From positions 325,965 to 389,964 of the forward strand of contig CAWGVH010000006.1 in NCBI GenBank assembly GCA_963825995.1: a stretch of DNA of 64,000 nt, in the 5' to 3' direction. Below, piece after piece: positions 1 to 64,000 of this stretch. The position numbers were made by a program, and so were the translations under genes. The notes below the pieces were generated by a model. That model was not told the DNA's origin. It ran no database searches and saw only the letters and a program-made list of their open reading frames with translations. Source of the DNA: an uncultured Chloroflexia bacterium (lineage in GTDB: Bacteria > Chloroflexota > Limnocylindria > Limnocylindrales > CSP1-4). The first letter of the stretch is position 1. Each line of letters begins with the position of its first letter.

Positions 1-47
1 CGTTATGAGCGCGAGGACCACGACGAGTACGAACGGGGCGACGACTG

Positions 48-473
48 ATGGTCGAGCCTGCCATGGGGGACACCAGGCCCGTCCGCCCCGAGGCTCGCGC
101 GCCTCGCAGGCACAGCAAGCCGAACCCGCTGCCGGCCCGGCTGATGGTCGGCGTGGGGGCGCTGGCGGCACTCTCCGTCATCGCCGCTGGCATCGGCCGG
201 CTGCCGGGTGGCAGCGAGGAGGGCGCACTGAGCAGCGCTGGCGTCGACACGGACGTGACCATGCTGGCCGCCGCCGTCCCCGCTGGCAAGACACGTGTCG
301 AGCGCCCCATCCGCTACGTGCGTCTCAAGCCGGGCCAGAAGGCGCCTCCTGGCGCGAAAGTCATCCGCGAAGCAGCGCCGGCGCCGCGTGTCGTCGTGCA
401 CTGGGTGACGCCGATGGCATCGTCGTCATCGACGCGCGTGCCTGTGGCCAGGACGAGGCAGTCCGGAGGATGA
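48..473 (+). CDS. small membrane protein (Arg-rich N-term, one TM helix LMVGVGALAALSVIAAGIG, ~90 aa extracytoplasmic tail); stop overlaps apbE start (ATGA)
   Basis: Complete ORF in track. Protein-like composition, unlike the R-rich junk in the apbE frame upstream of 470. TGA at 471-473 overlaps the ATG at 470 of apbE, suggesting translational coupling. No family recognised. Confidence 0.35.
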   Translation: MVEPAMGDTRPVRPEARAPRRHSKPNPLPARLMVGVGALAALSVIAAGIGRLPGGSEEGALSSAGVDTDVTMLAAAVPAGKTRVERPIRYVRLKPGQKAPPGAKVIREAAPAPRVVVHWVTPMASSSSTRVPVARTRQSGG

Positions 474-1456
474 TCGCCTGGGATGACACGGCAGGGCGGG
501 GCACCGCGGCCGTGACACGGCCACCCTTGGCCGCGACGGGCGCCGAGACCTCCCGCGTCGAGCGCAGCCTCCAGTTCGCGGCCATGGGGGGCAGCGTGCG
601 CCTGCACGTGGCCTGTCGCCCAGAGCAGGCCGGCAGCGCAGATCGCGACCTACGCCTGGCTGCGGGAAGGATCGAGGCCTGGGCACGACGCCTGACCCGC
701 TTCAGCCCCGACTCCGACCTGTCCATCCTCAATCGCCAGTCCGCGGCGCCCGCGACCACCATCCGACCGACCCTCTGCACCGTCCTGCGGCGGTCGCAGT
801 CAGTCGCCGAACGCTGCGAGGGCATCGTTGACGTCAGCCTGCTGGCTGCCCGCCTGGCCGCCGAGGATGGCGGCGACCCCCCACAGGCCTCGGCCCGCTG
901 GACCCTCCGCTCGCAGGGGCGTGGCGGCGTCGTGCACCGCGAGGGACTCGTCAGGTTCGACCTCGACGGGGTGGGCAAGGGCTGGATCGCCGACCGAGCC
1001 CTGGGACTCCTGTCGGGTTATCCGGCGGCTCTCGTCGATGCCGACGGCGATATCGCCGTGCGCGTCGAGGCGGCCCTTCCATGGCAGTTGGCGGTGGCCG
1101 ACCCTCGCCACGACGACGAGGACATCGCCACCCTGGTCCTGGAGGCCGGCCGACACATAGGCCGCCTGGGCGTGGCGACGTCCGGCACCTCTCTCCATCG
1201 CTGGCAGCACGCCAGCGGCAGTCGCCACCACCTCATCGACCCGCTCACCGGCCGCCCCGCCGTCACGGACATCGTGCAGGCGACGGTCGTCGCCGAGAGC
1301 GCCCTGGCAGCCGAGTCACTGGCCAAGGCCATCGTCATCAGCGGCTCGCAGGAGGGGCTGGACCTCGCCGAGCGGGCCGGCTCCCTGGCCGAGGTCCTGC
1401 TCCTCGACGATGGAGAGGTCATCGCTTCGCCCCGCACCCTGGAGTGGCTTGCCTGA
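470..1456 (+). CDS. apbE: FAD:protein FMN transferase (ApbE family)
   Basis: ORF 5..1456 with internal Met at residue 156 (nt 470). Motifs FAAMGGSVRL, DLDGVGKGWIADRA (cf. DxGGIAKGY) and HHLIDPLTGRP are typical of ApbE. The N-terminal 155 aa of the ORF are Arg-rich non-protein-like sequence. Confidence 0.8.
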   Translation: MIAWDDTAGRGTAAVTRPPLAATGAETSRVERSLQFAAMGGSVRLHVACRPEQAGSADRDLRLAAGRIEAWARRLTRFSPDSDLSILNRQSAAPATTIRPTLCTVLRRSQSVAERCEGIVDVSLLAARLAAEDGGDPPQASARWTLRSQGRGGVVHREGLVRFDLDGVGKGWIADRALGLLSGYPAALVDADGDIAVRVEAALPWQLAVADPRHDDEDIATLVLEAGRHIGRLGVATSGTSLHRWQHASGSRHHLIDPLTGRPAVTDIVQATVVAESALAAESLAKAIVISGSQEGLDLAERAGSLAEVLLLDDGEVIASPRTLEWLA

Positions 1457-2205
1457 TGTACCAAGGATTGCACCCTCAGACGCGCCTGCTGCGTTGGACG
1501 CTGTTCATGACAGCCGCCGTCATGGTCATCGCCGCCACGAGCGGGGTGGCCCTGGAGACCGTGATCGGTTGGATCACCCAGGAGCATGACCGCCTGCCCT
1601 GGTACGTGACGCGCATCTCGGCCCTGCTCGCCTACCTGGCCCTGACCGCGTCGGTCGTCTACGGGCTCCTGCTCTCGACCAAGATCCTTGACCGCGTCGC
1701 GCACCGTGCCGTGTCGTTCACGCTGCACCAGGATCTGGCCTCCATCGGGCTCGCGCTCGCCCTCGTCCATGCGGCAGTGCTCATGATCGATCGCAGCGTG
1801 CCCTTCAGCCCGCTGGAGGTCGTGGTCCCCTTCATCGGGCCCTACCGGCCGCTGTGGATCGGCATCGGGCAGATCGCCATGGGCCTCACCATCGTGGTGC
1901 TCGTCAGCTTCTACGTCCGCAAGCGCATCGGCCAGAAGACCTGGCGCCAGGTCCACTATCTCTCGTTCCTGGCCTTCCTGGCGGCCACGGTCCACGGTCT
2001 CATGGCAGGCACGGACAGCGGGGCGAGCTGGGCACTGACCGGCTACGGCGTCGCCCTGGCCACCGTGCTCCTGTTGCTCACGTATCGCATCCTCGTGTCC
2101 GTGGCTGCCCGCGGACGTCAGGAAGCCTCGGCAGCGACCGGAGCCTCCGGCGCGGCAGGCCGGTCGGCCAGCACCCTGCAGGACGCCTCCGGTCAGTCGG
2201 CGTAA
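1456..2205 (+). CDS. ferric-reductase-like (FRD/MsrQ-like) polytopic membrane protein, putative bis-heme
   Basis: Met at residue 126 of ORF 1081..2205; ATG overlaps the apbE TGA by 1 nt. About 6 hydrophobic helices with His pairs in helices (HQDLASIGLALALVHA; VHYLSFLAFLAATVHGL). Confidence 0.6.
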   Translation: MYQGLHPQTRLLRWTLFMTAAVMVIAATSGVALETVIGWITQEHDRLPWYVTRISALLAYLALTASVVYGLLLSTKILDRVAHRAVSFTLHQDLASIGLALALVHAAVLMIDRSVPFSPLEVVVPFIGPYRPLWIGIGQIAMGLTIVVLVSFYVRKRIGQKTWRQVHYLSFLAFLAATVHGLMAGTDSGASWALTGYGVALATVLLLLTYRILVSVAARGRQEASAATGASGAAGRSASTLQDASGQSA

Positions 2206-2242
2206 GCAGCGCCGGCAGATCCAGTGGGCCTGCGGACGGGAC

Positions 2243-2683
2243 TCATCCGCCCGACCGCGCATAGCGGCCCATGAGGCGCGCCTCGGCCAGGACGTGGCTC
2301 TCGATGGCCCCCAGGACCTTGGCCTTCTCGGCTCCTGCCGGCAGGTGCAGCATCGTGTCCAGGGCGTAGACAGCCACGATGTAGCGGTGCGTCCCGCGTG
2401 GCGGGCAGGGGCCGCCGTAGCCCGTGCGACCCCAGGAGTTGCGACCTGCGACGCCGAGCCTCCCGATGCCTTCCTCGAAGACGTCGCCGACAGGGATGTC
2501 GTAGGCCACCCAATGGTCCCAGGTGCCGCCGGGCGCGTCGGGGTCGTCCATGACCAGGACCAGTGACTCGGCTCCGGCGGGGATGTCGTGGAGGGCCAGG
2601 GGAGGCGAGATGCCCGGTCCATCGCAGGTGAAGCGCTGGGGGATGTCTGCCCCTGGCTCGAAGGCGCTGGACGTGAGGCGCAT
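2243..2683 (-). CDS. YbhB/YbcL-family phosphatidylethanolamine-binding (PEBP/Raf-kinase-inhibitor-like) protein
   Basis: 146-aa C-terminal part of ORF 2243..3454 starting MRLTSSAFEPG. PEBP motifs DDPDAPGGTWDHW and GPCPPRGTHRY present. GGAGG RBS lies upstream of the ATG at 2683. Confidence 0.8.
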   Translation of the reverse strand: MRLTSSAFEPGADIPQRFTCDGPGISPPLALHDIPAGAESLVLVMDDPDAPGGTWDHWVAYDIPVGDVFEEGIGRLGVAGRNSWGRTGYGGPCPPRGTHRYIVAVYALDTMLHLPAGAEKAKVLGAIESHVLAEARLMGRYARSGG

Positions 2684-2890
2684 GCTGCCTCCCTCGCTTG
2701 CATGGCTGGCGTGCCACCCGGGCGCGTCATCGCCCGTCCCATCATCGCTCTTGCACGGCTCGGCGTCGACTTGTTCGGCGAGCCGTCCGGCGGGGGTGGC
2801 CACGCGTCGGCGGCCCGTCCCGCTACCATCGTCGTCAGCCGCAACCCTGAGGCATCGGGTGGCGGCCCGTCCGCATGCCCGGAGGCGGCC

Positions 2891-3616
2891 ATGAAGAAGA
2901 TCGTCGTGGGCCTCGGCAACCCGGGCTCCCGCTACGAGAAGACCCGTCACAACATCGGCTGGTTGGTGCTGGACCGCCTGGCCGATCGTGTCGGCGCGGG
3001 CGGCCGGGTCAAGTCCAGGGACGCAGCGGCCAGCGTGCGCGGCAGACTCGGCGACGACGAGCTCATCCTCGTCAAGCCCATGACCTACATGAACCTCTCG
3101 GGCGTGGCCGTGCGCAAGGTGTTGGCTCGCGAGCGGGTGCCCATGGCGGACCTGCTCGTCGTCGTGGACGACATGGCCCTGCCCTTCGGGAAGCTGCGGC
3201 TCCGCGAGCGTGGCAGCGCGGGTGGCCACAACGGGCTGCGCTCGATCATCGCCGAGATGGACACGGAGGACTTCGCCCGCCTGCGGGTCGGCATCGGGTC
3301 TCCCAGGGAGGGCGCGGTCGAGCATGTCCTGGGTGACTTCGAGCATGCCGAGCAGCGCCACCTCGACGCCATCCTCGATGCCGCCGTGGATGCCGCGGAG
3401 CTCTGGGCACGGGAGGGAGCACACCAGGCGGCAAACCAGTGGAACGCCTGGCAACTGGAAGTCCTTGTCGACGGGTCATCGGACGTCACGACCGGCGCTC
3501 CAGCGGACCCGTCGCCCGCACCCGCGGTCCCCGACCAGGACGGCATCGTGCGCACGACGACCGGCTGGCGCAGATTGCTGCCTGGCCGCGATCGGGGCCA
3601 GGGCACTCGCTCGTGA
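2891..3616 (+). CDS. pth: peptidyl-tRNA hydrolase with ~50 aa C-terminal extension
   Basis: MKKIVVGLGNPGSRYEKTRHNIGW ... GHNGLRS signature. GGAGG RBS 6 nt upstream of the ATG at 2891. Stop overlaps the mfd GTG (GTGA). Confidence 0.85.
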   Translation: MKKIVVGLGNPGSRYEKTRHNIGWLVLDRLADRVGAGGRVKSRDAAASVRGRLGDDELILVKPMTYMNLSGVAVRKVLARERVPMADLLVVVDDMALPFGKLRLRERGSAGGHNGLRSIIAEMDTEDFARLRVGIGSPREGAVEHVLGDFEHAEQRHLDAILDAAVDAAELWAREGAHQAANQWNAWQLEVLVDGSSDVTTGAPADPSPAPAVPDQDGIVRTTTGWRRLLPGRDRGQGTRS

Positions 3617-6600
3617 CGGACGCCGCGCCTGGCCCGCGTTCCCAGCGCGGCCGAAACCGAACCACGGACCCGCCGACCGCTCTGGGGCGCCACCGCATCC
3701 CGGACCTCTCCCATCTGGTGGTGGCGCTGGCCAGGAGCACGGAGCTGCAGGCCCTTGTCGATCGCTTCACCCGGGCTGCCTCCGGGCCGGCCTCGGCCTC
3801 CGGTCGCGTCGGGGTGGACCTGCGGCATGTCACCTACGGGGCCATGCCGCACGGCGCCAAGACGTACCTGGCAGCTGCCCTGGCACAGGCCTCCGGCGAG
3901 CGTCTGGTCTGGATCGCTCGTGATGCCGAGATCGCCGATCGCGTAGCCGAGGAGCTCGTGGCCTGGCTCGGTGATGCGGACCTGGTGGTCACGCTCGAGC
4001 CCCGCACGGCGTTGGCCTACGAGCGCTCCGAGTTGGTGCGCGATGAATCGGCCGCCCGCGTTGCCGCCCTGGCTGCCTGGCGCCGCGCCGAGCGGCCGGC
4101 GCGCATCCTGGTGGCAAGCCTGCAGGCCCTGTTCCAGCACACCATCACCCCCGACCGCCTCCCGATCGAACCACTCGCCCTCCGCCGAGGCGTCCGCCTG
4201 GCCATGGACGGCGTGGCGCGGGCGCTCGTGGAGCTCGGTTACGAGCACGTGCCCGAGGTCGGCGGTCGCGGCGAGTTCGCCCGCCGAGGCGGCATCCTGG
4301 ACGTCTTCCCCGCCGGCCAGCCGTGGCCGGTTCGGGTCGAGTGGTTCGGCAACGAGATCGATTCGTTGCGCGCCTTCGACCCGGCCGACCAGCGCGGCAG
4401 CGGTCCCATCGTGTCGGCGGCCCTCCTGCCAGCCAGCGAGTTCCTCCTCGGGCCGGGCACGCGGGCGACGATCCTCGAACGCCTCGGGCGACAGGCGAGG
4501 CGGCTGTCCGAGGGTCTGCAAGCCGACCTGGCGCGCTTCGAGGACGGGGAGCTGGGCGATGCTGCGGAGCTATGGGGAGGCTACCTGGCGCCGGCCACCG
4601 CCCTCGACCACCTTGGCACGGCCATCTGGCTGGTGGACGAGCCCGGTGATGTCGACGACGTGGCCGACTTCCTGGCCGAGCAGGCGGAACAGCGGCGTGA
4701 GGAGCTGGAGCGGGCCGGCGAGCTTCCGGCCGGCTGGGCGCCGGCCTACCCTGCGCCGCGCGACTGGAAGCGTGCACGTCTGGCGGCGCGCACGCTGGAA
4801 CTCGCCTGGGAGTCGGACGCGCCGGGCGCCCCTCCGGGCGGCAACCCCTTTGGCTGGCACGAGCCGGTCCTGCCGCCGGCGCCCGTCGGCTCGCTGCCCG
4901 CGATCGTACGCCGCTGGCGTGACGAAGGTGCCCGGGTCGTGCTGGCTTCCGACCAGTCTGCCCGACTCTCCGAGATCCTGGCCGACGCCGACATCGTGGC
5001 CGCGCCGATCAGCGTCCTCCACGAGCCGCTGGCATCGGGTGGGCTGGCGCTCGTGGACCGCAGCCTCAACGGCGGCTTCATCGGCGGCCCTGACGGCGTC
5101 GTTCTCGTCACCGACCGCGAGCTCTTCGGCTCCGTCCGCGTCCGTCGGCCACGGGCCATGCGGCGCGTCGTGCCCCGCGACCTGCTCGAGCGCCTCGAGC
5201 CTGGCGACATCGTCGTCCATGTCGACCACGGCGTGGCCCACTACGAGGGCCTCGTGCGGCGTCCAGCCGGTGGGCGTGGCAGCGAGGAGCGCGACTTCCT
5301 GGAGCTGCACTTCGCCGAGGCCGGCCGCATCTGGGTGCCCGTCGAGCAGATCGAGCGCGTCTCCCGCTATGCCGGGGGCGAGCATCCCCAGCTGAGCCGG
5401 CTCGGAGGAGGGGAGTGGCAGCGTGCCCGGACGCGCGTCCGCAAGGCCGTCGGCGACCTGGCCCGCGACCTGCTGGCGCTCTACGCCGAGCGTGCCGACG
5501 CTCGGGGGCGCTCCTTCGGCGAGGACACCCCCTGGCAGGCGGAGATGGAGGCGGCGTTCCCATACGAGGAGACGCCCGACCAGCTGCGCGCGGCCTTCGA
5601 GGTCAAGGAGGATCTCGAGCGGGAGACCCCCATGGACCGCCTCGTGGTGGGCGACGTCGGCTACGGCAAGACCGAGGTCGCCCTGCGGGCCGCCTTCAAG
5701 GCCATCCAGGCCGGCACGCAGGTGGCGGTGCTGGTGCCTACGACCGTGCTGGCGTCGCAGCACCTGGTCACCTTCAGCCAGCGCTTCGCGGCCTACCCCA
5801 TCTCGGTCCGCTCGCTCTCACGCTTCGTGCCTCGCACCGAGCAGCACGAGACGCTGGCCGGGTTGGCCGCGGGCAGCGTGGACATCGTCATCGGCACGCA
5901 CCGCCTGCTCAGCAAGGACGTCCGCTTTCGCGACCTGGGCCTCGTCGTCGTGGACGAGGAGCAGCGCTTCGGCGTGACACACAAGGAACGCCTCAAGCAG
6001 CTCAAGACCGAGGTCCACGTCCTGACACTCTCAGCGACACCCATCCCGCGCACGCTGAACCTGGCCCTCGTGGGTGTTCGGGACATGAGCGTCATCGAGA
6101 CGCCGCCGGAGGACCGCCTGCCCATCCAGACGCGCGTCGCCGAGGCCTCTGCCGGCCTCGTCCGGGATGCCATCCTGCGCGAGCTGGACCGTGGCGGCCA
6201 GGTCTTCTTCGTCCACAACCGCGTCGAGACCATCGAGTCCCAGGCCGAGCAGCTGCGCCGGCTCCTGCCCAGCGCCCGCATCGCGGTCGCCCACGGCCAG
6301 ATGGCCGAGGGCGCCCTTGAACGCGTCATGCTGGCCTTCGCGTCCGGCCAGCAGGACGTCCTCGTCTGCACCACGATCATCGAGTCCGGGCTCGACATCC
6401 CCAACGCCAACACGATCGTCATCGACCGCGCCGATACCCTCGGCCTCGCGCAGCTCTACCAGCTGCGCGGCAGGGTCGGCCGATCGGCACGCCGTGCCTA
6501 CGCCTACCTGCTCTATCGCCGCAGGGCCCAGCTCAGCGACATCGCGCGCAAGCGCCTGGCGGCCATCTTCAATGCCTCGGAGCTGGGGGCCGGCTTCCAG

Positions 6601-7257
6601 ATCGCCCTCTCCGACCTGGAGATCCGTGGCGCTGGCAACATCCTCGGCGCGGAGCAGCACGGTCACATGGCGGCCGTCGGCTTCGATCTCTACACGCGCA
6701 TGCTGGCGGAGGCTGTCGAAGTCGAGAAGGCGGCCCTTGAGGGGCGCCAGGCCCGCACGGCCCGCACGCAGGCCAAGGTCGACCTGCCCGTGGACGCCTA
6801 CCTGCCCGACGACTACGTGCCCGAGGAACCCCAGAAGCTGGAGCTGTACCGGCGCCTCGGTCGCGTGGTCACCGATGTCGGCCTCGAGGAGATGCGCCGC
6901 GAGTTGCTCGACCGCTACGGGCCCCTGCCGCCTCCCGTCGAGCGGCTCCTGGAGGTCTCACAGTTGCGCTACCGGGCCGAGTCGGCCGGTCTGGTCTCCG
7001 TGGGGATGGAAGATGGCCAGCTGGTGCTGCGCTTCGGACCCGACTGGTCACGCGCGGACACCATGCGCGCGCTGGCGCCGCGCGCCGTGGACGACCCACT
7101 GCGGGCTCTCGCCGGGCGCCTGCACTACGCCTCCAACCACCTGCGCGTGCGCCCACCGTCCGATGCCACTGCGACCTGGCAGCTGACCCGGCGGTTGGTC
7201 GAACGGCTGGCGGATGCCGGTGCCGCGGCGGGGAGCGCGTCAGGCGCTGCCAGGTGA
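3613..7257 (+). CDS. mfd: transcription-repair coupling factor
   Basis: 1214 aa. Walker A LVVGDVGYGKTEVALRA, DEEQ box LVVVDEEQRFGV, and a helicase C-terminal domain. Canonical pth-mfd gene order. Start taken as the GTG at 3613 overlapping the pth stop; start uncertain. Confidence 0.9.
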   Translation: MTDAAPGPRSQRGRNRTTDPPTALGRHRIPDLSHLVVALARSTELQALVDRFTRAASGPASASGRVGVDLRHVTYGAMPHGAKTYLAAALAQASGERLVWIARDAEIADRVAEELVAWLGDADLVVTLEPRTALAYERSELVRDESAARVAALAAWRRAERPARILVASLQALFQHTITPDRLPIEPLALRRGVRLAMDGVARALVELGYEHVPEVGGRGEFARRGGILDVFPAGQPWPVRVEWFGNEIDSLRAFDPADQRGSGPIVSAALLPASEFLLGPGTRATILERLGRQARRLSEGLQADLARFEDGELGDAAELWGGYLAPATALDHLGTAIWLVDEPGDVDDVADFLAEQAEQRREELERAGELPAGWAPAYPAPRDWKRARLAARTLELAWESDAPGAPPGGNPFGWHEPVLPPAPVGSLPAIVRRWRDEGARVVLASDQSARLSEILADADIVAAPISVLHEPLASGGLALVDRSLNGGFIGGPDGVVLVTDRELFGSVRVRRPRAMRRVVPRDLLERLEPGDIVVHVDHGVAHYEGLVRRPAGGRGSEERDFLELHFAEAGRIWVPVEQIERVSRYAGGEHPQLSRLGGGEWQRARTRVRKAVGDLARDLLALYAERADARGRSFGEDTPWQAEMEAAFPYEETPDQLRAAFEVKEDLERETPMDRLVVGDVGYGKTEVALRAAFKAIQAGTQVAVLVPTTVLASQHLVTFSQRFAAYPISVRSLSRFVPRTEQHETLAGLAAGSVDIVIGTHRLLSKDVRFRDLGLVVVDEEQRFGVTHKERLKQLKTEVHVLTLSATPIPRTLNLALVGVRDMSVIETPPEDRLPIQTRVAEASAGLVRDAILRELDRGGQVFFVHNRVETIESQAEQLRRLLPSARIAVAHGQMAEGALERVMLAFASGQQDVLVCTTIIESGLDIPNANTIVIDRADTLGLAQLYQLRGRVGRSARRAYAYLLYRRRAQLSDIARKRLAAIFNASELGAGFQIALSDLEIRGAGNILGAEQHGHMAAVGFDLYTRMLAEAVEVEKAALEGRQARTARTQAKVDLPVDAYLPDDYVPEEPQKLELYRRLGRVVTDVGLEEMRRELLDRYGPLPPPVERLLEVSQLRYRAESAGLVSVGMEDGQLVLRFGPDWSRADTMRALAPRAVDDPLRALAGRLHYASNHLRVRPPSDATATWQLTRRLVERLADAGAAAGSASGAAR

Positions 7258-7355
7258 AGCGTGGGTCGTCACCGCATTCGTTCGCCCGCGGTCCGACCAT
7301 GCCCGTCATCCGGGCTGCTCGCATGGTCATGCCGGCAGCACGCTAGATTCGGTCC

Positions 7356-8258
7356 ATGACCCAGCAGCCCGACTCCATCGACGGTCTCCAGGAGGCCTTC
7401 CGCGAGCGCGACTACGTGGCCGACCGCTCGCTCGTCACGGCCGTCTTCCTGGGCCTGCAGCTGGGCAGGCCCCTGCTGCTCGAGGGCGAGGCCGGCGTGG
7501 GCAAGACCGAACTGGCCAAGGTCCTGGCGGCCACGCTCGGCGCCCGGCTCATCCGCCTGCAGTGTTACGAAGGCCTCGACATCAACACCGCGGTCTACGA
7601 GTGGAACTACCCGCGCCAGATGCTCGAGATCCGCCTCCTCGAGGCGCAGGGCAAGCTCGATGATGCACGTGTCCACGACATCTTCGACCAGCGCTTCCTC
7701 CTGAAGCGGCCCCTGCTGCAGGCGCTCGAGAGCCACGACGGCAGGCCCCAAGTGCTGCTCATCGACGAGATCGATCGCGCCGACGAGGAGTTCGAGGCCT
7801 TCCTGCTGGAGATCCTCTCCGACTTCTCCGTCACCATCCCGGAGATCGGGACCATCCACGCCGACCTGCCGCCACGGGTCATCCTGACCTCCAACCGAAC
7901 GCGCGAGGTCCATGATGCCCTCAAGCGCCGCTGTCTCTACCACTGGATCGACTACCCAGACGCGGCACGGGAGTATCAGATCGTGCTGGCCCGGGTGCCG
8001 GATACGCCGGCGCGGCTGGCGGCGGCCATCGTGGCCTTCGTGCAGCGCTTGCGCAGCGGGCAGCTGACCAAGGTGCCGGGCGTCGCTGAGACCATCGATT
8101 GGGCGGCCGCCCTGCTGGCGCTGGGCGCCGGGCGTCTCACCCCGGAGCTCGTGGATGAGACCCTTGGTGTCGTGCTCAAGTACGAGGAGGATGTGCGCGC
8201 CATCCGTGGCGCGACGGCTCGCGCCTACCTCGAGGAGACGGCGGCCGGGGCCGCCTGA
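7356..8258 (+). CDS. MoxR/CoxD-like AAA+ ATPase
   Basis: Walker A LLLEGEAGVGKTELAK, Walker B VLLIDEIDRADEE, sensor motifs. A TAGATT element sits about 6 nt upstream of the ATG, suggesting a leaderless transcript. Confidence 0.8.
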   Translation: MTQQPDSIDGLQEAFRERDYVADRSLVTAVFLGLQLGRPLLLEGEAGVGKTELAKVLAATLGARLIRLQCYEGLDINTAVYEWNYPRQMLEIRLLEAQGKLDDARVHDIFDQRFLLKRPLLQALESHDGRPQVLLIDEIDRADEEFEAFLLEILSDFSVTIPEIGTIHADLPPRVILTSNRTREVHDALKRRCLYHWIDYPDAAREYQIVLARVPDTPARLAAAIVAFVQRLRSGQLTKVPGVAETIDWAAALLALGAGRLTPELVDETLGVVLKYEEDVRAIRGATARAYLEETAAGAA

Positions 8259-8273
8259 GCCTGGCAGCGCGGC

Positions 8274-9584
8274 ATGCGACAGCCCGTGCCAGGCGTCTCT
8301 GGCAGCGCCTTCTTCTGGAACGCGTTGCTCTTCACGCGCGCCCTTCGAGCGGCCGGCCTGCGTACCGATCTGGGGGCGGCCATCGACTACTCGCGCGCCC
8401 TGACGCTCATCGACATCGGCGAGCGGGAGCAGGTCCGTGCCGCCGGCCTGGCCCTCTTCGTGCGGCGCCGCGACGAGCTGCCCGTCTACGACGAGGTCTT
8501 CGTCCGCTTCTGGCGTCGCTACGAGCTGGCCATCGAGCCGCCCGACCTCGGCCTGGACCTGCCCTGGGACGAGAGCGCCGGCGATGGCCAGCGCATGGCA
8601 GTGCTGCGACAGGGCGAGGATGCCGAACGCGAGGCATCGGCCTCGGCGGTGGTAGAAGAGCAGGCCGCGGACCCGGCCAGCCCATCCGAGCTGCGGGACG
8701 AGGCCTCAGCGCTGGCCTCCTGGAGCGAGCTCGAGCGCCTCTTCCACAAGCCCTTCGAGCGCATGAGCCCCGGCGAGCTGCGCGACGCCGAGCGACTCGT
8801 GGACGAGCTGCGCCCGCGCCTGGAGATGCGCCGCTCGCGACGGCATGGCCTGCACCGTCACGGGCGACGGTTGGCGGCGCGCCAGATGTTCCGCCGCAAC
8901 CTCCAGAACGGTGGCGACCTCGCGGAGTGGCTCTGGCGGCGGCCGCTCCTGCGACCCCGTTCGATGACCGTCATCTGTGACGTGAGTGGCTCGATGGAAC
9001 GGCACGCACGGCTCCTCATCCGCTTCGCCATGGCCCTGCGCCGGGTCGCCGGCGTGCGCACGGAGGCCTTCGTCTTCGGGACGCACCTCACCCGCGTGAC
9101 CCGCGAGCTGGCCGGTCGCGACCCGGATGCCGGGCTGGCGCGTGTCTCAGGGGCCGTCTCGGACTGGTCGGGCGGGACCCGCATCGGCGAGTCGTTGCGC
9201 ACCTTCAATCGGGACTGGGCGCGTCGGGTGCTGCGCTCCAGTGGCGTCGTCATCATCGTCTCGGACGGCTGGGACCGCGGCGACCCGGCGCTCGTGCGAC
9301 GCGAGATGGCCCGCCTCCAGCGCAGCTGCCATCGCCTCATCTGGCTGGACCCGCTCTTCGGGCCAGACGTCTACCAACCCCTCGCCGGCGGCATGAAGGC
9401 GGCCTACCCATTCATCGACGACCTCGTCGCCGTCAACGACCTGGCCAGTCTTCAACAGCTGGGCGATCTGCTCGCCGATATGGCGGCCCACCGCAGTCGG
9501 AGACCCGATCGCGCCGGCCGACCCTTCGTGCACCAGAAGCGCCCGGCGCCCGTCACCCCGCTGCGCAGCTGGTCGGCGGCATGA
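8274..9584 (+). CDS. VWA-domain protein (CoxE-like, MoxR partner)
   Basis: C-terminal VWA with MIDAS VICDVSGSM. Long acidic/Ala-rich N-terminal region as in CoxE. Immediately downstream of the MoxR ATPase gene. Confidence 0.7.
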   Translation: MRQPVPGVSGSAFFWNALLFTRALRAAGLRTDLGAAIDYSRALTLIDIGEREQVRAAGLALFVRRRDELPVYDEVFVRFWRRYELAIEPPDLGLDLPWDESAGDGQRMAVLRQGEDAEREASASAVVEEQAADPASPSELRDEASALASWSELERLFHKPFERMSPGELRDAERLVDELRPRLEMRRSRRHGLHRHGRRLAARQMFRRNLQNGGDLAEWLWRRPLLRPRSMTVICDVSGSMERHARLLIRFAMALRRVAGVRTEAFVFGTHLTRVTRELAGRDPDAGLARVSGAVSDWSGGTRIGESLRTFNRDWARRVLRSSGVVIIVSDGWDRGDPALVRREMARLQRSCHRLIWLDPLFGPDVYQPLAGGMKAAYPFIDDLVAVNDLASLQQLGDLLADMAAHRSRRPDRAGRPFVHQKRPAPVTPLRSWSAA

Positions 9585-10723
9585 GGGACCTCCTCCCGAC
9601 CATCGAAGCCTGGCAGGCTGACGGCGTGGCCATCGCCCGGGCCGTCGTGGTGCGTACCTTCGGCTCGTCGCCGTTGCGCGAAGGCGCGACCATGCTGCGC
9701 GCCTCGGACGGCCGCATCGCCGGTTCGGTCAGCGGCGGCTGCGTCGAGGGGGCCACTGCCGAGCACCTGGCCGAGGCTCGCGCCAGCGGCCTTGAGCGGG
9801 TCGTGCGTTTCGGCATCAGCGATGCGCAGGCCTGGGACGTCGGGCTGGCCTGCGGCGGCGTCATCGACGTCCTCGTCCAGCCGCGCATCCCGGATGCGGT
9901 CCTCGCTGCCGCCACCGCGGCGAATGCGCCCAGCGCGGCCGACCGGGGCGCGGGTCTTGCCGTCATCACGACGCTGCCGGCGGGGTCGCCGGGCGCGGAG
10001 TCGGGCGCCTCGCAGCTCGGCCCCGCCGTCGTGCCCCGGTCCCCCCTCCTGGTGGCCCCCGAAGGACCCCTGGACGGCTCGCTGGGCTCGCCGGACGCGG
10101 ACGCGACGCTGGTGGCAGAGGCCCGGGCGGCGCTGGAGCGCGGCGTCTCGCTGACGCTGGAGTTGGCCGGTGCCTCGCACTTCGTGGAGGTCTTTCCCGT
10201 CCGACCTCGACTGGTCATGGTCGGCGGCGTGCCGGTCGCCATGGTCCTCGCCCGCCTGGCGCGTGAGCTGGGCTACGAGACCGTCGTCATCGATGGCCGG
10301 GCAGCCTTCGCCACGCGGGAGCGCTTCCCGGACGTGGACCGGCTCGTGCTGGGATGGCCGGACGAGGTCGCCGACGAGATCGGCCTGGGACCTGCCGATG
10401 CCGTGGCTGTCCTCAGCCACGATCCCAAGTTCGACGAGCCGGCCATCGCCGAGGCCTTGCGGCGCGGCTGCCGCTATGTGGGCGCCATCGGCAGCCGCCG
10501 CACCCAGCGCGCCCGGCGTGAGCGCCTGGCGCAGCATGGCCTCGGCGAAGCGGAGCTGGCCCGCCTGCGCGGGCCCATCGGCCTCGACCTGGGCGGCCGC
10601 GAGGCGGCGGAGGTGGCGCTGGCCATCATGGCCGAGGTCGTGGCCACCCGGCACGGGGCCAGCGGTCGGCCGATGCGCGAGGTTGCAGCCGGCTCGCCCG
10701 TCATCTCGCAGCGCCCCGCCTGA
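9581..10723 (+). CDS. XdhC/CoxF-family molybdoenzyme maturation factor
   Basis: ATG overlaps the upstream TGA (ATGA). N-terminal XdhC_CoxI-like region (GSSPLREGA, GGCVEGA) plus C-terminal Rossmann region (VMVGGVPVAMVLARLARELGYETVVID). Confidence 0.75.
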   Translation: MRDLLPTIEAWQADGVAIARAVVVRTFGSSPLREGATMLRASDGRIAGSVSGGCVEGATAEHLAEARASGLERVVRFGISDAQAWDVGLACGGVIDVLVQPRIPDAVLAAATAANAPSAADRGAGLAVITTLPAGSPGAESGASQLGPAVVPRSPLLVAPEGPLDGSLGSPDADATLVAEARAALERGVSLTLELAGASHFVEVFPVRPRLVMVGGVPVAMVLARLARELGYETVVIDGRAAFATRERFPDVDRLVLGWPDEVADEIGLGPADAVAVLSHDPKFDEPAIAEALRRGCRYVGAIGSRRTQRARRERLAQHGLGEAELARLRGPIGLDLGGREAAEVALAIMAEVVATRHGASGRPMREVAAGSPVISQRPA

Positions 10724-10894
10724 TCGGCGGCGACGAGCTGCGCCCCCAGCGATAGCACGACGGGGTGCCCGAGGTAGCCCTTGGCGAGCGCCCACGCGCT
10801 GGCTGACGGCACCTCCGCGAGGGGGGCAGCGAGGCACAGGGTCCGCAACGCGTTCACGTGCCAGGGGTCGACACCTGCCACCGCCTTGTGGAGC

Positions 10895-10967
10895 TTGCAC
10901 CGTTGCTAGTCAGTGCTACTATGTACCAGTAGCCAGTAACGCTGAGTAGTCTGAGGAAGGGTGGTCC
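10895..10967 (+). promoter_or_regulatory. sigma70-like promoter (TTGCAC-16nt-TACTAT) overlapped by inverted repeat CTACT-N7-AGTAG; putative PadR autoregulatory operator; RBS GAGGAAGGG
   Basis: Read directly in the 245-bp intergenic region upstream of padR. The repeat CCAGTAG/CCAGTAA follows. Coordinates approximate. Confidence 0.35.
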
Positions 10968-11297
10968 GTGGGCAAGCAGATGACGGAGATGCTCAAGGGG
11001 ACGCTGGAGGGCATCGTCCTGGCGCTCCTGGCTGGACGGTCCGCGTACGGCTATGAGATCACAGCGTGGCTGCGGGAGCAGGGTTTCACCGACATCGCCG
11101 AGGGCACCGTCTACGCGCTGCTCATCAGGATCGAGCAGCGCGGCTTCGTCGACGTGGACAAGGTCCCCTCCGAGAAGGGGCCGCCGCGCAAGGTGTACTC
11201 GCTGAACGCGCGGGGACAGGAATACCTCGAGGAGTTCTGGAGGACGTGGAGCTTCCTCGCGGAACGGCTCGAACAGCTCCACGAAGGAGGCAGATGA
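10968..11297 (+). CDS. PadR-family transcriptional regulator
   Basis: 109 aa. Winged-HTH LEGIVLALLAGRSAYGYEITAWLRE ... TVYALLIRIEQRGFV. GTG start with RBS. Confidence 0.85.
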   Translation: MGKQMTEMLKGTLEGIVLALLAGRSAYGYEITAWLREQGFTDIAEGTVYALLIRIEQRGFVDVDKVPSEKGPPRKVYSLNARGQEYLEEFWRTWSFLAERLEQLHEGGR

Positions 11298-11665
11298 CCA
11301 TGTTCATCTCCAAGGTCACCTCGAAGGTGGTCGGCGACAAGCGGCGGTGGCGGGCGTACAAGGCGCGCGTCAGACAGCTTCCCCCGGACTATCGCACGGC
11401 GGTCGATGCGATCGAGCGGTACCTGATGCTCTTCGGCCCGGTGGACGGCGACAGCGCGGCATCGGTGTTCGAGGACGTCGCCGACCTCTTCGAGCGGGCC
11501 GCGGCGGATGCAACGCCGATCCGCGAGATCGTCGGGGAGGATCCCGTGGAGTTCGTGGACGCGTTGGTTCGGAACTACCCGAAGGGAGGATATGTCGACC
11601 GGGAGCGGGAGCGGCTGGTCACCGTCATCGAGGGCCTCGAGCGAGAGGAGAAGGAGGACCGATGA
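11294..11665 (+). CDS. DUF1048-like small protein commonly paired with PadR
   Basis: Met at residue 77 of ORF 11066..11665. ATGA overlap with the padR stop and with the downstream ABC ATPase start. Family assignment by gene context and size only. Confidence 0.5.
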   Translation: MTMFISKVTSKVVGDKRRWRAYKARVRQLPPDYRTAVDAIERYLMLFGPVDGDSAASVFEDVADLFERAAADATPIREIVGEDPVEFVDALVRNYPKGGYVDRERERLVTVIEGLEREEKEDR

Positions 11666-12477
11666 CCTCGACGGAAGACCGGGGGGCCGCGATCTGTGTG
11701 CAGGAGCTGGAGAAGTCCTACAAGCAGCTGCACGTGCTGCGCGGCGTGGACTTCGACATCGTGCCGGGCAGCATCTTCGCCCTGCTCGGGCCAAACGGGG
11801 CGGGCAAGACCACGGTCGTGAAGATCCTGTCCACGCTGCTCAAGGCCGACGCGGGAACTGCCAGCGTCAACGGTTTCGATGTGGCCACGCAGGCCGCCGA
11901 TGTGCGCGAGTCCATCAGCCTCACCGGACAGTTCGCGGCCGTCGACGAGATCCTCAGTGGGCGGGAGAACCTCGTGCTGATCGCGCGGTTACGACACCTC
12001 AAGGACCCGGGCAAGATCGCGGACGACCTGCTCGAGCGCTTCGCACTGACCGATGCGGCCGCGCGGAGGGTGTCGACGTATTCGGGTGGCATGCGCCGCC
12101 GCCTCGACATCGCGATGAGCCTCATCGGCAGTCCGCCGGTCATCTTCCTCGACGAGCCGACGAACGGGCTCGATCCCCAGGCGCGCGTCGAAGTGTGGCG
12201 GACCGTCAAGGAGCTCGCCGGGCACGGCACGACGGTGCTGCTCACGACGCAGTACCTGGAGGAGGCCGAACAACTCGCCGACCGGATCGCGATCCTTCAC
12301 GAGGGCCGGATCATCGTGAACGGCACGCTCGCCGACCTTAAGCGGCTGCACCCGCCGGCCAAGGTCGAGTACGTCGAGAAGCAGCCGACCCTCGAGGACA
12401 TCTTCCTCGCGGTCGTCGGTGATGGCGTCAAGGTCGGCGACGCTGGCATCGACCGGAACGTCGGCACGGACGAGTAA
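11662..12477 (+). CDS. ABC transporter ATP-binding protein (DrrA-like efflux)
   Basis: Walker A GPNGAGKTT, signature YSGGMRRRL, Walker B IFLDEPTNGLD. Met at residue 106 of ORF 11347..12477. Confidence 0.85.
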   Translation: MTSTEDRGAAICVQELEKSYKQLHVLRGVDFDIVPGSIFALLGPNGAGKTTVVKILSTLLKADAGTASVNGFDVATQAADVRESISLTGQFAAVDEILSGRENLVLIARLRHLKDPGKIADDLLERFALTDAAARRVSTYSGGMRRRLDIAMSLIGSPPVIFLDEPTNGLDPQARVEVWRTVKELAGHGTTVLLTTQYLEEAEQLADRIAILHEGRIIVNGTLADLKRLHPPAKVEYVEKQPTLEDIFLAVVGDGVKVGDAGIDRNVGTDE

Positions 12478-12486
12478 GGAACGACG

Positions 12487-13251
12487 ATGAACACGCACTT
12501 CCCCGGCGACACCGCCGTCCTCACGGGACGATCCCTGCGCCACATCACGCGCAGCCTGGACACCATCATCACGACCGCGATCATGCCGATCGCCATCCTG
12601 CTGCTGTTCGTCCTCGTCTTCGGCGGTGCGATCGACTCCGGGTCCGATTCGTACGTGACCTACCTGCTGCCCGGCATCCTGCTCATCACGGTCGCGTCGG
12701 GGGTCGCCTACACCGCCCTCCGGCTCTTCCTGGATATGAAGAGCGGCATCTTCGAGCGATTCCAGTCGATGCCGATCGCACGGTCGTCCGTGCTGTGGGC
12801 GCATGTGCTGACCTCGCTGGTCGCCATCATGATGTCGCTCGCGGTCGTCATGCTCGTCGCCATCCTCATGGGCTTCCGCTCGGACGCGGGCGTGCTCGCG
12901 TGGCTCGCTGTCGCCGGCATCCTGATCCTGTTCACCCTGGCGTTGACCTGGCTCGCCGTCATCGCCGGTCTTGCCGCGAAGACCGTGGACGGCGCCGGCG
13001 CATTCGCCTATCCGCTCATCTTCCTGCCGTTCATCAGTTCGGCATTCGTGCCCACCGAGACCATGCCCGGCCCGGTACGCGTCTTCGCCGAGAACCAGCC
13101 GGTGACGTCCATCGTCAACGCCATCCGCGACCTGTTCGCGGGGCAGCCGGTCGGCACCGACATCTGGTTCGCCCTCGCCTGGTGCGTCGGCATCCTCGTC
13201 GTCGCGTACGTCGTCTCCATCGTCACCTACCGCCGCAGGGTCTCCCTGTAG
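12487..13251 (+). CDS. ABC-2 family transporter permease
   Basis: 254 aa, 6 predicted TM helices, immediately downstream of the ATPase gene. Confidence 0.75.
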   Translation: MNTHFPGDTAVLTGRSLRHITRSLDTIITTAIMPIAILLLFVLVFGGAIDSGSDSYVTYLLPGILLITVASGVAYTALRLFLDMKSGIFERFQSMPIARSSVLWAHVLTSLVAIMMSLAVVMLVAILMGFRSDAGVLAWLAVAGILILFTLALTWLAVIAGLAAKTVDGAGAFAYPLIFLPFISSAFVPTETMPGPVRVFAENQPVTSIVNAIRDLFAGQPVGTDIWFALAWCVGILVVAYVVSIVTYRRRVSL

Positions 13252-13534
13252 AGCGTTGAACGGAGACTCGCTGACGTTGACCTGCATCCAGAAGGACCGC
13301 GAGGCGGCACTTGTGGGGCATGTGCGCGAGATCGTGACCCTGCCACGCTCGCTGCCGTGATCACCCAATGGCGGAGCCGATGGTGTGCCGTGGGTCCCAG
13401 GCATCCTCGAGCTGCTCGAGTGAGCCGGGCGCCCCGAACTCACGGCTCACGGCCGACGGGTCCCGGTCGGAACCGGGCGTGCGCTAGACTCGGGGCTGAC
13501 CCAGAACCGCCCTTGATGACAGGAGCCTCCTGCC

Positions 13535-14056
<522 letters not shown>

Positions 14057-15514
14057 GGAGTCCGCCCCCCTGGCAGCTTACCGGGCCAACGAGACGCCGC
14101 CACCGGCCACGGCCGCGGAGCCCGGCGATACCGGCGCCCCGGAGCACGAGGCCCCGCTACCTCATGACTACGACGCCTCCCGCCGGGCCTTCTTCCGCCA
14201 GTTCAGCAGGGAGGCTGTGACGACCCTCGGCCATGTGGCCGGCATGGCCGGCATGGTCAACCGCGTCTCCGGCTCGGCGGCGGCCGGCCTGCTTGGCCTG
14301 GCGGACCCCGCGGTGAGTCGACCATCCCACCCCGCCGGCACCGGGTCGCGGGGAGCTGCCCTCGTCACGTCGGCATCGGCTGCCCCGGCCGGCGACGATG
14401 TCTTCCGCAGCGCCTACCGCATCTCGGGCAACCAGCTCGTGCTGCTGGACCAGCGTGTCATCCCGGAGAAGCTGGAGGACCTGGTGGCCCGACGTGGCAG
14501 CGACGTCGCCTACTACCTGCGCCTGGGCGCCTGCCGCGGGGGTGCCGTGATGGCACAGGTGGCTGCCTACGGGCTTGCCCTGACGGCCAGCGAACGCGCC
14601 ACGCAGCCCATCGCGGCTCGCGATGCGGAACTGCAGCGGACACGGCAGGCGCTGGCTTCTGCGCGTCCATCCTCGCGCCTGCCGGTCTGGGCGATGGAGC
14701 GCATGGAGGCTGTCCGTGTCGGCCTGGATGAGGCGGCCGACGGGGCTGCAGTCGCTGCCGCGCTGCGTGCGGAGGCTGATGCCATCGCCGACGATGTCCA
14801 ATCGGGCCATGCCATCATCGTGGCCGCGCTCACCGAGATGCTCGGCGGGCCGCGCGACCGCCCACTGGGCGTGCTGGTGCACGGCGACCCGGGTGCACTG
14901 AGTGGCGGACTGGTGGGCACGGGTATCACGGCCCTGCGGGGCCTGCGCGATGTGGGCCGCGAGCTGCAGGTGTTCGTGACCGAGACGCGTCCGTTCATGG
15001 AGGGCGCGCGCCTGGCCAGCTGGGAGCTGCGCCACGCCGGCATCGACCACAAGGTCATCCCGGACTCGGCGGTGGCGTGGCTCTTCGACCGCGAGACCAT
15101 CGACGTCGTGCTGATCGGTGCGGAGTGGATCGCTGCCAACGGTGACACCGGTGCCGTCATCGGCAGCCGCGCCATCGCCCTATTGGCCTCCGCGGTGGCG
15201 GACGACCCCGGGCGGACACGGCCGCGAGTCATCGTCTGTGGCCTGAGCGCCACCATCGACCCTTCCACTCCGGATGGTCACGCCGTCCCCGTGGAGCTGC
15301 GGCCCGCGCGCGATCAGGCTGCCTACCTGGCCGGCCTCTCGATCCGGGTGTCGGACGCCTTGGTACCAGCGGGCGATGTCATCCCCGCCCAGGCCATCGC
15401 TGCCCTGGTGACCGAACGCGGCGTCCTGGTGTCACCGTCCGCGCCGGCCATCGCGTCGCTCCTCGCCGCGTCGGAGGTGACCGGGACCGTACGCTCACCG
15501 GAGACCGCCGGCTG

Positions 15515-16387
15515 ATGGCCAGCCTCACGCGATCCGGACTGGCCACCACCCGCCGACTGGAGGTCCACGCCACGCGTGACCGGGCCGCGCTCCTCGCCTT
15601 CCTGGAGCGAGACCGCCTCTTTGCCGCCTACGCGATCGCTGACATGGACGACGCCGAGTTCCCGCGAACCCGCTGGGGCATGGCGCTCGAGGCGGGACGT
15701 CCGGTGGCTGTGGTCATGGAGTATCGCGGCATCTCACCGCAGCACCTCTTCGTCATGGGCGACCCGGAGGGCATCGGCGGCATCCTGCGCGAGGTCATCC
15801 GCACCCGCCTCGCCTACCTGGCCACCATGCCGGACAGCGTGCCGACGCTGGTCGAGCGCTACCGCGTGGACCCGCCGACCGACATGGTCCGCATGGTCGT
15901 GGATCGGGCCACATTCCGTCCGGTGCTCGGCGACAGCGTGCGCCTTGACGTTGCTGACACGCGGCATCTGAACCGCCTCTACGAGCTGGGGCTGACCTCG
16001 TGGCTGCCGCCCGAGGCGGTGGCGGCCGGCATCTACTACGGCGTCCGTCGAGGCACACGGCTGATCGCCGCCGCCGGCACCCACGTCATCAGCCCCACCT
16101 ACGGGCTCGCGGCAGTCGGCAACGTCTACACCAACCGTGACTACCGAGGCCAGGGCCTGGCCAAGGTGGTCACGAGCGCGGTGACCACCGAGCTGTTGGG
16201 CATGCTGCCGGAGGTCGTCCTCAACGTTCGCGCGGATAATCCGCCGGCCTTGGCCGCCTACCGTGCCCTTGGCTATCGCGAGCACACCCACTTCGAGGAG
16301 CGCCTCGTGGCCCGCCGCAGCTCGCTCTGGGATAGCATCGTGGGGCCCATCCGGCAGTACGTCACCCGACCCAGGAGCGATGCATGA
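15515..16387 (+). CDS. GNAT-family N-acetyltransferase
   Basis: 290 aa. C-terminal acetyl-CoA-binding-like segment ([13 protein letters not shown]). ATG overlaps the upstream TGA. Start overlaps ahcY (ATGA). Confidence 0.55.
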
Positions 16388-17718
16388 CCGATACACCTGC
16401 GCCGACCCATCCGATGCCGACCACCGCCGGTGACGCCGCGATCGGCCAGACCGAAGCCCTCCCGCCACACGACGTCGCCGATCTTGGTCTCGCGGGCGAA
16501 GGCGTCCGCCGCATCGAATGGGCCGAGCGCGAGATGCCGGTGCTGCGCCTCATCCGCGAGCGATTCACGACCGAGCGGCCCCTGGCCGGGCTGCGCATCA
16601 GCGCCTGCCTGCATGTCACGACCGAGACGGCCAACCTCATGCGCACGCTCCAGGCCGGCGGCGCTGAAGTGACGCTGACGGCCTCCAACCCGCTCTCCAC
16701 CAAGGACGATGTGGCTGCCGCGTTGGTTGCTCGCTACGGCATCAGCACCTACGCCATCCGCGGCGAGGACAACGAGACCTACTACCGCCACTTGAACCTG
16801 GCCGCAGACACGCACCCTCATGTCACCATGGATGACGGGTGCGACCTCGTGGTGCTCCTGCACCAGCACCGCCGCGACCAGCTGGGTGAAGTCCTGGCCG
16901 GCACTGAGGAGACGACCACCGGTGTCATCCGCCTCAAGGCCATGGCCGCCGATGGGGCGCTGGCCTTCCCGGTCGTGGCCGTCAACGAGGCCCAGACCAA
17001 GCACCTCTTCGACAACCGCTATGGCACGGGCCAGTCCACGGTGGACGGCATCATGCGCGCGACCAACATCCTGCTGGCCGGGCGCCGCTGCGTGGTGGCT
17101 GGCTACGGCTGGGTCGGCCGAGGCATCGCCAGCCGGCTGTCGGGCATGGGTGCCCAGGTGACGGTGGTCGAGGTTGACCCCGTGCGCGCCATCGAGGCCC
17201 TCATGGACGGGCACCAGGTCATGACCGCTGGCGATGCGGCCAGGTGGGGCGAGGTCTTCGTGACCGCCACGGGCAACATCAACGTCTTCCGCGAGGAGCA
17301 CTTCCGCGTCATGGCGGACGGGGCGCTGCTGGCCAACAGCGGGCACTTCGATGCCGAGCTGGACCTCAAGGCCCTCACTCGACTCGCCGAGGGGCACATC
17401 CGCGAGGTCCGTAACGACGTCCGCGAGTACGACCTGGGCGCCAAGAAGCTCTACCTGCTGGCCGAGGGTCGCCTCGTCAACCTCGGCGCGGCGGAGGGCC
17501 ACCCGGCCGCCGTCATGGACATGAGCTTCGCCGGCCAGGCACTCTCCGTCGAGTACGTGGCCCGCCACCACGGGTCGCTGGCGAAGGCCGTTCACGTGGT
17601 GCCTGCCGAGATCGATGCCCAGATCGCCCGTCTCAAACTGGAGGCCCGCGGCATCTTCATCGAGGGCATGACCGAGGAGCAGATCCGCTACACGAACTCC
17701 TGGGATCAGGGCACGTAG
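16384..17718 (+). CDS. ahcY: adenosylhomocysteinase
   Basis: 444 aa. NAD-binding [13 protein letters not shown]. Conserved SAHH blocks ([22 protein letters not shown]). Confidence 0.9.
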
Positions 17719-17781
17719 CGGAGCATCACCTCGGTCACCGGTCCGGCTGCCCGATCAGCCCGCCGGCCCGGGATCATCCGG

Positions 17782-18510
17782 TCAGAGGGGACGCAACAGG
17801 ACGGACAGGTCGGCGCCCGAGGTGACTTCGCGCGTGGCCTCGAGGAGCTTGGCGCCGTCCGCCCAGGCGCGCGCCTGGTCCTTCCTGAGGCGGTGCTCCT
17901 CGGCCAGCATGAGCGTCCACAGCTTGGGATAGTGGTCGCGCAGGTACTCGCTGGCCCGGTAACGGGTCACGAACTCGTTGACGAAGGCCGCGTAGCGGGT
18001 GACGGGATCCGTGTGGGCCGCCATCCGCTCGAACTCGTGCTGGTAGCCCGCGGCCGCCCGGAAGCGTCCGAAGAAACCTCCCACGCTGTGAGCGCCGGTG
18101 TCCCAGCCCTGGGAGTGCCCGCCGCGCCGCAGCAGGGGGGCGGGCGACTCGAAGACGCAGATGACCTCTCCGTTGATCCGTTCCGCGCGCAGCGTGCCGC
18201 CGAAGGAGAGGTAGCGGTTGGCCACGCCCTTGCGATCGATGACCGAGATGCGGCCCCACGAGAAGGAGCCCTGGCGAGGCAGGCGGCTGGCGAAGGTGAT
18301 GGTCTCGTTGAAGCCGTGGTCCTTGTCGTCGGTGACCCAATACTCGACCAGTTCGGGGTCGTAGTGGCGCAAGGTGGGCTTGGCCCGGATGGCCACCAGC
18401 AGGAACGCCGGTCCGGGCCGATCGGGCAGGTCCGGGTCGGCCAGGAACCCCCAGTCTGCGAGCAGCTCGGCGGCCAGCGGCGGATCGATCGAGGCGGGCA
18501 GGTTGGCCAT
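17782..18510 (-). CDS. hypothetical protein (243 aa), no recognised domain
   Basis: Met at residue 35 of ORF 17782..18612. Protein-like composition. Sits on the opposite strand between ahcY and metK. Confidence 0.4.
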
Positions 18511-18704
18511 CTTGCACGAGCATGGGCCCACACCCCGCAGCCGTGCGATGGCCATCGGTCCCGAAGTGGCCTGCCGCCGGCCCCCCGCAACCGGTCCCCA
18601 TGGCCCGCGCACCCTGTCGCTGGCAGCATGCGTGCTACCCTTCGGCCGACCCGCTCGCCGGCTATTCGCAAGCCCTGATCCGCCATGACCAAGACGAGGG
18701 ACCC

Positions 18705-20018
18705 ATGACCGACCACCGCAGTGCCGACCCGCACCTCTTCACCTCGGAATCGGTCACCGAGGGCCACCCGGACAAGATGTGCGACCAGATCTCGGACGCC
18801 ATCCTGGACGCGATCTTCGTCGAGGACCCCAACGCCCGTGTGGCCTGCGAGACGGCCACCACGACCGGCCTGGTCATGGTCCTCGGCGAGATCACCACGA
18901 AGACCTACGTGGACTTCCAGGACGTCGTGCGCAGCACGGTCAAGGACATCGGTTACACGCACTCGGAGTACGGCTTCGACCACGAGACGTGCGGCACCAT
19001 CGTGGCCGTCAAGGAGCAGTCGCTGGACATCGCCCGGGGGGTGGACCACGCGCAGGAGGCGCGCCCGGACGGCTCCTCCTACGACGAGCTCGGCGCCGGT
19101 GACCAGGGGATGATGTTCGGTTTCGCCTGCCGCGAGACGCCGGAGCTCATGCCTCTGCCCATCTCGCTGGCGCATCGCATGGCCCGCCGGCTGGCCGAGG
19201 TGCGCAAGAGCGGACAGCTGCACTACCTGCGCCCGGATGGCAAGACCCAGGTGACCGTGGAATACGAGGGTGACCGCCCGGTGCGCGTGCACACGGTCGT
19301 GGTCTCGGCGCAGCACGACCCGGACGTGGAGCCGGAGCGCATCCATGACGACATCATCGAGACGGTCATCCTGCCCAGCATCGACCGCGAGCTTCGGGCG
19401 AGCGACCCGGTCATGCACGTCAATCCGACCGGTCGTTTCGTGACCGGGGGGCCAAAGGGTGACGCCGGCTTGACGGGCCGCAAGATCATCGTCGACACCT
19501 ACGGCGGCTACGCTCGTCACGGCGGCGGCGCCTTCTCGGGCAAGGATCCCACGAAGGTCGACCGCTCGGCAGCCTACGCGGCGCGCTGGGTCGCCAAGAA
19601 CGTCGTGGCGGCCGGCCTCGCCACGCGCTTCGAGCTCCAGGTCGCCTACGGCATCGGCATCGCCCGTCCCGTCTCGATCGGGGTGGATGCCTTCGGCACG
19701 GAGACCGTCCCAGAGGCCGAGATCCTGCGCCGCATCCAGCGTGTCTTCGACCTGCGCCCGGCGGCCATCATCAACGCCCTCGGCTTGCGCCAGCCGATCT
19801 TCCGACAGACGGCCGCCTATGGCCACTTCGGCCGGCCGGACCTCGATCTGCCCTGGGAGCGCACTGACAAGGCGGACTCTGCTGCGCGACTGACGGCCCT
19901 CGCGCGACTGGCACAGCGGTCGACCAGCGGTCGCCCTGTCGAGCCCGGCCGTCGGGTCCGAGGCCACGGCACTCAGGGCTGGGCGTCGGCCAGCGCCTCC
20001 CTTGCCACGGCCAGGTAG
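18705..20018 (+). CDS. metK: S-adenosylmethionine synthetase with ~40 aa C-terminal extension
   Basis: [38 protein letters not shown]. Met at residue 62 of ORF 18522..20018. GAGG 6 nt upstream. Confidence 0.9.
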
Positions 20019-21064
20019 CGTTCCACCGTCCGCTCGAGGCTGAGCTCCCGGGCGAGCCGCTGCACGGCTGGATCCGGGTCCGGGAGTGGCTCGGCTAGCA
20101 GCTCCCGGATGGCGGCAGCCAGCGGCAGCGGCTCCGTGGGGCTGAAGAGGTGCAGCGCCCCCGGTGCGCGTGGCTCGTACTCGCGGACGCTGGGCAGGTC
20201 GCTGACCAGCATGGGCTTGCCAGCTGCGATCCACGAAGACATCGACCCGGATGCCGACAGGTCGGTGAATGGCAGGATGGCCAGATGTGTGGCCGCGATC
20301 CACGTCTCCAGGTCCTCCTCGGAGAGGTAGCCCGTGATGCGGAAGCGGTCACCCAGGCCCAGCTCCTCCGCCTTGGCCAATGCCAGGTCGTGCACGAAGC
20401 TGCGCCCGGCCACCGGGCCTCCGGCATAGACCATCACGATGTCTTCGGGCAGGTGCGGCACGGCCTCCACGGCATAACGGTGGCCCTTGCGGCCGTAGAC
20501 GAAGCCCAGCAGGGTGACGATGCGACGGTCGGCCAGTCCCAGCCGAGCGCGGGCCTCCTCGGGACGCAGGGCCAGCTCGCGTCGCTCCACGAAGTGAGGG
20601 ATGACACGCATTCGATCGGCAGGGATGATGCCGCGCAACCGCTCCACCTCGACCTGTGAGTGCACCACGATGAGGTCGGCGACCCGGCCCAGCCAGCGCA
20701 GGCTCCAGGCGTCAGGTGCCAGGTAGCGTTCACGCAGGCCGTGGCGATCGAAGATGTCATGAAGGGTGACGACGAGCGCTCCGCGGTAGGCGCGCCGGAA
20801 GCGCATCAGCCGGTACAACGCTCCGCCATGCTTGCCCCAGCCACGTCGGTTCCACTGCATGAGCAGCACCTGCGCCTCGGCAAGCTCGGCCGCCACCTGG
20901 GCCAGTCGACCCGATCCCTCGTCCACACGGCCCGCCTCGGCCTCGTGCACGGTCAGTCCACCGCCGGCGCGGGTGGCGTCGGCGATGAGCTGGCCATAGC
21001 GGCGCACGCCGCTCTCCGGCCGGCCGAGGTGCAGGAACCCGAGGTCGCGCAGCTCGGCTGGCAT
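19973..21064 (-). CDS. GT4-family (group 1) glycosyltransferase, paralog A
   Basis: 364 aa. Alignable end-to-end with paralog B (23382..24473), e.g. [16 protein letters not shown] versus GFLHVGRERSGLRRYG. GT-B C-terminal pattern. Confidence 0.75.
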
Positions 21065-21086
21065 CGTCAGGCCGGCCCGGCTGGTC

Positions 21087-21980
21087 TCAGTCGGCGTAGC
21101 CGAGGTGCCGCAGGAGGTCGCCCGCCTCGGCCTCGATCTCAGCCAGCTCCGAGGGGTAGAAGGTGCTCCGCCAGGTGCCCACCGACGAATCGTCGGCACG
21201 CTGCACCGCCGTCAGGAAGCGGTCGCGCGAGGCCCGGGCCATGATGCCCAGGAAGTCGAGGATGCGCTCACCCTCGTCCAGCGGGGCCCGCACCAGGGAC
21301 TCGTAGCGCAGTTCGTGATAGCGCGCCGGCCCGAGCCGAGGGCCTTCCGTCAGGCCAGTCTCGGTGTAGCGGCGCCAGGCCCATGCCATGCGCCGGGCGT
21401 CGCTGGTGTTCAGGAACTCCTCGCGCCGCTCAGGCTCGACCCAGAACTTCGGCCAGGGCCCGTGGAGGTAACCGCCCGGCTCGCGCTCGCCTGACCAGGC
21501 GTCCTCGGCACGCAGCCAAGGCTTGTGCATGTGCGAGGAGGCCGCGTCGCGGCCATCGCGGATGATGTGGATGAACTGCGAATCGGGAAAGGCTCGCGCC
21601 AGGAACGGGATGAGGAAGATGTTGGTGGGTGTCTTCTCGCTGAAGCGAAGGTCGCCGTCGCGCTCCACCCGCACCAGCCAGCTGTACACGAGCCGAAAGA
21701 ACCAGCGCGAACGCCGGTAGCCCCAGAGCTGCTCGTAGACGTAGCGGCCGCCGGCCTTGGTGGCTGGGGGCTCGTGGTGGTAGGTGATCTCCGGGATGCG
21801 GCCGAGGCAATCGCCCAGGAAGGTCGTCCCCGAACGGGCGGCGCCGATGACGAAGACGGGTCGCTGGAGCCTGGGGAAGATCGAGGCCGTGAGGCGCGCG
21901 GCCGTCATGGGCCGGTGCCGCTCGAGCTTGAGGTAGTAGCGACGTTCGGCGCGGTAGGTCTTCTGGGCCAGGCGCCACAT
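21087..21980 (-). CDS. PAPS-dependent sulfotransferase (Sulfotransfer_1/3-like), paralog A
   Basis: 5'-PSB loop VFVIGAARSGTTFLG and 3'-PB RDGRDAASS present. Start set at MWRL (residue 76 of ORF 21087..22205) by length-matching to paralog B. The ORF extends to 22205 (TTG), so the start is uncertain. Confidence 0.7.
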   Translation of the reverse strand: MWRLAQKTYRAERRYYLKLERHRPMTAARLTASIFPRLQRPVFVIGAARSGTTFLGDCLGRIPEITYHHEPPATKAGGRYVYEQLWGYRRSRWFFRLVYSWLVRVERDGDLRFSEKTPTNIFLIPFLARAFPDSQFIHIIRDGRDAASSHMHKPWLRAEDAWSGEREPGGYLHGPWPKFWVEPERREEFLNTSDARRMAWAWRRYTETGLTEGPRLGPARYHELRYESLVRAPLDEGERILDFLGIMARASRDRFLTAVQRADDSSVGTWRSTFYPSELAEIEAEAGDLLRHLGYAD

Positions 21981-22213
21981 GTCAGCGATGCCGATGGGCA
22001 GCGGCTCCGGGTTGGCGTCCGGCGGAAGGCTGGGGTCGGTGCCGCGTGGCGGGAGAGACTCGGCGCTGGCGATGGGTGAGCGCGTCTCCGTCGCTCCGTC
22101 CGCCACCGGCGGTGCAGGGTCGATCGTCGGTTCCTCAGTCACGCTCGTGGTCAGCAGCCTCCTGTCCCGTGGGGTCGGGCGGATGATAGCCGTCCTCGTG
22201 CACAATCGTCGGC

Positions 22214-23323
22214 ATGTACGCCGTCATCCTGGCCGGGGGAGGGGGCACCCGTCTCTGGCCGCTCAGCCGCGACCGCAAGCCCAAGCCGTTCCTGCCGCTG
22301 CTGGAGGACGGCCGCTGCCTCCTGGCGGCGACCGCGGCGCGGCTCTCCCCGCTCATCGAGCTGACCGACGTCTTCGTCATCACCGACGTGCGCTACGCGG
22401 ACCTGGTCCGCGAAGCGATCCCGGACATCCCCGCAGGTAACGTGCTGGGTGAGCCCGTCGGGCGAAACACCGCGGCCGCCGTGGCGCTGGCCGCGGAGGC
22501 TATCGACCGTCCGGACGATGAGGTCATGACCGTCCTTCCAGCCGACCAGGCTGTCCGCGACGCTGCCGGCTACCTGGCGGCCCTCCAGGCAGCTTCCGAG
22601 CGAGCCGCAGGCGGCGACATGGTCACGCTCGGCATCGAGCCCACGTGGCCCTCGACGGGCTACGGCTACGTCGTCGCCGAGGGCCCGGCTCGAGCGCACG
22701 CCGGCCGGCCCACGTATCGAGTGGCGCGCTTCGAGGAGAAGCCCACGCCGCAGCGAGCCGCCGAGCTCCTCGCTGAAGGCGCCGCCTACTGGAACGCCGG
22801 CATCTTCGTGTGGCGCCGGGACGTCGTGCGATCCGGCTTGGCGCGGCATGCGCCGGACATCCTGGGGCCGCTCCACGATCGACTGGCGGGCGCCGGCCCG
22901 GCGGCCGAGACCGCCTCGCCCGGCTGGCCCGGTGCCGACCTCGCCGAGGCGTACGCCGCGCTGCGCGCGACGTCCATCGATTACGCGCTCCTGGAGCCAG
23001 CGTCTCTGGACGGCCAGGTCGCCGTCGTGCCGGCGGCCATCGGCTGGAGCGACCTGGGATCCTGGTCTGCTCTGCGCGACTATCGGGACAGCGGCGGTGC
23101 CCCGCTCATCAGTGCTGAAGAGCCGGCGCGCGTGCTGGACATCGAGGGCCACGACGTGCTCGTGCATGCCGCCGGCGGCCGCCTCGTGGCCATCGTGGGC
23201 CTGGAGGGCGTCATCGTCGTGGACACGCCCGACGCCCTGCTGGTGGCTGCAGCGGATGCCGCCCAGGACGTCAAGAAGGTCGTGGACCGCCTTCGCGCGG
23301 AGGGTCGCACCGACCTCCTGTAG
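22214..23323 (+). CDS. mannose-1-phosphate guanylyltransferase-like sugar nucleotidyltransferase
   Basis: N-terminal MYAVILAGGGGTRLWPLSR nucleotidyl-transferase loop. 369 aa. Confidence 0.8.
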   Translation: MYAVILAGGGGTRLWPLSRDRKPKPFLPLLEDGRCLLAATAARLSPLIELTDVFVITDVRYADLVREAIPDIPAGNVLGEPVGRNTAAAVALAAEAIDRPDDEVMTVLPADQAVRDAAGYLAALQAASERAAGGDMVTLGIEPTWPSTGYGYVVAEGPARAHAGRPTYRVARFEEKPTPQRAAELLAEGAAYWNAGIFVWRRDVVRSGLARHAPDILGPLHDRLAGAGPAAETASPGWPGADLAEAYAALRATSIDYALLEPASLDGQVAVVPAAIGWSDLGSWSALRDYRDSGGAPLISAEEPARVLDIEGHDVLVHAAGGRLVAIVGLEGVIVVDTPDALLVAAADAAQDVKKVVDRLRAEGRTDLL

Positions 23324-23381
23324 GCGGCCGTGGCGGTCGGCTGACGGCGCACGGGTGCCATCCTCCAGCTGCGCGGCGACC

Positions 23382-24473
23382 TCAGCCGGGCCGGCGTATC
23401 GCCGCGCGGTACAGCTCCACGTAGCGCTCCACGATCCTCGGCGTGGCCAGCTGAGCCGCAAGGGCCTCCACGCGGGGGTCGGGTGCCCCCGTGGCTCCGG
23501 CCAACGCCATGCGGATGGCCGCCGCCAGCGGTGCTGCCTCGTAGGGCGTGAAGCTGCGCAGCGCGCCGGGCGCCAGCGCCTCGAGCTCGCGGAACGGCGC
23601 CAGGTCGGATGCCACGATGGGCCGGCCGGCCGAGATCCAGGTCGCCAGCGCACCAGACGCCGACATGAAGCGGAACGGGCAGAGCGCCACGTCCGTGGCC
23701 ACCAGCACCTGCTCAAGCTCGGCCTCCGGCAGGTAGCCCATGAAGCGAACGCGGTCGGCGACGCCGATGTCCGCGGCGTGCGCCTGCAACTCCGCGGCGA
23801 CATGGTCGCGGCCCTCGATGACGGAGCCCACGAAGAGCGCCGTGACATCCGGTGGGAGGTCGAGGAGAGCATCGATGACCAGGCTGTGGCCGCGCCGCCT
23901 GGTGAGGTAGCCGAGCAACGTGATGACCCGGCGGTCGGCCACGCCCAGCAACGCGCGCGCGGTCTGTCGGTCAGGGAGGCCGCTGCGCACCTCCACGAAA
24001 TGCGGCACGACCGCGACCTTGGCTGCGGGAGCGAAGCCCACCAGCCGCGACCGCTCGTCCTCGCTGTGGACGACGAGGCACCCCGCCGTCCGACCGAGGC
24101 GCCGCAGGCCCAGGGCGGACGGGGAGAGCCGGCTCGCCACCCGGCCTGCCGGCGGGAAGACGTCGTGCATCGTGACCACCAGCGGCACGCGCAGTGACCG
24201 GCGCAGCACCTCGAGTCGGGGCAGGCCACCGCTACGCAGCCCCCAGTCGGCGAGCTTCCACTGGAGGTGCACGACGTCGGCGTCGCGCAACTTCGCGGCG
24301 GCCGCCCACAGGTCGGACATGGTGGCTTCGCGATCACCGCTGTCAGCCTCGATGACCTCGAGGTCGGGACGTCGAGCAGCCTCCGCGGCCAGGATGGCCC
24401 CGTAGCGTCGCAGCCCGCTCCGCTCGCGGCCCACGTGCAGGAAGCCGACCCGCAGTGGCCGCTCGCCGCTCAT
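23382..24473 (-). CDS. GT4-family (group 1) glycosyltransferase, paralog B
   Basis: 363 aa from MSGERPLRVGF. ATG overlaps the stop of the upstream sulfotransferase (ATGA). Confidence 0.75.
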   Translation of the reverse strand: MSGERPLRVGFLHVGRERSGLRRYGAILAAEAARRPDLEVIEADSGDREATMSDLWAAAAKLRDADVVHLQWKLADWGLRSGGLPRLEVLRRSLRVPLVVTMHDVFPPAGRVASRLSPSALGLRRLGRTAGCLVVHSEDERSRLVGFAPAAKVAVVPHFVEVRSGLPDRQTARALLGVADRRVITLLGYLTRRRGHSLVIDALLDLPPDVTALFVGSVIEGRDHVAAELQAHAADIGVADRVRFMGYLPEAELEQVLVATDVALCPFRFMSASGALATWISAGRPIVASDLAPFRELEALAPGALRSFTPYEAAPLAAAIRMALAGATGAPDPRVEALAAQLATPRIVERYVELYRAAIRRPG

Positions 24474-25374
24474 GCTCCGCCGGAGCCGGGCAGATAGCCG
24501 AGGTCGCGCAGCAGCTCGCCATGCTGGTGCCGCAACAGCGTGCGCAGGACGGATCCAGCGAGCGGCCGCCGGCACCGACTCGCGAGCGGTAGATGGTGGT
24601 CGTCTCGCCGCCGGCCTTGCGGCGCTGTGCGGTGAACCAGCGGTAGCGCTCGGTGGCCGCGTGGTCTGCCGGATCGAAGTCGAGCACTTCCGGGTGCCAG
24701 GCCTCGCCGAGGAAGTCGAAGAGGCGCCGCGCCTCCGCCTCCGGGTCGGCCACGAGCCGCTCGTAGCGCAGCTCGAGGACGCGCCGCCCGCCCAGGCGAC
24801 CGCTGAGTTCCATGGCGGCGTCGACGTAACGTGCCCACTCGGTCCGCGCGGCCCGCGCCGCCGAGCGGTAGCCCCAGCGGTCCCGGAAGCTGGCCACCAC
24901 ATCGTGCCCATCGCGCAGGAGGTGGATGAACAGGGCATCGGGGAAGAGTTCCTCGATGAAGGAGAGATGCAGCGTGTAGGTGGGGTCCTTCTCGGCCCAG
25001 CGCGCCTTGCCGGAGCGGGCCAGGACCTCGGCCTGGAAGTCGGCGTAGAGGCCGCGGATGCGAGCCAGCCACCAGTCCCGCGGCAAGCCGTAACCGGCCA
25101 CGAGGGGCCAGTCGCGGCCGACGATGCTTTGCAGCGCACGCAGGAAGTGGGTCTCCTCGCCGCAGGAGATGCGCGGGTGCGCGTCCAGCAGCAGGCGCAG
25201 CAGGGTCGTCCCCGAGCGCGGCGAGCCGATGACGAAGATGGGGGGCACAGTAGGGGCGACGCCGGCCGGGATGCTGGCTGGCTCGCCGGCCTTCGTGGTA
25301 GCCGGCGTGTCCGCACCGGCCCCGCCGGCTGTCGTCGCCGCCTGGGCCTCGCTTTCTTCTGACGCCTCGGGCAC
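24470..25374 (-). pseudogene. PAPS-dependent sulfotransferase paralog B, split across two reading frames by an apparent 1-nt frameshift (genuine pseudogene or assembly indel)
   Basis: N part in ORF 24343..25500 (IFVIGSPRSGTTLL; IHLLRDGHDVVAS). C-terminal tail in ORF 24470..25567 (LLRHQHGELLRDLGYLPGSGGA, homologous to paralog A end GDLLRHLGYAD). Span is not a multiple of 3. Likely start is the GTG at 25374, preceded by GGAAGGAGG. Confidence 0.6.
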
Positions 25375-25487
25375 CGATCCTCCTTCCTGGCTGCGGCTGC
25401 GCGAAGAGTCTAGCGACGGGCGGGGTACCATCGTGCCCATCCGGCCCCGCCCTTCGCGGGGTCGTCGAGCGAGGAGGCTGTCGATCC

Positions 25488-26960
25488 GTGTCCCCAACAC
25501 CGCCTGCCGGTCCAGCCATCATCTTCGGGACCGATGGCTGGCGTGCCAGGATCGGGGAGGAGTACACCTTCGAGAACGTGCGTCGCTGCGCCCAGGGCGT
25601 GGCCGAGTGGGTCGTCAGCCAGGGCAGCGCGGCGAGGGGTGTCGTGGTCGGCTACGACCGGCGCTTCGCCAGCGAGCACTTCGCGACGGCGGCGGCAGAG
25701 GTGCTGCTCGCGCATGACATCCCGGTGCTCTTCGCCGCCGGCGCCGTCCCTACGCAGATGACGTCCTACGAGGTCGTCGAGCACGGTGCCGCCTGCGCGG
25801 TCATGATCACGGCCTCCCACAACCCCTGGACGGACAACGGCTTCAAGATCAAGTCGCCCACGGGGGCAGCGGCCGACCCGCCCATCCTGTCCGCCGTCGA
25901 GCAGGTCATCCGCGCCCGCGCCGGCGAACAGCCGCCGCGCCGGCCCTTCGACGAGGCCGAGGATGCCGGGGCCGTGGAGCGCTTCGACCCCTACGCCGGC
26001 TACGAGACCTACGTGCGCCGCACCCTGGACCTCGACCGCCTGCGTGCCCAGGAGATGCGCGTACTGGTCGACCCGCTCTATGGCTCGGGTGCCGGCTGGA
26101 TCGGCCGGCTGCTGGCGGGCGGCCGCATCGTCGTCGACGAGATCCACAGCGAGCGCAATCCCTGGTTCGGGGGCGTCAACCCGGAGCCGATCCGCCCGCA
26201 TGTGGACGAGGCCCTTGCCCGCGTGCGCGATGGCGGCTACGACTTGGGCCTGCTGCTCGACGGGGACGCCGATCGCGCAGGCGCTGTCGACGAGCGTGGC
26301 CAGTTCATCCACCAGTTGCAGTGCATGGGCCTGCTCATGTACTACATGCTCGAGCACCGCGGCGAGCGAGCAGCCGTCGTCACCACGGTCAACGAGACGT
26401 CCATGGCGCTCCGGCTCGGCGAGCGTTACGGCGTGGCCGTCCACGAGACTCCGGTGGGCTTCAAGTTCGTAGGGCCCCGCATGATCGAGACCGCGGCCAT
26501 GATGGGCGGCGAGGAGTCGGGTGGCTACGGCTTCGGCATGCACCTCCCCGAGCGCGACGGCATCTACGCTGACCTGCTGCTGCTGGACCTCTTCGTGCGC
26601 GAGCGCGAGGCCGGCCGGGCCCCGGCGTCAGCCGCCGTGGCGCACCTGCACGACATCGCCGGCCCCTCGTTCTACCTGCGCGACGACGTGCACACCGACC
26701 GGGCCTCGTACCCGGCGCTCAAGGCGCGCCTCCTCGTCGAACTGGCCGAGCATTCGCCGGCCGGCCTGGGCGGGCGGCCGGTGGTGCGCACGGCCGCGCT
26801 GGACACGGGCGACGGCTTCAAGTTCTGGGTCGACGATGGCTCCTGGCTGCTGGTCCGCTTCAGCGGCACCGAGCCCCTGGTCCGGGTCTACACGGAGGCC
26901 AGCAGCGCCCAGTTGCGCGACGCCCTCCTGGCTGAGGGCAGCAGCATGGTCAAGGGATAG
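25488..26960 (+). CDS. phosphomannomutase/phosphoglucomutase (alpha-D-phosphohexomutase)
   Basis: GTDGWRA, phosphoserine loop TASHNPWTDNGFK, 490 aa. GAGGAGG RBS upstream of the GTG. Confidence 0.85.
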   Translation: MSPTPPAGPAIIFGTDGWRARIGEEYTFENVRRCAQGVAEWVVSQGSAARGVVVGYDRRFASEHFATAAAEVLLAHDIPVLFAAGAVPTQMTSYEVVEHGAACAVMITASHNPWTDNGFKIKSPTGAAADPPILSAVEQVIRARAGEQPPRRPFDEAEDAGAVERFDPYAGYETYVRRTLDLDRLRAQEMRVLVDPLYGSGAGWIGRLLAGGRIVVDEIHSERNPWFGGVNPEPIRPHVDEALARVRDGGYDLGLLLDGDADRAGAVDERGQFIHQLQCMGLLMYYMLEHRGERAAVVTTVNETSMALRLGERYGVAVHETPVGFKFVGPRMIETAAMMGGEESGGYGFGMHLPERDGIYADLLLLDLFVREREAGRAPASAAVAHLHDIAGPSFYLRDDVHTDRASYPALKARLLVELAEHSPAGLGGRPVVRTAALDTGDGFKFWVDDGSWLLVRFSGTEPLVRVYTEASSAQLRDALLAEGSSMVKG

Positions 26961-26969
26961 GCAGCCGCA

Positions 26970-28073
26970 GTGAACGCGGATCCTGGACCTGGTACGAGCG
27001 GCGGCATCCTCGACGACCCCGAGGCCATGCGCCGTGCCGACCCGGCCGGCATGCTCGGCCTGGTCGCCGAACTCCCGGACCAGTTCGAGGAGGCTTGGCA
27101 TATCTCGCGTTCACTGGACCTGTCATGGCCGGAGCCGCGGGCGGTGGCCGTCCTGGGCATGGGCGGCTCGGCGATCGGGGGCGATCTCGTGCGGGGCATC
27201 TGGTCCGACCGTCTGACGGTGCCCCTGGAAGTCGTGCGCAGCGACGAGCTGCCGGCTTGGGTGGGCACGGAGACGCTCGTCATCGCCAGCTCCAAGAGCG
27301 GACGCACGGCGGAGACCATCAGCGCTCTCTCGACCGCGCTGGAGCGGCGCTGTCCGGTCGTCGTGGTGACCACCGGTGGCCCGTTGAAGGAGGTGGCACG
27401 GCATGCCGGATTGCCCCTCGCCACGTTCCCGGCCCGAGGTACGCCACGCTCGTCGCTGGGCTACTCGATGGGCCTGCTGGCCGGCATCCTCGAACGTGTC
27501 GGCGTCCTGCCCATCGACGGGGCCGAGGTCAGTGCCGGCGCCAAGGCCGCCCGTGAGATGGGCGCCCGCTGCGCTCCTGACGTGCCCACCGCGGACAACC
27601 CCGCCAAGCAGCTCGCCTGGTCGCTGGTGGACCGCTACGCGGTCATCGTCGCGGCGGGCTTCCTGGCGCCCGTGGCACGCCGCTGGAAGGCCCAGCTCAA
27701 CGAGAATGGCAAGGCTGCTGCCGCTTTCGAGGAGCTGCCGGAGGCGACGCACAACACTGTGGCCGGCTTCGAACAGCCCGAGTCGCTGCGCGACCACCTC
27801 TACGTCCTCTTCCTGGCCAGCGAACTCGACCATCCGCGCAACGTGCTTCGTGCGCGGCTCATGGGCGAGATCCTTGACGCCGCCAAGATCACCCAGGAGG
27901 TGGTCCGGGCCACCGGGGAGGGCCGGCTCGGGCAGGCACTCTCAGCCCTCACGATGGGTGACTACACGAGCGTCTATGTGGCCTTCACGTACGCCGTTGA
28001 TCCCAGCCCGGTCGCGGTCATCGACCACTTGAAGCAACGGCTGGCGCTGGCCGAGGGGCAGGCCACTTCGTAA
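26970..28073 (+). CDS. bifunctional phosphoglucose/phosphomannose isomerase (SIS-domain, archaeal-type PGI/PMI)
   Basis: SIS motif ASSKSGRTAETI. 367 aa. Gene order PMM then PGI/PMI. Confidence 0.7.
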   Translation: MNADPGPGTSGGILDDPEAMRRADPAGMLGLVAELPDQFEEAWHISRSLDLSWPEPRAVAVLGMGGSAIGGDLVRGIWSDRLTVPLEVVRSDELPAWVGTETLVIASSKSGRTAETISALSTALERRCPVVVVTTGGPLKEVARHAGLPLATFPARGTPRSSLGYSMGLLAGILERVGVLPIDGAEVSAGAKAAREMGARCAPDVPTADNPAKQLAWSLVDRYAVIVAAGFLAPVARRWKAQLNENGKAAAAFEELPEATHNTVAGFEQPESLRDHLYVLFLASELDHPRNVLRARLMGEILDAAKITQEVVRATGEGRLGQALSALTMGDYTSVYVAFTYAVDPSPVAVIDHLKQRLALAEGQATS

Positions 28074-28216
28074 CCCATCCGGCCCTGTCGTTTGCTGGAG
28101 GACTCGCTAGTCTAGGAGGCCAGGGATCGGTGACCGGTCGCGGCGGCTGCCCTGGCCCCGCCCGGCACCAGGCATGGGCCACCGAGCGGACGTCGGCGGG
28201 CCGGAGGTGTGGATCG

Positions 28217-28504
28217 ATGCACTCCAGCGTCATCGGCAAGATCGAGAAGGCGCATCGCTACGCTCGTGAGCGCGATCGCATCACCGTCGAGCGCCTGGCG
28301 GTCACGTTCGCCGGCGACAACGATGCTCATCGTGTCGTCCTCGAGGCCGATGAGTGGCAGTGCAACTGCCACTACTTCGAAAGTTGGAAGACGTGCGCCC
28401 ACATCCTGGCCCTGCAGGAGATCCTCGGCGTCATGCTGCCAGAGAACGCACAGACATCCCTCTTCCCGGTGGCAGCAGCGGCCGACGAGGCCAGCGGCTC
28501 GTAG
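28217..28504 (+). CDS. small SWIM zinc-finger protein
   Basis: CxC...CxH pattern WQCNCHYFESWKTCAHILA. 95 aa from Met at residue 30 of ORF 28130..28504. GGAGGTG RBS 6 nt upstream. Confidence 0.5.
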   Translation: MHSSVIGKIEKAHRYARERDRITVERLAVTFAGDNDAHRVVLEADEWQCNCHYFESWKTCAHILALQEILGVMLPENAQTSLFPVAAAADEASGS

Positions 28505-28544
28505 CCGCCGGCCTCGCGACCCGCGCCCGACCGGGCCCGTTGGA

Positions 28545-29423
28545 CTACGTGACGTCCAACAAGTAGAACGTCCGCATCCAGCCGCGCTCGCGGTCGAACT
28601 CGACTTCCAGGTCCAGCCGCCAGCGTCCCGGCATCGGCGGCTCGAGGCCCTTCAGGCTGACGACGCCAGCCAGGGGCTCCGTGAGGGCGGCCTCGCTTCG
28701 GACGGTATCCAGGGCCGGTTCGTCAACGGGCGTCAGGCGCCCATCCCAGGCCACGATGGCCGATCCGTCCGCTGCCTGCGCCGTGAGCAGGTCACCGACC
28801 TTGGCTTCGAGCACCGGCAGTGTCTCCGCTGGAGGCGGGTTGCCGACGTCGACGCAGAGGTAGGCGTAGCAGCCACTGCCCGACTGCCCCGCCGTGGATC
28901 CGGCGCTCGAGCCGACCACGATGTCCGGTGCCGGGATGTCGTAGAGGCCATCCAGAGGTGCCGGGCGGTCAGGCACGTCGACGACCCAGGCGTGCTGGCT
29001 GGCAACTCCATGCCCGATCGTGACATCGGCCACGACGAGGTGGCTTCCGACTCCATCAGGACCCTCGAACGTCAGGGCGCCGTCCGACAGGGGCTCGTCC
29101 GCCCCCGGCGCCCCACGCGGCAGTGCCGTCACGATGAGCGCCGTGATGGCCGCGCCACCGTCGATCTCCAGGACCAGGGGCGCACCACGCACGACGGTGC
29201 CCAGCGGCTGATCTCCTGGGGGTGCCGTGGCCGGATCGTCCACGCTGCCTCCAGCTACACGACCGAACGGGCCACGCAGCCAGACCGTCGGTGGCGCTGT
29301 GACCGGCGCCGCGCTGGCCCCGGGGGCGTCAGGGACGGCCGGCGGTGGGGTGTCCTGTCCGCCGGCCCTGGCGGTGGGGACCAGGGCCTGCACGAGGAGG
29401 AGCGATACGAACGCGTGTGCCAT
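28545..29423 (-). CDS. secreted hypothetical protein (signal peptide MAHAFVSLLLVQALVPTARA)
   Basis: Pro/Ala-rich after the signal peptide. Co-directional with and overlapping the upstream metalloprotease gene. Confidence 0.5.
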   Translation of the reverse strand: MAHAFVSLLLVQALVPTARAGGQDTPPPAVPDAPGASAAPVTAPPTVWLRGPFGRVAGGSVDDPATAPPGDQPLGTVVRGAPLVLEIDGGAAITALIVTALPRGAPGADEPLSDGALTFEGPDGVGSHLVVADVTIGHGVASQHAWVVDVPDRPAPLDGLYDIPAPDIVVGSSAGSTAGQSGSGCYAYLCVDVGNPPPAETLPVLEAKVGDLLTAQAADGSAIVAWDGRLTPVDEPALDTVRSEAALTEPLAGVVSLKGLEPPMPGRWRLDLEVEFDRERGWMRTFYLLDVT

Positions 29424-29437
29424 CAATCGCTGGACGG

Positions 29438-30952
29438 TCACCGTCCCACCCGCACCTTCAGCGTGGGCGAGGTGCTGGTCCGCAGGCCTTCAGCGGCCGG
29501 AGCCGGGAAGACGGCCTGGTACTCCCAGGTGGCCTGGGGCACGATGGCCAGGCTGTAGCCACCGTTGGTCAGGGGCTCCATGTAGAGCGTGGTCCAGGCA
29601 TCGCTGCTCCCGGCGCGGCGGTAGCGCAGCTTCACCGAGCGGCCGTTGAGGGCGTTGCCGGCGAGGCGCCCCACGGACGACAAGGGCGAGACCTTGAGGT
29701 CTGCGCGGAGACGGATGGTGGTGCCCGGAAGGACCGTCGTGCTGGCCGTCCCCAGAGTCAGGTCCGTGGCCACGTCATTGCAGGTGGAGACCGGCGAGGT
29801 ACTGCTGGGCAGGTCGTAGAGTTCCTGCAGGGTCGCGACGTCGCAGCGTCCGAAGGCGTGGCGAGTGCTTCCGGCGCTGGGTTTGGCTGGGGTGATGGCG
29901 TGCATGACCGTCTCATTGGCTTCCAGGTTGAAGCCTTCACGCGAGGGATGGTCAAGCCCGTCGATGTGACCGAGCTCGTGGATGAGCACCCGGCGCAGAT
30001 CGAAGCATCCGGCCGCGTCCTCCTTCTGGCACCAGCGCAGCGTCCCCCAGCTGAAGCCCGTGCCGTGCGGACGCAGCCACACGAGCCACGAGACGGGCAT
30101 GTTGCGGGAGGCACAGGCGATGCCGTAGCGGCAGAAGTCCGGGAATGAGGGGGTGTAGCGCACGGTGTCCGCCGCACCGCTCCGATGGACGAAGCGCGGG
30201 CTGCGTGACAAGGTCGTGTCCGAGGCATCCGCTGCCCCGCTGGTGATGGGGGTCTTGGCCCATTCAGGCGGCATAGCCCCGGCCAGCCAAGAGAAGGGCA
30301 GGACCGTGTCCTTCGGCCAGGCCCCCGCCGGGAAGGCGGGCACAGGGCGCGGAGCCCCGGCCGGCACGAAGTCGGCGGGCGTCAGCTCCCCGTCGTTGGG
30401 CTGGCAGGAGGTGTTGCACTGCCCATCGATCATGGCCACCGTGGCACCGCCTTCCGCCTCGAGAACGAGATTCCCCAGGAGCTTGCGTGTTGCGGGGTCG
30501 TGGATGGCGAGCAGCAGCTCACCCGGGTCGGTGGCCGAGTCGGTCTCGAACGCGAGACCGTCGAACGTGCGCTCCCAAAGCCGACAGGCACGACCGGTGT
30601 CCAGCATCGTCACCGAGGTGCTCTCCGCTGACCGCTCTCCGACCAGGAGGCGAGCGCCCGACACCGGCACCGAGAAGCCCTCGCGCCCGGCACGTAGGGT
30701 GAGATCGACTCCCCCGCGGCGCAGGACCAGGCGATGCCCAGCCACGACGCCGTTTGCGTCAAGCACGGTCTGCCAGGGCGTCACCACCTCGGCATCCGCA
30801 GGACCGTCCGTGCCTCCTGTCGAACAGTCCGGGACCGCGACCGCCCATGGCGGAGCCGCGAGGGTGGCGGCTGGCAGCAACGCCAGCAGCAGGGTGGCCG
30901 CCAGGGCGGCACGGGCCGCGCGACGGTCTCGTTCATGGGTGCGTCCTTCCAT
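29438..30952 (-). CDS. secreted metzincin zinc metalloprotease (matrixin/M10-like)
   Basis: Signal peptide RAARAALAATLLLALLPAATLAAP. Zinc site VLIHELGHIDGLDHPS (HExxHxxGxxH). 504 aa. Confidence 0.7.
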   Translation of the reverse strand: MEGRTHERDRRAARAALAATLLLALLPAATLAAPPWAVAVPDCSTGGTDGPADAEVVTPWQTVLDANGVVAGHRLVLRRGGVDLTLRAGREGFSVPVSGARLLVGERSAESTSVTMLDTGRACRLWERTFDGLAFETDSATDPGELLLAIHDPATRKLLGNLVLEAEGGATVAMIDGQCNTSCQPNDGELTPADFVPAGAPRPVPAFPAGAWPKDTVLPFSWLAGAMPPEWAKTPITSGAADASDTTLSRSPRFVHRSGAADTVRYTPSFPDFCRYGIACASRNMPVSWLVWLRPHGTGFSWGTLRWCQKEDAAGCFDLRRVLIHELGHIDGLDHPSREGFNLEANETVMHAITPAKPSAGSTRHAFGRCDVATLQELYDLPSSTSPVSTCNDVATDLTLGTASTTVLPGTTIRLRADLKVSPLSSVGRLAGNALNGRSVKLRYRRAGSSDAWTTLYMEPLTNGGYSLAIVPQATWEYQAVFPAPAAEGLRTSTSPTLKVRVGR

Positions 30953-31077
30953 CAGGGACCTTCCTCCGGCGGGTTGAACCGGCGGTGGAGGCGGTAGCGC
31001 GCAGTATCGGGAGGGCCGCTTACGCGTTCCTTATCGACGGTGGACGACGCCTCGGTGCACCCCGGCGCACCGAGGCA

Positions 31078-31245
31078 CTCCGGGGCGCGCTAGACTCACG
31101 GAGACAACAGCAGAGCAAGAACCTGCGGCACGCGAAGCCGGTGAGAGTCCGGCACAGTCCCGCTACGGTGAACAGCGCCCCGCGCTGCAAGTCCGGTCGC
31201 CGTGTCCAGGTTCGTGCACCAGCCCTTCGTGAGAAAGGGGACGGC
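31078..31245 (+). promoter_or_regulatory. cobalamin (AdoCbl) riboswitch preceded by a TAGACT -10-like element
   Basis: GCCGGTGAGAGTCCGGCACAGTCCCGCTACGGTGA matches the conserved GGTG..AATCC..GGTCCCGCCACTGTGA core (B12 box variant). Lies directly upstream of the BtuF-like binding-protein gene. Confidence 0.6.
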
Positions 31246-31247
31246 AC

Positions 31248-32252
31248 ATGGACGCACGCATCATCGATGGAGCCCTCGGCGCGCGAACCGGCCGGGGGCT
31301 TCGGCTTGTCCTGACCACGAGCCTTGCGGCCGCCCTCGGCCTCGCCGCATTGCACGGCGCGGCTGTCCGGGCCGAGGTCGTGGCCTTCCCGTTGACCGTC
31401 GTCGACGATGAGGGCACGGAGGTCACGATCGACGCCCCACCCGAGCGCATCATCAGCCTCTCGCCTGCCAACACGGAGATCGTCTTCGCCCTTGGCGCCG
31501 GCGACCGCCTCGTCGGTGGGACAGCCTTCGACGACTTCCCAGCGGAGGCCATCGAACTGCCCGACGTGGCCACCTACCAGGGCGTCGTCACCGAGCAGGT
31601 GGTAGGCCTGGAGCCAGATCTCGTGCTAGCCGCCGGCAACTACTTCACGCCGCCCGACGACGTCTCCCGCCTGCGCGAGCTCGGCTTCCCGGTCATCGTC
31701 GTCTACGCCCCCGATGTCCCCGCAGTGCTCGCCGACATCGAGCTCATCGGCGCGGCCATCGGGGCGCGCGACGAGGCCGCGGCGATGACCGCGCAGATGT
31801 CGCAGCAGCTGGACGCGGTGGCTGCGGCTGCCGCGGCCACGGGCAGCACGCCGCGCACCTTCTACGAGATCGGCTCCGAGCCGGAGATCTACGCCCCAGC
31901 TCCGGAATCGTTCGTGGCCGACATGGTGGCCCTGGCTGGCGGCGACCCCATCACCACGAGCGACCCGGTCGTCTTCTCGATCCCCCTCGAGGAGCTCGTC
32001 GTGGCCGACCCCGAGGTCATCGTCGTGGGCGACGCGAACTACGGCGTCTGCCCGGCGGACGTGGCTGCCCGGCCCGGCTGGGGTGACATCACGGCCGTCC
32101 TCAACGGGGACATCCGGCCGGTGGATGACGTGCCCGTGACGCGGCCCGGCCCCCGTCTGGCGCAGGGACTGGTCTCGCTGGCACGGGCCATCCATCCCGA
32201 GATCGAGCTGCCGGGCTTCCCCGCCGAGCTCGCACTCTGCCCGGCCGGCTGA
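31248..32252 (+). CDS. ABC transporter substrate-binding protein, cobalamin/siderophore (BtuF/FecB) type
   Basis: Signal/TM segment LVLTTSLAAALGLAAL. Periplasmic-binding-protein-2 fold resemblance. Riboswitch context. Confidence 0.7.
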   Translation: MDARIIDGALGARTGRGLRLVLTTSLAAALGLAALHGAAVRAEVVAFPLTVVDDEGTEVTIDAPPERIISLSPANTEIVFALGAGDRLVGGTAFDDFPAEAIELPDVATYQGVVTEQVVGLEPDLVLAAGNYFTPPDDVSRLRELGFPVIVVYAPDVPAVLADIELIGAAIGARDEAAAMTAQMSQQLDAVAAAAAATGSTPRTFYEIGSEPEIYAPAPESFVADMVALAGGDPITTSDPVVFSIPLEELVVADPEVIVVGDANYGVCPADVAARPGWGDITAVLNGDIRPVDDVPVTRPGPRLAQGLVSLARAIHPEIELPGFPAELALCPAG

Positions 32253-32255
32253 GCC

Positions 32256-33338
32256 ATGACGACCCCCGAGCTGGTGCGCGGCCGTGCCGTCGCCCAGCAC
32301 GGCCGGATCGAAGCGCTGCGCCGTCGCCCGGTGGTGCTGGGCCTGGTCGGCCTGGTCGTGCTGGGAGTGGCGGTCGTGGCGGGCATCGCCCTGGGCACCG
32401 TGTCCGTCTCGCCCGCGGATACCGCCGCCATCATGGCCCGGGATCTGCTTGGCTGGCCCGTGGCCGAGACCTGGCCGAAGTCGACCGAGACCATCGTCAT
32501 GGAGCTGCGTCTGCCCCGCGTGCTCACGGCCCTGGTCGTCGGCCTCGGCCTGGCCGTGGCCGGGGTCACCTTCCAGGGCCTGCTGCGCAATCCTCTCGCC
32601 GACCCGTACGTGCTGGGCACAGCCAGTGGCGCTGCGCTCGGAGCGGCCATCGGCGTGCTCATCCCCGTGCAGATCGCGGTGCTGGGCCTGGGCCTCGTCA
32701 ATATCCTGGCCTTCGTGGGTGCCCTCTTGGCGGTGCTCGTCGTCCACCAAGTCGCCGGGGGCGGCGGCCGCGCCACGCTCACCACGCTACTGCTGACGGG
32801 CTATGCGGTGGGCTCCATGCTGGCGGCCGGCCTGGCCATGTCGATGTACCTCGCCGGATCCCAACTGCGCCAGATCTTCTTCTACCTACTCGGCAGCCTC
32901 TCCGGCGCCGACTGGCAGAGCCTCTTCATCGGCCTGCCCGTCATCGTGGTGGGGACGCTCCTCATCATGGCTCGCGCACGCTCGATGAATGGTCTCCTGC
33001 TGGGTGACGACACGGCGCAGCATCTCGGCGTGGACGTGCGGCGCGAGCGAGCCATCCTGCTGGGCCTGGCGTCGCTGGTCACGGCGGCGGCGGTGGCCCT
33101 GGCTGGTCTGATCGGCTTCGTGGGCCTTGTCGTTCCCCACGTGGTGCGGTTGCTGGTGGGTCCCAACGCCCGGCTCGTGCTGCCCCTCTCGGCCATCTTC
33201 GGAGGAGCCTTCCTCATCCTGGCCGACCTCGGCGCGCGCATCCTCGGCGAGCTGCCGGTGGGCATCGTGACGGCGGTCATCGGAGCGCCCGTCTTCGTCC
33301 TCCTCCTGCGCCGCTACCGGGCCGGGTACCAGCTGTGA
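32256..33338 (+). CDS. FecCD/BtuC-family ABC permease
   Basis: 360 aa. About 9-10 TM helices. FecCD-like conserved Gly-rich segments. Confidence 0.8.
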   Translation: MTTPELVRGRAVAQHGRIEALRRRPVVLGLVGLVVLGVAVVAGIALGTVSVSPADTAAIMARDLLGWPVAETWPKSTETIVMELRLPRVLTALVVGLGLAVAGVTFQGLLRNPLADPYVLGTASGAALGAAIGVLIPVQIAVLGLGLVNILAFVGALLAVLVVHQVAGGGGRATLTTLLLTGYAVGSMLAAGLAMSMYLAGSQLRQIFFYLLGSLSGADWQSLFIGLPVIVVGTLLIMARARSMNGLLLGDDTAQHLGVDVRRERAILLGLASLVTAAAVALAGLIGFVGLVVPHVVRLLVGPNARLVLPLSAIFGGAFLILADLGARILGELPVGIVTAVIGAPVFVLLLRRYRAGYQL

Positions 33339-34090
33339 GCCTGCCGGGCGTCAGCATCGACATCCGGGACGTCGGCCTGCGCTACGGGCGTCGCGACGTC
33401 TTGTCCGACATCGGCCTGCACGTCGAGCCTGGCGAGAGCGTCTGCCTCGTGGGACCCAACGGCGCCGGCAAGTCGAGCCTGTTGCGCTGCCTGACCGGGA
33501 TCGTGGTGCCCACGCGCGGGAGCATCGCGCTCGACGGCGTCCCGCTCCGGGACATCCAGCGCGGGGCACTGGCACGCATCATCTCCGTCGTGCCCAGCGG
33601 GGTGGAACTGCCCTTCGCCATGCGTGTCGAGGAGGTCGTACGGCTCGGTCGCATCCCCCACGAGAATCCCTTCACGGGTGCCAGCCGATTCGATCACGTG
33701 GCCGCCGATGCGGCCATGACGCGGGTCGGCATCGAGCACCTTCGCGAGCGAGATGTCCGGGAGCTCTCGATGGGCGAGCGACAGCTCGTGTTGGTGGCCA
33801 TGGCGGTGGCCCAGGGCGGCCGCCTCATCGTCCTGGACGAGCCCACCGTGCACCTGGACCTGCGGCACCAGGTGGAGGTGCTGTCGCTCCTGGCGCGCCT
33901 GTCTGCAGACGGGTTGACCGTGCTGGCCGTGCTCCACGACCTGAGCCTGGCGGCGCAGTTCTTCCCGCGCCTGCTGCTGCTGGACGGCGGCCGCCTGGTG
34001 GCCGATGGCAGCCCCCGGGAGGTCCTGACGCCGGCACGCATCCGCGAGGTCTACGCGGTCGACCCGCGCTTCGTGCCGGCCCTGGCCTGA
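33335..34090 (+). CDS. ABC transporter ATP-binding protein (BtuD/FecE-like)
   Basis: Walker A GPNGAGKSSLL, signature MGERQLV, Walker B LIVLDEPT. GTGA overlap with the permease gene. Confidence 0.85.
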   Translation: MSLPGVSIDIRDVGLRYGRRDVLSDIGLHVEPGESVCLVGPNGAGKSSLLRCLTGIVVPTRGSIALDGVPLRDIQRGALARIISVVPSGVELPFAMRVEEVVRLGRIPHENPFTGASRFDHVAADAAMTRVGIEHLRERDVRELSMGERQLVLVAMAVAQGGRLIVLDEPTVHLDLRHQVEVLSLLARLSADGLTVLAVLHDLSLAAQFFPRLLLLDGGRLVADGSPREVLTPARIREVYAVDPRFVPALA

Positions 34091-34177
34091 AGGGGAACGC
34101 CGTAGTCCCAGCGCCGGCACACCACGCGCTGCATCCGACGCCGAGTCCGGATCGCCGAGCCCGGCGCGGTCAGAGGG

Positions 34178-35377
34178 CTACTCGCGCTTGCGGGGCGGAT
34201 CGAAGAAGGGCAGGGCTACCACGACGGCCCCGAGACGGCCACGCTCGCCCTCGACCGTCCACTCCACCTGGAGCGCCGTGCCGGGCTCGGCGAAGTGTGC
34301 AGCCACCGTGCCGAGGGCCAGGTTGCGCTTGAGGAGAGGGCTCCAGGTCCCGCTCGTGGCACGGCCGACCTGCACGCCGGCGGCGTAGACGGGGATGGCG
34401 TCCCGCCAGGCCTGCGCCGCGAGGGAAGGGGCGAGGCCGTGAGCGGCGTGCAGGCGCTCGAGGTCCGACCAGTCGATGTCGAGGCCCACCAGTCGGCGCG
34501 GCGGGCCGCCTCGCTCGTGCTCACGCCGCAGGGCCGACCGACCCACGAAGGGCACCTCCTTGTCGAGGGCCACGAGACGCCCGAGCCCGAGCTCGAAGGG
34601 CGACCACGTCTGGTCCAGCGTCTGGGCATGCCAGGCCGAGGTGTAGTCGACCTCAGCCATGATGAGTCCCGCTTCGACGCGCGCCACGTCGAGTGCCAGG
34701 ATGCCGGCCGGGCGCAGACCATACGCCGCGCCCGCCTCGAAGAGGGCGTCCCAAAGCGCGACCGCCTGGCCCGCGCTCACCCATAGCTCGTAGCCGAGGT
34801 CGCCCGTGTAGCCGGTCCGGCTGACGTCCAGGTCGATGGTTCCGATGCGCAGCCCGCGCCGTCCGTAGTAGGGCAGGTCCGCCAGCGAGGCTTGGGCGGC
34901 GGCCTCGAGCAGCGCGCGCGACAGCGGGCCCTGCAACGCCAGGGCAGCCAGGTCATCGGTATGATCCTCGATGTGGACGTCCAGGCCACGGGCGTTGAGG
35001 CGCAGCCAGCGCAGCTGGCCCTCAGCCGCGGTCCAGCGCCACGATCCGTCGTCGAGGTGGTGAAGTGTGCCGTCGTCGATGACGCGGCCCTCGCCGTCGC
35101 ACCAGGGCGCATAGATCACGTGACCCGGTCGCACCAGCGAGGCCTCGCGGGTGATGACCCGATCCACGAGCCGCGTGGCATCGGGGCCGCTCACGTGGTA
35201 CTTGAAGAGGGGTGAGACGTCGATGGCCGCGGCCGCGTTGCGGATGGCGTTGACCTCGATGTCGATGTGCGGGGCATACGCGCTCGCGGCGAAGCGGCCC
35301 GCCCAGGTGCGCCACTGGCGCCGCACGTTCAGGGGGCCGGTGCGCGCTTCGAAGGGCGACCCGAGGTCCACGCTCAT
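34178..35377 (-). CDS. GcvT-family aminomethyltransferase-like (folate-binding) protein
   Basis: 399 aa, glycine-cleavage T-protein fold resemblance throughout. An apparently leaderless ATG lies about 6 nt from a TAGGAT element. Confidence 0.7.
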   Translation of the reverse strand: MSVDLGSPFEARTGPLNVRRQWRTWAGRFAASAYAPHIDIEVNAIRNAAAAIDVSPLFKYHVSGPDATRLVDRVITREASLVRPGHVIYAPWCDGEGRVIDDGTLHHLDDGSWRWTAAEGQLRWLRLNARGLDVHIEDHTDDLAALALQGPLSRALLEAAAQASLADLPYYGRRGLRIGTIDLDVSRTGYTGDLGYELWVSAGQAVALWDALFEAGAAYGLRPAGILALDVARVEAGLIMAEVDYTSAWHAQTLDQTWSPFELGLGRLVALDKEVPFVGRSALRREHERGGPPRRLVGLDIDWSDLERLHAAHGLAPSLAAQAWRDAIPVYAAGVQVGRATSGTWSPLLKRNLALGTVAAHFAEPGTALQVEWTVEGERGRLGAVVVALPFFDPPRKRE

Positions 35378-35415
35378 GCCCGTATCCTAGAGTGGCGGCA
35401 GGCTAGAGTAACGGC
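35378..35415. promoter_or_regulatory. 38-bp divergent promoter: back-to-back overlapping -10 elements (ATCCTAGAGT ... TAGAGT) each about 6 nt from a start codon
   Basis: Read directly: gtATCCTAGAGTggcggcaggcTAGAGTaacggcGTG. Confidence 0.4.
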
Positions 35416-37008
35416 GTGCCCGGACGCTACGACGCGGTCGTCATCGGTGGCGGCCACAACGGCCTCATCAGCGCTGCCTATCTGGCCAAGGGAGGCCTGC
35501 GGACGCTGGTCCTCGAGCGCCGCGAGCTGCTCGGCGGTGCCACCCTGACCCAGGAGGTCTTCCCGGGCTTCCGCTTCAGCGTCGTCTCCTACGTGGTCAG
35601 CCTGCTGCGGCCGGAGATCATCCGCGACCTCGAGCTGCCGCGGCACGGGCTCCACATCCTGCCTCTCGACGGCACCTTCACGCCACTCGTGGGTGACCAC
35701 CTGTGGCGCACCGATGACCACGCGCATACCCTGCGTGAGCTGCGGCGCTGGTCCATCGGGGATGCCGAGGCCTACGCAGAGTACGGGCAGCTGATGGCAC
35801 GGATGGCTCGCTTCATCAAGCCCATCCTGGCCATGACGCCGCCCGACCCGCGGCGCCCCGACCCGCGCGACGCCCTGTCACTGGCGGGGCTGGCAAGGGA
35901 CTTCGCGGCGCTGCCCCGGCGCGAGCAGCTGACCTTCATCCAGCTCATGACGATGAGCTCGGCCGACTTCCTGGATCGCTGGTTCGAGACGGAGCCGCTG
36001 AAAGCCACCATGTCCGCCTCGGGCATCATCGGCACCTTCCTGGGCGTGCGCTCGCCCGGTACGGCTTACGTGCTCCTGCACCACTACATGGGCGAGATCG
36101 ACGGCGCCTTCCGGGCCTGGGGCATCCCCAAGGGCGGCACCGGGGCTGTGGCGGCCGCCATCGCCAGCGCGGCCCGCGCAGCAGGTGCTGAGATCCGCAC
36201 CTCCGCGCCGGTCGCCCAGGTCCGCGTCCGGGACGGCCGTGCCACGGGCGTCATGCTCGAAAGCGGAGAGGAGATCGAGGCCACCTCAGTGCTGGCGAGC
36301 ACGGACGCGCGGCGGACGTTCCTGGGCCTGCTGCCCGCGGGCACGCTCGAGCCGGCCTTCGAGGCCGAGGTGCGCCGCTTCCGCTTCCGCGGCTCATCGG
36401 GCAAGGTCAACCTGGCACTCGACGGCCTGCCCTCGTTCACCTCGCTGCCCGGACCCGGGGAGCACCTGCGCGGCGCCATCAGCTTCTCACCCTCGCTCGA
36501 GTACATGGAGCAGGCCTACGACGACGCCAAGTCAGGGCGCTTCAGCCGCCGGCCCTACGTGGACGTGGTCATCCCGACACTGGTCGACCCCACCATGGCG
36601 CCACCGGGCAAGCACGTCATGAGCTGCTTCGTGCAGTACGCGCCGTACCACCTTGCCGAGGGCACCTGGGACGAGCAGCGCGAAGCCTTCGGGGACACCG
36701 TGGTGGACGTCCTCGCCGAGCGGGCTCCGAACATCCGGGAGCTCATCCTTCATCGTCAGGTCGTCACGCCCCTCGACATGGAGCGCGACATCGGCCTCAC
36801 TGAGGGCCACATCTTCCAGGGCGAGCTCTCGCTCGAACAACTCTTCTTCAACCGACCGGTGCCCGGCTGGAGCCGCTTCCGCACCCCCGTGCGGGGCCTC
36901 TGGCTGGCCGGCTCTTCGGCGCATCCGGGCGGCGGCATCATGGGTGCCCCGGGTCGCCTTGCGGCACTGGCGGTGCTGGCCGAGTGGGGCAGGGGAGGCC
37001 GGAAGTGA
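35416..37008 (+). CDS. phytoene-desaturase-family NAD(P)/FAD-dependent oxidoreductase (CrtI-like, COG1233), paralog 1
   Basis: N-terminal dinucleotide-binding motif YDAVVIGGGHNGLISAAYLAKGG. 530 aa. Confidence 0.75.
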   Translation: MPGRYDAVVIGGGHNGLISAAYLAKGGLRTLVLERRELLGGATLTQEVFPGFRFSVVSYVVSLLRPEIIRDLELPRHGLHILPLDGTFTPLVGDHLWRTDDHAHTLRELRRWSIGDAEAYAEYGQLMARMARFIKPILAMTPPDPRRPDPRDALSLAGLARDFAALPRREQLTFIQLMTMSSADFLDRWFETEPLKATMSASGIIGTFLGVRSPGTAYVLLHHYMGEIDGAFRAWGIPKGGTGAVAAAIASAARAAGAEIRTSAPVAQVRVRDGRATGVMLESGEEIEATSVLASTDARRTFLGLLPAGTLEPAFEAEVRRFRFRGSSGKVNLALDGLPSFTSLPGPGEHLRGAISFSPSLEYMEQAYDDAKSGRFSRRPYVDVVIPTLVDPTMAPPGKHVMSCFVQYAPYHLAEGTWDEQREAFGDTVVDVLAERAPNIRELILHRQVVTPLDMERDIGLTEGHIFQGELSLEQLFFNRPVPGWSRFRTPVRGLWLAGSSAHPGGGIMGAPGRLAALAVLAEWGRGGRK

Positions 37009-38633
37009 GCGCCTCGGCGCGCTACGACGCCATCGTCGTCGGCGGCGGCCACAACGGGCTGGTGTGTGCCACCTACCTGGCGCGGGGCGGCCTGCGAACG
37101 CTGCTCCTCGAGCAGCGCGAGCGCGTCGGTGGCGCGCTGGTCACCTCGGAGATCGCGCCGCAGGCCCTGGTGCCGGGCGTGGCCCACACCGTGGGGCGTC
37201 TGGCGCCCGTGGTCGTCCGCGAGTTGGGCCTGCTCGGGCACGGTCTGCGGCTCGTGCAGCCCGCGGCACTGCTGACCTCCGTGAGCGGCGACGGTCCGGC
37301 TCTCACCCTGTGGTCGGAGGCCGAGCGAACAGCGGCCGGCCTTCGCTCGATCTCGAGACCGGACGCGGAGGCCTGGTCGGCATTCGACGCAGAGATCCGC
37401 GAGCTGGCCGGCATGCTCTGGCGGGTGCTGCTCATGACGCCCACGGATGTGCGCCGCGCTGACGCCGATGTGCTGTCGGCGGGCGTGCGCCTGGGCTGGC
37501 GCTACCGGCGCCTGGGGTCGGCTGCGGCGCGCGAGTTCACGCGCGTGCTGCCGCAATCGGTGGCCGACTTCCTCGACGACCGCCTGGCCTCCGACCCGCT
37601 CCGTGCGGCCATCGCCACCCGAGCCCTGCGGTACACGTCGATGGGGCCCCGGATGGCCGGCACCACCGCCGTGCTGCTCACCGACTCGGCCGGCAATGCC
37701 GGGGGCGCAGCGGGGGAGACGGTCTACGCGCGCGGCGGACCGGGTGCCCTGGCCGAGGTCCTCGCAGAGGCAGCCCGCGCGGCCGGCGTGTCGGTGCGCA
37801 CGGGAGCCCGCGTGGCTGCCATCCGCGATCGCGGCGACAGCGTGTGCGGCGTGGCGCTGGCGGCCGGCGAGGAGATCGCCGCACCCATCGTCGTCAGTGG
37901 CCTGCCGCCGCGGACGACGTTGGCCGGTCTCGTCGACCCCGAGACACTGGGGCCCGACCTGGGCTGGGAGGTGGACAACCTGCGCGACCGAGGCGTGACC
38001 GCCAAGGTCAACCTGGCCCTCGCCGGGTTGCCTGCATTCGGGGGCCTGGTTGGCGAGGACGCCGCCCTCCGCCTTCGCGGCCGCATCGTCGTGGCGCCGT
38101 CCATGGGCCACCTCGAGCGGGCCGCCGATGCGGCCAAGTACGGGCGCCCCAGCGAGGTCCCCTGGCTGGAGGCCACCATCCCCAGCCTCGTGGACCCGCT
38201 CCTCGTGGATGGCGCCCAGGCCGCGGGGGTGCGACATGTCATGAGCATCCTGGTGCAGTCGGTGCCCCACGGACTCCGGGACGGCGACTGGGACAGCCAA
38301 CGCGAAGCGCTCGGCGACCTGGCCGTGCGCACCCTGGAGTCCGCGGCCCCCGGCGTCGGCAGTCTGGTGGTCGCCCGGCAGGTGCTCACCCCGCTGGACC
38401 TGGAGCGCGACTACGGCCTTGCCGGAGGCCACCCGCTGCACCTCGAGCCGGGCCTCGACCAGTGGTTCGCCTGGCGGCCGCTTTGGGGCTTCGCGCGCTA
38501 CCGGATGCCGGTCGCCGGGCTCTACCTCTGTGGTGCCGGCGCACATCCCGGCGGCGGTGTCACCGGGCTGCCGGGCCGGGGTGCCGCCCGTGCGGTGCTG
38601 TCGGACAAGCGGCGCGGCAAGCCGAAGGGTTAG
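37005..38633 (+). CDS. phytoene-desaturase-family NAD(P)/FAD-dependent oxidoreductase, paralog 2
   Basis: YDAIVVGGGHNGLVCATYLARGG. GTG at residue 8 of ORF 36984..38633 overlaps the paralog 1 stop (GTGA). Confidence 0.75.
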   Translation: MSASARYDAIVVGGGHNGLVCATYLARGGLRTLLLEQRERVGGALVTSEIAPQALVPGVAHTVGRLAPVVVRELGLLGHGLRLVQPAALLTSVSGDGPALTLWSEAERTAAGLRSISRPDAEAWSAFDAEIRELAGMLWRVLLMTPTDVRRADADVLSAGVRLGWRYRRLGSAAAREFTRVLPQSVADFLDDRLASDPLRAAIATRALRYTSMGPRMAGTTAVLLTDSAGNAGGAAGETVYARGGPGALAEVLAEAARAAGVSVRTGARVAAIRDRGDSVCGVALAAGEEIAAPIVVSGLPPRTTLAGLVDPETLGPDLGWEVDNLRDRGVTAKVNLALAGLPAFGGLVGEDAALRLRGRIVVAPSMGHLERAADAAKYGRPSEVPWLEATIPSLVDPLLVDGAQAAGVRHVMSILVQSVPHGLRDGDWDSQREALGDLAVRTLESAAPGVGSLVVARQVLTPLDLERDYGLAGGHPLHLEPGLDQWFAWRPLWGFARYRMPVAGLYLCGAGAHPGGGVTGLPGRGAARAVLSDKRRGKPKG

Positions 38634-38750
38634 ACGGAAGGTCCGCGCCCTGCGCGCTGGCCGTCCTCGTGGCCGCCAGCGACCAGCCTGTGCCCGCAGC
38701 CCTCTCTTGGTGCCGAGTCCCCCGTGATGGGCTGACGCTGACCGCCTGGA

Positions 38751-39662
38751 TCACGACCGGTCCTCGTCCGCCAGCTGCCAGTCCCATCCTCCGATGCGCT
38801 CCAGCAGGCGGCGAGCCGTGAGATCCAGCTGGATAGGCGTGATGGCCACACGGCCGGAGTAGACGGCATGGAAGTCGGTGCCCGGCTCGGCTACTCCGGT
38901 GGGCGGCGGCCCACCGAACCAGTAGTAGGGCACTCCGCGCGGGTCGAGGCGCTCCAGGAGCTGGTCCTGGTAGACGCGCTTGCCCATGCGCGTCAGCTCG
39001 ATCCCCGCGACCGCCTCGACGCCGACCGGGGGCACGTTGACGTTGAGTAGCTCGCCCGACCCGAGGCCATGCTCGAGGATGTTGCGGGCCACCAGCGCGG
39101 CCACGTGGCGTGCCAGCTCGAAGTCGGGCTCTCCCTCCAGCACCTGGCTGATGGCGAAGGCCGGGCAGCCCGAGAGGACCGCCTCCATGGCCGCCCCCAC
39201 CGTGCCCGAGTAGGTCACGTCGTCGCCCAGGTTGGCGCCGTAGTTGATGCCCGAGGCGACCAGGTCGAAGCCCACCCCGAAGTAGCCCAGGAAAGCGACA
39301 CCCACCGCGTCTGTCGGCGAGCCGTCCACCGACCAGCCGCCCGAGCCGTCGTCGAGGACCCGTTCGCGCACGCGCAGCGGACGCATGAAGGTCATCGAGT
39401 GGCCCACGGCCGACTGGTTGGTCTCAGGTGCCAGCACGTAGACGTCGCCGATGGGCTCGAGGGCCTGCTTGAGCATGAGCAACCCGCGCGATTCGATGCC
39501 GTCGTCGTTGGTGACGAGGATGCGCGGCCGGGTCTGCCACTCGGCCAGGGGACGTGCTCCGCGCGGTGTCGCACGGGGCGACGACCGGTTGGAGGGCAGG
39601 TAGCGCTCACCGGCCGCCAGGCGGGCCGAATCGACCTTACCGCCGCTCCCCGGGTCGGTCAT
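38751..39662 (-). CDS. surE: 5'/3'-nucleotidase SurE
   Basis: RILVTNDDGIESRGL, GINYGANLGDDVTYSGTV. Start taken at Met at residue 33 of ORF 38751..39758. Confidence 0.8.
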   Translation of the reverse strand: MTDPGSGGKVDSARLAAGERYLPSNRSSPRATPRGARPLAEWQTRPRILVTNDDGIESRGLLMLKQALEPIGDVYVLAPETNQSAVGHSMTFMRPLRVRERVLDDGSGGWSVDGSPTDAVGVAFLGYFGVGFDLVASGINYGANLGDDVTYSGTVGAAMEAVLSGCPAFAISQVLEGEPDFELARHVAALVARNILEHGLGSGELLNVNVPPVGVEAVAGIELTRMGKRVYQDQLLERLDPRGVPYYWFGGPPPTGVAEPGTDFHAVYSGRVAITPIQLDLTARRLLERIGGWDWQLADEDRS

Positions 39663-39754
39663 GCCTCCTGGCGCTGGCCGGGCCGCGCCGCCCACGGCGG
39701 TCCGGGCCGGCGGCGGGTCAGCGGCGTGTTCGGCTCCCCTCTCCGGCTCGTCGC

Positions 39755-41027
39755 TCACCGCGTCTCCGGTTCAGCGACGGAAGGCTCGCTCGTGGCGCTC
39801 GGGCCAGGCAGCACGCCACCGGACGCCGCCGTGGCCGGGGCGGTCGCGAGGGACGCGCCCCCCGGTGCCGTCACCGGGGGGGGCGCTGGCACCCGCACCG
39901 GCCGCCCGTGCCGGGCCTCCAGGCGCCGGGCGGCACGGCTGGTGACGTCCCGCGGTCCGCCCTTGGAGCGGTTCAGGTAGTGGAAGAAGAAGGCCGAGAT
40001 GACGGCCGCCACGGGGATCGCGAAGATGGCGCCGACCACGCCCTGCAGGCGCAGTCCGATGAGGACGGAGACCAGCACCACGATGGGGTGGATGCCCACG
40101 CTGCTGGCCATGACTCGCGGCTGGACGATGTTCATGGTCACGAACCAGCCCACGGCCATGATCACGATGATGGGGATGATGGCGTCGGGCTGGGTGAGGA
40201 TGGCGGCCACCACCGGCGGGGCCCAGGAGATGAAGGGGCCGAAGAAGGGGATCATCTGGAAGATGGCCACGAGGGCAGTCGTGAGGGGCACGAAGTCGAT
40301 GCCCAGGGCGATGCTGCCGGCCGCAGCGACGGCACCGAAGACGAGACCCTGGATGCCCTGGCCCCGGATGAAGCCCCCGAACGAGGAGGCCACGCTCGTC
40401 TGGAAGAGGCGCATCTCCTCGGCGAAGCGCGGCGGCGTGACCTGGTTGACGAAGCCCAGCAGGCGGTCCTTGTCGATGACGATGAAGAGCGACAGGAAGA
40501 CCATGAACATGAGGTTGCCGAGCGTGTTCAGGCTGGCCAGGGCGATCTCTTGGAGGGGACCCAGGAACTGGCCAGACGACTCGGCCACGCCATCGAGGGC
40601 ATCGTTGGCCACGAGCACGAGGTTGACTTGGAGACCCAGTGCGTCGAGCCGGTCCTGCCACTCGCCGAGCGATCTCCGGCATGCGCTCTCGCAGGGTGGG
40701 CAGCTCCTCGGTGAAGCTGACGATGGAATCGGCCAGCTGGCTGGCGATGACCAGGACGACGGCGCTGAGGGCCACGAAGAGCAGGGCATAGACCGTCACC
40801 ACGACCAGCGACCGGGGCGCCGCTGGCAGGATGCGCTTCGTGGCCGTCACGACCGGGGAGAGGACGAAGGCGAACACCCAGGCCATCACGAGGATGAGGA
40901 TGATCTCGCTGAAGTAGAGGACGACGTTGGCCGCCAGGCCGATGAAGACCAGCCCCACAGTGAGGGTGGCGAGGATGAGCAGGGCGCGGATCCAGCGTCC
41001 CTCGGACTCGATGAACCTGCCCATCAT
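39755..41027 (-). pseudogene. AI-2E (PerM/YhhT) family transporter split by an apparent 1-nt frameshift near 40675
   Basis: N-terminal ~115 aa (TM helices) in ORF 39771..41027. Remaining ~330 aa (EWQDRLDALGLQV ... FAIPVAAVISAFF) in ORF 39755..40789, a different frame. A TAGACT element lies about 6 nt upstream of the ATG. Confidence 0.65.
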
Positions 41028-41086
41028 GGCCGCAGTCTACCCTGCGTCCCGGTGCGCGCCAGCCGCTCCCGCGGCCGCGCCGCGCC

Positions 41087-42109
41087 TCAACGCGGGGCCA
41101 GCCCCATGCGCTCATGGCACTCGGCCAGGGTCGCGGCGGCGCGCGGGGCGAGCGTCACTGCCCCGGCCCGCAGGATCTCCTCCACGTACCCTGGCTTGGC
41201 GCGCAGCTCGCGGTAGCGTTCCCGGGCCTCGGCGAAGGTCGACAGGACATGCTCGACGAGCAGCTTCTTGGTGTCCACGCAGCCGGTGCGCGCGCTGCGC
41301 TCGCCCTCCCAGATGGTCTCGTACTCGCCTGGGCTGAAGATGCGGTGCAGCTGGCAGACGTTGCAGACCTCTGGGCGGCCGGGGTCACTGCGCCGCTGCC
41401 GCTGGGTGTCGGTGACCATGCTCATGATCTGCTGCCGGATGACGTCCTCGTGGGCGAAGATCTCGATGACATTGCCGAGCGACTTGGACATCTTGTTGGC
41501 ACCGTCCGTGCCCTTCACGATGGGCGCCTCGGAGAAGACGGCCGCCGGCTCAGGGAAGGTCTCCCCATAGCGCGCGTTGAAGGCACGCACGATCTCTCGG
41601 GCCAGCTCGAGGTGGGCGGCCTGATCCTTGCCCACGGGCACGTAGCTGGCCTTGTAGATGGCGATGTCGGCTGCCTGCAACACCGGATAGGAAAGCAGGG
41701 CGAGGTTGACATCATCAGGCTGGTTGCGCTTCTTTTCCTTGAACGAGGGTGTCCGCTCGACCCATCCGGTGGGCGTGACTGAGGCCAGCAGCCACATGAG
41801 CTCGACGTGCTCGGGCCGGTCTGACTGGCGGAAGAGGACGGCGCGATCGGGGTCGAGCCCCAGCGCCAGCAGGCCGAGAGCCATCTCCTGCGTGTTGCGG
41901 CGGATGAGCTCGGCGTCGTGGGTGCTGGTCAGTGCGTGGTAGTCGACGATGCAGTAGATGGCCTCATAGCCGTCCTGCATGGCGATGTAGTTGCTGAAGG
42001 CGCCCAGGTGGTTGCCGACGTGAGGCAGGCCGGAGGGCTGGACGCCGGAGAAGACGCGGCCTCGTGCGGCGGGCGCAGCGACCGTGGTGGAGGGACGGCT
42101 GTCGGTCAT
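41087..42109 (-). CDS. trpS: tryptophan--tRNA ligase
   Basis: GVQPSGLPHVGNHLGA (HIGH-type) and KMSKS. 340 aa from MTDSRPS. An alternative start lies 11 codons upstream. Confidence 0.85.
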   Translation of the reverse strand: MTDSRPSTTVAAPAARGRVFSGVQPSGLPHVGNHLGAFSNYIAMQDGYEAIYCIVDYHALTSTHDAELIRRNTQEMALGLLALGLDPDRAVLFRQSDRPEHVELMWLLASVTPTGWVERTPSFKEKKRNQPDDVNLALLSYPVLQAADIAIYKASYVPVGKDQAAHLELAREIVRAFNARYGETFPEPAAVFSEAPIVKGTDGANKMSKSLGNVIEIFAHEDVIRQQIMSMVTDTQRQRRSDPGRPEVCNVCQLHRIFSPGEYETIWEGERSARTGCVDTKKLLVEHVLSTFAEARERYRELRAKPGYVEEILRAGAVTLAPRAAATLAECHERMGLAPR

Positions 42110-42241
42110 CGCCAAGAGCCTAGCAGTCCGGCCGGTGGCCATGGCTCGCCACAAGGCCCGGCGCGGGTCATGGGCAGCTGCCGAGCGTGGCGATGGCAGC
42201 CGGAGCCGATCGGCACGGCGGGGCTGCGCTACGATCGGCAG

Positions 42242-43543
42242 ATGGATCCGCATGACGCCGGGGCGCTGACCTCGGATCAAGCCGTGCGCCAGGCCAGGCG
42301 TGTCGGGCTGTTGGGCCTCGGGACGGTCGGTTCGGCCGTGGCCGCCCGGCTGCTCGACCCGGACTGGCGAGCCAACGCCGTCGACCGCGGCCATGTGCCA
42401 CCGGTGCTCGTCGCCGTGGCGGCGCGAGACGCGGCCGGAGAGCGCAAGCTGGAGCTGCCGCCCGAGGTCCGCCTCTCGGACGACGCCGCGTCCGTCGCGA
42501 CGGCGGAGGACGTGGACGTCGTGGTCGAGCTGATGGGTGGCACGGAAGCCCCTGATCACGCCATCCGAGAGGCCTTCGCGGCCGGCAAGTCGGTGGTGAG
42601 CGCCAACAAGGAACTGCTGGCCAAGGCGGGAGCCACCCTTGAGACAGCAGCACGCGAGGCTGGCGTGGGCCTGCGCTTCGAGGCGGCCGTGGCGGGCGGA
42701 GTGCCGCTGCTGGGACCGCTGGTCTGGGATCTCGGCGCCAACCGCGTCACCTCCGTGCGCGGCATCATCAACGGCACCACCAACCACATCCTCTCCACCA
42801 TGGCGGCCGACGGCCGGGAGTACAGCGACGTGCTCCGCGAAGCCCAGGCGCGTGGATTCGCAGAGGCTGATCCGAGCAGTGACGTGGAGGGGCTGGACGC
42901 TGCCTACAAGCTGACCCTCCTGACCCGCCTTGCCTTCGGTGGTTGGCTGGATGTCACGACGCTGCGGCGCAGCATCCCGGTCTTCGGCACCGTCGCCCCG
43001 GCCGGCATCACGGGCGTCACGCGTGCCCACCTCGGAGTGGCTGCCCGCCTCGGGCTGGCCATCAAGCTCATCGCACGGGCCGAGCGTCCCTCAGCCGGGC
43101 CGATCCGCGCCGCCGTGACGCCCATGGCCGTGGCCGGCACCTCGCCGCTGGGCGCCACGCGTGGAGTCACCAACCTGATCGAGATCGCGGCCGACCCGGT
43201 GGGCCGCGTGACGATGGCCGGCCCCGGTGCCGGAGGCCCCGCGACCGCCAGCTCCGTGCTGGCCGATCTGCTCGTGTTCGCCAAGTCCACGGCCTCCACC
43301 TGGGAGCAGCTGCCGCCGGCCCCGGAGGTATCCGTCGAGGATGACTTCGGCGGCGAGCGCGGCTGGATGGTCGTGGTCGACGGGCTGGGCGAGGCTGGCT
43401 TTCCGGATTCGATCCGGGACCTGTCGCTGGCCACCACCGACGAGGGATTCGTGACCCGACCCCTGTCGCTGGCCGCCCTGGAGGGGCGCCTGGCCCTCAT
43501 GGAGCGTGTCAGCCACGCCTACCCCGTGCTCGCGGACGCCTGA
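42242..43543 (+). CDS. hom: homoserine dehydrogenase
   Basis: NAD-binding LLGLGTVGSAV, catalytic NKELLA region, C-terminal ACT domain. Met at residue 109 of ORF 41918..43543. Confidence 0.85.
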   Translation: MDPHDAGALTSDQAVRQARRVGLLGLGTVGSAVAARLLDPDWRANAVDRGHVPPVLVAVAARDAAGERKLELPPEVRLSDDAASVATAEDVDVVVELMGGTEAPDHAIREAFAAGKSVVSANKELLAKAGATLETAAREAGVGLRFEAAVAGGVPLLGPLVWDLGANRVTSVRGIINGTTNHILSTMAADGREYSDVLREAQARGFAEADPSSDVEGLDAAYKLTLLTRLAFGGWLDVTTLRRSIPVFGTVAPAGITGVTRAHLGVAARLGLAIKLIARAERPSAGPIRAAVTPMAVAGTSPLGATRGVTNLIEIAADPVGRVTMAGPGAGGPATASSVLADLLVFAKSTASTWEQLPPAPEVSVEDDFGGERGWMVVVDGLGEAGFPDSIRDLSLATTDEGFVTRPLSLAALEGRLALMERVSHAYPVLADA

Positions 43544-43551
43544 CCTTGCGC

Positions 43552-44661
43552 ATGAGCCAGGTGCTGCAGCAGCTGCAGCGCGAGCAGACCACGAGCCGGC
43601 GCCGCCCGCGTCTCATGGAGCGTTTCGCGGACTTCCTGCCCGTCACGATGACCACCCCTCCGCTCGGGCTCGGCGAGGGCTTCACGCCACTCGTGCATGC
43701 CCGGACGCTCGGTCGCGCCATCGGCGTGCCGCTCCTCTACCTCAAGGTCGAGGGCCAGAGCCCGACCGGCTCGTTCAAGGATCGAGGCATGGTGGTGGCC
43801 GTCGCTAAGGCCATCGAGGAGGGCACGCAGGCCATCATCTGCGCCTCGACCGGCAATACGTCGGCGTCCGCGGCCGCCTACGGCGCGGCGGCCGGCATCG
43901 AGGTCGTGGTCATCCTGCCGCGAGGCAAGATCGCGGCCGGCAAGCTGCTCCAGGCGCAGGCCGCCGGCGCCAGGGTGGTGGCGGTGGACGGCAACTTCGA
44001 CGACGCGCTGCGCGTCGTGCGCGAGCTCACCGAGACGCCCGATCGCGACCGCCGTGTGACGCTCGTCAACTCCGTCAACCCCTACCGCATCGAGGGCCAG
44101 AAGACGGCCGCCTTCGAGGTCTGCGAGGACCTCGGCGGAGCGCCCGACTACCTGGCCATCCCGGTCGGAAACGCCGGCAACATCACCGCCTACTGGCGCG
44201 GCTTCAGCGAGTATCGCCGCGTCGGGCTCGTGGAGACGACACCGCGCATGCTGGGCTTCCAGGCCGAGGGTGCCGCGCCCCTGGTGCTGGGCCATGACGT
44301 GGACGATCCACAGACCGTGGCCACGGCCATCCGCATCGGGCGGCCGGCGAGCGGCGCCCTGGCCCTCCAGGCGCGTGACGAATCGGGTGGGCTCATCGAC
44401 AGCGTCAGCGACGGGGAGATCCTGGCGGCCTATCGCGACCTGGCGCGCCACGAGGGCATCTTCTGCGAGCCGGCCAGTGCCGCGTCCGTGGCCGGAGTGC
44501 GCAAGGCTGCCGCGGCCGGCCGCATCGACCCCGGCGCGACCATCGTGGCCGTGCTCACTGGTGTCGGCCTGAAGGACCCGGACACGGGCGCCACGCTGGC
44601 CACGCCGCCGCTGGATGCCGAGCCCACGGTGGTGGGCGTGCGCTCCGTGCTGGGCTGGTGA
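43552..44661 (+). CDS. thrC: threonine synthase
   Basis: PLP-lysine motif PTGSFKDRGM. 370 aa. Confidence 0.85.
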   Translation: MSQVLQQLQREQTTSRRRPRLMERFADFLPVTMTTPPLGLGEGFTPLVHARTLGRAIGVPLLYLKVEGQSPTGSFKDRGMVVAVAKAIEEGTQAIICASTGNTSASAAAYGAAAGIEVVVILPRGKIAAGKLLQAQAAGARVVAVDGNFDDALRVVRELTETPDRDRRVTLVNSVNPYRIEGQKTAAFEVCEDLGGAPDYLAIPVGNAGNITAYWRGFSEYRRVGLVETTPRMLGFQAEGAAPLVLGHDVDDPQTVATAIRIGRPASGALALQARDESGGLIDSVSDGEILAAYRDLARHEGIFCEPASAASVAGVRKAAAAGRIDPGATIVAVLTGVGLKDPDTGATLATPPLDAEPTVVGVRSVLGW

Positions 44662-45659
44662 GCCAGCTGCCGACGGCGGCCGGACTCGTGGGGCGCTGGG
44701 TGCGCGTCGACGTGCCTGCCACGTCGGCCAACCTCGGGGCCGGTTTCGACGCCCTGGCCCTCGCCCTCGACCTCGTGAGCGTCATCGAGGTGCAGGCCCT
44801 GGCGCCGGGCCTTGACGAGGACGTGCTGGTGCAGGTGGTGGGCGAAGGTGCCGGCCTGCTGCCCACGGGACGCCGCAACCGGTTCGTGCTGTCCCTGCTG
44901 GAGGGGCTGGCTGACGCCGGCGTGGACGCCGACGAGCTGGGCTGGCGGGTGCGCATGGACAATCGCATCCCCGTCTCCCGGGGCCTGGGCTCATCTGCCT
45001 CGGCGACGGTGGCTGCCCTGGTGGCCGCCGACGCGTTCCTCGACGGAGCCCTGGGCCAGCAGCGCATCCTCGAGCTGGCCGTCCGCCAGGAGGGTCATGC
45101 CGACAACGCCGCCGCCGCGCTCTACGGCGGCCTCTGCGTCGCCATGGTGGCGAACGGCCACCCACAGGCCATCCGCCTCGACCCGCCACCGGGGTTGCTG
45201 GCCTCCCTCTACGTGCCCGACCGTCACCTGTCCACCGCGGCCATGCGGGCAGCGTTGCCCGAGGAGGTGCCCTTCGCCGATGCCGTCCACAACGTGGGCG
45301 CCGCGGCGATGGCGGTGGCCGCTCTGGGCCAGGGGCGCCTGGACCTCCTCTCGGCGGCCACGGTGGATCGTCTCCATGAGCCCTACCGGGCTGCGGCCTA
45401 CCCGGAGCTCCCAGAGCTTCTGGCGGCCGCGCGCGCTGCGGGTGCCCTGGGTGCCTGTCTCTCGGGTGCGGGCTCCACGATCATCGCCTTCAGCCAGGAT
45501 CCAGCTGCGGCGGCCACCATCGCCGCGGCCATGGAACGTCGGGCCCTGGCCCTGGGCCTGACCGGTCAGGCCCTCGTGCAGGCGGTGCGGGCTGAGGGTG
45601 CCACCGTCGTGGCCTCGTCGACGGCGAGCCACGGTCGCGCCGGGCGCGCTCTCGCGTAG
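44658..45659 (+). CDS. thrB: homoserine kinase
   Basis: GHMP kinase motif PVSRGLGSSASATVA. GTGA overlap with thrC. Confidence 0.8.
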   Translation: MSQLPTAAGLVGRWVRVDVPATSANLGAGFDALALALDLVSVIEVQALAPGLDEDVLVQVVGEGAGLLPTGRRNRFVLSLLEGLADAGVDADELGWRVRMDNRIPVSRGLGSSASATVAALVAADAFLDGALGQQRILELAVRQEGHADNAAAALYGGLCVAMVANGHPQAIRLDPPPGLLASLYVPDRHLSTAAMRAALPEEVPFADAVHNVGAAAMAVAALGQGRLDLLSAATVDRLHEPYRAAAYPELPELLAAARAAGALGACLSGAGSTIIAFSQDPAAAATIAAAMERRALALGLTGQALVQAVRAEGATVVASSTASHGRAGRALA

Positions 45660-45669
45660 ACTCACGGGC

Positions 45670-46917
45670 ATGTCCCGGCTCATCGTCCAGAAGTACGGCG
45701 GCTCCTCGCTCGCTGATGCCGAGCGCATCCGCCACGTGGCCGGGCGCATCGCACGTGACCGCCGCGCCGGCGCCGATCTCGTAGTGGTCGTCAGCGCCAT
45801 GGGCGACACGACCGACCATCTCCTTGAGTTGGCGGCCGCCATCACGGACGACCCCGACCCGCGCGAGATGGACCTCCTGCTGTCCACCGGTGAGCACATC
45901 AGCGGCACCCTGGTGGCCATGGCGCTCCATGCCGAGGGCGTCGAGGCCATCTCGCTGACCGGTCCCCAGGCCGGCATCCGCACGGACACCAGCCACGGTC
46001 GGGCCCGCATCGCCACCATCGAGCCGGCACGCCTGCGGGCCGAGATCGAGCGTGGCCGAGTCGTCATCGTGGCGGGCTTCCAGGGTTCCACGGACAGTAC
46101 CTTCGCCACCGGCGAGGTGACGACGCTGGGGCGGGGTGGCTCGGACACGACAGCGGTGGCGCTGGCCGCCCGCCTCAGGGCTGATGCCTGCGAGATCTAC
46201 ACCGACGTCGAGGGCATCTTCACCGCCGACCCGCGCGTCGTCAAGGATGCCCAGCTCATCCCCGTCATCGGCTACGAGGAGATGCTCGAGCTGGCCCACC
46301 AGGGCGCCCAGGTCATGCAGACGCGCGCCGTGGAGCTGGGCTGGGTGAACGAAGTCATCATCCGGGTGCGCTCCACGTTCAGCGACCACCCCGGCACCAG
46401 CATCCAGGAGGTATCCGCAGTGGAGCTGCGCGACAAGGTCCGCGCCATGGCGCTGGATCGCAAGGTGGCCAAGGTCACCCTCATCGGCGTCCCGGATCGG
46501 CCCGGCATCGCGCGGGCGATCTTCGGGCCCATGGCGGACCAGGGCCTCAACGTGGACATGATCGTCCAGAACGTCGGCCACGATGGCAGCACGGACCTCT
46601 CGTTCACGGTGGACCGCACCCACCTGGCACGCGCCGAGCGCCTTCTCGAGCTGCTCTCGAAGGACCTCGGCTTTGCCGCCATCGCCACGGACGCAGCCGT
46701 GGCCAAGATCTCCATCGTCGGAGAGGGAATCCACAACTCACCGGGCTACGCGGCCCAGATGTTCGGGGCACTCGCCGACGAGGGCATCAACATCAGCATG
46801 ATCTCGACCTCGGAGATCCGCATCACCTGCATCATCGCTGAGGACGAGCTGGACGCGGCCGCCCGCGCTGTGCACCGCACCTTCCGACTGCAGGAGCCCG
46901 AGACGCCGGACGCCTGA
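45670..46917 (+). CDS. lysC: aspartate kinase
   Basis: [11 protein letters not shown]; two C-terminal ACT domains. A TAGACT element lies about 7 nt upstream of the ATG, suggesting a leaderless transcript. Confidence 0.85.
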
Positions 46918-46927
46918 GCAGCCGCGC

Positions 46928-47752
46928 ATGGCCGGCTGGCGCGCTGACGGCGCGCACATACCAGCCATCGCCCGCCTGGAGCGATTCACCAGGGTCGCCT
47001 CCACGCAGGACGTCGTGCGCGCCTGGCTGGCCGAAGGCCAGGCGGAGATCTGCCTTGCCGTCGCCGACCAGCAGACGGCAGGGCGGGGCCGCCTGGGGCG
47101 CCGCTGGCTGGCGCCGTCGGGACGCGCGCTGCTGGTCTCGGCCGGCTTCCGGCCCCTTGACCTGCCGCTGGCGCAGGCCTGGCGGCTGCCGGCCGTGACC
47201 GCCATGGCCGTGTTGGACGCGGCCACGGCCCTGCTTCCGCCCGGAGCCGAGCGCCTGGCCCTCAAGTGGCCCAATGACATCGTGACCGTTCGGGAGGGGC
47301 GCCTGCGCAAGGTCGGGGGCGTGCTGGCCGAAACCGAGGCGGACGGCGAGCGCCTGATCAGCGTCGTCGTGGGTCTGGGCCTCAACGTGGACTGGCCGGC
47401 GACGGACTTCCCGCCCCATCTGGCGACCACGATGGGGAGCCTTCGCGAGGCCGGGGCTGGCGCCATCGATCGCGAGATCGTGCTGACGACCTGGCTGGCG
47501 CACCTGGCGCCGCTCTACGGGCAGCTCCGGGCCGGCCGCTTCGATGGCCAGCGATGGGCGGATGCGCAGGTGACCACCGCTGCCGACGTCACCGTCGAGA
47601 CGGGCGGCAGCCAGCTGCAGGGCAGGGCGGTCGGCGTCGACATCGAGAGCGGGGCATTGCTGGTGCTCGAGACGGCGAGCGGGGAGGTCCGCAGCGTGGG
47701 GGTCGGTGAGGTGGTGGCCTGCATCGTCGGCGGATCTGCCCGGCCCCTGTAA
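46928..47752 (+). CDS. birA: biotin--[acetyl-CoA-carboxylase] ligase (BPL catalytic domain)
   Basis: GRGRLGRRW signature; KWPNDI. Confidence 0.7.
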   Translation: MAGWRADGAHIPAIARLERFTRVASTQDVVRAWLAEGQAEICLAVADQQTAGRGRLGRRWLAPSGRALLVSAGFRPLDLPLAQAWRLPAVTAMAVLDAATALLPPGAERLALKWPNDIVTVREGRLRKVGGVLAETEADGERLISVVVGLGLNVDWPATDFPPHLATTMGSLREAGAGAIDREIVLTTWLAHLAPLYGQLRAGRFDGQRWADAQVTTAADVTVETGGSQLQGRAVGVDIESGALLVLETASGEVRSVGVGEVVACIVGGSARPL

Positions 47753-47768
47753 CGGCTAGACTGCCTCG

Positions 47769-48362
47769 GTGTTCTGGAAGGGGAGTGGGCGTGCTGAGGC
47801 TGCCACGGTCGTCGTCCCGTTCGACGTGGATCGGACGGCCGTCGAGGCCGCTCGGCACGACCCCGCCGCCTTCGAACCGCTGTACCGGAGATACGTGGCC
47901 CACATCTACTCACTCGCGTTCTACGAGATCCGTGACCCGCACCTCGCCGAGGACATCACCGAGCAGGTATTCCTCCGGGCGCTCGATGCGCTGCCCCGCT
48001 TCCGGGAGCAGGCTGAGGGCGAGGGAAGCACCTTCAAGGTCTGGCTCTACACGATCGCCAGGCATGTCGTGGCCAACGAGCGCCGCACGCGCCGCCGCCG
48101 CCCCGTGGAGGTCATCGACGCGGCCCTGGAGGTCCGCGCAGCGGACGACCCGGCTGCTACGGTCGTCGCGCGCCTGGAGGCCGAGCGGGCCTGGCAGGCC
48201 GTGATGGCGCTGCCCGACGAGCGTCGTCTGGCCCTTCAGCTGCGCATCGTCCACGAGCTCAGCGCTCGCGAGATCGGCCAGCTCATGGGCAAATCGGAGG
48301 GCGCCGTCCGCGTGCTCATCCACCGCGCCCTCGAATCGGTGCGCCGTCAGCTGGCCTCGTGA
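47769..48362 (+). CDS. ECF-type RNA polymerase sigma factor
   Basis: Region 2 (FEPLYRRYVAHIYSLAF) and region 4 (LSAREIGQLMGKSEGAVRVLIHRA). A TAGACT element lies about 6 nt upstream of the GTG. Confidence 0.8.
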   Translation: MFWKGSGRAEAATVVVPFDVDRTAVEAARHDPAAFEPLYRRYVAHIYSLAFYEIRDPHLAEDITEQVFLRALDALPRFREQAEGEGSTFKVWLYTIARHVVANERRTRRRRPVEVIDAALEVRAADDPAATVVARLEAERAWQAVMALPDERRLALQLRIVHELSAREIGQLMGKSEGAVRVLIHRALESVRRQLAS

Positions 48363-48792
48363 ACAGTCGGGGCGGAGCGGCCGCCGACCTCGACCTGGCC
48401 ATCGACGACCTGCTCACAGACCGCGATCGGCCCCTGCCCATGGAGACGGCGGACCTGCTGGCCACGGCACGGCTGCTGCACGATGCGCTGCCTCGCTACC
48501 ATCCCCGCTTCCGCTTCGAGGAGCACCTGGCGCAGCGTCTCACCGCCGCCCGTCGCCCGAGCCCCGATCCGCTCGCGCTCTCGAGGCGCCGGGCCCAGGC
48601 GGAGGATCCGGCGATACCCGTCATCCGGCTGCCGTACGGGGCGGCCTCCCAGACGGCCGCATCTTCGCCCCGCCGCCGCCGTGGCCTGCTGGCCGGTGGT
48701 GCCATCGCCTCAGGGGTCTCCCTGGCCATCCCCATCGCTGGAGCCGCGCTGCTGGCGTGGCGTCGTGGCCGAGCCGCCGGGGGAAGCCTCTA

Positions 48793-48793
<1 letters not shown>
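48359..48793 (+). CDS. putative membrane-anchored anti-sigma factor (no ZAS motif)
   Basis: GTGA overlap with the sigma gene. Single C-terminal TM helix GLLAGGAIASGVSLAIPIAGAALLAW. Confidence 0.45.
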
Positions 48794-50832
<2,039 letters not shown>

Positions 50833-50836
<4 letters not shown>

Positions 50837-51402
50837 CGGACGATGCGGCTCGGGGTGCTCCCGGCAACGTGGCGGTGGACCTGGCCATCGACCTCGACGC
50901 CCTGGTCGACGAGATCCTGCCGGCACTCGTCGCGCGGCTGCGGGCCAGCCGGCTGGCTGAGGTCGAGGTCCGTGACAGCGGCTGGCGGGTGCGGCTGCGC
51001 CGCGAGCTGCGGACAGCCCGGCGCCCGTCACGCGGCCACGCTGGCGACACGCTTGGACCGCAGAGTGACGACCAGGGAGCGAGCCAGACCCGGTCCCCGG
51101 CCGTGGGTTACTTCAGCCCGGCTCCCGCCCTCGTCGTGGGACACGCCGTGACCGCCGGGGACACCCTGGGCAGCGTCGACGTGCTGGGCATCGCACAGGA
51201 GGTCACGGCCCCCATCGGGGGCATCGTCAGCGCCGTCCTGGCCGAGATCGGCCAGGCCGTGGAGTACGGGCAGGTGCTCGTCGAGATCGACCCACTGGGC
51301 AGTGAAGCCGGCAACGACGATGACGTGGCGGCCGTCGATGGAGCCTCGGAAGAGCCGGTGCCTGGTGCCGCGGCCGCTTCGACGCCGGAGGCGGCGCGAT
51401 GA
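50833..51402 (+). CDS. BCCP-like biotinyl-domain protein lacking the biotinylation lysine (BADC-like)
   Basis: Aligns with the genuine accB (55296..55757) along its length, but the EAMKL motif is replaced by LGIAQE (Lys to Gln). GTGA and ATGA overlaps with the flanking genes. Confidence 0.65.
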
Positions 51403-52778
51403 TCGGTCGGGTCCTCATCGCCAACCGCGGCGAGATCGCGGTCCGGATCCTGCGGGCCTGTCGCGGCATGGGCATCGAGGCCGTCGTCGCCCACAGCGAG
51501 GCTGATCGTGAGTCGCGTGCCGTCCTCATGGCCGACGAGGCCATCTGCATCGGGCCGGCCGAGTCCTCGCGCTCCTACCTGTCCGCGGCGGCGGTCATCT
51601 CGGCGGCGCTGGTCAGCGGCTGCGACGCCATCCACCCGGGCTACGGCTTCCTCTCGGAGGACGATGCCTTCGCCGAGATGACGCGCGCCCACGACCTCGT
51701 CTTCATCGGCCCCTCCGCGGAGGTGCTGGAGCGCTTCGCCTCGAAGGCCGGTACGCGACAGCTGCTGGCGCAGCAAGGCCTGCCCGTGGTGCCCGGGTCG
51801 GAGGGCATGCTGCGGGATGACGACCACGCCCTCGCGGAGGCCGGGCGCATCGGGTACCCGTTGCTCATCAAGCCCTCGGCGGGTGGGGGTGGCAAGGGCA
51901 TGCGCCTGGCACGCACCGCGCGCGAGCTGCAGCAGGCGCTGACCGTGTGCCGATCCGAGGCACGGGCCGCCTTCGGGGACGACTCGCTGTACCTGGAGAA
52001 GTGGCTGGAACGCACCCGCCACGTGGAGGTGCAGGTCATCATCGACAACTACGGCCGGGGCGTGCACGTGGGCGAGCGCGACTGCTCGGTGCAGCGACGT
52101 CACCAGAAGATCGTCGAGGAGGCGCCCAGTCCGGCCATCGACGATGCCACGCGGATCGAGCTGGCCGAGTCGGCCGTTCGGGCTGCCCTGGCGGCGGGCT
52201 ACCGCAACGTGGGCACCCTGGAGTTCCTCGTCGACGGCGAGGGGCGCTACTTCTTCATCGAGATCAACGCCCGCATCCAGGTCGAGCACCCCATCACGGA
52301 GATGCTCTCCGGCATCGACATCGTGGCTGAGCAGATCCGCCTGGCGGCCGGAGAACCCCTCGGTTACGGGCAGGAGGCCGTGCGCCTGCGTGGCCACGCC
52401 ATCGAGTTCCGCATCAACGCCGAGGACGTGCGCGCCGACTTCCGGCCGCAGGTCGGGACCGTGGAGCACTATGTGCCGCCCGGCGGCGCCGGGGTCCGCA
52501 TGGAGACGCACCTCTACAGCGGTTACGAGGTCCCGCCGTACTACGATTCGCTCCTTGGAAAGCTGATCGTCTGGGGACCGGACCGGGAGAGCGCCGTGGC
52601 GCGCTCGCGGGTGGCCCTCAAGGAGCTGCTCGTGGATGGGCTGGAAACCAACATCCCGTTCCATCGGGCCATCCTCGAGGACCCCACGTTCCTCTCCGGT
52701 GGCTTCGACACGAATCTGCTCGACCGCAAGGGTGCCGCGGCCTTCCTGGACGCCGCGGCCGGCGCCGGCGAGGCCTGA
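51399..52778 (+). CDS. accC: biotin carboxylase
   Basis: RVLIANRGEIAVRI. ATP-grasp motifs. 459 aa. Confidence 0.9.
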   Translation: MIGRVLIANRGEIAVRILRACRGMGIEAVVAHSEADRESRAVLMADEAICIGPAESSRSYLSAAAVISAALVSGCDAIHPGYGFLSEDDAFAEMTRAHDLVFIGPSAEVLERFASKAGTRQLLAQQGLPVVPGSEGMLRDDDHALAEAGRIGYPLLIKPSAGGGGKGMRLARTARELQQALTVCRSEARAAFGDDSLYLEKWLERTRHVEVQVIIDNYGRGVHVGERDCSVQRRHQKIVEEAPSPAIDDATRIELAESAVRAALAAGYRNVGTLEFLVDGEGRYFFIEINARIQVEHPITEMLSGIDIVAEQIRLAAGEPLGYGQEAVRLRGHAIEFRINAEDVRADFRPQVGTVEHYVPPGGAGVRMETHLYSGYEVPPYYDSLLGKLIVWGPDRESAVARSRVALKELLVDGLETNIPFHRAILEDPTFLSGGFDTNLLDRKGAAAFLDAAAGAGEA

Positions 52779-52804
52779 GCTGGCCCAGATGTGAGAAGGA
52801 GACC

Positions 52805-53287
52805 ATGACAGACGCGCCGCCCGCCACCGAACAGACGACGGTGCTGCTCAGCACCGCCGAGCTGCAGCGGCTCATCCCGCACCGTTGGCCCTTCCTGCTC
52901 GTCGACCGCGTCCTCGAGGAGGACCGCGAGCGGGGCTACATCCGGGCCGAGAAGGCCGTCACCGCGGGCGAGTGGTTCTTCGGAGGCCACTTCCCGGGCC
53001 TGCCTGTCATGCCCGGCGTCCTGCAGGTGGAGGCCCTGGCGCAGACGATGGCCATCTACGTCGCCCGTAGCGAAGGGTTCGGCGATCGCATCGGCCTCTT
53101 CGCCGGCATCGACGAGTGTCGCTTCAAGCGCATCGTGCAACCGGGCGACCGCATGACCCTCGAGGTGACCATGGAGAAGCTGGGTCGCCGTTTCGGCAAG
53201 GGCCGCGCCGTGGCCTCGGTCGACGGTGAGGTCTGCTGCGAGGCGCGCATCTCCTTCGTCATCCCCCCGGCTGAGGCGCTCCGGTGA
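52805..53287 (+). CDS. fabZ: 3-hydroxyacyl-ACP dehydratase
   Basis: Hot-dog motif FGGHFPGLPVMPGVLQVEALAQ. Confidence 0.85.
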   Translation: MTDAPPATEQTTVLLSTAELQRLIPHRWPFLLVDRVLEEDRERGYIRAEKAVTAGEWFFGGHFPGLPVMPGVLQVEALAQTMAIYVARSEGFGDRIGLFAGIDECRFKRIVQPGDRMTLEVTMEKLGRRFGKGRAVASVDGEVCCEARISFVIPPAEALR

Positions 53288-54033
53288 GCGGCCTGCGTGT
53301 CGCGCTCCTCGCCGACATCCACGGCAACGCCCTGGCTCTCCAGGCGGCCCTGGCCGATATCGAGGCCCGGAAGCCGGATCGGTTGGCCATCCTTGGCGAC
53401 CTCGTGTTCAACGGTCCGCGTCCCGCGGAGGTGCTGAGTGCCGTCATGGAGCTGGATGCCGCCGGCGCCCTGGTCATCTCGGGCAACACGGACATCGCCG
53501 TCGCAGACGGCGACTTCACGGCCGCCTTCCCGTGGCTCGACGAGGTACCGGCGGGTCACCGCGCTGCCGCGGAGTGGGCTCGTGAGCAGCTCGATGCAGG
53601 GCAGCTGGAGTACCTGCGTCGCTTGCCTGCCGAGCGCCGCATCGCCGTCGGCGACCAGCTCGTCCTGGCCTGTCACGCCTCGCCGGGCAGCCAGACAGCG
53701 GGCCTGGCCGTCGATCTCGACGCGGCCGTGACGATGCAGTACGCCACGCGCACGGATGCGCGGGTCATCTGCTGTGGGCACACGCACGTGGCGGACGTCC
53801 GCGAGCTGGGCCGCAAGCTGCTGGTGAACCCGGGCTCCTGCGGCTATGCCTTCGACGGCACTCCCGACGCCTGCTGGGCGATGCTCACCGTGGCTGAGGC
53901 TGAGGAGCCGGAGGCCCAGCTGTATCGTGTCGCGTACGATGCGCAGACGGCGGCCGAAGAGGTCAGCCAGCGCGGTCTCCCGTCCGACGTCTACCGTGCC
54001 GCCACGATCCGCACCGGGAGATTCGTGCGATGA
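53284..54033 (+). CDS. calcineurin-like metallophosphoesterase (YfcE-like)
   Basis: LADIHGN, GDLV.NGP, GNTD, CGHTH metal-ligand blocks. GTGA and ATGA overlaps with fabZ and fabF. Confidence 0.7.
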   Translation: MSGLRVALLADIHGNALALQAALADIEARKPDRLAILGDLVFNGPRPAEVLSAVMELDAAGALVISGNTDIAVADGDFTAAFPWLDEVPAGHRAAAEWAREQLDAGQLEYLRRLPAERRIAVGDQLVLACHASPGSQTAGLAVDLDAAVTMQYATRTDARVICCGHTHVADVRELGRKLLVNPGSCGYAFDGTPDACWAMLTVAEAEEPEAQLYRVAYDAQTAAEEVSQRGLPSDVYRAATIRTGRFVR

Positions 54034-55299
54034 GCGATGTCGCCCGCGGGCGCCGCGTGGTCGTGACCGGGCTGGGAGCGGTCACGCCCCTGGGTAGCGG
54101 CGTGCCCGTGTACTGGCGGCGCCTCGTGGCCGGCGAGTCGGGTGTTCGCCCCATCACGCTGTTCGATGCCGATGGTCTGGGCAGCCGTATCGCCGGCGAG
54201 GTGCCCGACTTCGATTCCTCCGGGGTCCTCGACCGCAAGGAGGTACGGCGCAATGACCGCACCACGCAGTTGGCCCTGGTGGCCACGCGCGAAGCGCTCG
54301 ACGACGCCGGCCTGCCGGGCCGCCTAGAGGGCAGCCTGGCCGAGCAGACGGGCATCCTCATGTCGTCCGGCCTGGGCGGCACGGCCACCCTCATCGAGCA
54401 GATCGGCATCTCGCTCACGAGCGGTCTGACGCGTCTCAGTCCCTTCTTCATCCCCATGGTCATCGCCAACATGCCCTCCGGCGTGGCCGGCATCGTCTTC
54501 GGCGCCCTGGGTCCCAACTTCTCGACCACCAGCGCTTGCGCATCGTCGGGGCACGCCCTGGGCGAGGCCAGCGAGATCGATCCGGCGCGGCGACGCCGAC
54601 ATCATGGTCGCGGGGGGCTGCGAGGCCTCCGTGCAGGGCGCCACGGTGGGCGGCTTCGCGGCCATGCGTGCCCTCTCGACTCGCAACCACGAGCCCTCTG
54701 CGGCCAGCCGCCCCTTCGACGCTGCCCGCGACGGCTTCGTCGTGTCCGAAGGAGCCGCGGCGCTGGTCCTCGAGGGGTTGGACCACGCCATTCGGCGCGG
54801 CGTGCACATCTATGCCGAGGTCCGTGGCTACGGCGCCACAGCCGACGGCCACCACATCACCACGCCCTCACCGGGCGGGGCGGGTGCCGTACGGGCCGCA
54901 CGCCGGGCGCTGGTCAAGGCCGGCCTGGGAGCAGAGCGCATCGACCTCGTCAGCGCTCACGCCACCAGCACCGGCGAAGGTGACCCGACCGAACTGCTGG
55001 CCATCAACACACTGGTTGGCGACCATGCCCCGCAGGTCAGCGTGACCGCCACCAAGTCGTCCATCGGCCACACACTGGGCGCGGCCGGCGCCATCGCCGC
55101 CGTGGCTGTCGTGAAAGCGCTGGAGGAAGGCGTCGTGCCTCCCACCCTGAACCTGGTGGATCCCGACGAGCGCGCCGGCGCACTGGACCTCACGCCGCTC
55201 CGGGCACGCCGTCGCGACCTGGACGTGGCCCTTTTGAACTCTTTCGGCTTCGGCGGTCAGAACGCGGCCATCGTGCTGCAGCGCTGGGCCGACGGATGA
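54030..55299 (+). pseudogene. fabF: 3-oxoacyl-ACP synthase II (fabF) split by an apparent 1-nt frameshift near 54580
   Basis: N part in ORF 54030..54983 (active-site Cys in TTSACASSGHALGEA). C part in ORF 54604..55299 (DADIMVAGGCEA, HATSTGEGD, GHTLGAAG). The two parts are in different frames. Removing one base in GAGATCGATCCGG restores EIIRRGDADIM. Probably an assembly indel, since fabF is normally essential. Confidence 0.75.
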
Positions 55300-55757
55300 G
55301 CCGATCCGCCGAGGTCGCTCGTCTCGTCGCCCTCATCGACCGCCTGGAGGCGCTGCTGGAGCGTTCGGGGCTCTCCGAGCTCGAGGTAGAGGTCGCGGGC
55401 ACGAGCGTGACCCTGCGCACGCCGGCCGCACTGGCGCCATACGCCGCCGCCGTTACCGTCGGCGAATCCCCGAGCGAGCCAGCACCACCGCCCGAAGAGC
55501 CGGCCCGGCCCCGGGGCTCGCACGCCATCGTGGCGCCTCTGACCGGGGTCTTCTACCGCTCGCCGTCACCCGGCGCCGAGCCCTACGTCCGGGAGAGCGG
55601 CCCGGTCAATGCCGGGCAGGTCATCGGCCTCATCGAGGCCATGAAGCTGTTCAACGAGATCAAGAGCGACGTCACCGGCACCGTCCGCCACCTCGCCGTC
55701 GGTGACGGCGACCTGGTCAAGGCGCGCCAGACGCTCATCGAGGTGGATCCGGCATGA
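55296..55757 (+). CDS. accB: biotin carboxyl carrier protein
   Basis: Biotinylation motif IEAMKLFNEI. ATGA overlaps on both sides. Confidence 0.85.
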   Translation: MSRSAEVARLVALIDRLEALLERSGLSELEVEVAGTSVTLRTPAALAPYAAAVTVGESPSEPAPPPEEPARPRGSHAIVAPLTGVFYRSPSPGAEPYVRESGPVNAGQVIGLIEAMKLFNEIKSDVTGTVRHLAVGDGDLVKARQTLIEVDPA

Positions 55758-56968
55758 GTGGCCCGGGCTCCTACACGGCCGGCGCGCCGGCCAGCGTGCG
55801 CATCAGCGGCTGGGGCTCCTACGTGCCTGAGCGCGTCCTCTCCAACACGGACCTCGAGCGCATCGTGGACACCTCGGATGAGTGGATCCGCACGCGCACG
55901 GGCATCAGCCAGCGGCGCGTGGCGGCCCCGCATGAGACGACGGCCACCCTGGGCGCCATCGCAGCCAAGCGCGCCGTGGCCGTGGCCGGCCTGTCGCCCG
56001 ACGACATCGACGTCATCATGGTGGCCACGCTGACGCCGGACTACCCCATGCCCTCGACTGCCGTCCTCGTCAAGGAGGCCATCGGGAACAGCACGGCGGC
56101 CGCCTTCGACGTCGCCGCGGCCTGTTCCGGCTTCGTCTACGGCTACGCCGCGGCTGACGCCTTCGTCCGCAGCGGCATGGCCCGCCACGTGCTGGTCATC
56201 GGCGCGGAGCTGCTGACGCGCTTCATCGACTTCTCAGACCGCACCACCTGCATCCTCTTCGGTGACGGGGCCGGAGCGGTCGTGCTCTCCGCCTCTGAGG
56301 AGGGCGGGGGAGGGCTGGCCGGCCTGGAGATGACGACCGACCCGGACGGTGCCTACATGATCTGGCTGCCCTCGGGCGGCTCACGCAGCCCGTCGAGCAT
56401 GGAGACGGCCAGGCGCGGGGAGCACTTCATCCGGATGGAGGGCCGCGAGACCTACCGCTACGCCACGCGGACCCTGGCGGCCTCGGCCCTGGCAGCGATC
56501 GCCAAGGCCGGCTGGGAGCCGGAAGAGGTGGACCTCTTCATCCCGCACCAGGCCAACATCCGCATCATCGAGGCCGTGGCCCGGGGCCTGGGCCTGCCCA
56601 TGGAGAAGATGGTCGTCAACATCGACCGCTACGGCAACACCTCGGCAGCCTCCGTGGGCATCGCCCTCGACGAGGCTGTCCGCGGTGGCCGCGTCAAGCC
56701 GGGCGACAAGCTCGTCCTCTTCGCCTTTGGGGCCGGCTTCACCAGTGGTGCTGCGGCCATCACCTGGACCGCCGACCCCGCCAACTCCGCGCGCAGCGAC
56801 GATGTCAAGCCGGTGGCCAGCGTGCGGGCGCCGCTCGACTGGGCCTCGGTCGATCCCATGCCACCCCGCCTGGCTGCCGTGCTGGCCGCTCCGGGTGGGC
56901 CGCCGGTCCCGCTCGACGACGTCATCCCGGGCGACCCCGCGCCGGCGCAGCCAGAGGAGGAGGCATGA
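55754..56968 (+). CDS. fabH: 3-oxoacyl-ACP synthase III with ~70 aa Pro/Ala-rich C-terminal extension
   Basis: Cys AAACSGF, His HQANIRII, Asn GNTSAAS. Confidence 0.85.
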   Translation: MSGPGSYTAGAPASVRISGWGSYVPERVLSNTDLERIVDTSDEWIRTRTGISQRRVAAPHETTATLGAIAAKRAVAVAGLSPDDIDVIMVATLTPDYPMPSTAVLVKEAIGNSTAAAFDVAAACSGFVYGYAAADAFVRSGMARHVLVIGAELLTRFIDFSDRTTCILFGDGAGAVVLSASEEGGGGLAGLEMTTDPDGAYMIWLPSGGSRSPSSMETARRGEHFIRMEGRETYRYATRTLAASALAAIAKAGWEPEEVDLFIPHQANIRIIEAVARGLGLPMEKMVVNIDRYGNTSAASVGIALDEAVRGGRVKPGDKLVLFAFGAGFTSGAAAITWTADPANSARSDDVKPVASVRAPLDWASVDPMPPRLAAVLAAPGGPPVPLDDVIPGDPAPAQPEEEA

Positions 56969-57714
56969 TCGATCTGTCGGGCAAGAGTGCCGTGGTCACG
57001 GGTGGTTCGCGTGGCATCGGCCGTGCCATCGCGTTGCGGCTGGCCGAGCAGGGCGCTGACGTGTGCATCAGCTACCACGGCAAGCACGAGGCCGCCGCCG
57101 GCGTGGTGGCGGCCATCGAAGCCACGGGCCGCCGAGGACTGGCCGTGCAGGCCGATGCCGCTGAGCAGGCCTCGGCGAGCGCGCTCATCGAGGCCGCGGC
57201 GGCGGCCTTCGGGCGCATCGACATCCTCGTCAACAACGCGGGCATCACGCGCGACGACCTCATCATGCGCATGAAGCCCGAGGACTGGTCGGACGTCATC
57301 GCCACCAACCTGTCGGGCGCCTTCTTCGCCATCAAGGCCGTCACGCGCCCCATGCTCAAGGCGCGGAGCGGTCGCATCATCAACATCACCAGCGTCTCCG
57401 GGCAGGCCGGCCAGATGGGCCAGGCGAACTACTCGTCGGCCAAGGCCGGGCTCATCGGTCTCACCAAGGCCACGGCCCGGGAGCTCGCCAGTCGCGGCAT
57501 CACCTGCAACGCCGTGGCACCGGGCTTCATCGAGACGGAGCTGACCTCGGGCTTGGCCCAGGAGTTGCTCGACGAGCTGAAGGCGCGCACGCCCCTGGGG
57601 CGTTTCGGTGCACCGGAGGAGATCGCCGACGCGGTCGCCTTCCTCGCCTCAGACGAAGCCGCGTTCATCACGGGCCAGGTGCTCGCCGTCGACGGCGGCC
57701 TGGTGATGATGTAG
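56965..57714 (+). CDS. fabG: 3-oxoacyl-ACP reductase
   Basis: TGGSRGIGRAIA, NNAG, YSSAKAG (YxxxK). Confidence 0.85.
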   Translation: MIDLSGKSAVVTGGSRGIGRAIALRLAEQGADVCISYHGKHEAAAGVVAAIEATGRRGLAVQADAAEQASASALIEAAAAAFGRIDILVNNAGITRDDLIMRMKPEDWSDVIATNLSGAFFAIKAVTRPMLKARSGRIINITSVSGQAGQMGQANYSSAKAGLIGLTKATARELASRGITCNAVAPGFIETELTSGLAQELLDELKARTPLGRFGAPEEIADAVAFLASDEAAFITGQVLAVDGGLVMM

Positions 57715-57739
57715 GCGACTTGGAGTACCGTTCGGCCTG

Positions 57740-58855
57740 ATGGGACGCCTCGCGGGTAGCTCGCGCCTCGCTCCGCTGTTGCTGTCGATGCTCCTCTTCG
57801 GGAGCGTGTCGCCGGTCGCGGCCATGTCGCCAGGGCTGGTACAGGACGAGGACGGACTGCGCATCGCCCTTGATTCGATGCGCCAGTTGGCCACGGACTC
57901 CCGCTCCAACCAGGGGCAGCGCACGACGACCACGCCGCGCCGCGGGCTACCTGTCCAGCTGGGCAAGGATGGCCGCCTGACCGTGCTCCTCGTCGGATCG
58001 GACTGGCGTCCCGACTCCGGGGGTGAGCGCCTCGACGTGCTCATGGTGGCCACCATCGACCCCACGACGGGTGAGGCGGCACTGGTGAGCATCCCGCGTG
58101 ACATGTCCGGCATCCCGCTCGCCGACGGCAGCAACAGCGGCGGCACGCGGGTCAATTCCATCTACTACCTGCGCTACCGCGACCCGACCCTCTCGCATGC
58201 GGCCCTCGATCGCGATGGACTGAAGAAGTTCAGCAAGGACATCGGCACTCTGCTCGGCACAGAGATCGACTACTGGGCACTGACGCGCTTCGGCACCTTC
58301 GCCAATCTCGTCAACACCTTGGGCGGCGTGCGCGTGGACGTGGAAGAGGAGGTGCTGGACACCTCATACCACCACGGCAGCTCACGTGGCGTGTGGTTCC
58401 CCGTGCAGGACGACTACACGCTCAAGGGCGACCCCAAGTGCAAGCCCAAGCCGAAGAAATGCCACTCAGCGCTCGTCTACGCTCGTTCGCGCCACGGCAC
58501 CATGGGCACCGAGTACAACAGCGACTACCGCCGCGCTGAGCGACAGCAGGACATCGTGCGCTCCGCCATCAAGGCGGTCATCGACGATCGCGGTGCCGGC
58601 GTAGCCTTGCTGGGCACCCTCCTGCGCGTCCGTGACCTCGTCGAGACCAACATCCCCAAGACGGTCGAGTCGGCCGGCCAGCTCTATGCCCTGCTCGAGA
58701 AGGTGAAGCTGCCCGAGACGAACATGAAGGTCCTGGCGCCGGCGACCTGGGCCGGCGCGGCCGGCGACGGCAGCATCAAGCCCGACCTCCCGGCCATCCG
58801 CGACTGGGTGGACAAGCACTTCGCCAGGGTTTCGGCCAAGCGCCCTCGAGACTGA
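57740..58855 (+). CDS. LytR-CpsA-Psr (LCP) family cell-envelope glycopolymer transferase
   Basis: N-terminal TM segment. LLVGSDWR...RLDVLMVATIDP...VSIPRD core. Confidence 0.75.
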   Translation: MGRLAGSSRLAPLLLSMLLFGSVSPVAAMSPGLVQDEDGLRIALDSMRQLATDSRSNQGQRTTTTPRRGLPVQLGKDGRLTVLLVGSDWRPDSGGERLDVLMVATIDPTTGEAALVSIPRDMSGIPLADGSNSGGTRVNSIYYLRYRDPTLSHAALDRDGLKKFSKDIGTLLGTEIDYWALTRFGTFANLVNTLGGVRVDVEEEVLDTSYHHGSSRGVWFPVQDDYTLKGDPKCKPKPKKCHSALVYARSRHGTMGTEYNSDYRRAERQQDIVRSAIKAVIDDRGAGVALLGTLLRVRDLVETNIPKTVESAGQLYALLEKVKLPETNMKVLAPATWAGAAGDGSIKPDLPAIRDWVDKHFARVSAKRPRD

Positions 58856-58935
58856 CGCCCCGGGGAGACTGACGCCCCGGTGAGACTGGCCCCGCGAGGT
58901 TGACATCTGGTGGAGACAGTGGCGACGGACCGCGC
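58847..58935. repeat. imperfect tandem direct repeats of ~17 nt (GAGACTGACGCCCCGGx) x2 perfect plus 3 degenerate copies
   Basis: Read directly. The first copy contains the LCP stop codon. Lies in the intergenic region upstream of the GGDEF gene. Confidence 0.45.
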
Positions 58936-58988
58936 CTCGGGTCGGCCGGGGCCTCGCGCGCCAACGCGGCCTGTGCCATCCTCGCATC

Positions 58989-60278
58989 GTGACCGAATCG
59001 ACCAGCAGCCCGGACGGCGAGCCGGGCAGCCGCGAACTGCAGATGGCCCCCGAGACGCTCACGGATGGGCAGCTCGGGCGCCGGCTCGAGCGGGCGCGTT
59101 TGGTGCTCGTGGGCAGCCTGGCCGGCCTCGCCATACTCTGCACCTGGCTGCTCGTGGACGGCGGGATCGCGCCCATCGACGTGCTCCTGGCCCTCGGTCT
59201 CCTGGCACTGGCCCTGGCGCTCTACGCCATGTCCGTGACTTCGGCGTCCCTGACCAGGAACCGCCTCGAGCGCGAGGCCGCCATGCGCCGCATCGTCTCC
59301 GGCCTCTCGCGATCGCTCTCGCCCGAGGCCGTCGTCGACACGGTCATCTCCGACCTGCGGGCCGCCACAGATGCCGATCACGTGGTCGTGGCGCGGGTGC
59401 GCCAGCCTGACGGGCACGTGGAGGTCACCCTGGTCGCCGCACGGGCAGATGCTCCGCCGTCCCGGACGACGCTGCGTCCCGAGCTGGAGGCTCGCAGCAC
59501 CAAGCTTGCCGGCGAACTCGACGAGGGTGTCGGCGAGAGCGCAGGAGGTCCCGGCGATGAGGCGGTTGCGGCAGCCGAGGAGATCGCGCGCCGCGTGCGC
59601 TCTGCCTACGGGCTGCCTCACACGCTGGCCACGCCCCTGGTGTCCGAGCGGCGCTTCCTTGGGGCGCTGCTGCTGGCGCGACGCAGCCGCGGTGCCTGGA
59701 GCGAGGGCGACCGTCGGCTCCTGAGCTGGGCTGCCGTCGAAGTGGCCACGGCCTTCACCCGCGCCTATGCCCTCGAGGCTGCCGAACGTGGCGCCAAGAT
59801 CGACGTGCTGACTGGCCTGCCCAACCGCCGATACTTCGACGAAGCCCTGGACATGGAGCGGCCTCGCCGTCGCACCGACGACACCCTGGGCATCCTCATG
59901 ATCGACATCGACCACTTCAAGATCCTCAACGATCGCTTCGGCCACGCCACCGGTGACCGCGTACTGCGGGCCGTGGCGGACGCCATCGGCCGGACCGTGC
60001 GCACCGAGGACACACCGGCCCGCTACGGTGGCGAGGAGTTCGCGGTGCTCCTGCGGCGGACGTCGGGCGAGCAGGCCGTCGAGGTCGGCGAACGCATCCG
60101 ACGTGCCGTGGTGCAGCTCCATCCGGCCAGCCTCGGCATCGACAAGCCGGTCACGGTCTCGGTCGGGGTCGCTGTGGCCGCTCCCGACCAGGCTGCCAGC
60201 CCACGCCTCGTGGAGCGTGCCGATCAGGCGCTCTACCGCGCCAAGCGGCAGGGTCGGGACCGCGTCGTGGCTGCCTGA
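58989..60278 (+). CDS. membrane-anchored GAF-GGDEF diguanylate cyclase
   Basis: Two N-terminal TM helices, GAF-like middle region, GGDEF motif RYGGEEF and DHFKILND. Confidence 0.8.
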   Translation: MTESTSSPDGEPGSRELQMAPETLTDGQLGRRLERARLVLVGSLAGLAILCTWLLVDGGIAPIDVLLALGLLALALALYAMSVTSASLTRNRLEREAAMRRIVSGLSRSLSPEAVVDTVISDLRAATDADHVVVARVRQPDGHVEVTLVAARADAPPSRTTLRPELEARSTKLAGELDEGVGESAGGPGDEAVAAAEEIARRVRSAYGLPHTLATPLVSERRFLGALLLARRSRGAWSEGDRRLLSWAAVEVATAFTRAYALEAAERGAKIDVLTGLPNRRYFDEALDMERPRRRTDDTLGILMIDIDHFKILNDRFGHATGDRVLRAVADAIGRTVRTEDTPARYGGEEFAVLLRRTSGEQAVEVGERIRRAVVQLHPASLGIDKPVTVSVGVAVAAPDQAASPRLVERADQALYRAKRQGRDRVVAA

Positions 60279-60359
60279 GCGGCGTCGGCGGATGGCCGGG
60301 CGGACGACGTCGGCGCGAACGCCGCGCGACGGATCCTCAGCAACGCTGGCATCTCGGCC

Positions 60360-62189
60360 ATGCTGGTCGAGATCGCCGACCTGCTCGAGATCAAGGGCGA
60401 GTCGGCCTTCAAGGTGGGCGCCTACCGCCGCGCCGCGGAGTCGGTGGCCCGCAGCCCGCTGGACGTGGCGGCCGAGGTTCGGGCCGGCCGTGCACTCGAG
60501 CTGCGGGGAGTCGGGTCGAGCATCACCGAGCGTCTCAACGAGCTCGTCGCGAGCGGCCGCATCGCGTACCTCGACGCTCTCCGCGAGGGCGTGCCACCCA
60601 CGCTCCGTGATCTGCTGGCCATCCCGGGTGTCGGACCGCGTACCATCGGCGAGGCCTGGCGCGAGCTGGGCATCGCCACGCTCGGAGGCTTCGAAGCGGC
60701 CGCTCGGTCCGGCCGCCTGCGGGAGGTGCGTGGCCTCGGCGCGCGCAGCGAGGCACGCATCCTGGAGGCCATCGCCGAGGCGGCTCGTGGGCCGGCCCGG
60801 CGAATGTTGATCTCGGAGGCACGGGAGCTCGCGGGACGCATCGTGGAGCTCGTGGAGGCGTTGCCCGGCGTGCGCTCGGCGACGGTCTGCGGATCGGTGC
60901 GGCGGGGCTGCGAGACCGTCGGCGACATCGACGTGCTCGTCGAGACGGAGCAGCCGGACGCCGTCCTGGCAAGACTGGCGGCGACCCCGGCGCTGGAGCC
61001 GGGTCCCGTCGACGACCAGCCCGTCGGACACGTCCGGCTCAGCCTGCGCCTGCGTGATGGCCCTCAGCTGGACGTCATGACCATGCCGCCGGGCGCGGCC
61101 GGCAGCTATCTCGTGCACTTCACGGGGTCCGCCGCTCACAACGTGGCGCTGCGACATCGGGCCCGACGGCTGGGCTGGTCGCTCTCCGAGCACGGCCTGC
61201 TGGCCATCGGCGGAGGTGGCGTGAACCTGGGTGGCGAGGCGGGTGTGCCCGACGTCTCGCAACCCGGCATCGCCGGGCTGCGGACGTTCGCCAGCGAGGC
61301 CGATCTGTACGCCTGCCTTGGACTGGATGAGATCCCGCCTGAGCTGCGCGAGGGGCAGGGCGAGATCGAGGCGGCCGAGACGGGCAAGCTGCCGCGGCTC
61401 GTCCGGCTGGAGGACCTGCGCGGCGACTGCCACAGCCACTCGGACTGGTCGGATGGCCGAGAGCCGCTGGAGGTCATGGTCGGATCGGCCCGTGTGGCGG
61501 GGCGCCGCTACCAGGTCCTTACCGACCATTCACAGAGCCTGGGGATCGCCAACGGCCTGTCACCGGCGCGCGTCGAACAGCAGCGCCGGGTCATCGCCGA
61601 GCTCAACGAACGCTTCGCTCGGGAGCTGGCAGCCGATGAGCTGCCGTCGGGCGCCCACCCAGACGGCTTCCAGCTCCTGCACGGTTGCGAGCTGGAGATC
61701 ACCGCGGATGGCCGGCTCGACTATGACGACGCGCTCCTGGCACGCTTCGATGTCGTCGTGGCCTCCCTGCACGTGGGCCGGCGCCAGCCTCGCGAACGAC
61801 TCATGGCGCGCTACGAGCTGGCCATGCGCAGCCCTCACGTGGACATCATCAGCCATCCCTCCGGCCGCAAGATCGGCCAACGGCCCGACCTGGACCTCGA
61901 TTGGGAGGCTTTCTTCCGGTTGGCCGCTGAGACGGGCACGCTGCTCGAGATCAACGGCAGCGCGCCGCGCCTCGATCTGGCGGCGGAGCGCATCCGCGCG
62001 GCGCGCGAGGCAGGCTGTGGGTTCGTCATCTCATCGGACGCCCACGAGCGGTCCGAGTGGCGGCACCTCGACTTCGGCGTGGCCATGGCGAGGCGGGGTT
62101 GGCTGGAGGCCGATAGGGTCGCCAACTGCCTGCCCCTGGCAGAGTTCCTGGCGCTCATGCACGGCAAGCCGCATCGCCTGCCCGCCTGA
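60360..62189 (+). CDS. polX: DNA polymerase X family with C-terminal PHP phosphoesterase domain
   Basis: N-terminal HhH, Pol-beta-like GDIDVLV, PHP motifs GDCHSHSDWSDG and HVDIISHP. Confidence 0.85.
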   Translation: MLVEIADLLEIKGESAFKVGAYRRAAESVARSPLDVAAEVRAGRALELRGVGSSITERLNELVASGRIAYLDALREGVPPTLRDLLAIPGVGPRTIGEAWRELGIATLGGFEAAARSGRLREVRGLGARSEARILEAIAEAARGPARRMLISEARELAGRIVELVEALPGVRSATVCGSVRRGCETVGDIDVLVETEQPDAVLARLAATPALEPGPVDDQPVGHVRLSLRLRDGPQLDVMTMPPGAAGSYLVHFTGSAAHNVALRHRARRLGWSLSEHGLLAIGGGGVNLGGEAGVPDVSQPGIAGLRTFASEADLYACLGLDEIPPELREGQGEIEAAETGKLPRLVRLEDLRGDCHSHSDWSDGREPLEVMVGSARVAGRRYQVLTDHSQSLGIANGLSPARVEQQRRVIAELNERFARELAADELPSGAHPDGFQLLHGCELEITADGRLDYDDALLARFDVVVASLHVGRRQPRERLMARYELAMRSPHVDIISHPSGRKIGQRPDLDLDWEAFFRLAAETGTLLEINGSAPRLDLAAERIRAAREAGCGFVISSDAHERSEWRHLDFGVAMARRGWLEADRVANCLPLAEFLALMHGKPHRLPA

Positions 62190-62396
62190 GCACCTCCAGG
62201 CCCCCCGGGATGTCCCACCGGGTCGAGGCAGGCAGGAGCCGGGGCGGACATCGGCAGCCACGCTGCTGCGGTGCCCTGGCCGACCAGGTGGGCACCCTGG
62301 GACCGGGGTGGTACGATTCGGGCTCGCGTGGACGCGGCGGCGTCTGCCCGTGCCCGCAACCCGCCGGCACGTCGCCCCGCACAGATCCACCAACCC

Positions 62397-63365
<969 letters not shown>

Positions 63366-63466
63366 CCTCTCCGTTGGCGTTCCGCTTCGCCGCGTGGGCG
63401 CGGTCCGCAGGGTGCTGAGCGGCTCCGCTGCCGCTGCCGCCGTGCGCGGATAGACTGGGCGGGCAG

Positions 63467-64000
63467 ATGCCCGACCCGCAGAGGCTCCCCAGGAACTCCA
63501 TCGGCGCACCCCTGCTGCCCGCGCTCGAGCGGCTGGCAGCGGCCCCCGAGATGGCCTCGTTGGCCGCCCAGATCGCGACGCGAACCCGGGCCGGTGACGT
63601 GGTCCTCGAGCTGCATGGGCGCGGCGGCTGGGTCACGCGCAGCGCCATCGATCAGCTGCGCCGGGCCTTCGCGATCGAGACGTCGGCGCTCACGCGCCTG
63701 GTCGCTGAGGTCGTCCTGCGGCCGCCGGACCTGCGGCACCTTGATGCAGCCGTGTCGGCCATCGCCGTGGATGCGCGCGGCACCGAGGGCGGCCTGCGCC
63801 TGGCGATCGAGGCCAGCTACACCTCTCGCTGCCCGACATGCGGGGGCTCGGTCGTCGTCGACGAGTTCATCTGGGACGCTGAGGCCAGCGATCCCTCGCG
63901 CCGGTCGTTCCGCTGCCCTCGTTGTCGGGACAGCCGCGCTGACGGACGGCCCATCGCGGTCGACCCAGACGATCTCTATCGCGCCCGCTCGGTGGATGCC
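63467..64000 (+). CDS. hypothetical protein, 5' partial at window edge, with CxxC...CxxC zinc-ribbon (CPTCGG...CPRCRD)
   Basis: Open frame from the ATG at 63467 to the end of the window. TAGACT about 10 nt upstream. Not in the ORF track because it is unterminated. Confidence 0.35.
   Translation, partial: MPDPQRLPRNSIGAPLLPALERLAAAPEMASLAAQIATRTRAGDVVLELHGRGGWVTRSAIDQLRRAFAIETSALTRLVAEVVLRPPDLRHLDAAVSAIAVDARGTEGGLRLAIEASYTSRCPTCGGSVVVDEFIWDAEASDPSRRSFRCPRCRDSRADGRPIAVDPDDLYRARSVDA

Follow-up and report, generated by a model that had tools for sequence, protein, structure and literature searches.

The window analysed, a 64-kb stretch of a contig from an uncultured bacterium that belongs to the Chloroflexota order Limnocylindrales and not to the actinobacteria, carried two minus-strand pairs of a sulfotransferase gene (ST) followed by a glycosyltransferase gene (GT), which flanked a gene for a ManC-type guanylyltransferase and were followed by genes for a phosphohexomutase and a phosphoglucose/phosphomannose isomerase (PGI/PMI), as judged from open reading frames and Pfam matches (Table 1). 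The initial annotation had placed two such pairs at 21980-19973 and 25374-23382; their gene content was real according to Pfam, while the boundaries had to be amended, and the 22-bp gap given between ST-A and GT-A was correct. All proteins of the locus were predicted to be soluble, and no transmembrane segment was found in ST-B.

Table 1. Genes, intergenic regions and the frameshift site of the ST-GT locus (positions in the 64-kb window)
Feature	Position	Strand	Description and basis
GT-A	19973..21064	-	363-aa GT4-like protein, modelled with a GT-B fold; Pfam, AF2 model, Foldseek, motif alignments
ST-A	21087..22154	-	PF13469 sulfotransferase, about 355 aa; conserved N-terminal region before the domain; insert of ~45 aa
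Intergenic ST-A/ManC, divergent	22155..22213		About 59 bp; may have a regulatory role
ManC-type mannose-1-phosphate guanylyltransferase	22214..23323	+	369 aa, without PMI domain; Pfam, NCBIfam
GT-B	23382..24473	-	363 aa; GT-A paralog; EX7E-less motif SASGALATW
ST-B	24470..25374	-	TPST-like PF13469 sulfotransferase; frame broken by a 1-nt deletion
ST-B frameshift site GGATCC(-C)GTCC	24549..24555	-	Alignment to L003, L004, L005, L022, L068
Intergenic ST-B/mutase, divergent	25375..25487		113 bp
Phosphohexomutase, PGM/PMM family	25488..26960	+	All four PGM_PMM domains; presumed phosphomannomutase
SIS-type bifunctional PGI/PMI	26970..28073	+	bact-PGI_C; NCBIfam PGI/PMI

Both sulfotransferases matched Sulfotransfer_3 (PF13469; cutoff 27 bits), ST-A with an E-value of 7e-26 (92 bits) and ST-B with 9e-40 (138 bits); PF13469 and PF00685 were the only sulfotransferase families matched in Pfam, and no Stf0-family match appeared in either Pfam or NCBIfam. 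The 5'-PSB (xRSGTTx) and 3'-PB (RDG[RH]D...S) motifs noticed initially were borne out by homolog alignments, reading AARSGTTF and RDGRDAASS in ST-A and SPRSGTTL and RDGHDVVAS in ST-B. Their residues were invariant across 12-15 homologs and aligned to residues of TPST2 which we take to be R78, R183 and S191, i.e. the PAPS-binding residues were conserved in both enzymes; the TPST-type catalytic Glu and Lys were also present in both and invariant in the examined homologs. The two STs shared about 30% identity, the ~45-aa insert being confined to ST-A, and they belong to different subfamilies. The description of the two modules as paralogous thus held for the GTs (44% identity, aligned without gaps) but not for the STs.

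ST-B matched human TPST1 and TPST2 (PDB 3ap1, 5wri; E 2e-22), sharing with them the 5'-PSB loop PRSGTTL, the catalytic segment CGEET, the lysine of KDP and the 3'-PB RDGxxxxxS, while TPST2 was the best, albeit weak, PDB sequence match of ST-A (E 1e-3). On this resemblance the STs, especially ST-B, might be bacterial tyrosylprotein sulfotransferases of the RaxST/TPST type, with the GT-like partners glycosylating or binding a protein or peptide substrate. However, TPSTs are the best-studied members of PF13469, and ST-B also gave a partial match to the model of NoeE, a carbohydrate sulfotransferase (4e-16; 59 bits, far under the 500-bit cutoff). Moreover, TPSTs sit in the Golgi as type II membrane proteins and sulfate acidic peptides, whereas ST-B has no predicted transmembrane segment, is coupled to a GT and has homologs in polysaccharide clusters. 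Neither a candidate precursor peptide nor secretion genes adjoined the STs, the small neighbouring ORF encoding a SWIM-type zinc finger; their neighbours were GTs and sugar-activation genes, and their homologs lay among GTs and Wzx genes. A protein-sulfating role is, on balance, highly improbable. The rhizobial Nod-factor sulfotransferases NoeE and NodH, which use PAPS to sulfate one of the sugars in a glycoconjugate, offer another functional parallel, although ST-B stands in no nod context.

Two corrections concerned the ST reading frames. The start of ST-A, set at 21980 by the initial annotation, had to be moved, as the conserved sequence begins ~58 codons farther upstream; the start likely lies near 22154 (range 22142-22205), and a 355-aa product was called in the close relative L068. 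ST-B begins with GTG at 25374, preceded by GGAAGGAGG. A single nucleotide is missing from a run of C at about 24551-24552, where the window reads GGATCCGTCC, and this interrupts the frame, so that the motif-bearing frame runs on to 24343. The five relatives aligned at this site, one of them 95% identical at the nucleotide level, read GGA[C/T]CCCGTCC; L068 is among those intact, and the deletion is specific to this window in that comparison. It is probably an assembly error, because fabF in the window carries a second frameshift, likewise at a GATCC. In the corrected frame ST-B stops at 24470 and the ATG of GT-B lies at 24473, which gives an ATGA overlap; this 4-nt overlap is kept in relatives. 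The translational coupling proposed for this pair therefore exists in the corrected frame, but not in the frame as assembled, the frameshift having been overlooked.

Both GTs matched Glyco_trans_1_4, Glycos_transf_1 and Glyco_transf_4 in Pfam. The AF2 model of GT-A (pLDDT 84.7) had as its top Foldseek matches GlgM, SPS, MshA, HepE and PimA (probability 1.0, TM 0.6-0.75), with PglA and BshA also among the matches, and places the protein in the GT-B fold class. The EX7E glutamates, given in the literature as a feature of every GT4 structure (PMC3898925), were replaced: in GT-A the segment S270-A-S-G...S277-W278 takes the place of the motif (HMMER alignment to HepE; MAFFT alignment with canonical GT4s), S270 standing for the first Glu and S277, or Thr in GT-B, for the second. 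A profile of the two proteins recovered 260 clusters (50% identity) at E<1e-30, a subfamily with the pattern [S/A]ASG...[T/S]W at this position. Neither the best 150 representatives of the subfamily nor any of 152 family sequences examined had Glu at either position, all 152 carrying Ser/Ala at the first and Thr/Ser at the second. Since both glutamates are missing, the activity and the donor of GT-A and GT-B are uncertain.

This uniform loss could mean that the GT4-like proteins are not glycosyltransferases but either bind substrate for the STs without catalysis of their own, in the way that GtfB assists GtfA, or catalyse another group transfer; a single ST-GT fusion (see below) would be compatible with an obligate complex. 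The rest of the protein speaks against this, and we rate such a role as very unlikely. H102-D103, K193 and ASG...W were kept among the best 150 representatives. H102-D103, H157 and the segment YGRKGH (K193 in 145 and G194 in 143 of the 152 sequences) were strongly conserved, at places usual for NDP-sugar binding; the basic residues of YGRKGH, by analogy with GRxxKG-type motifs, may bind the diphosphate of such a sugar. The near-invariance of the replacement motif points to an active site that has changed but still works, not to decay, and family members fused as GT4-GT4, GT2-GT4 or with GT61 resemble polymerising glycosyltransferases. Other EX7E-less relatives were adjacent or fused to PS_pyruv_trans (pyruvyl transferases), a pairing that agrees with the logic of a GT plus an anionic modifier. 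The same logic applies to xanthan, where GumI and GumL pair a GT with an enzyme adding an anionic substituent; here the modifier would be a sulfotransferase, and GumI belongs to a GT family different from that of GT-A and GT-B.

Among related Chloroflexota, ST-A adjoined ManC in 51 MAG loci, of which 31 had both GTs and seven GT-B only, while six were cut off; the remaining seven, from deeper relatives, had both STs beside ManC with no GT there. The interleaving of ST-GT and sugar genes was seen at ST-A identities between 90% and about 52%, and the region from CoxE/XdhC to an Fe-ABC transporter was syntenic in relatives. Neither the loss of PAPS-binding residues nor the dispersal in related genomes that the initial annotation had named as refuting its proposal was seen. 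By this comparison the locus is conserved across Limnocylindrales and not accessory. Its description as the most accessory-looking region of the window was accordingly wrong: its GC content (0.70-0.73) resembled that of the flanks, and it was syntenic across many MAG species.

The proposed GDP-mannose supply set was firm for ManC at the domain level (NTP_transferase and ManC_GMP_beta-helix domains; 270 bits, below cutoff, for the N-terminal part against NCBIfam GMP_PMI) and looser for the other two members. The protein at 26970-28073 matched bact-PGI_C (8e-43) and, at 287-288 bits, fell just below the 295-bit cutoff of the NCBIfam bifunctional PGI/PMI model. The mutase can be placed no more closely than the PGM/PMM/GlmM superfamily; the archaeal model Arch_GlmM fitted it best in NCBIfam, at 264 bits against a cutoff of 439, so that its assignment as a phosphomannomutase (PMM) is contextual. 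The mannoside product named initially is hinted at by the adjacency to GDP-mannose genes within one lineage and by an automated, second-hand JGI label, "beta-1,4-mannosyltransferase", attached to part of a related GT family.

Alternatively, the ST-GT pairs may make a sulfated glycan from a donor other than mannose, with ManC, the mutase and PGI/PMI as mere housekeeping neighbours. Because the entire region is syntenic, including the wider neighbourhood from sahH-metK to Fe-ABC, the GDP-mannose adjacency carries little information and could be inherited gene order. The insertions seen between the locus genes in relatives (PFOR, an ECF sigma factor) were unrelated, and GDP-mannose genes (ManC, PMM) were absent from the ST-GT clusters examined in other lineages (BLAST for L048-L061 and L073, Pfam tables for L075 and L077). 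On the other hand, each ST-GT operon is paired divergently with a sugar-activation operon across gaps of ~59 and 113 bp, the interleaving persists over the identity range given above, and the JGI label points to mannose. Taken together, the housekeeping explanation appears unlikely, though by no means negligible.

The linkage of STs to these GTs extended beyond the lineage. In three of the four out-of-lineage members of the GT subfamily sampled, STs were found in the order Wzx-ST-ST-ST-[GT-GT] (L075, Phycisphaerae), ST-[GT]-Wzx-ST-ST (L077) and GT-ST-ST-GT-Wzx-ST-ST-[ST::GT fusion] (L073/L074; the ST following Wzx 47% identical to ST-A), while in L076 a methyltransferase, not an ST, was located upstream of the GT. 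In L075 and L077 the GT gene overlapped, by 4 nt, the PF13469 ST gene right before it, and in P0381 the GT was fused to the ST in a single 749-aa protein, recovered in independent assemblies from two samples. In L048, the gene next after an ST-A homolog (53% identity) encoded an EX7E-less GT, and Wzx flippase genes were common to the clusters of L048, L073, L075 and L077. In Phormidesmis-type cyanobacteria, homologs of ST-A and ST-B (50 and 43% identity) occurred together among GTs in glycan clusters, and the nearest relative of ST-A in PLSDB was XssE of the synechan cluster (25% identity, E 3e-8). That each ST works with its GT, as proposed at the outset, is supported by this adjacency, the 4-nt overlaps and the fusion.

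We consider it somewhat better than an even chance that the products of the locus carry out the cytoplasmic steps in making a sulfated glycan of the cell surface, probably containing mannose and possibly a wall-linked polymer. An LCP-family gene elsewhere in the window (57740-58855) agrees with this, as it shows that the cell can attach glycopolymers to its wall. Points against it are the seven deeper relatives that keep the STs but no GT, the absence of ManC and PMM from the examined ST-GT clusters of other lineages, and the loss of both EX7E glutamates. Judging from family membership, PGI/PMI, the phosphohexomutase and ManC would convert fructose-6-phosphate to GDP-mannose. The PAPS-dependent ST and the GT4-like GT of each bicistronic ST-then-GT operon, transcribed divergently from one sugar-activation operon, would act on one growing, probably lipid-linked, oligosaccharide, the GT adding a residue and the partner ST sulfating either that residue or the acceptor, in either order; what the donor and the acceptor are, which reaction comes first and where the product ends up are inferred. 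The 64-kb window contained no Wzx/Wzy, co-polymerase or priming transferase and no ABC polysaccharide exporter clearly tied to the locus, and PAPS-synthesis genes (ATP sulfurylase, APS kinase, PAP phosphatase) were found neither in the window nor in 1.27 Mb of related loci. Genes for priming, for flipping or export, for polymerisation and for PAPS synthesis would have to lie elsewhere in the genome.

The lack of a flippase, polymerase and priming enzyme at the locus, together with the predicted solubility of all its proteins, would also suit a sulfated glycoside of small size, either soluble or anchored by a lipid, for instance a sulfoglycolipid or a mannosyl compatible solute carrying sulfate, and several structural neighbours of GT-A (GlgM, sucrose-phosphate synthase, MshA, BshA) use small acceptors. 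However, the order of the Foldseek matches does not tell GT4 enzymes apart, since PglA, HepE and PimA were matched as well; the examined ST-linked family members sit in Wzx-containing, multi-GT polysaccharide clusters, and the locus has no phosphatase or lipid-synthesis gene, which makes a small glycoside quite improbable. The comparison with mycobacterial Stf0 and sulfolipid-1 drawn initially is apt in concept, since there a sugar is sulfated from PAPS for an envelope glycoconjugate, but the ST family is different and no acyltransferase, PKS or MmpL was found near the locus. It is weaker than the comparison with Wzx-type polysaccharides, the relatives pointing to a polysaccharide and not to a trehalose lipid.

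The closest counterparts of a surface polysaccharide pathway are the xss (synechan) cluster on pSYSM of Synechocystis sp. PCC 6803 and other cyanobacterial clusters for sulfated exopolysaccharides, in which PF13469/PF00685 STs lie among GT4 and other GTs, as they do here. The xss cluster unites Wzx, Wzy, PCP, eight GTs and regulators (PMC8205485), whereas the Chloroflexota locus consists of two ST-GT pairs interleaved with GDP-mannose genes and has no export or polymerisation genes; furthermore, XssG retains EX7E, in contrast to GT-A and GT-B. In Actinoplanes missouriensis, wps-1 contains two STs of different families and its sulfated exopolysaccharide is predicted rather than proven (PMC13390465); likened here by description and not by sequence, it is a full Wzx/Wzy/Wzz cluster, unlike the Chloroflexota locus.

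Bacterial sulfated polysaccharides have been stated to be known only from cyanobacteria, with genetic hints from actinomycetes dating from 2026 at the earliest (PMC8205485; PMC13390465). An order-wide ST/GT locus in Limnocylindrales, predicted from sequence and genomic context to serve sulfated glycan synthesis, would extend such glycans to another phylum, in abundant, uncultured soil and freshwater hosts, with the ST-GT unit also present in a Phycisphaerae contig and other metagenomic contigs. The enzyme pair so defined, a PF13469 ST with an EX7E-less GT4-like subfamily (the 260 clusters at 50% identity), could serve the engineering of sulfated glycans. A bolder reading, which we regard as rather improbable, takes the ST-then-GT bicistron as an undescribed "sulfo-glycosylation" unit recurring in several lineages, in which both EX7E glutamates would have been exchanged for Ser/Thr so that the GT can handle a donor or acceptor already made anionic by sulfation; at the extreme, sulfation by the ST would take place on the nucleotide sugar, and sulfated mannose would be what the GT transfers. 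As the Limnocylindrales carry the unit in their core genome beside GDP-mannose synthesis, a sulfated mannan-like wall polymer would, on this reading, be a constitutive part of the envelope in a lineage outside the cyanobacteria that is abundant in soil and freshwater.

The locus was resolved by GC3-guided ORF selection combined with Pfam and NCBIfam into two minus-strand pairs, each of a PF13469 sulfotransferase (ST) and a GT4-like glycosyltransferase (GT), and divergent plus-strand genes for a mannose-1-phosphate guanylyltransferase (ManC), a phosphohexomutase and a phosphoglucose/phosphomannose isomerase (PGI/PMI). The spacers between the ST-GT operons and the divergent sugar-activation operons measured about 59 bp and 113 bp, while the 22-bp spacing from ST-A to GT-A given in the initial annotation was borne out. 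The ST-B GTG start at 25374 is preceded by GGAAGGAGG and the mutase GTG at 25488 by GAGGAGG.

Features of the locus and its surroundings in the window
Feature	Position	Strand	Remark
PadR regulator, ABC ATPase, ABC-2 membrane protein	10968-13251	+	
SAM/methionine-salvage cluster	14022-20018		mtnA (IF-2B family), GNAT, sahH, conserved unknown gene, metK
sahH	16384-17718	+	
Conserved unknown gene	17782-18612	-	no Pfam hit
metK	about 18702-20018	+	
GT-A	19973-21064	-	
ST-A	21087 to about 22154	-	
ST-A insert	21400-21540		residues ~224-268 of 355-aa product
ManC	22214-23323	+	
GT-B	23382-24473	-	
ST-B	24470-25374	-	
PGM/PMM-family mutase	25488-26960	+	
SIS-type PGI/PMI	26970-28073	+	
Small conserved protein, about 95 aa	28218-28504	+	
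Two secreted proteins	28545-30952	-	no Pfam hits
fabF (KAS II)	54030-55299	+	frameshift near 54576-54583
LCP (LytR-CpsA-Psr) family gene	57740-58855	+	

All homologs with source names belonged to Chloroflexota or Candidatus Limnocylindrales MAGs, and the first guess of an actinobacterial PIM/mycothiol-type locus (71% GC) was therefore abandoned. A scan of the genome collection gave 65 loci, in which gene presence was mapped by tblastn. ST-A adjoined ManC in 51 distinct Chloroflexota loci: both GTs were present in 31, GT-B only in 7, and neither GT in another 7, which kept both STs and in some cases had an additional, third ST facing the other way, while 6 loci were cut off by contig ends. This third PF13469 gene lies between ST-A and metK in deep-branching relatives (L043, 11511-12410; L038, L045 and L054). 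The complete order SIS-PMM / ST-B-GT-B / ManC / ST-A-GT-A / metK was kept in 30 loci. The 4-nt overlap of ST-B and GT-B is conserved in relatives. Because gene order and overlap are conserved, the locus is core and syntenic rather than accessory, as it had first appeared. Its GC is flat (0.70-0.73 vs 0.66-0.73 elsewhere, about 71% across the window); with this, the conserved synteny and no mobile-element genes among the ORFs scanned, a horizontally acquired island was rejected. Relatives carry insertions of PFOR, an ECF sigma factor and unknowns, none of which relates to glycan synthesis. A single relative (L037, 7681-8814) has a GHMP-family sugar kinase between GT-B and ManC, which may be a salvage kinase supplying the nucleotidyltransferase.

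The 5'-PSB and 3'-PB (PAPS-binding) motifs noted initially are indeed present in both STs, as are a catalytic Glu and Lys of the TPST type, and none of these residues varies among the homologs examined. ST-B is strongly TPST-like (E 2e-22 to TPST1/2) and also matches the carbohydrate sulfotransferase NoeE; the nearest plasmid-borne relative of ST-A is XssE of the synechan cluster. In Phormidesmis-type cyanobacteria, homologs of ST-A (about 50%) and ST-B (about 43%) are separated by about 3 kb and have GTs and a further ST as neighbours, and on a low-GC contig (L048) an ST-A homolog lies inside a Wzx cluster that includes six GT4 genes. Since the homologs sit among GTs and Wzx, their genomic context favours a carbohydrate over tyrosine as the probable substrate, tyrosine sulfation being possible but less supported.

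Description of the two modules as paralogous holds for the GTs, which are clear paralogs (44% identity, gap-free), but less so for the STs, which share about 30% identity and differ by an insert of about 45 aa (REPGGYLxGP...WWVEP..R..F..TSD) found in ST-A and its homologs and absent from ST-B and TPSTs. This insert was modeled with low confidence, and the AF2 model of ST-A was poor overall (pLDDT 56). The ST-A start had been placed too late: conservation opens about 58 codons upstream ('TTSVTEEP...PPDANPEPLPI...WR.A.KTYRAERRYY' in the homolog alignment), and the counterpart in L068, a 95% nt-identical relative, was called as a 355-aa product. As position 22154 holds a CTG codon, the exact start is uncertain.

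The GT-A model was confident (pLDDT 84.7) and had a GT-B fold, with generic GT4 enzymes as nearest structures (GlgM, SPS, MshA, HepE, ManT, PglA, BshA, PimA). All GT4 structures are described as having the two-glutamate EX7E motif (PMC3898925), but both glutamates are replaced here: the first is serine (S270), and the second is S277 in GT-A but Thr in GT-B. This might suggest pseudo-GTs, a possible but less supported reading. Searching 1.84 billion representatives with an HMM recovered the subfamily as 260 clusters at E<1e-30, and both glutamates were absent throughout the top 150 clusters: the first position was S or A and the second T or S, while A271-S272-G273, W278, H102-D103, H157 and K193 were near-invariant. 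Judged from these alignments, GT-A/B belong to a distinct, constrained GT4-like subfamily and do not look like decayed enzymes. Cyanobacteria widely carry a sister family that likewise lacks EX7E. Its genes adjoin or are fused to polysaccharide pyruvyl transferases, or adjoin a Sulfotransfer_2 gene; some members carry the automated JGI label 'beta-1,4-mannosyltransferase'.

Pairing of ST with GT was also found in other lineages. A 63%-GC contig (L073 1-13195 and L074; Logan SRR34348081/82) encodes five ST domains, a Wzx flippase and three GTs in the order GT-ST-ST-GT-Wzx-ST(47% to ST-A)-ST-[ST::GT], and is a candidate cluster for a heavily sulfated polysaccharide. Its fusion P0381, recovered by assembly from each of two independent samples, is one 749-aa protein in which a Sulfotransfer_3 domain at the N-terminus is joined to a GT-A/B-subfamily GT at the C-terminus (35% identity to GT-A/B, SASG...W motif kept). 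The orders Wzx-ST-ST-ST-[GT-GT]-GT2 in a Phycisphaerae locus (L075) and GT2-GT2-MT-GT4-ST-[GT]-Wzx-ST-ST in L077 both join ST to GT by a 4-nt overlap; in L076 a methyltransferase replaces the ST upstream of the GT. The recurring unit is thus a modifier followed by a GT within Wzx-type polysaccharide clusters, and cooperation of ST and GT is well supported as a prediction from comparative context and the fusion.

All function of the locus is predicted. The sulfated glycan proposed initially is the best-supported reading, probably as a surface glycan, but its mannoside nature is suggested only by adjacency and divergent-operon geometry in one syntenic lineage, plus the automated label. GDP-mannose genes were missing from the out-of-lineage clusters examined, and in seven deep relatives the STs persist although the GTs are absent; therefore, substantial weight has to be given to the alternative that the GDP-mannose genes are housekeeping neighbours of the ST-GT pairs. 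All proteins of the locus are soluble by prediction, and no PAPS-synthesis, Wzx/Wzy or priming-transferase genes occur within the 64-kb window; a small molecule or glycolipid is a possible but less supported product than a sulfated surface glycan. A motif scan of 1.27 Mb of loci gave nothing credible for APS kinase, ATP sulfurylase or CysQ/H/D.

Cyanobacteria are known to have EPS clusters that include sulfotransferases (xss; PMC8205485), and such genes are predicted in Actinoplanes (PMC13390465), bacterial sulfated polysaccharides being otherwise unreported according to both papers. Literature searches linking these terms found no papers tying sulfotransferases to Limnocylindria or Chloroflexota. 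The Limnocylindrales locus shares with xss the placement of sulfotransferases alongside glycosyltransferase genes, and XssE is distantly related to ST-A.

ST-B is broken by a frameshift in the window. The ATGA overlap with GT-B reported initially is present, but it lies, with the conserved C-terminus (...LLRDLGY...), in a different frame from the PSB and PB motifs, whose frame extends to 24343. DNA alignment placed the lesion in a CCC run short of one C at about 24551, where the window reads GGATCCGTCC and L003, L004, L005 and L022 read GGA[C/T]CCCGTCC; the run is also intact in L068. The fabF gene is similarly split: one frame encodes the N-terminal 180 aa, including the active-site ACASSGH segment, and another the remainder (IRRGDADIMVAGG...). 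The break falls at ...GAGATCGATCCGG..., which is a GATCC as at the ST-B site. Broken genes abound in many of the related contigs, which are long-read MAG assemblies. Given the intact relatives, the fabF break at GATCC and such assemblies, the ST-B lesion is probably a consensus error, and the two frameshifts together suggest motif-linked errors. A true pseudogene or programmed frameshift is unlikely, since the deletion is unique to the window and fabF has a second frameshift at GATCC.

The locus is surrounded by housekeeping genes: mfd, pth, mtnA, sahH, metK, an Fe-ABC transporter, gcvT, tyrS, hom, thrC, acc genes, fabH, fabF and the LCP-family gene. The last of these implies attachment of glycopolymers to the cell wall by the organism, and its product is a possible downstream ligase of the predicted glycan. 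The ABC system, at a distance of about 7 kb, shows synteny with L068. Wzm/TagG polysaccharide exporters are members of the ABC-2 family, but linkage to a PadR regulator points rather to an efflux pump. The SAM/methionine-salvage cluster directly adjoins the locus, and its synteny extends to relatives; in L001, mtnA and GNAT were called as one 753-aa protein. Its metK ORF overlaps the convergent GT-A gene by 46 bp at the 3' end of the latter (19973-20018). Most relatives show no conservation over roughly the final 46 residues of MetK, so its stop or C-terminus as annotated may be atypical. The small protein downstream of PGI/PMI, also found in L001 and L068, has a SWIM-like CxC...CxH zinc-finger motif. 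The two genes beyond it were rejected as glycan-assembly membrane proteins, since their products are secreted; one, of 504 aa, combines a signal peptide with a metzincin-type HELGHIDGLDH (motif form HExxHxxGxxH).

What the first reader, a model, noticed from the sequence alone, without database searches (positions are those of the whole stretch)
50833..51402. Lysine-less BCCP paralog (BADC-like) embedded between accA and accC
The 189-aa product aligns along its length with the genuine AccB encoded 4.5 kb downstream, including the N-terminal helical part and the biotinyl/lipoyl beta-sandwich. The biotin-accepting Lys of the EAMKM motif is replaced by Gln (VLGIAQEV), so the protein cannot be biotinylated. 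It is translationally coupled to accA (GTGA) and accC (ATGA). Plant BADC proteins are non-biotinylatable BCCP look-alikes that negatively regulate ACCase. A bacterial analogue inside the acc operon would be a notable regulatory feature.
Basis: partly seen in the sequence, partly recalled or inferred. Interest (0 to 1): 0.6.

Follow-up and report, generated by a model that had tools for sequence, protein, structure and literature searches.

The report
Lysine-free BCCP look-alike in bacterial ACC operon
A soil/freshwater Chloroflexota bacterium encodes, between accA and accC, a conserved copy of the biotin carrier protein that cannot carry biotin. This suggests its acetyl-CoA carboxylase has a fifth, non-catalytic subunit like the BADC proteins known so far only from plants and algae.

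Summary
The ORF at 50833..51402 (+, 189 aa) is real. It has the full BCCP architecture: N-terminal helix plus beta-hairpin, disordered linker, and a confidently modelled biotinyl-type beta-sandwich.

It cannot be biotinylated. The protein contains no lysine at all. The BCCP 'thumb' loop is shortened by six residues.

This is not a sequencing error. All 120 close homologues, and 147 of the 150 best cluster representatives at 50% identity, have Gly at that site.

Every syntenic locus in Chloroflexota/Candidatus Limnocylindrales MAGs keeps the order accD-accA-X-accC. Where the flank reaches far enough, a canonical accB (EAMKL) lies between fabF and fabH. X is under purifying selection (dN/dS 0.28-0.47).

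Two further lysine-less BCCP-like families turned up, mostly next to accC or in the ancestral accB position: K->G in Armatimonadota and K->R in other Chloroflexota.

Most likely X is a non-catalytic ACC subunit. It would join the BC/BCCP subcomplex through its hairpin and tune assembly or activity. No bacterial counterpart of BADC appears in the literature I could search. The function is inferred, not shown.

The parts
50833..51402 (+). X: lysine-free BCCP paralogue ('pseudo-BCCP'), 189 aa. GTG start; the stop overlaps the accC start.
   Evidence: ORF list and sequence. Pfam Biotin_lipoyl above gathering score. BCCP is the best NCBIfam model but scores far below its cut-off, 41 vs 115 bits. 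326 homologues. 128 cluster representatives at E<=1e-30.
50819..50826 (+). Shine-Dalgarno-like GAGGAGAG, about 7 nt upstream of the GTG start of X and inside the 3' end of accA.
   Evidence: Read directly from the sequence.
50893..51003 (+). N-terminal module of X (residues 21-57): helix 21-39 and beta-hairpin 43-48/51-56. It is Arg-rich (ARLRASRLAEVEVRDSGWRVRLRR) and the most conserved part of the family.
   Evidence: AlphaFold2 secondary structure, pLDDT about 80-87. Invariant columns L29-R57. Weak HMM alignment to E. coli BCCP residues 29-85.
51004..51093 (+). Disordered, variable linker (residues 58-87).
   Evidence: pLDDT below 50. Length and sequence vary among homologues.
51094..51297 (+). 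Biotinyl-type beta-sandwich domain (residues 88-155) with a shortened thumb loop.
   Evidence: pLDDT about 95. Foldseek hits: E. coli BCCP 1bdo (40% identity) and 4hr7. 2+4 residue deletion relative to the E. coli thumb.
51184..51189 (+). Hairpin tip Leu118-Gly119 (CTG GGC), the position of the Met-Lys(biotin) of canonical BCCP.
   Evidence: Alignments. The model places the turn between strands 111-117 and 120-125. Gly is essentially invariant in the family.
51298..51399 (+). Disordered acidic C-terminal tail (residues 156-189, net charge -7).
   Evidence: Variable in homologues.
48757..49713 (+). accD (carboxyltransferase beta). The start may be the in-frame GTG at 48793.
   Evidence: Pfam Carboxyl_trans and Zn_ribbon_ACC. 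Sequence.
49688..50836 (+). accA (carboxyltransferase alpha). The probable ATG at 49688 overlaps the end of accD. The mechanical ORF starts at 49442.
   Evidence: Pfam ACCA, E=9e-114. Sequence.
51399..52778 (+). accC (biotin carboxylase). Its start overlaps the stop of X.
   Evidence: Pfam Biotin_carb_N, CPSase_L_D2 and Biotin_carb_C.
55296..55757 (+). Canonical accB (BCCP) with thumb and EAMKL motif, between fabF and fabH.
   Evidence: Pfam E=1e-13. TIGR00531 98 bits. Orthologues with IGLIEAMKLFNEIKSD in L002, L004, L005, L006, L008, L009 and L012.
46928..47752 (+). birA: biotin-protein ligase without a Pfam DNA-binding (HTH) domain hit, at the head of the conserved cluster.
   Evidence: Pfam BPL_LplA_LipB and BPL_C. 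Synteny.

Best explanation
X is a functional, non-biotinylatable paralogue of the biotin carboxyl carrier protein: a 'pseudo-BCCP'. It most likely acts as a fifth, non-catalytic subunit or partner of the multi-subunit acetyl-CoA carboxylase.

Shown:
- X keeps the BCCP architecture.
- It has Gly in place of the biotinyl-Lys, no Lys at all, and a truncated thumb.
- It is made from the same tightly coupled operon as accD, accA, accC and a genuine accB.
- It has been inherited with them and is under purifying selection.

Inferred:
- Its strongly conserved N-terminal helix and beta-hairpin do what that hairpin does in a BC-BCCP fusion protein: join the eight-stranded hairpin barrel that bridges two biotin carboxylase dimers. 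Mixed AccC/AccB/X subcomplexes would result.
- Because X cannot carry carboxybiotin, it would either scaffold the BC-BCCP subcomplex or occupy carrier positions and so set the number of active carriers per complex.
- Translational coupling to accA and accC implies a fixed stoichiometry. That favours a constitutive structural or tuning subunit over a conditionally expressed inhibitor.

The confidence of 0.6 is for the whole statement, including association with ACC. That X is a conserved, lysine-free BCCP paralogue I hold at above 0.9.
For: Identity as a BCCP-type protein.

Loss of the biotin site:
- Lys->Gly at the hairpin tip, with no other Lys in X.
- 203 of 229 family members have no Lys in the C-terminal domain. 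Where a Lys occurs it is scattered.

Not an error; a deep family:
- 120/120 homologues have Gly.
- 147/150 of the best 50%-identity cluster representatives have Gly; 128 representatives score E<=1e-30.

Synteny:
- accD-accA-X-accC in all 13 Chloroflexota/Limnocylindrales loci and in distant members L084-L086.
- Genuine accB with EAMK in the same operon wherever the flank allows.

Selection and inheritance:
- dN/dS is 0.34, 0.47 and 0.28 against L001, L002 and L004, and 0.26 for the C-terminal domain.
- The X clade (bootstrap 99) and the AccB clade (100) have congruent branching orders.

N-terminal module:
- It holds most of the invariant columns.
- It is predicted as helix plus beta-hairpin.
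- In Chloroflexus aurantiacus BC1, four BCCP hairpins form a beta-barrel that joins two BC dimers and is needed for full BC activity (PMC11077971).

Precedent: plant BADCs are lysine-less BCCP homologues that bind BC and are stoichiometric ACC components (PMC13585458; PMC11926652; PMC12706156).
Against: - There is no experimental or co-folding evidence that X binds AccC, AccB or the carboxyltransferase.
- X evolves faster than every neighbouring gene: dN/dS is 2-5 times higher, and identity to L002 is 69% against 95% for AccC. Part of the protein is therefore under relaxed constraint.
- The hairpin tip and the surrounding 'VDVLG' motif are almost invariant. A purely passive placeholder would not need that, so the tip may bind something specific that I cannot name.
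- The thumb is lost. In plants it is the thumb of BCCP that BADC appears to contact (PMC11926652), so the details cannot simply be carried over.
- The direction of the effect (activation, scaffolding or inhibition) is undetermined.
Confidence: 0.6

Rival explanations
1. X works outside the ACC catalytic complex as a regulator that uses BCCP mimicry. Three versions are possible. (a) A permanent 'apo-BCCP' decoy for the biotin ligase BirA encoded at the head of the same cluster. (b) An adaptor for a BCCP-binding signal protein such as PII. (c) An autoregulator of operon expression acting through its Arg-rich N-terminal module, as the N-terminal part of E. coli AccB autoregulates accBC (my own recollection of James and Cronan 2004, not checked here).
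For: - birA is part of the conserved cluster.
- The hairpin-tip motif VDVLG is under strong constraint although it cannot accept biotin.
- The N-terminal module carries eight Arg.
- PII binds both BCCP and BADC in Arabidopsis (PMC12706156).
Against: - BirA shows no Pfam DNA-binding (HTH) domain hit. There is thus no evidence for the E. coli-type link between apo-BCCP level and transcription.
- Net charge of the N-terminal module is 0.
- No nucleic-acid-binding fold was found.
- The tight coupling is to accA and accC, not to birA.
Confidence: 0.15
2. X is an evolutionary relic of the ancestral accB that stood upstream of accC. It lost its lysine after a second accB took over and is kept only because its reading frame carries the translational coupling between accA and accC.
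For: - X occupies the classical accB position directly upstream of accC.
- It evolves faster than its neighbours.
- The K->R family in other Chloroflexota sits in what looks like a leftover of the ancestral accB position, between pepP and xseA, without accC.
Against: - dN/dS is well below 1.
- 44 invariant columns across members down to 51% identity, including both folded modules.
- The family has at least 128 clusters at 50% identity with the same motif.
- The fold is predicted with pLDDT about 95.
- A mere coupling spacer would not conserve a beta-sandwich and an essentially invariant Gly.
Confidence: 0.07
3. X is a carrier domain of another complex (lipoyl protein, GcvH-like, decarboxylase gamma subunit) or a HlyD-type barrel-sandwich protein, and is not related to ACC.
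For: Sub-threshold hits to Biotin_lipoyl_2, HlyD_3, GCV_H and E2 lipoyl domains.
Against: - There is no Lys to carry lipoate or biotin.
- The best profile and structure matches are ACC-type BCCP.
- The BCCP-type N-terminal module is present.
- X is invariably flanked by accA and accC.
- At 189 aa there is no room for the coiled-coil and beta-barrel domains of membrane-fusion proteins.
Confidence: 0.03
4. The missing lysine is a sequencing or assembly artefact of this window.
For: The window does contain at least one probable 1-bp error or real frameshift, in fabF near 54578.
Against: - The codon is GGC, three changes from AAG.
- The Gly is present in every relative from independent assemblies.
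- The thumb deletion and the absence of any Lys are independent of this one codon.
Confidence: 0.01

Closest known systems
Plant and green-algal BADC proteins (biotin attachment domain-containing; Arabidopsis BADC1-3, Chlamydomonas Cre01.g037850)
   Same: - Homologue of BCCP with a structured biotinyl-type domain plus disordered regions.
- Lacks the biotinyl-Lys, so is non-catalytic.
- Co-exists with genuine BCCP in an organism with a multi-subunit ACC (PMC12706156, PMC13585458, PMC11926652).
   Different: - Bacterial, and encoded inside the acc/fab operon between accA and accC with overlapping start and stop codons.
- K->G at an otherwise conserved hairpin tip; thumb shortened.
- Forms its own clade in Chloroflexota. 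It was not compared with BADC sequences, and common descent is unlikely.
- Binding to BC and any effect on activity, both shown for BADC, are untested for X.
Canonical bacterial BCCP (AccB; E. coli 1bdo/4hr7; TIGR00531)
   Same: - Same three-part architecture: N-terminal helix and hairpin, flexible linker, C-terminal beta-sandwich.
- 40% identity to the E. coli biotinyl domain.
- Same position directly upstream of accC.
- Shares the SPxVGxF and GQxVEYGQxL motifs.
   Different: - No biotinyl-Lys (EAMK -> DVLG) and no Lys at all.
- Six-residue thumb deletion.
- Scores 41 bits against a 115-bit cut-off for TIGR00531.
- Arg-rich N-terminal module and acidic tail.
BCCP hairpin barrel of Chloroflexus aurantiacus BC1 (PMC11077971)
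   Same: An N-terminal BCCP beta-hairpin, predicted in X at residues 43-56. This is the element that tetramerises BC in that enzyme.
   Different: - In BC1 the BCCP is fused to BC and is biotinylated.
- X is a free-standing, lysine-free protein.
- Whether X joins such a barrel is an inference.
Other lysine-less BCCP look-alikes found here
   Same: - Armatimonadota family ('ALGIAN', K->G, thumbless), found upstream of a small ORF, then accC and nusB.
- P0289 ('VEALG'), directly upstream of a BC gene.
- A Chloroflexota K->R family ('VEVLRMPHPVEAP').
   Different: - These are separate clades: X 99% and Armatimonadota 97% bootstrap. A union of all lysine-less proteins gets only 38%.
- The contexts differ.
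- The K->R family keeps the thumb length and is not next to accC.

Membership tests
BCCP / AccB (PF00364 biotinyl domain; NCBIfam TIGR00531) | Biotinyl/lipoyl-type flattened beta-sandwich domain | tested here: met
   Pfam 28.3 bits against a 22.1 gathering score. AlphaFold2 domain 88-155 with pLDDT about 95. Foldseek hits 1bdo and 4hr7, probability 1.00, 39-40% identity.
BCCP / AccB (PF00364 biotinyl domain; NCBIfam TIGR00531) | Biotin-accepting Lys in the (A/V)MKM motif at the hairpin tip | tested here: not met
   The Lys column is Gly119. The protein has no Lys. Gly is essentially invariant in the family.
BCCP / AccB (PF00364 biotinyl domain; NCBIfam TIGR00531) | 'Thumb' loop typical of ACC-type BCCPs | tested here: not met
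   2+4 residue gaps against E. coli 'FYRTPSPDAKAFIEVG'. 4-residue gap against the window's own AccB.
BCCP / AccB (PF00364 biotinyl domain; NCBIfam TIGR00531) | N-terminal helix and beta-hairpin module plus flexible linker | tested here: met
   Helix 21-39 and strands 43-48/51-56, then a disordered stretch 57-87. Weak HMM alignment to E. coli BCCP 29-85.
BCCP / AccB (PF00364 biotinyl domain; NCBIfam TIGR00531) | Score above the curated equivalog cut-off | tested here: not met
   TIGR00531: 41.3 bits against a 115.2 cut-off. The window's AccB scores 98.2 bits on TIGR00531, also below that cut-off, but passes the short BCCP model NF005457 (91.5 vs 87).
Plant/algal BADC | BCCP homologue lacking the biotinylation Lys or motif | tested here: met
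   Definition taken from PMC12706156 and PMC13585458.
Plant/algal BADC | Binds biotin carboxylase and is found in the ACC complex | not testable with these tools
   Only context is available: translational coupling to accA and accC and conserved synteny.
Plant/algal BADC | Alters ACC activity or assembly | not testable with these tools
   Needs reconstitution.
Plant/algal BADC | Common descent with the plant/algal BADC clade | not tested
   No BADC sequence was available. The BADC origin papers (Salie 2016, Conrado 2024) are not held, and afdb50 was unavailable. X forms a clade of Chloroflexota sequences.
Lipoyl carrier domains (E2, GcvH) | Lipoyl-Lys at the hairpin tip; association with 2-oxoacid dehydrogenase or glycine-cleavage genes | tested here: not met
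   No Lys. Only sub-threshold hits. The neighbours are acc and fab genes.
HlyD / membrane-fusion barrel-sandwich proteins | Barrel-sandwich hybrid combined with coiled-coil and beta-barrel domains | tested here: not met
   Only about 32-residue sub-threshold matches. The model shows no such domains.

The most novel reading that the evidence does not exclude
In a whole class of Chloroflexota (Limnocylindria-like), the bacterial multi-subunit acetyl-CoA carboxylase is obligatorily a five-component enzyme. The genuine AccB works together with a dedicated lysine-free, thumbless pseudo-BCCP, which is needed to build or set the activity of the BC-BCCP subcomplex. Armatimonadota and other Chloroflexota would have reached the same solution independently. 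This would be a prokaryotic, convergent counterpart of plant BADC, showing that 'dead carrier' subunits are a recurrent way to organise or throttle biotin carboxylases.
Probability: 0.45. Interest if true: 0.75.

Novelty: new variant of a known kind. Interest (0 to 1): 0.6.

Why it matters
Bacterial ACC is the textbook four-gene enzyme (accA, accB, accC, accD). It is also the reference model used to interpret the plant plastid enzyme. Non-catalytic BCCP look-alikes are treated in the literature I could search as a plant and algal feature.

A large, conserved bacterial family of such proteins, hard-wired into the acc/fab operon, would do three things:
- It would give a simple operon-encoded system for testing what a dead carrier does to a BC-BCCP complex, scaffold or brake. 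That question is still disputed for BADC.
- It would show that the solution arose more than once.
- It would correct a systematic annotation error. These proteins are labelled 'biotin carboxyl carrier protein' in public annotations, which can mislead metabolic reconstructions of abundant soil and freshwater Chloroflexota.

Tried and rejected
- Sequencing error: rejected.
- Recent duplication of the co-resident accB: no support. X+AccB is monophyletic in 0 of 100 bootstraps, and C-domain identity X-AccB is 25% against 34% for X versus other BCCPs. The tree is neighbour-joining on 137 columns, and the outgroup BCCPs were pre-selected by the GQAVEYGQ pattern, so the origin stays unresolved.
- A single origin for all lysine-less families: unresolved (38% bootstrap).
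- Other biotinyl-domain genes in the window: none besides X and accB. This used an HMM built from the X/BCCP alignment, run against all six-frame ORFs of at least 50 aa.
- Promoter and terminator scan of 46500-59500: uninformative. It found 0 promoters and 1 terminator-like site inside accC, no more than chance.
- Literature: Salie 2016, Conrado 2024 and Ye 2020 are not held. Full-text searches for bacterial lysine-less BCCPs returned only plant papers. 'Not described in bacteria' therefore means not found in the held library.
- afdb50 fold search: not available.
- First bootstrap run: timed out and was redone.
- Taxonomic range: the one genome-contig scan used only the patterns GQAVEYGQ and [VI]LPALIARLR and kept 80 loci. 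The range found is therefore a lower bound. MAG labels such as Anaerolineaceae and Methylomirabilota may be unreliable.
- Multimer prediction: not possible with the tools.

Full report
**1. The observation**

- Its GTG start overlaps the accA stop (GTGA). Its TGA stop overlaps the accC ATG (ATGA). A GAGGAGAG Shine-Dalgarno-like stretch lies 7 nt upstream.
- BLASTP against the window's own AccB (55296..55757, 'IEAMKLFNE') gives 27% identity over 147 of 153 residues, E=2e-5 for that single comparison.
- Pfam Biotin_lipoyl is matched above the gathering score, 28.3 vs 22.1 bits.
- The best NCBIfam model is BCCP TIGR00531, at 41 bits against a 115-bit cut-off. The true AccB scores 98 bits on that model.
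- A family profile finds E. coli BCCP (4hr7_B) at E=4e-13.

The similarity is therefore real and not chance.

**2. The correction**

BLASTP, MAFFT and HMMER against E. coli BCCP all put it at Gly119, aligning V-D-V-L-G with I-E-A-M-K.
- In the AlphaFold2 model the hairpin turn lies between strands 111-117 and 120-125, so the tip is Leu118-Gly119.
- The codon is GGC (51187-51189), three changes from AAG. The proposed one-base error does not apply.
- X contains no lysine at all.
- The region matching the E. coli 'thumb' (FYRTPSPDAKAF) is six residues shorter in X. It is four residues shorter than in the window's AccB.

**3. Anatomy**

The AlphaFold2 model was built on a 22-sequence alignment (mean pLDDT 71). 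It gives the following parts:
- a disordered N-terminus (residues 1-16);
- a helix (21-39) and a beta-hairpin (43-48/51-56), pLDDT 80-87;
- a disordered linker (57-87);
- a beta-sandwich (88-155), pLDDT about 95;
- a disordered acidic tail (net charge -7).

Foldseek against the PDB returns biotinyl domains only. E. coli BCCP 1bdo and 4hr7 are the closest by sequence, at 39-40% identity. This is the canonical three-part BCCP layout.

**4. A family, not a one-off**
- The word-indexed search found 326 clusters (at 90% identity) at E<=1e-3. The 120 listed all carry Gly at the Lys column.
- The exhaustive profile search of 1.84 billion cluster representatives at 50% identity found 128 at E<=1e-30.
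- Of the best 150, 147 show [DEN][VMCL]LG. Two are fragments that miss the site, and one (P0262, 546 aa) is a different protein.
- 203 of 229 members have no Lys anywhere in the C-terminal domain. The few Lys that occur are scattered.
- The alignment has 44 invariant columns. They are concentrated in the N-terminal module (LPALxARLR...LxExExR...WxxRLRR) and in SPAVGYF, GDxLGxxDxLG and GxAVEYGQ.

**5. Context and taxonomy**

The genome scan returned 13 loci encoding family members. All come from MAGs labelled Chloroflexota, 'Chloroflexia', Candidatus Limnocylindrales or similar. L001 is 86% identical to X, with neighbouring genes 95-99% identical.
- Every locus has the same order, as far as the contig reaches: birA, ECF sigma, anti-sigma, accD, accA, X, accC, fabZ, metallophosphoesterase, fabF, accB, fabH, fabG, LCP. 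Every one has VD[VM]LG.
- Wherever the flank is long enough (L002, L004, L005, L006, L008, L009, L012), a genuine accB with IGLIEAMKLFNEIKSD lies between fabF and fabH.
- Distant representatives also sit between accA and accC. In L086 the upstream gene is a 646-aa ORF with two carboxyltransferase-domain stretches plus ACCA, probably a fused AccD-AccA.
- In the window, nearly every junction of the operon is a 4-nt start/stop overlap.
- No other biotinyl-domain ORF exists in the 64 kb.

**6. Selection and history**
- Nei-Gojobori dN/dS for X is 0.34, 0.47 and 0.28 against L001, L002 and L004, and 0.26 for the C-terminal domain. This is clear purifying selection.
- It is 2-5 times more relaxed than accC (0.06-0.10) or accB (0.15).
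- In a neighbour-joining tree (137 columns, 100 bootstraps) X is monophyletic (99) and the Limnocylindria AccB is monophyletic (100). Their internal branching orders agree, which indicates co-inheritance.
- X and the resident AccB are never sisters (0/100). The origin of X is unresolved; the tree is short and the outgroup is biased.

**7. Other lysine-less lineages**

These were found in passing:
- An Armatimonadota family with 'ALGIAN[DE]' (K->G, also thumbless). It stands upstream of a small ORF with no Pfam match, then accC, nusB and folD.
- P0289 ('VEALG'), directly upstream of a BC gene.
- A K->R family ('VEVLR[MIL]PHPVEAP') in other Chloroflexota MAGs, between pepP and xseA-xseB, with the thumb length kept and no adjacent accC.

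From my own knowledge, not checked here, Bacillus has the order pepP-like, efp, accB, accC, nusB, folD, xseA, xseB. That suggests these genes occupy the ancestral accB slot. Dead BCCPs are thus recurrent in these phyla.

**8. How it most likely works**

Shown: X is a folded, conserved, BCCP-shaped protein that cannot carry biotin. It is produced together with all four ACC subunits.

Inferred: X binds biotin carboxylase through its N-terminal hairpin.
- In C. aurantiacus BC1, four BCCP hairpins interlock into an eight-stranded barrel. The barrel bridges two BC dimers and is needed for full BC activity (PMC11077971).
- X and AccB both have such a hairpin, so mixed barrels are plausible.
- X would then act as a structural subunit, or as a placeholder that limits the number of active carriers.
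- Plant BADCs are the precedent. They were first described as inhibitors. They are now also viewed as a 'glue' or 'cap' that assembles BC-BCCP, and they are stoichiometric with the other subunits (PMC11926652; PMC12706156; PMC13585458; PMC11889953).
- Translational coupling favours a constitutive, fixed-ratio role.

Unexplained: why the VDVLG tip is almost invariant.

**9. Rivals**
- A BirA, PII or operon-expression regulator that uses BCCP mimicry: confidence 0.15.
- A relic kept only as a translational-coupling spacer: 0.07. The conservation argues against it.
- A carrier of another complex: 0.03. There is no Lys, and the context is ACC.
- An artefact: 0.01.

**10. Novelty**

Full-text searches found lysine-less BCCP homologues described only for plants and algae. 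Public annotations call these bacterial proteins 'biotin carboxyl carrier protein' or 'biotin/lipoyl-containing protein'. I rate X as a new variant of a known kind: it works like a BADC in principle, but membership in the BADC clade was not tested and is unlikely. Interest is 0.6.

Noticed in passing
window 54030..55299 (near 54578): fabF carries a 1-bp insertion ('GAGATCGATCC' against 'GAGATC-ATCC' in L001, L002, L004 and L005). It splits the gene into overlapping ORFs 54030..54983 and 54604..55299. This is either an assembly or sequencing error or a strain-specific pseudogene.
   Followed up: partly
window 46928..58855: A 12-kb cluster is syntenic across all related loci: birA, ECF sigma, anti-sigma, accD, accA, X, accC, fabZ, metallophosphoesterase, fabF, accB, fabH, fabG, LCP. 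Almost every junction is a 4-nt start/stop overlap. An ECF sigma/anti-sigma pair heading a fatty-acid initiation operon is unusual.
   Followed up: partly
window 53284..54033: A calcineurin-like metallophosphoesterase (Metallophos_2, E=3e-22) is conserved between fabZ and fabF in every related locus and is translationally coupled on both sides. Its role in a fab/acc operon is unexplained.
   Followed up: no
L036 7803..8210; L081 8001..8402: A second lysine-less, thumbless BCCP-like family occurs in Armatimonadota ('ALGIAN[DE]', K->G; P0270-P0281). It is followed by a small 125-132 aa ORF with no Pfam match, then accC, nusB and folD. No genuine accB was seen within the flanks.
   Followed up: partly
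L018 about 7770..8264; L087 9001..9558: A third lysine-less family has K->R ('VEVLR[MIL]PHPVEAP', P0299-P0312) in other Chloroflexota MAGs. Its conserved context is topA, pepP (M24), this gene, xseA, xseB. The thumb length is kept and accC is not adjacent.
   Followed up: partly
L082 400..840: P0289 is another BCCP-like protein with 'VEALGMRT' (K->G), directly upstream of a biotin carboxylase gene on short metagenome contigs. It does not cluster with the other families.
   Followed up: no
L006, L010, L011, L013 (X orthologues): A subgroup of X proteins has a much longer linker with a conserved His/Gly-rich segment 'SR[AS]QPGHAGHGHxP[AG][GS]FEGHRS'. This might be a metal-binding or interaction motif.
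   Followed up: no
L086 1..1941: In one distant relative, the gene upstream of X is a single 646-aa ORF with two Carboxyl_trans stretches plus ACCA. It is probably a fused AccD-AccA carboxyltransferase.
   Followed up: no
window 55296..55757 and orthologues: The genuine AccB of this lineage is itself atypical at its C-terminus: 'G(D/S)LVKAKQPLIEV' instead of the common 'GQxVEYGQPL', a motif that X retains. It falls below the TIGR00531 cut-off (98 vs 115 bits) but passes NF005457.
   Followed up: no
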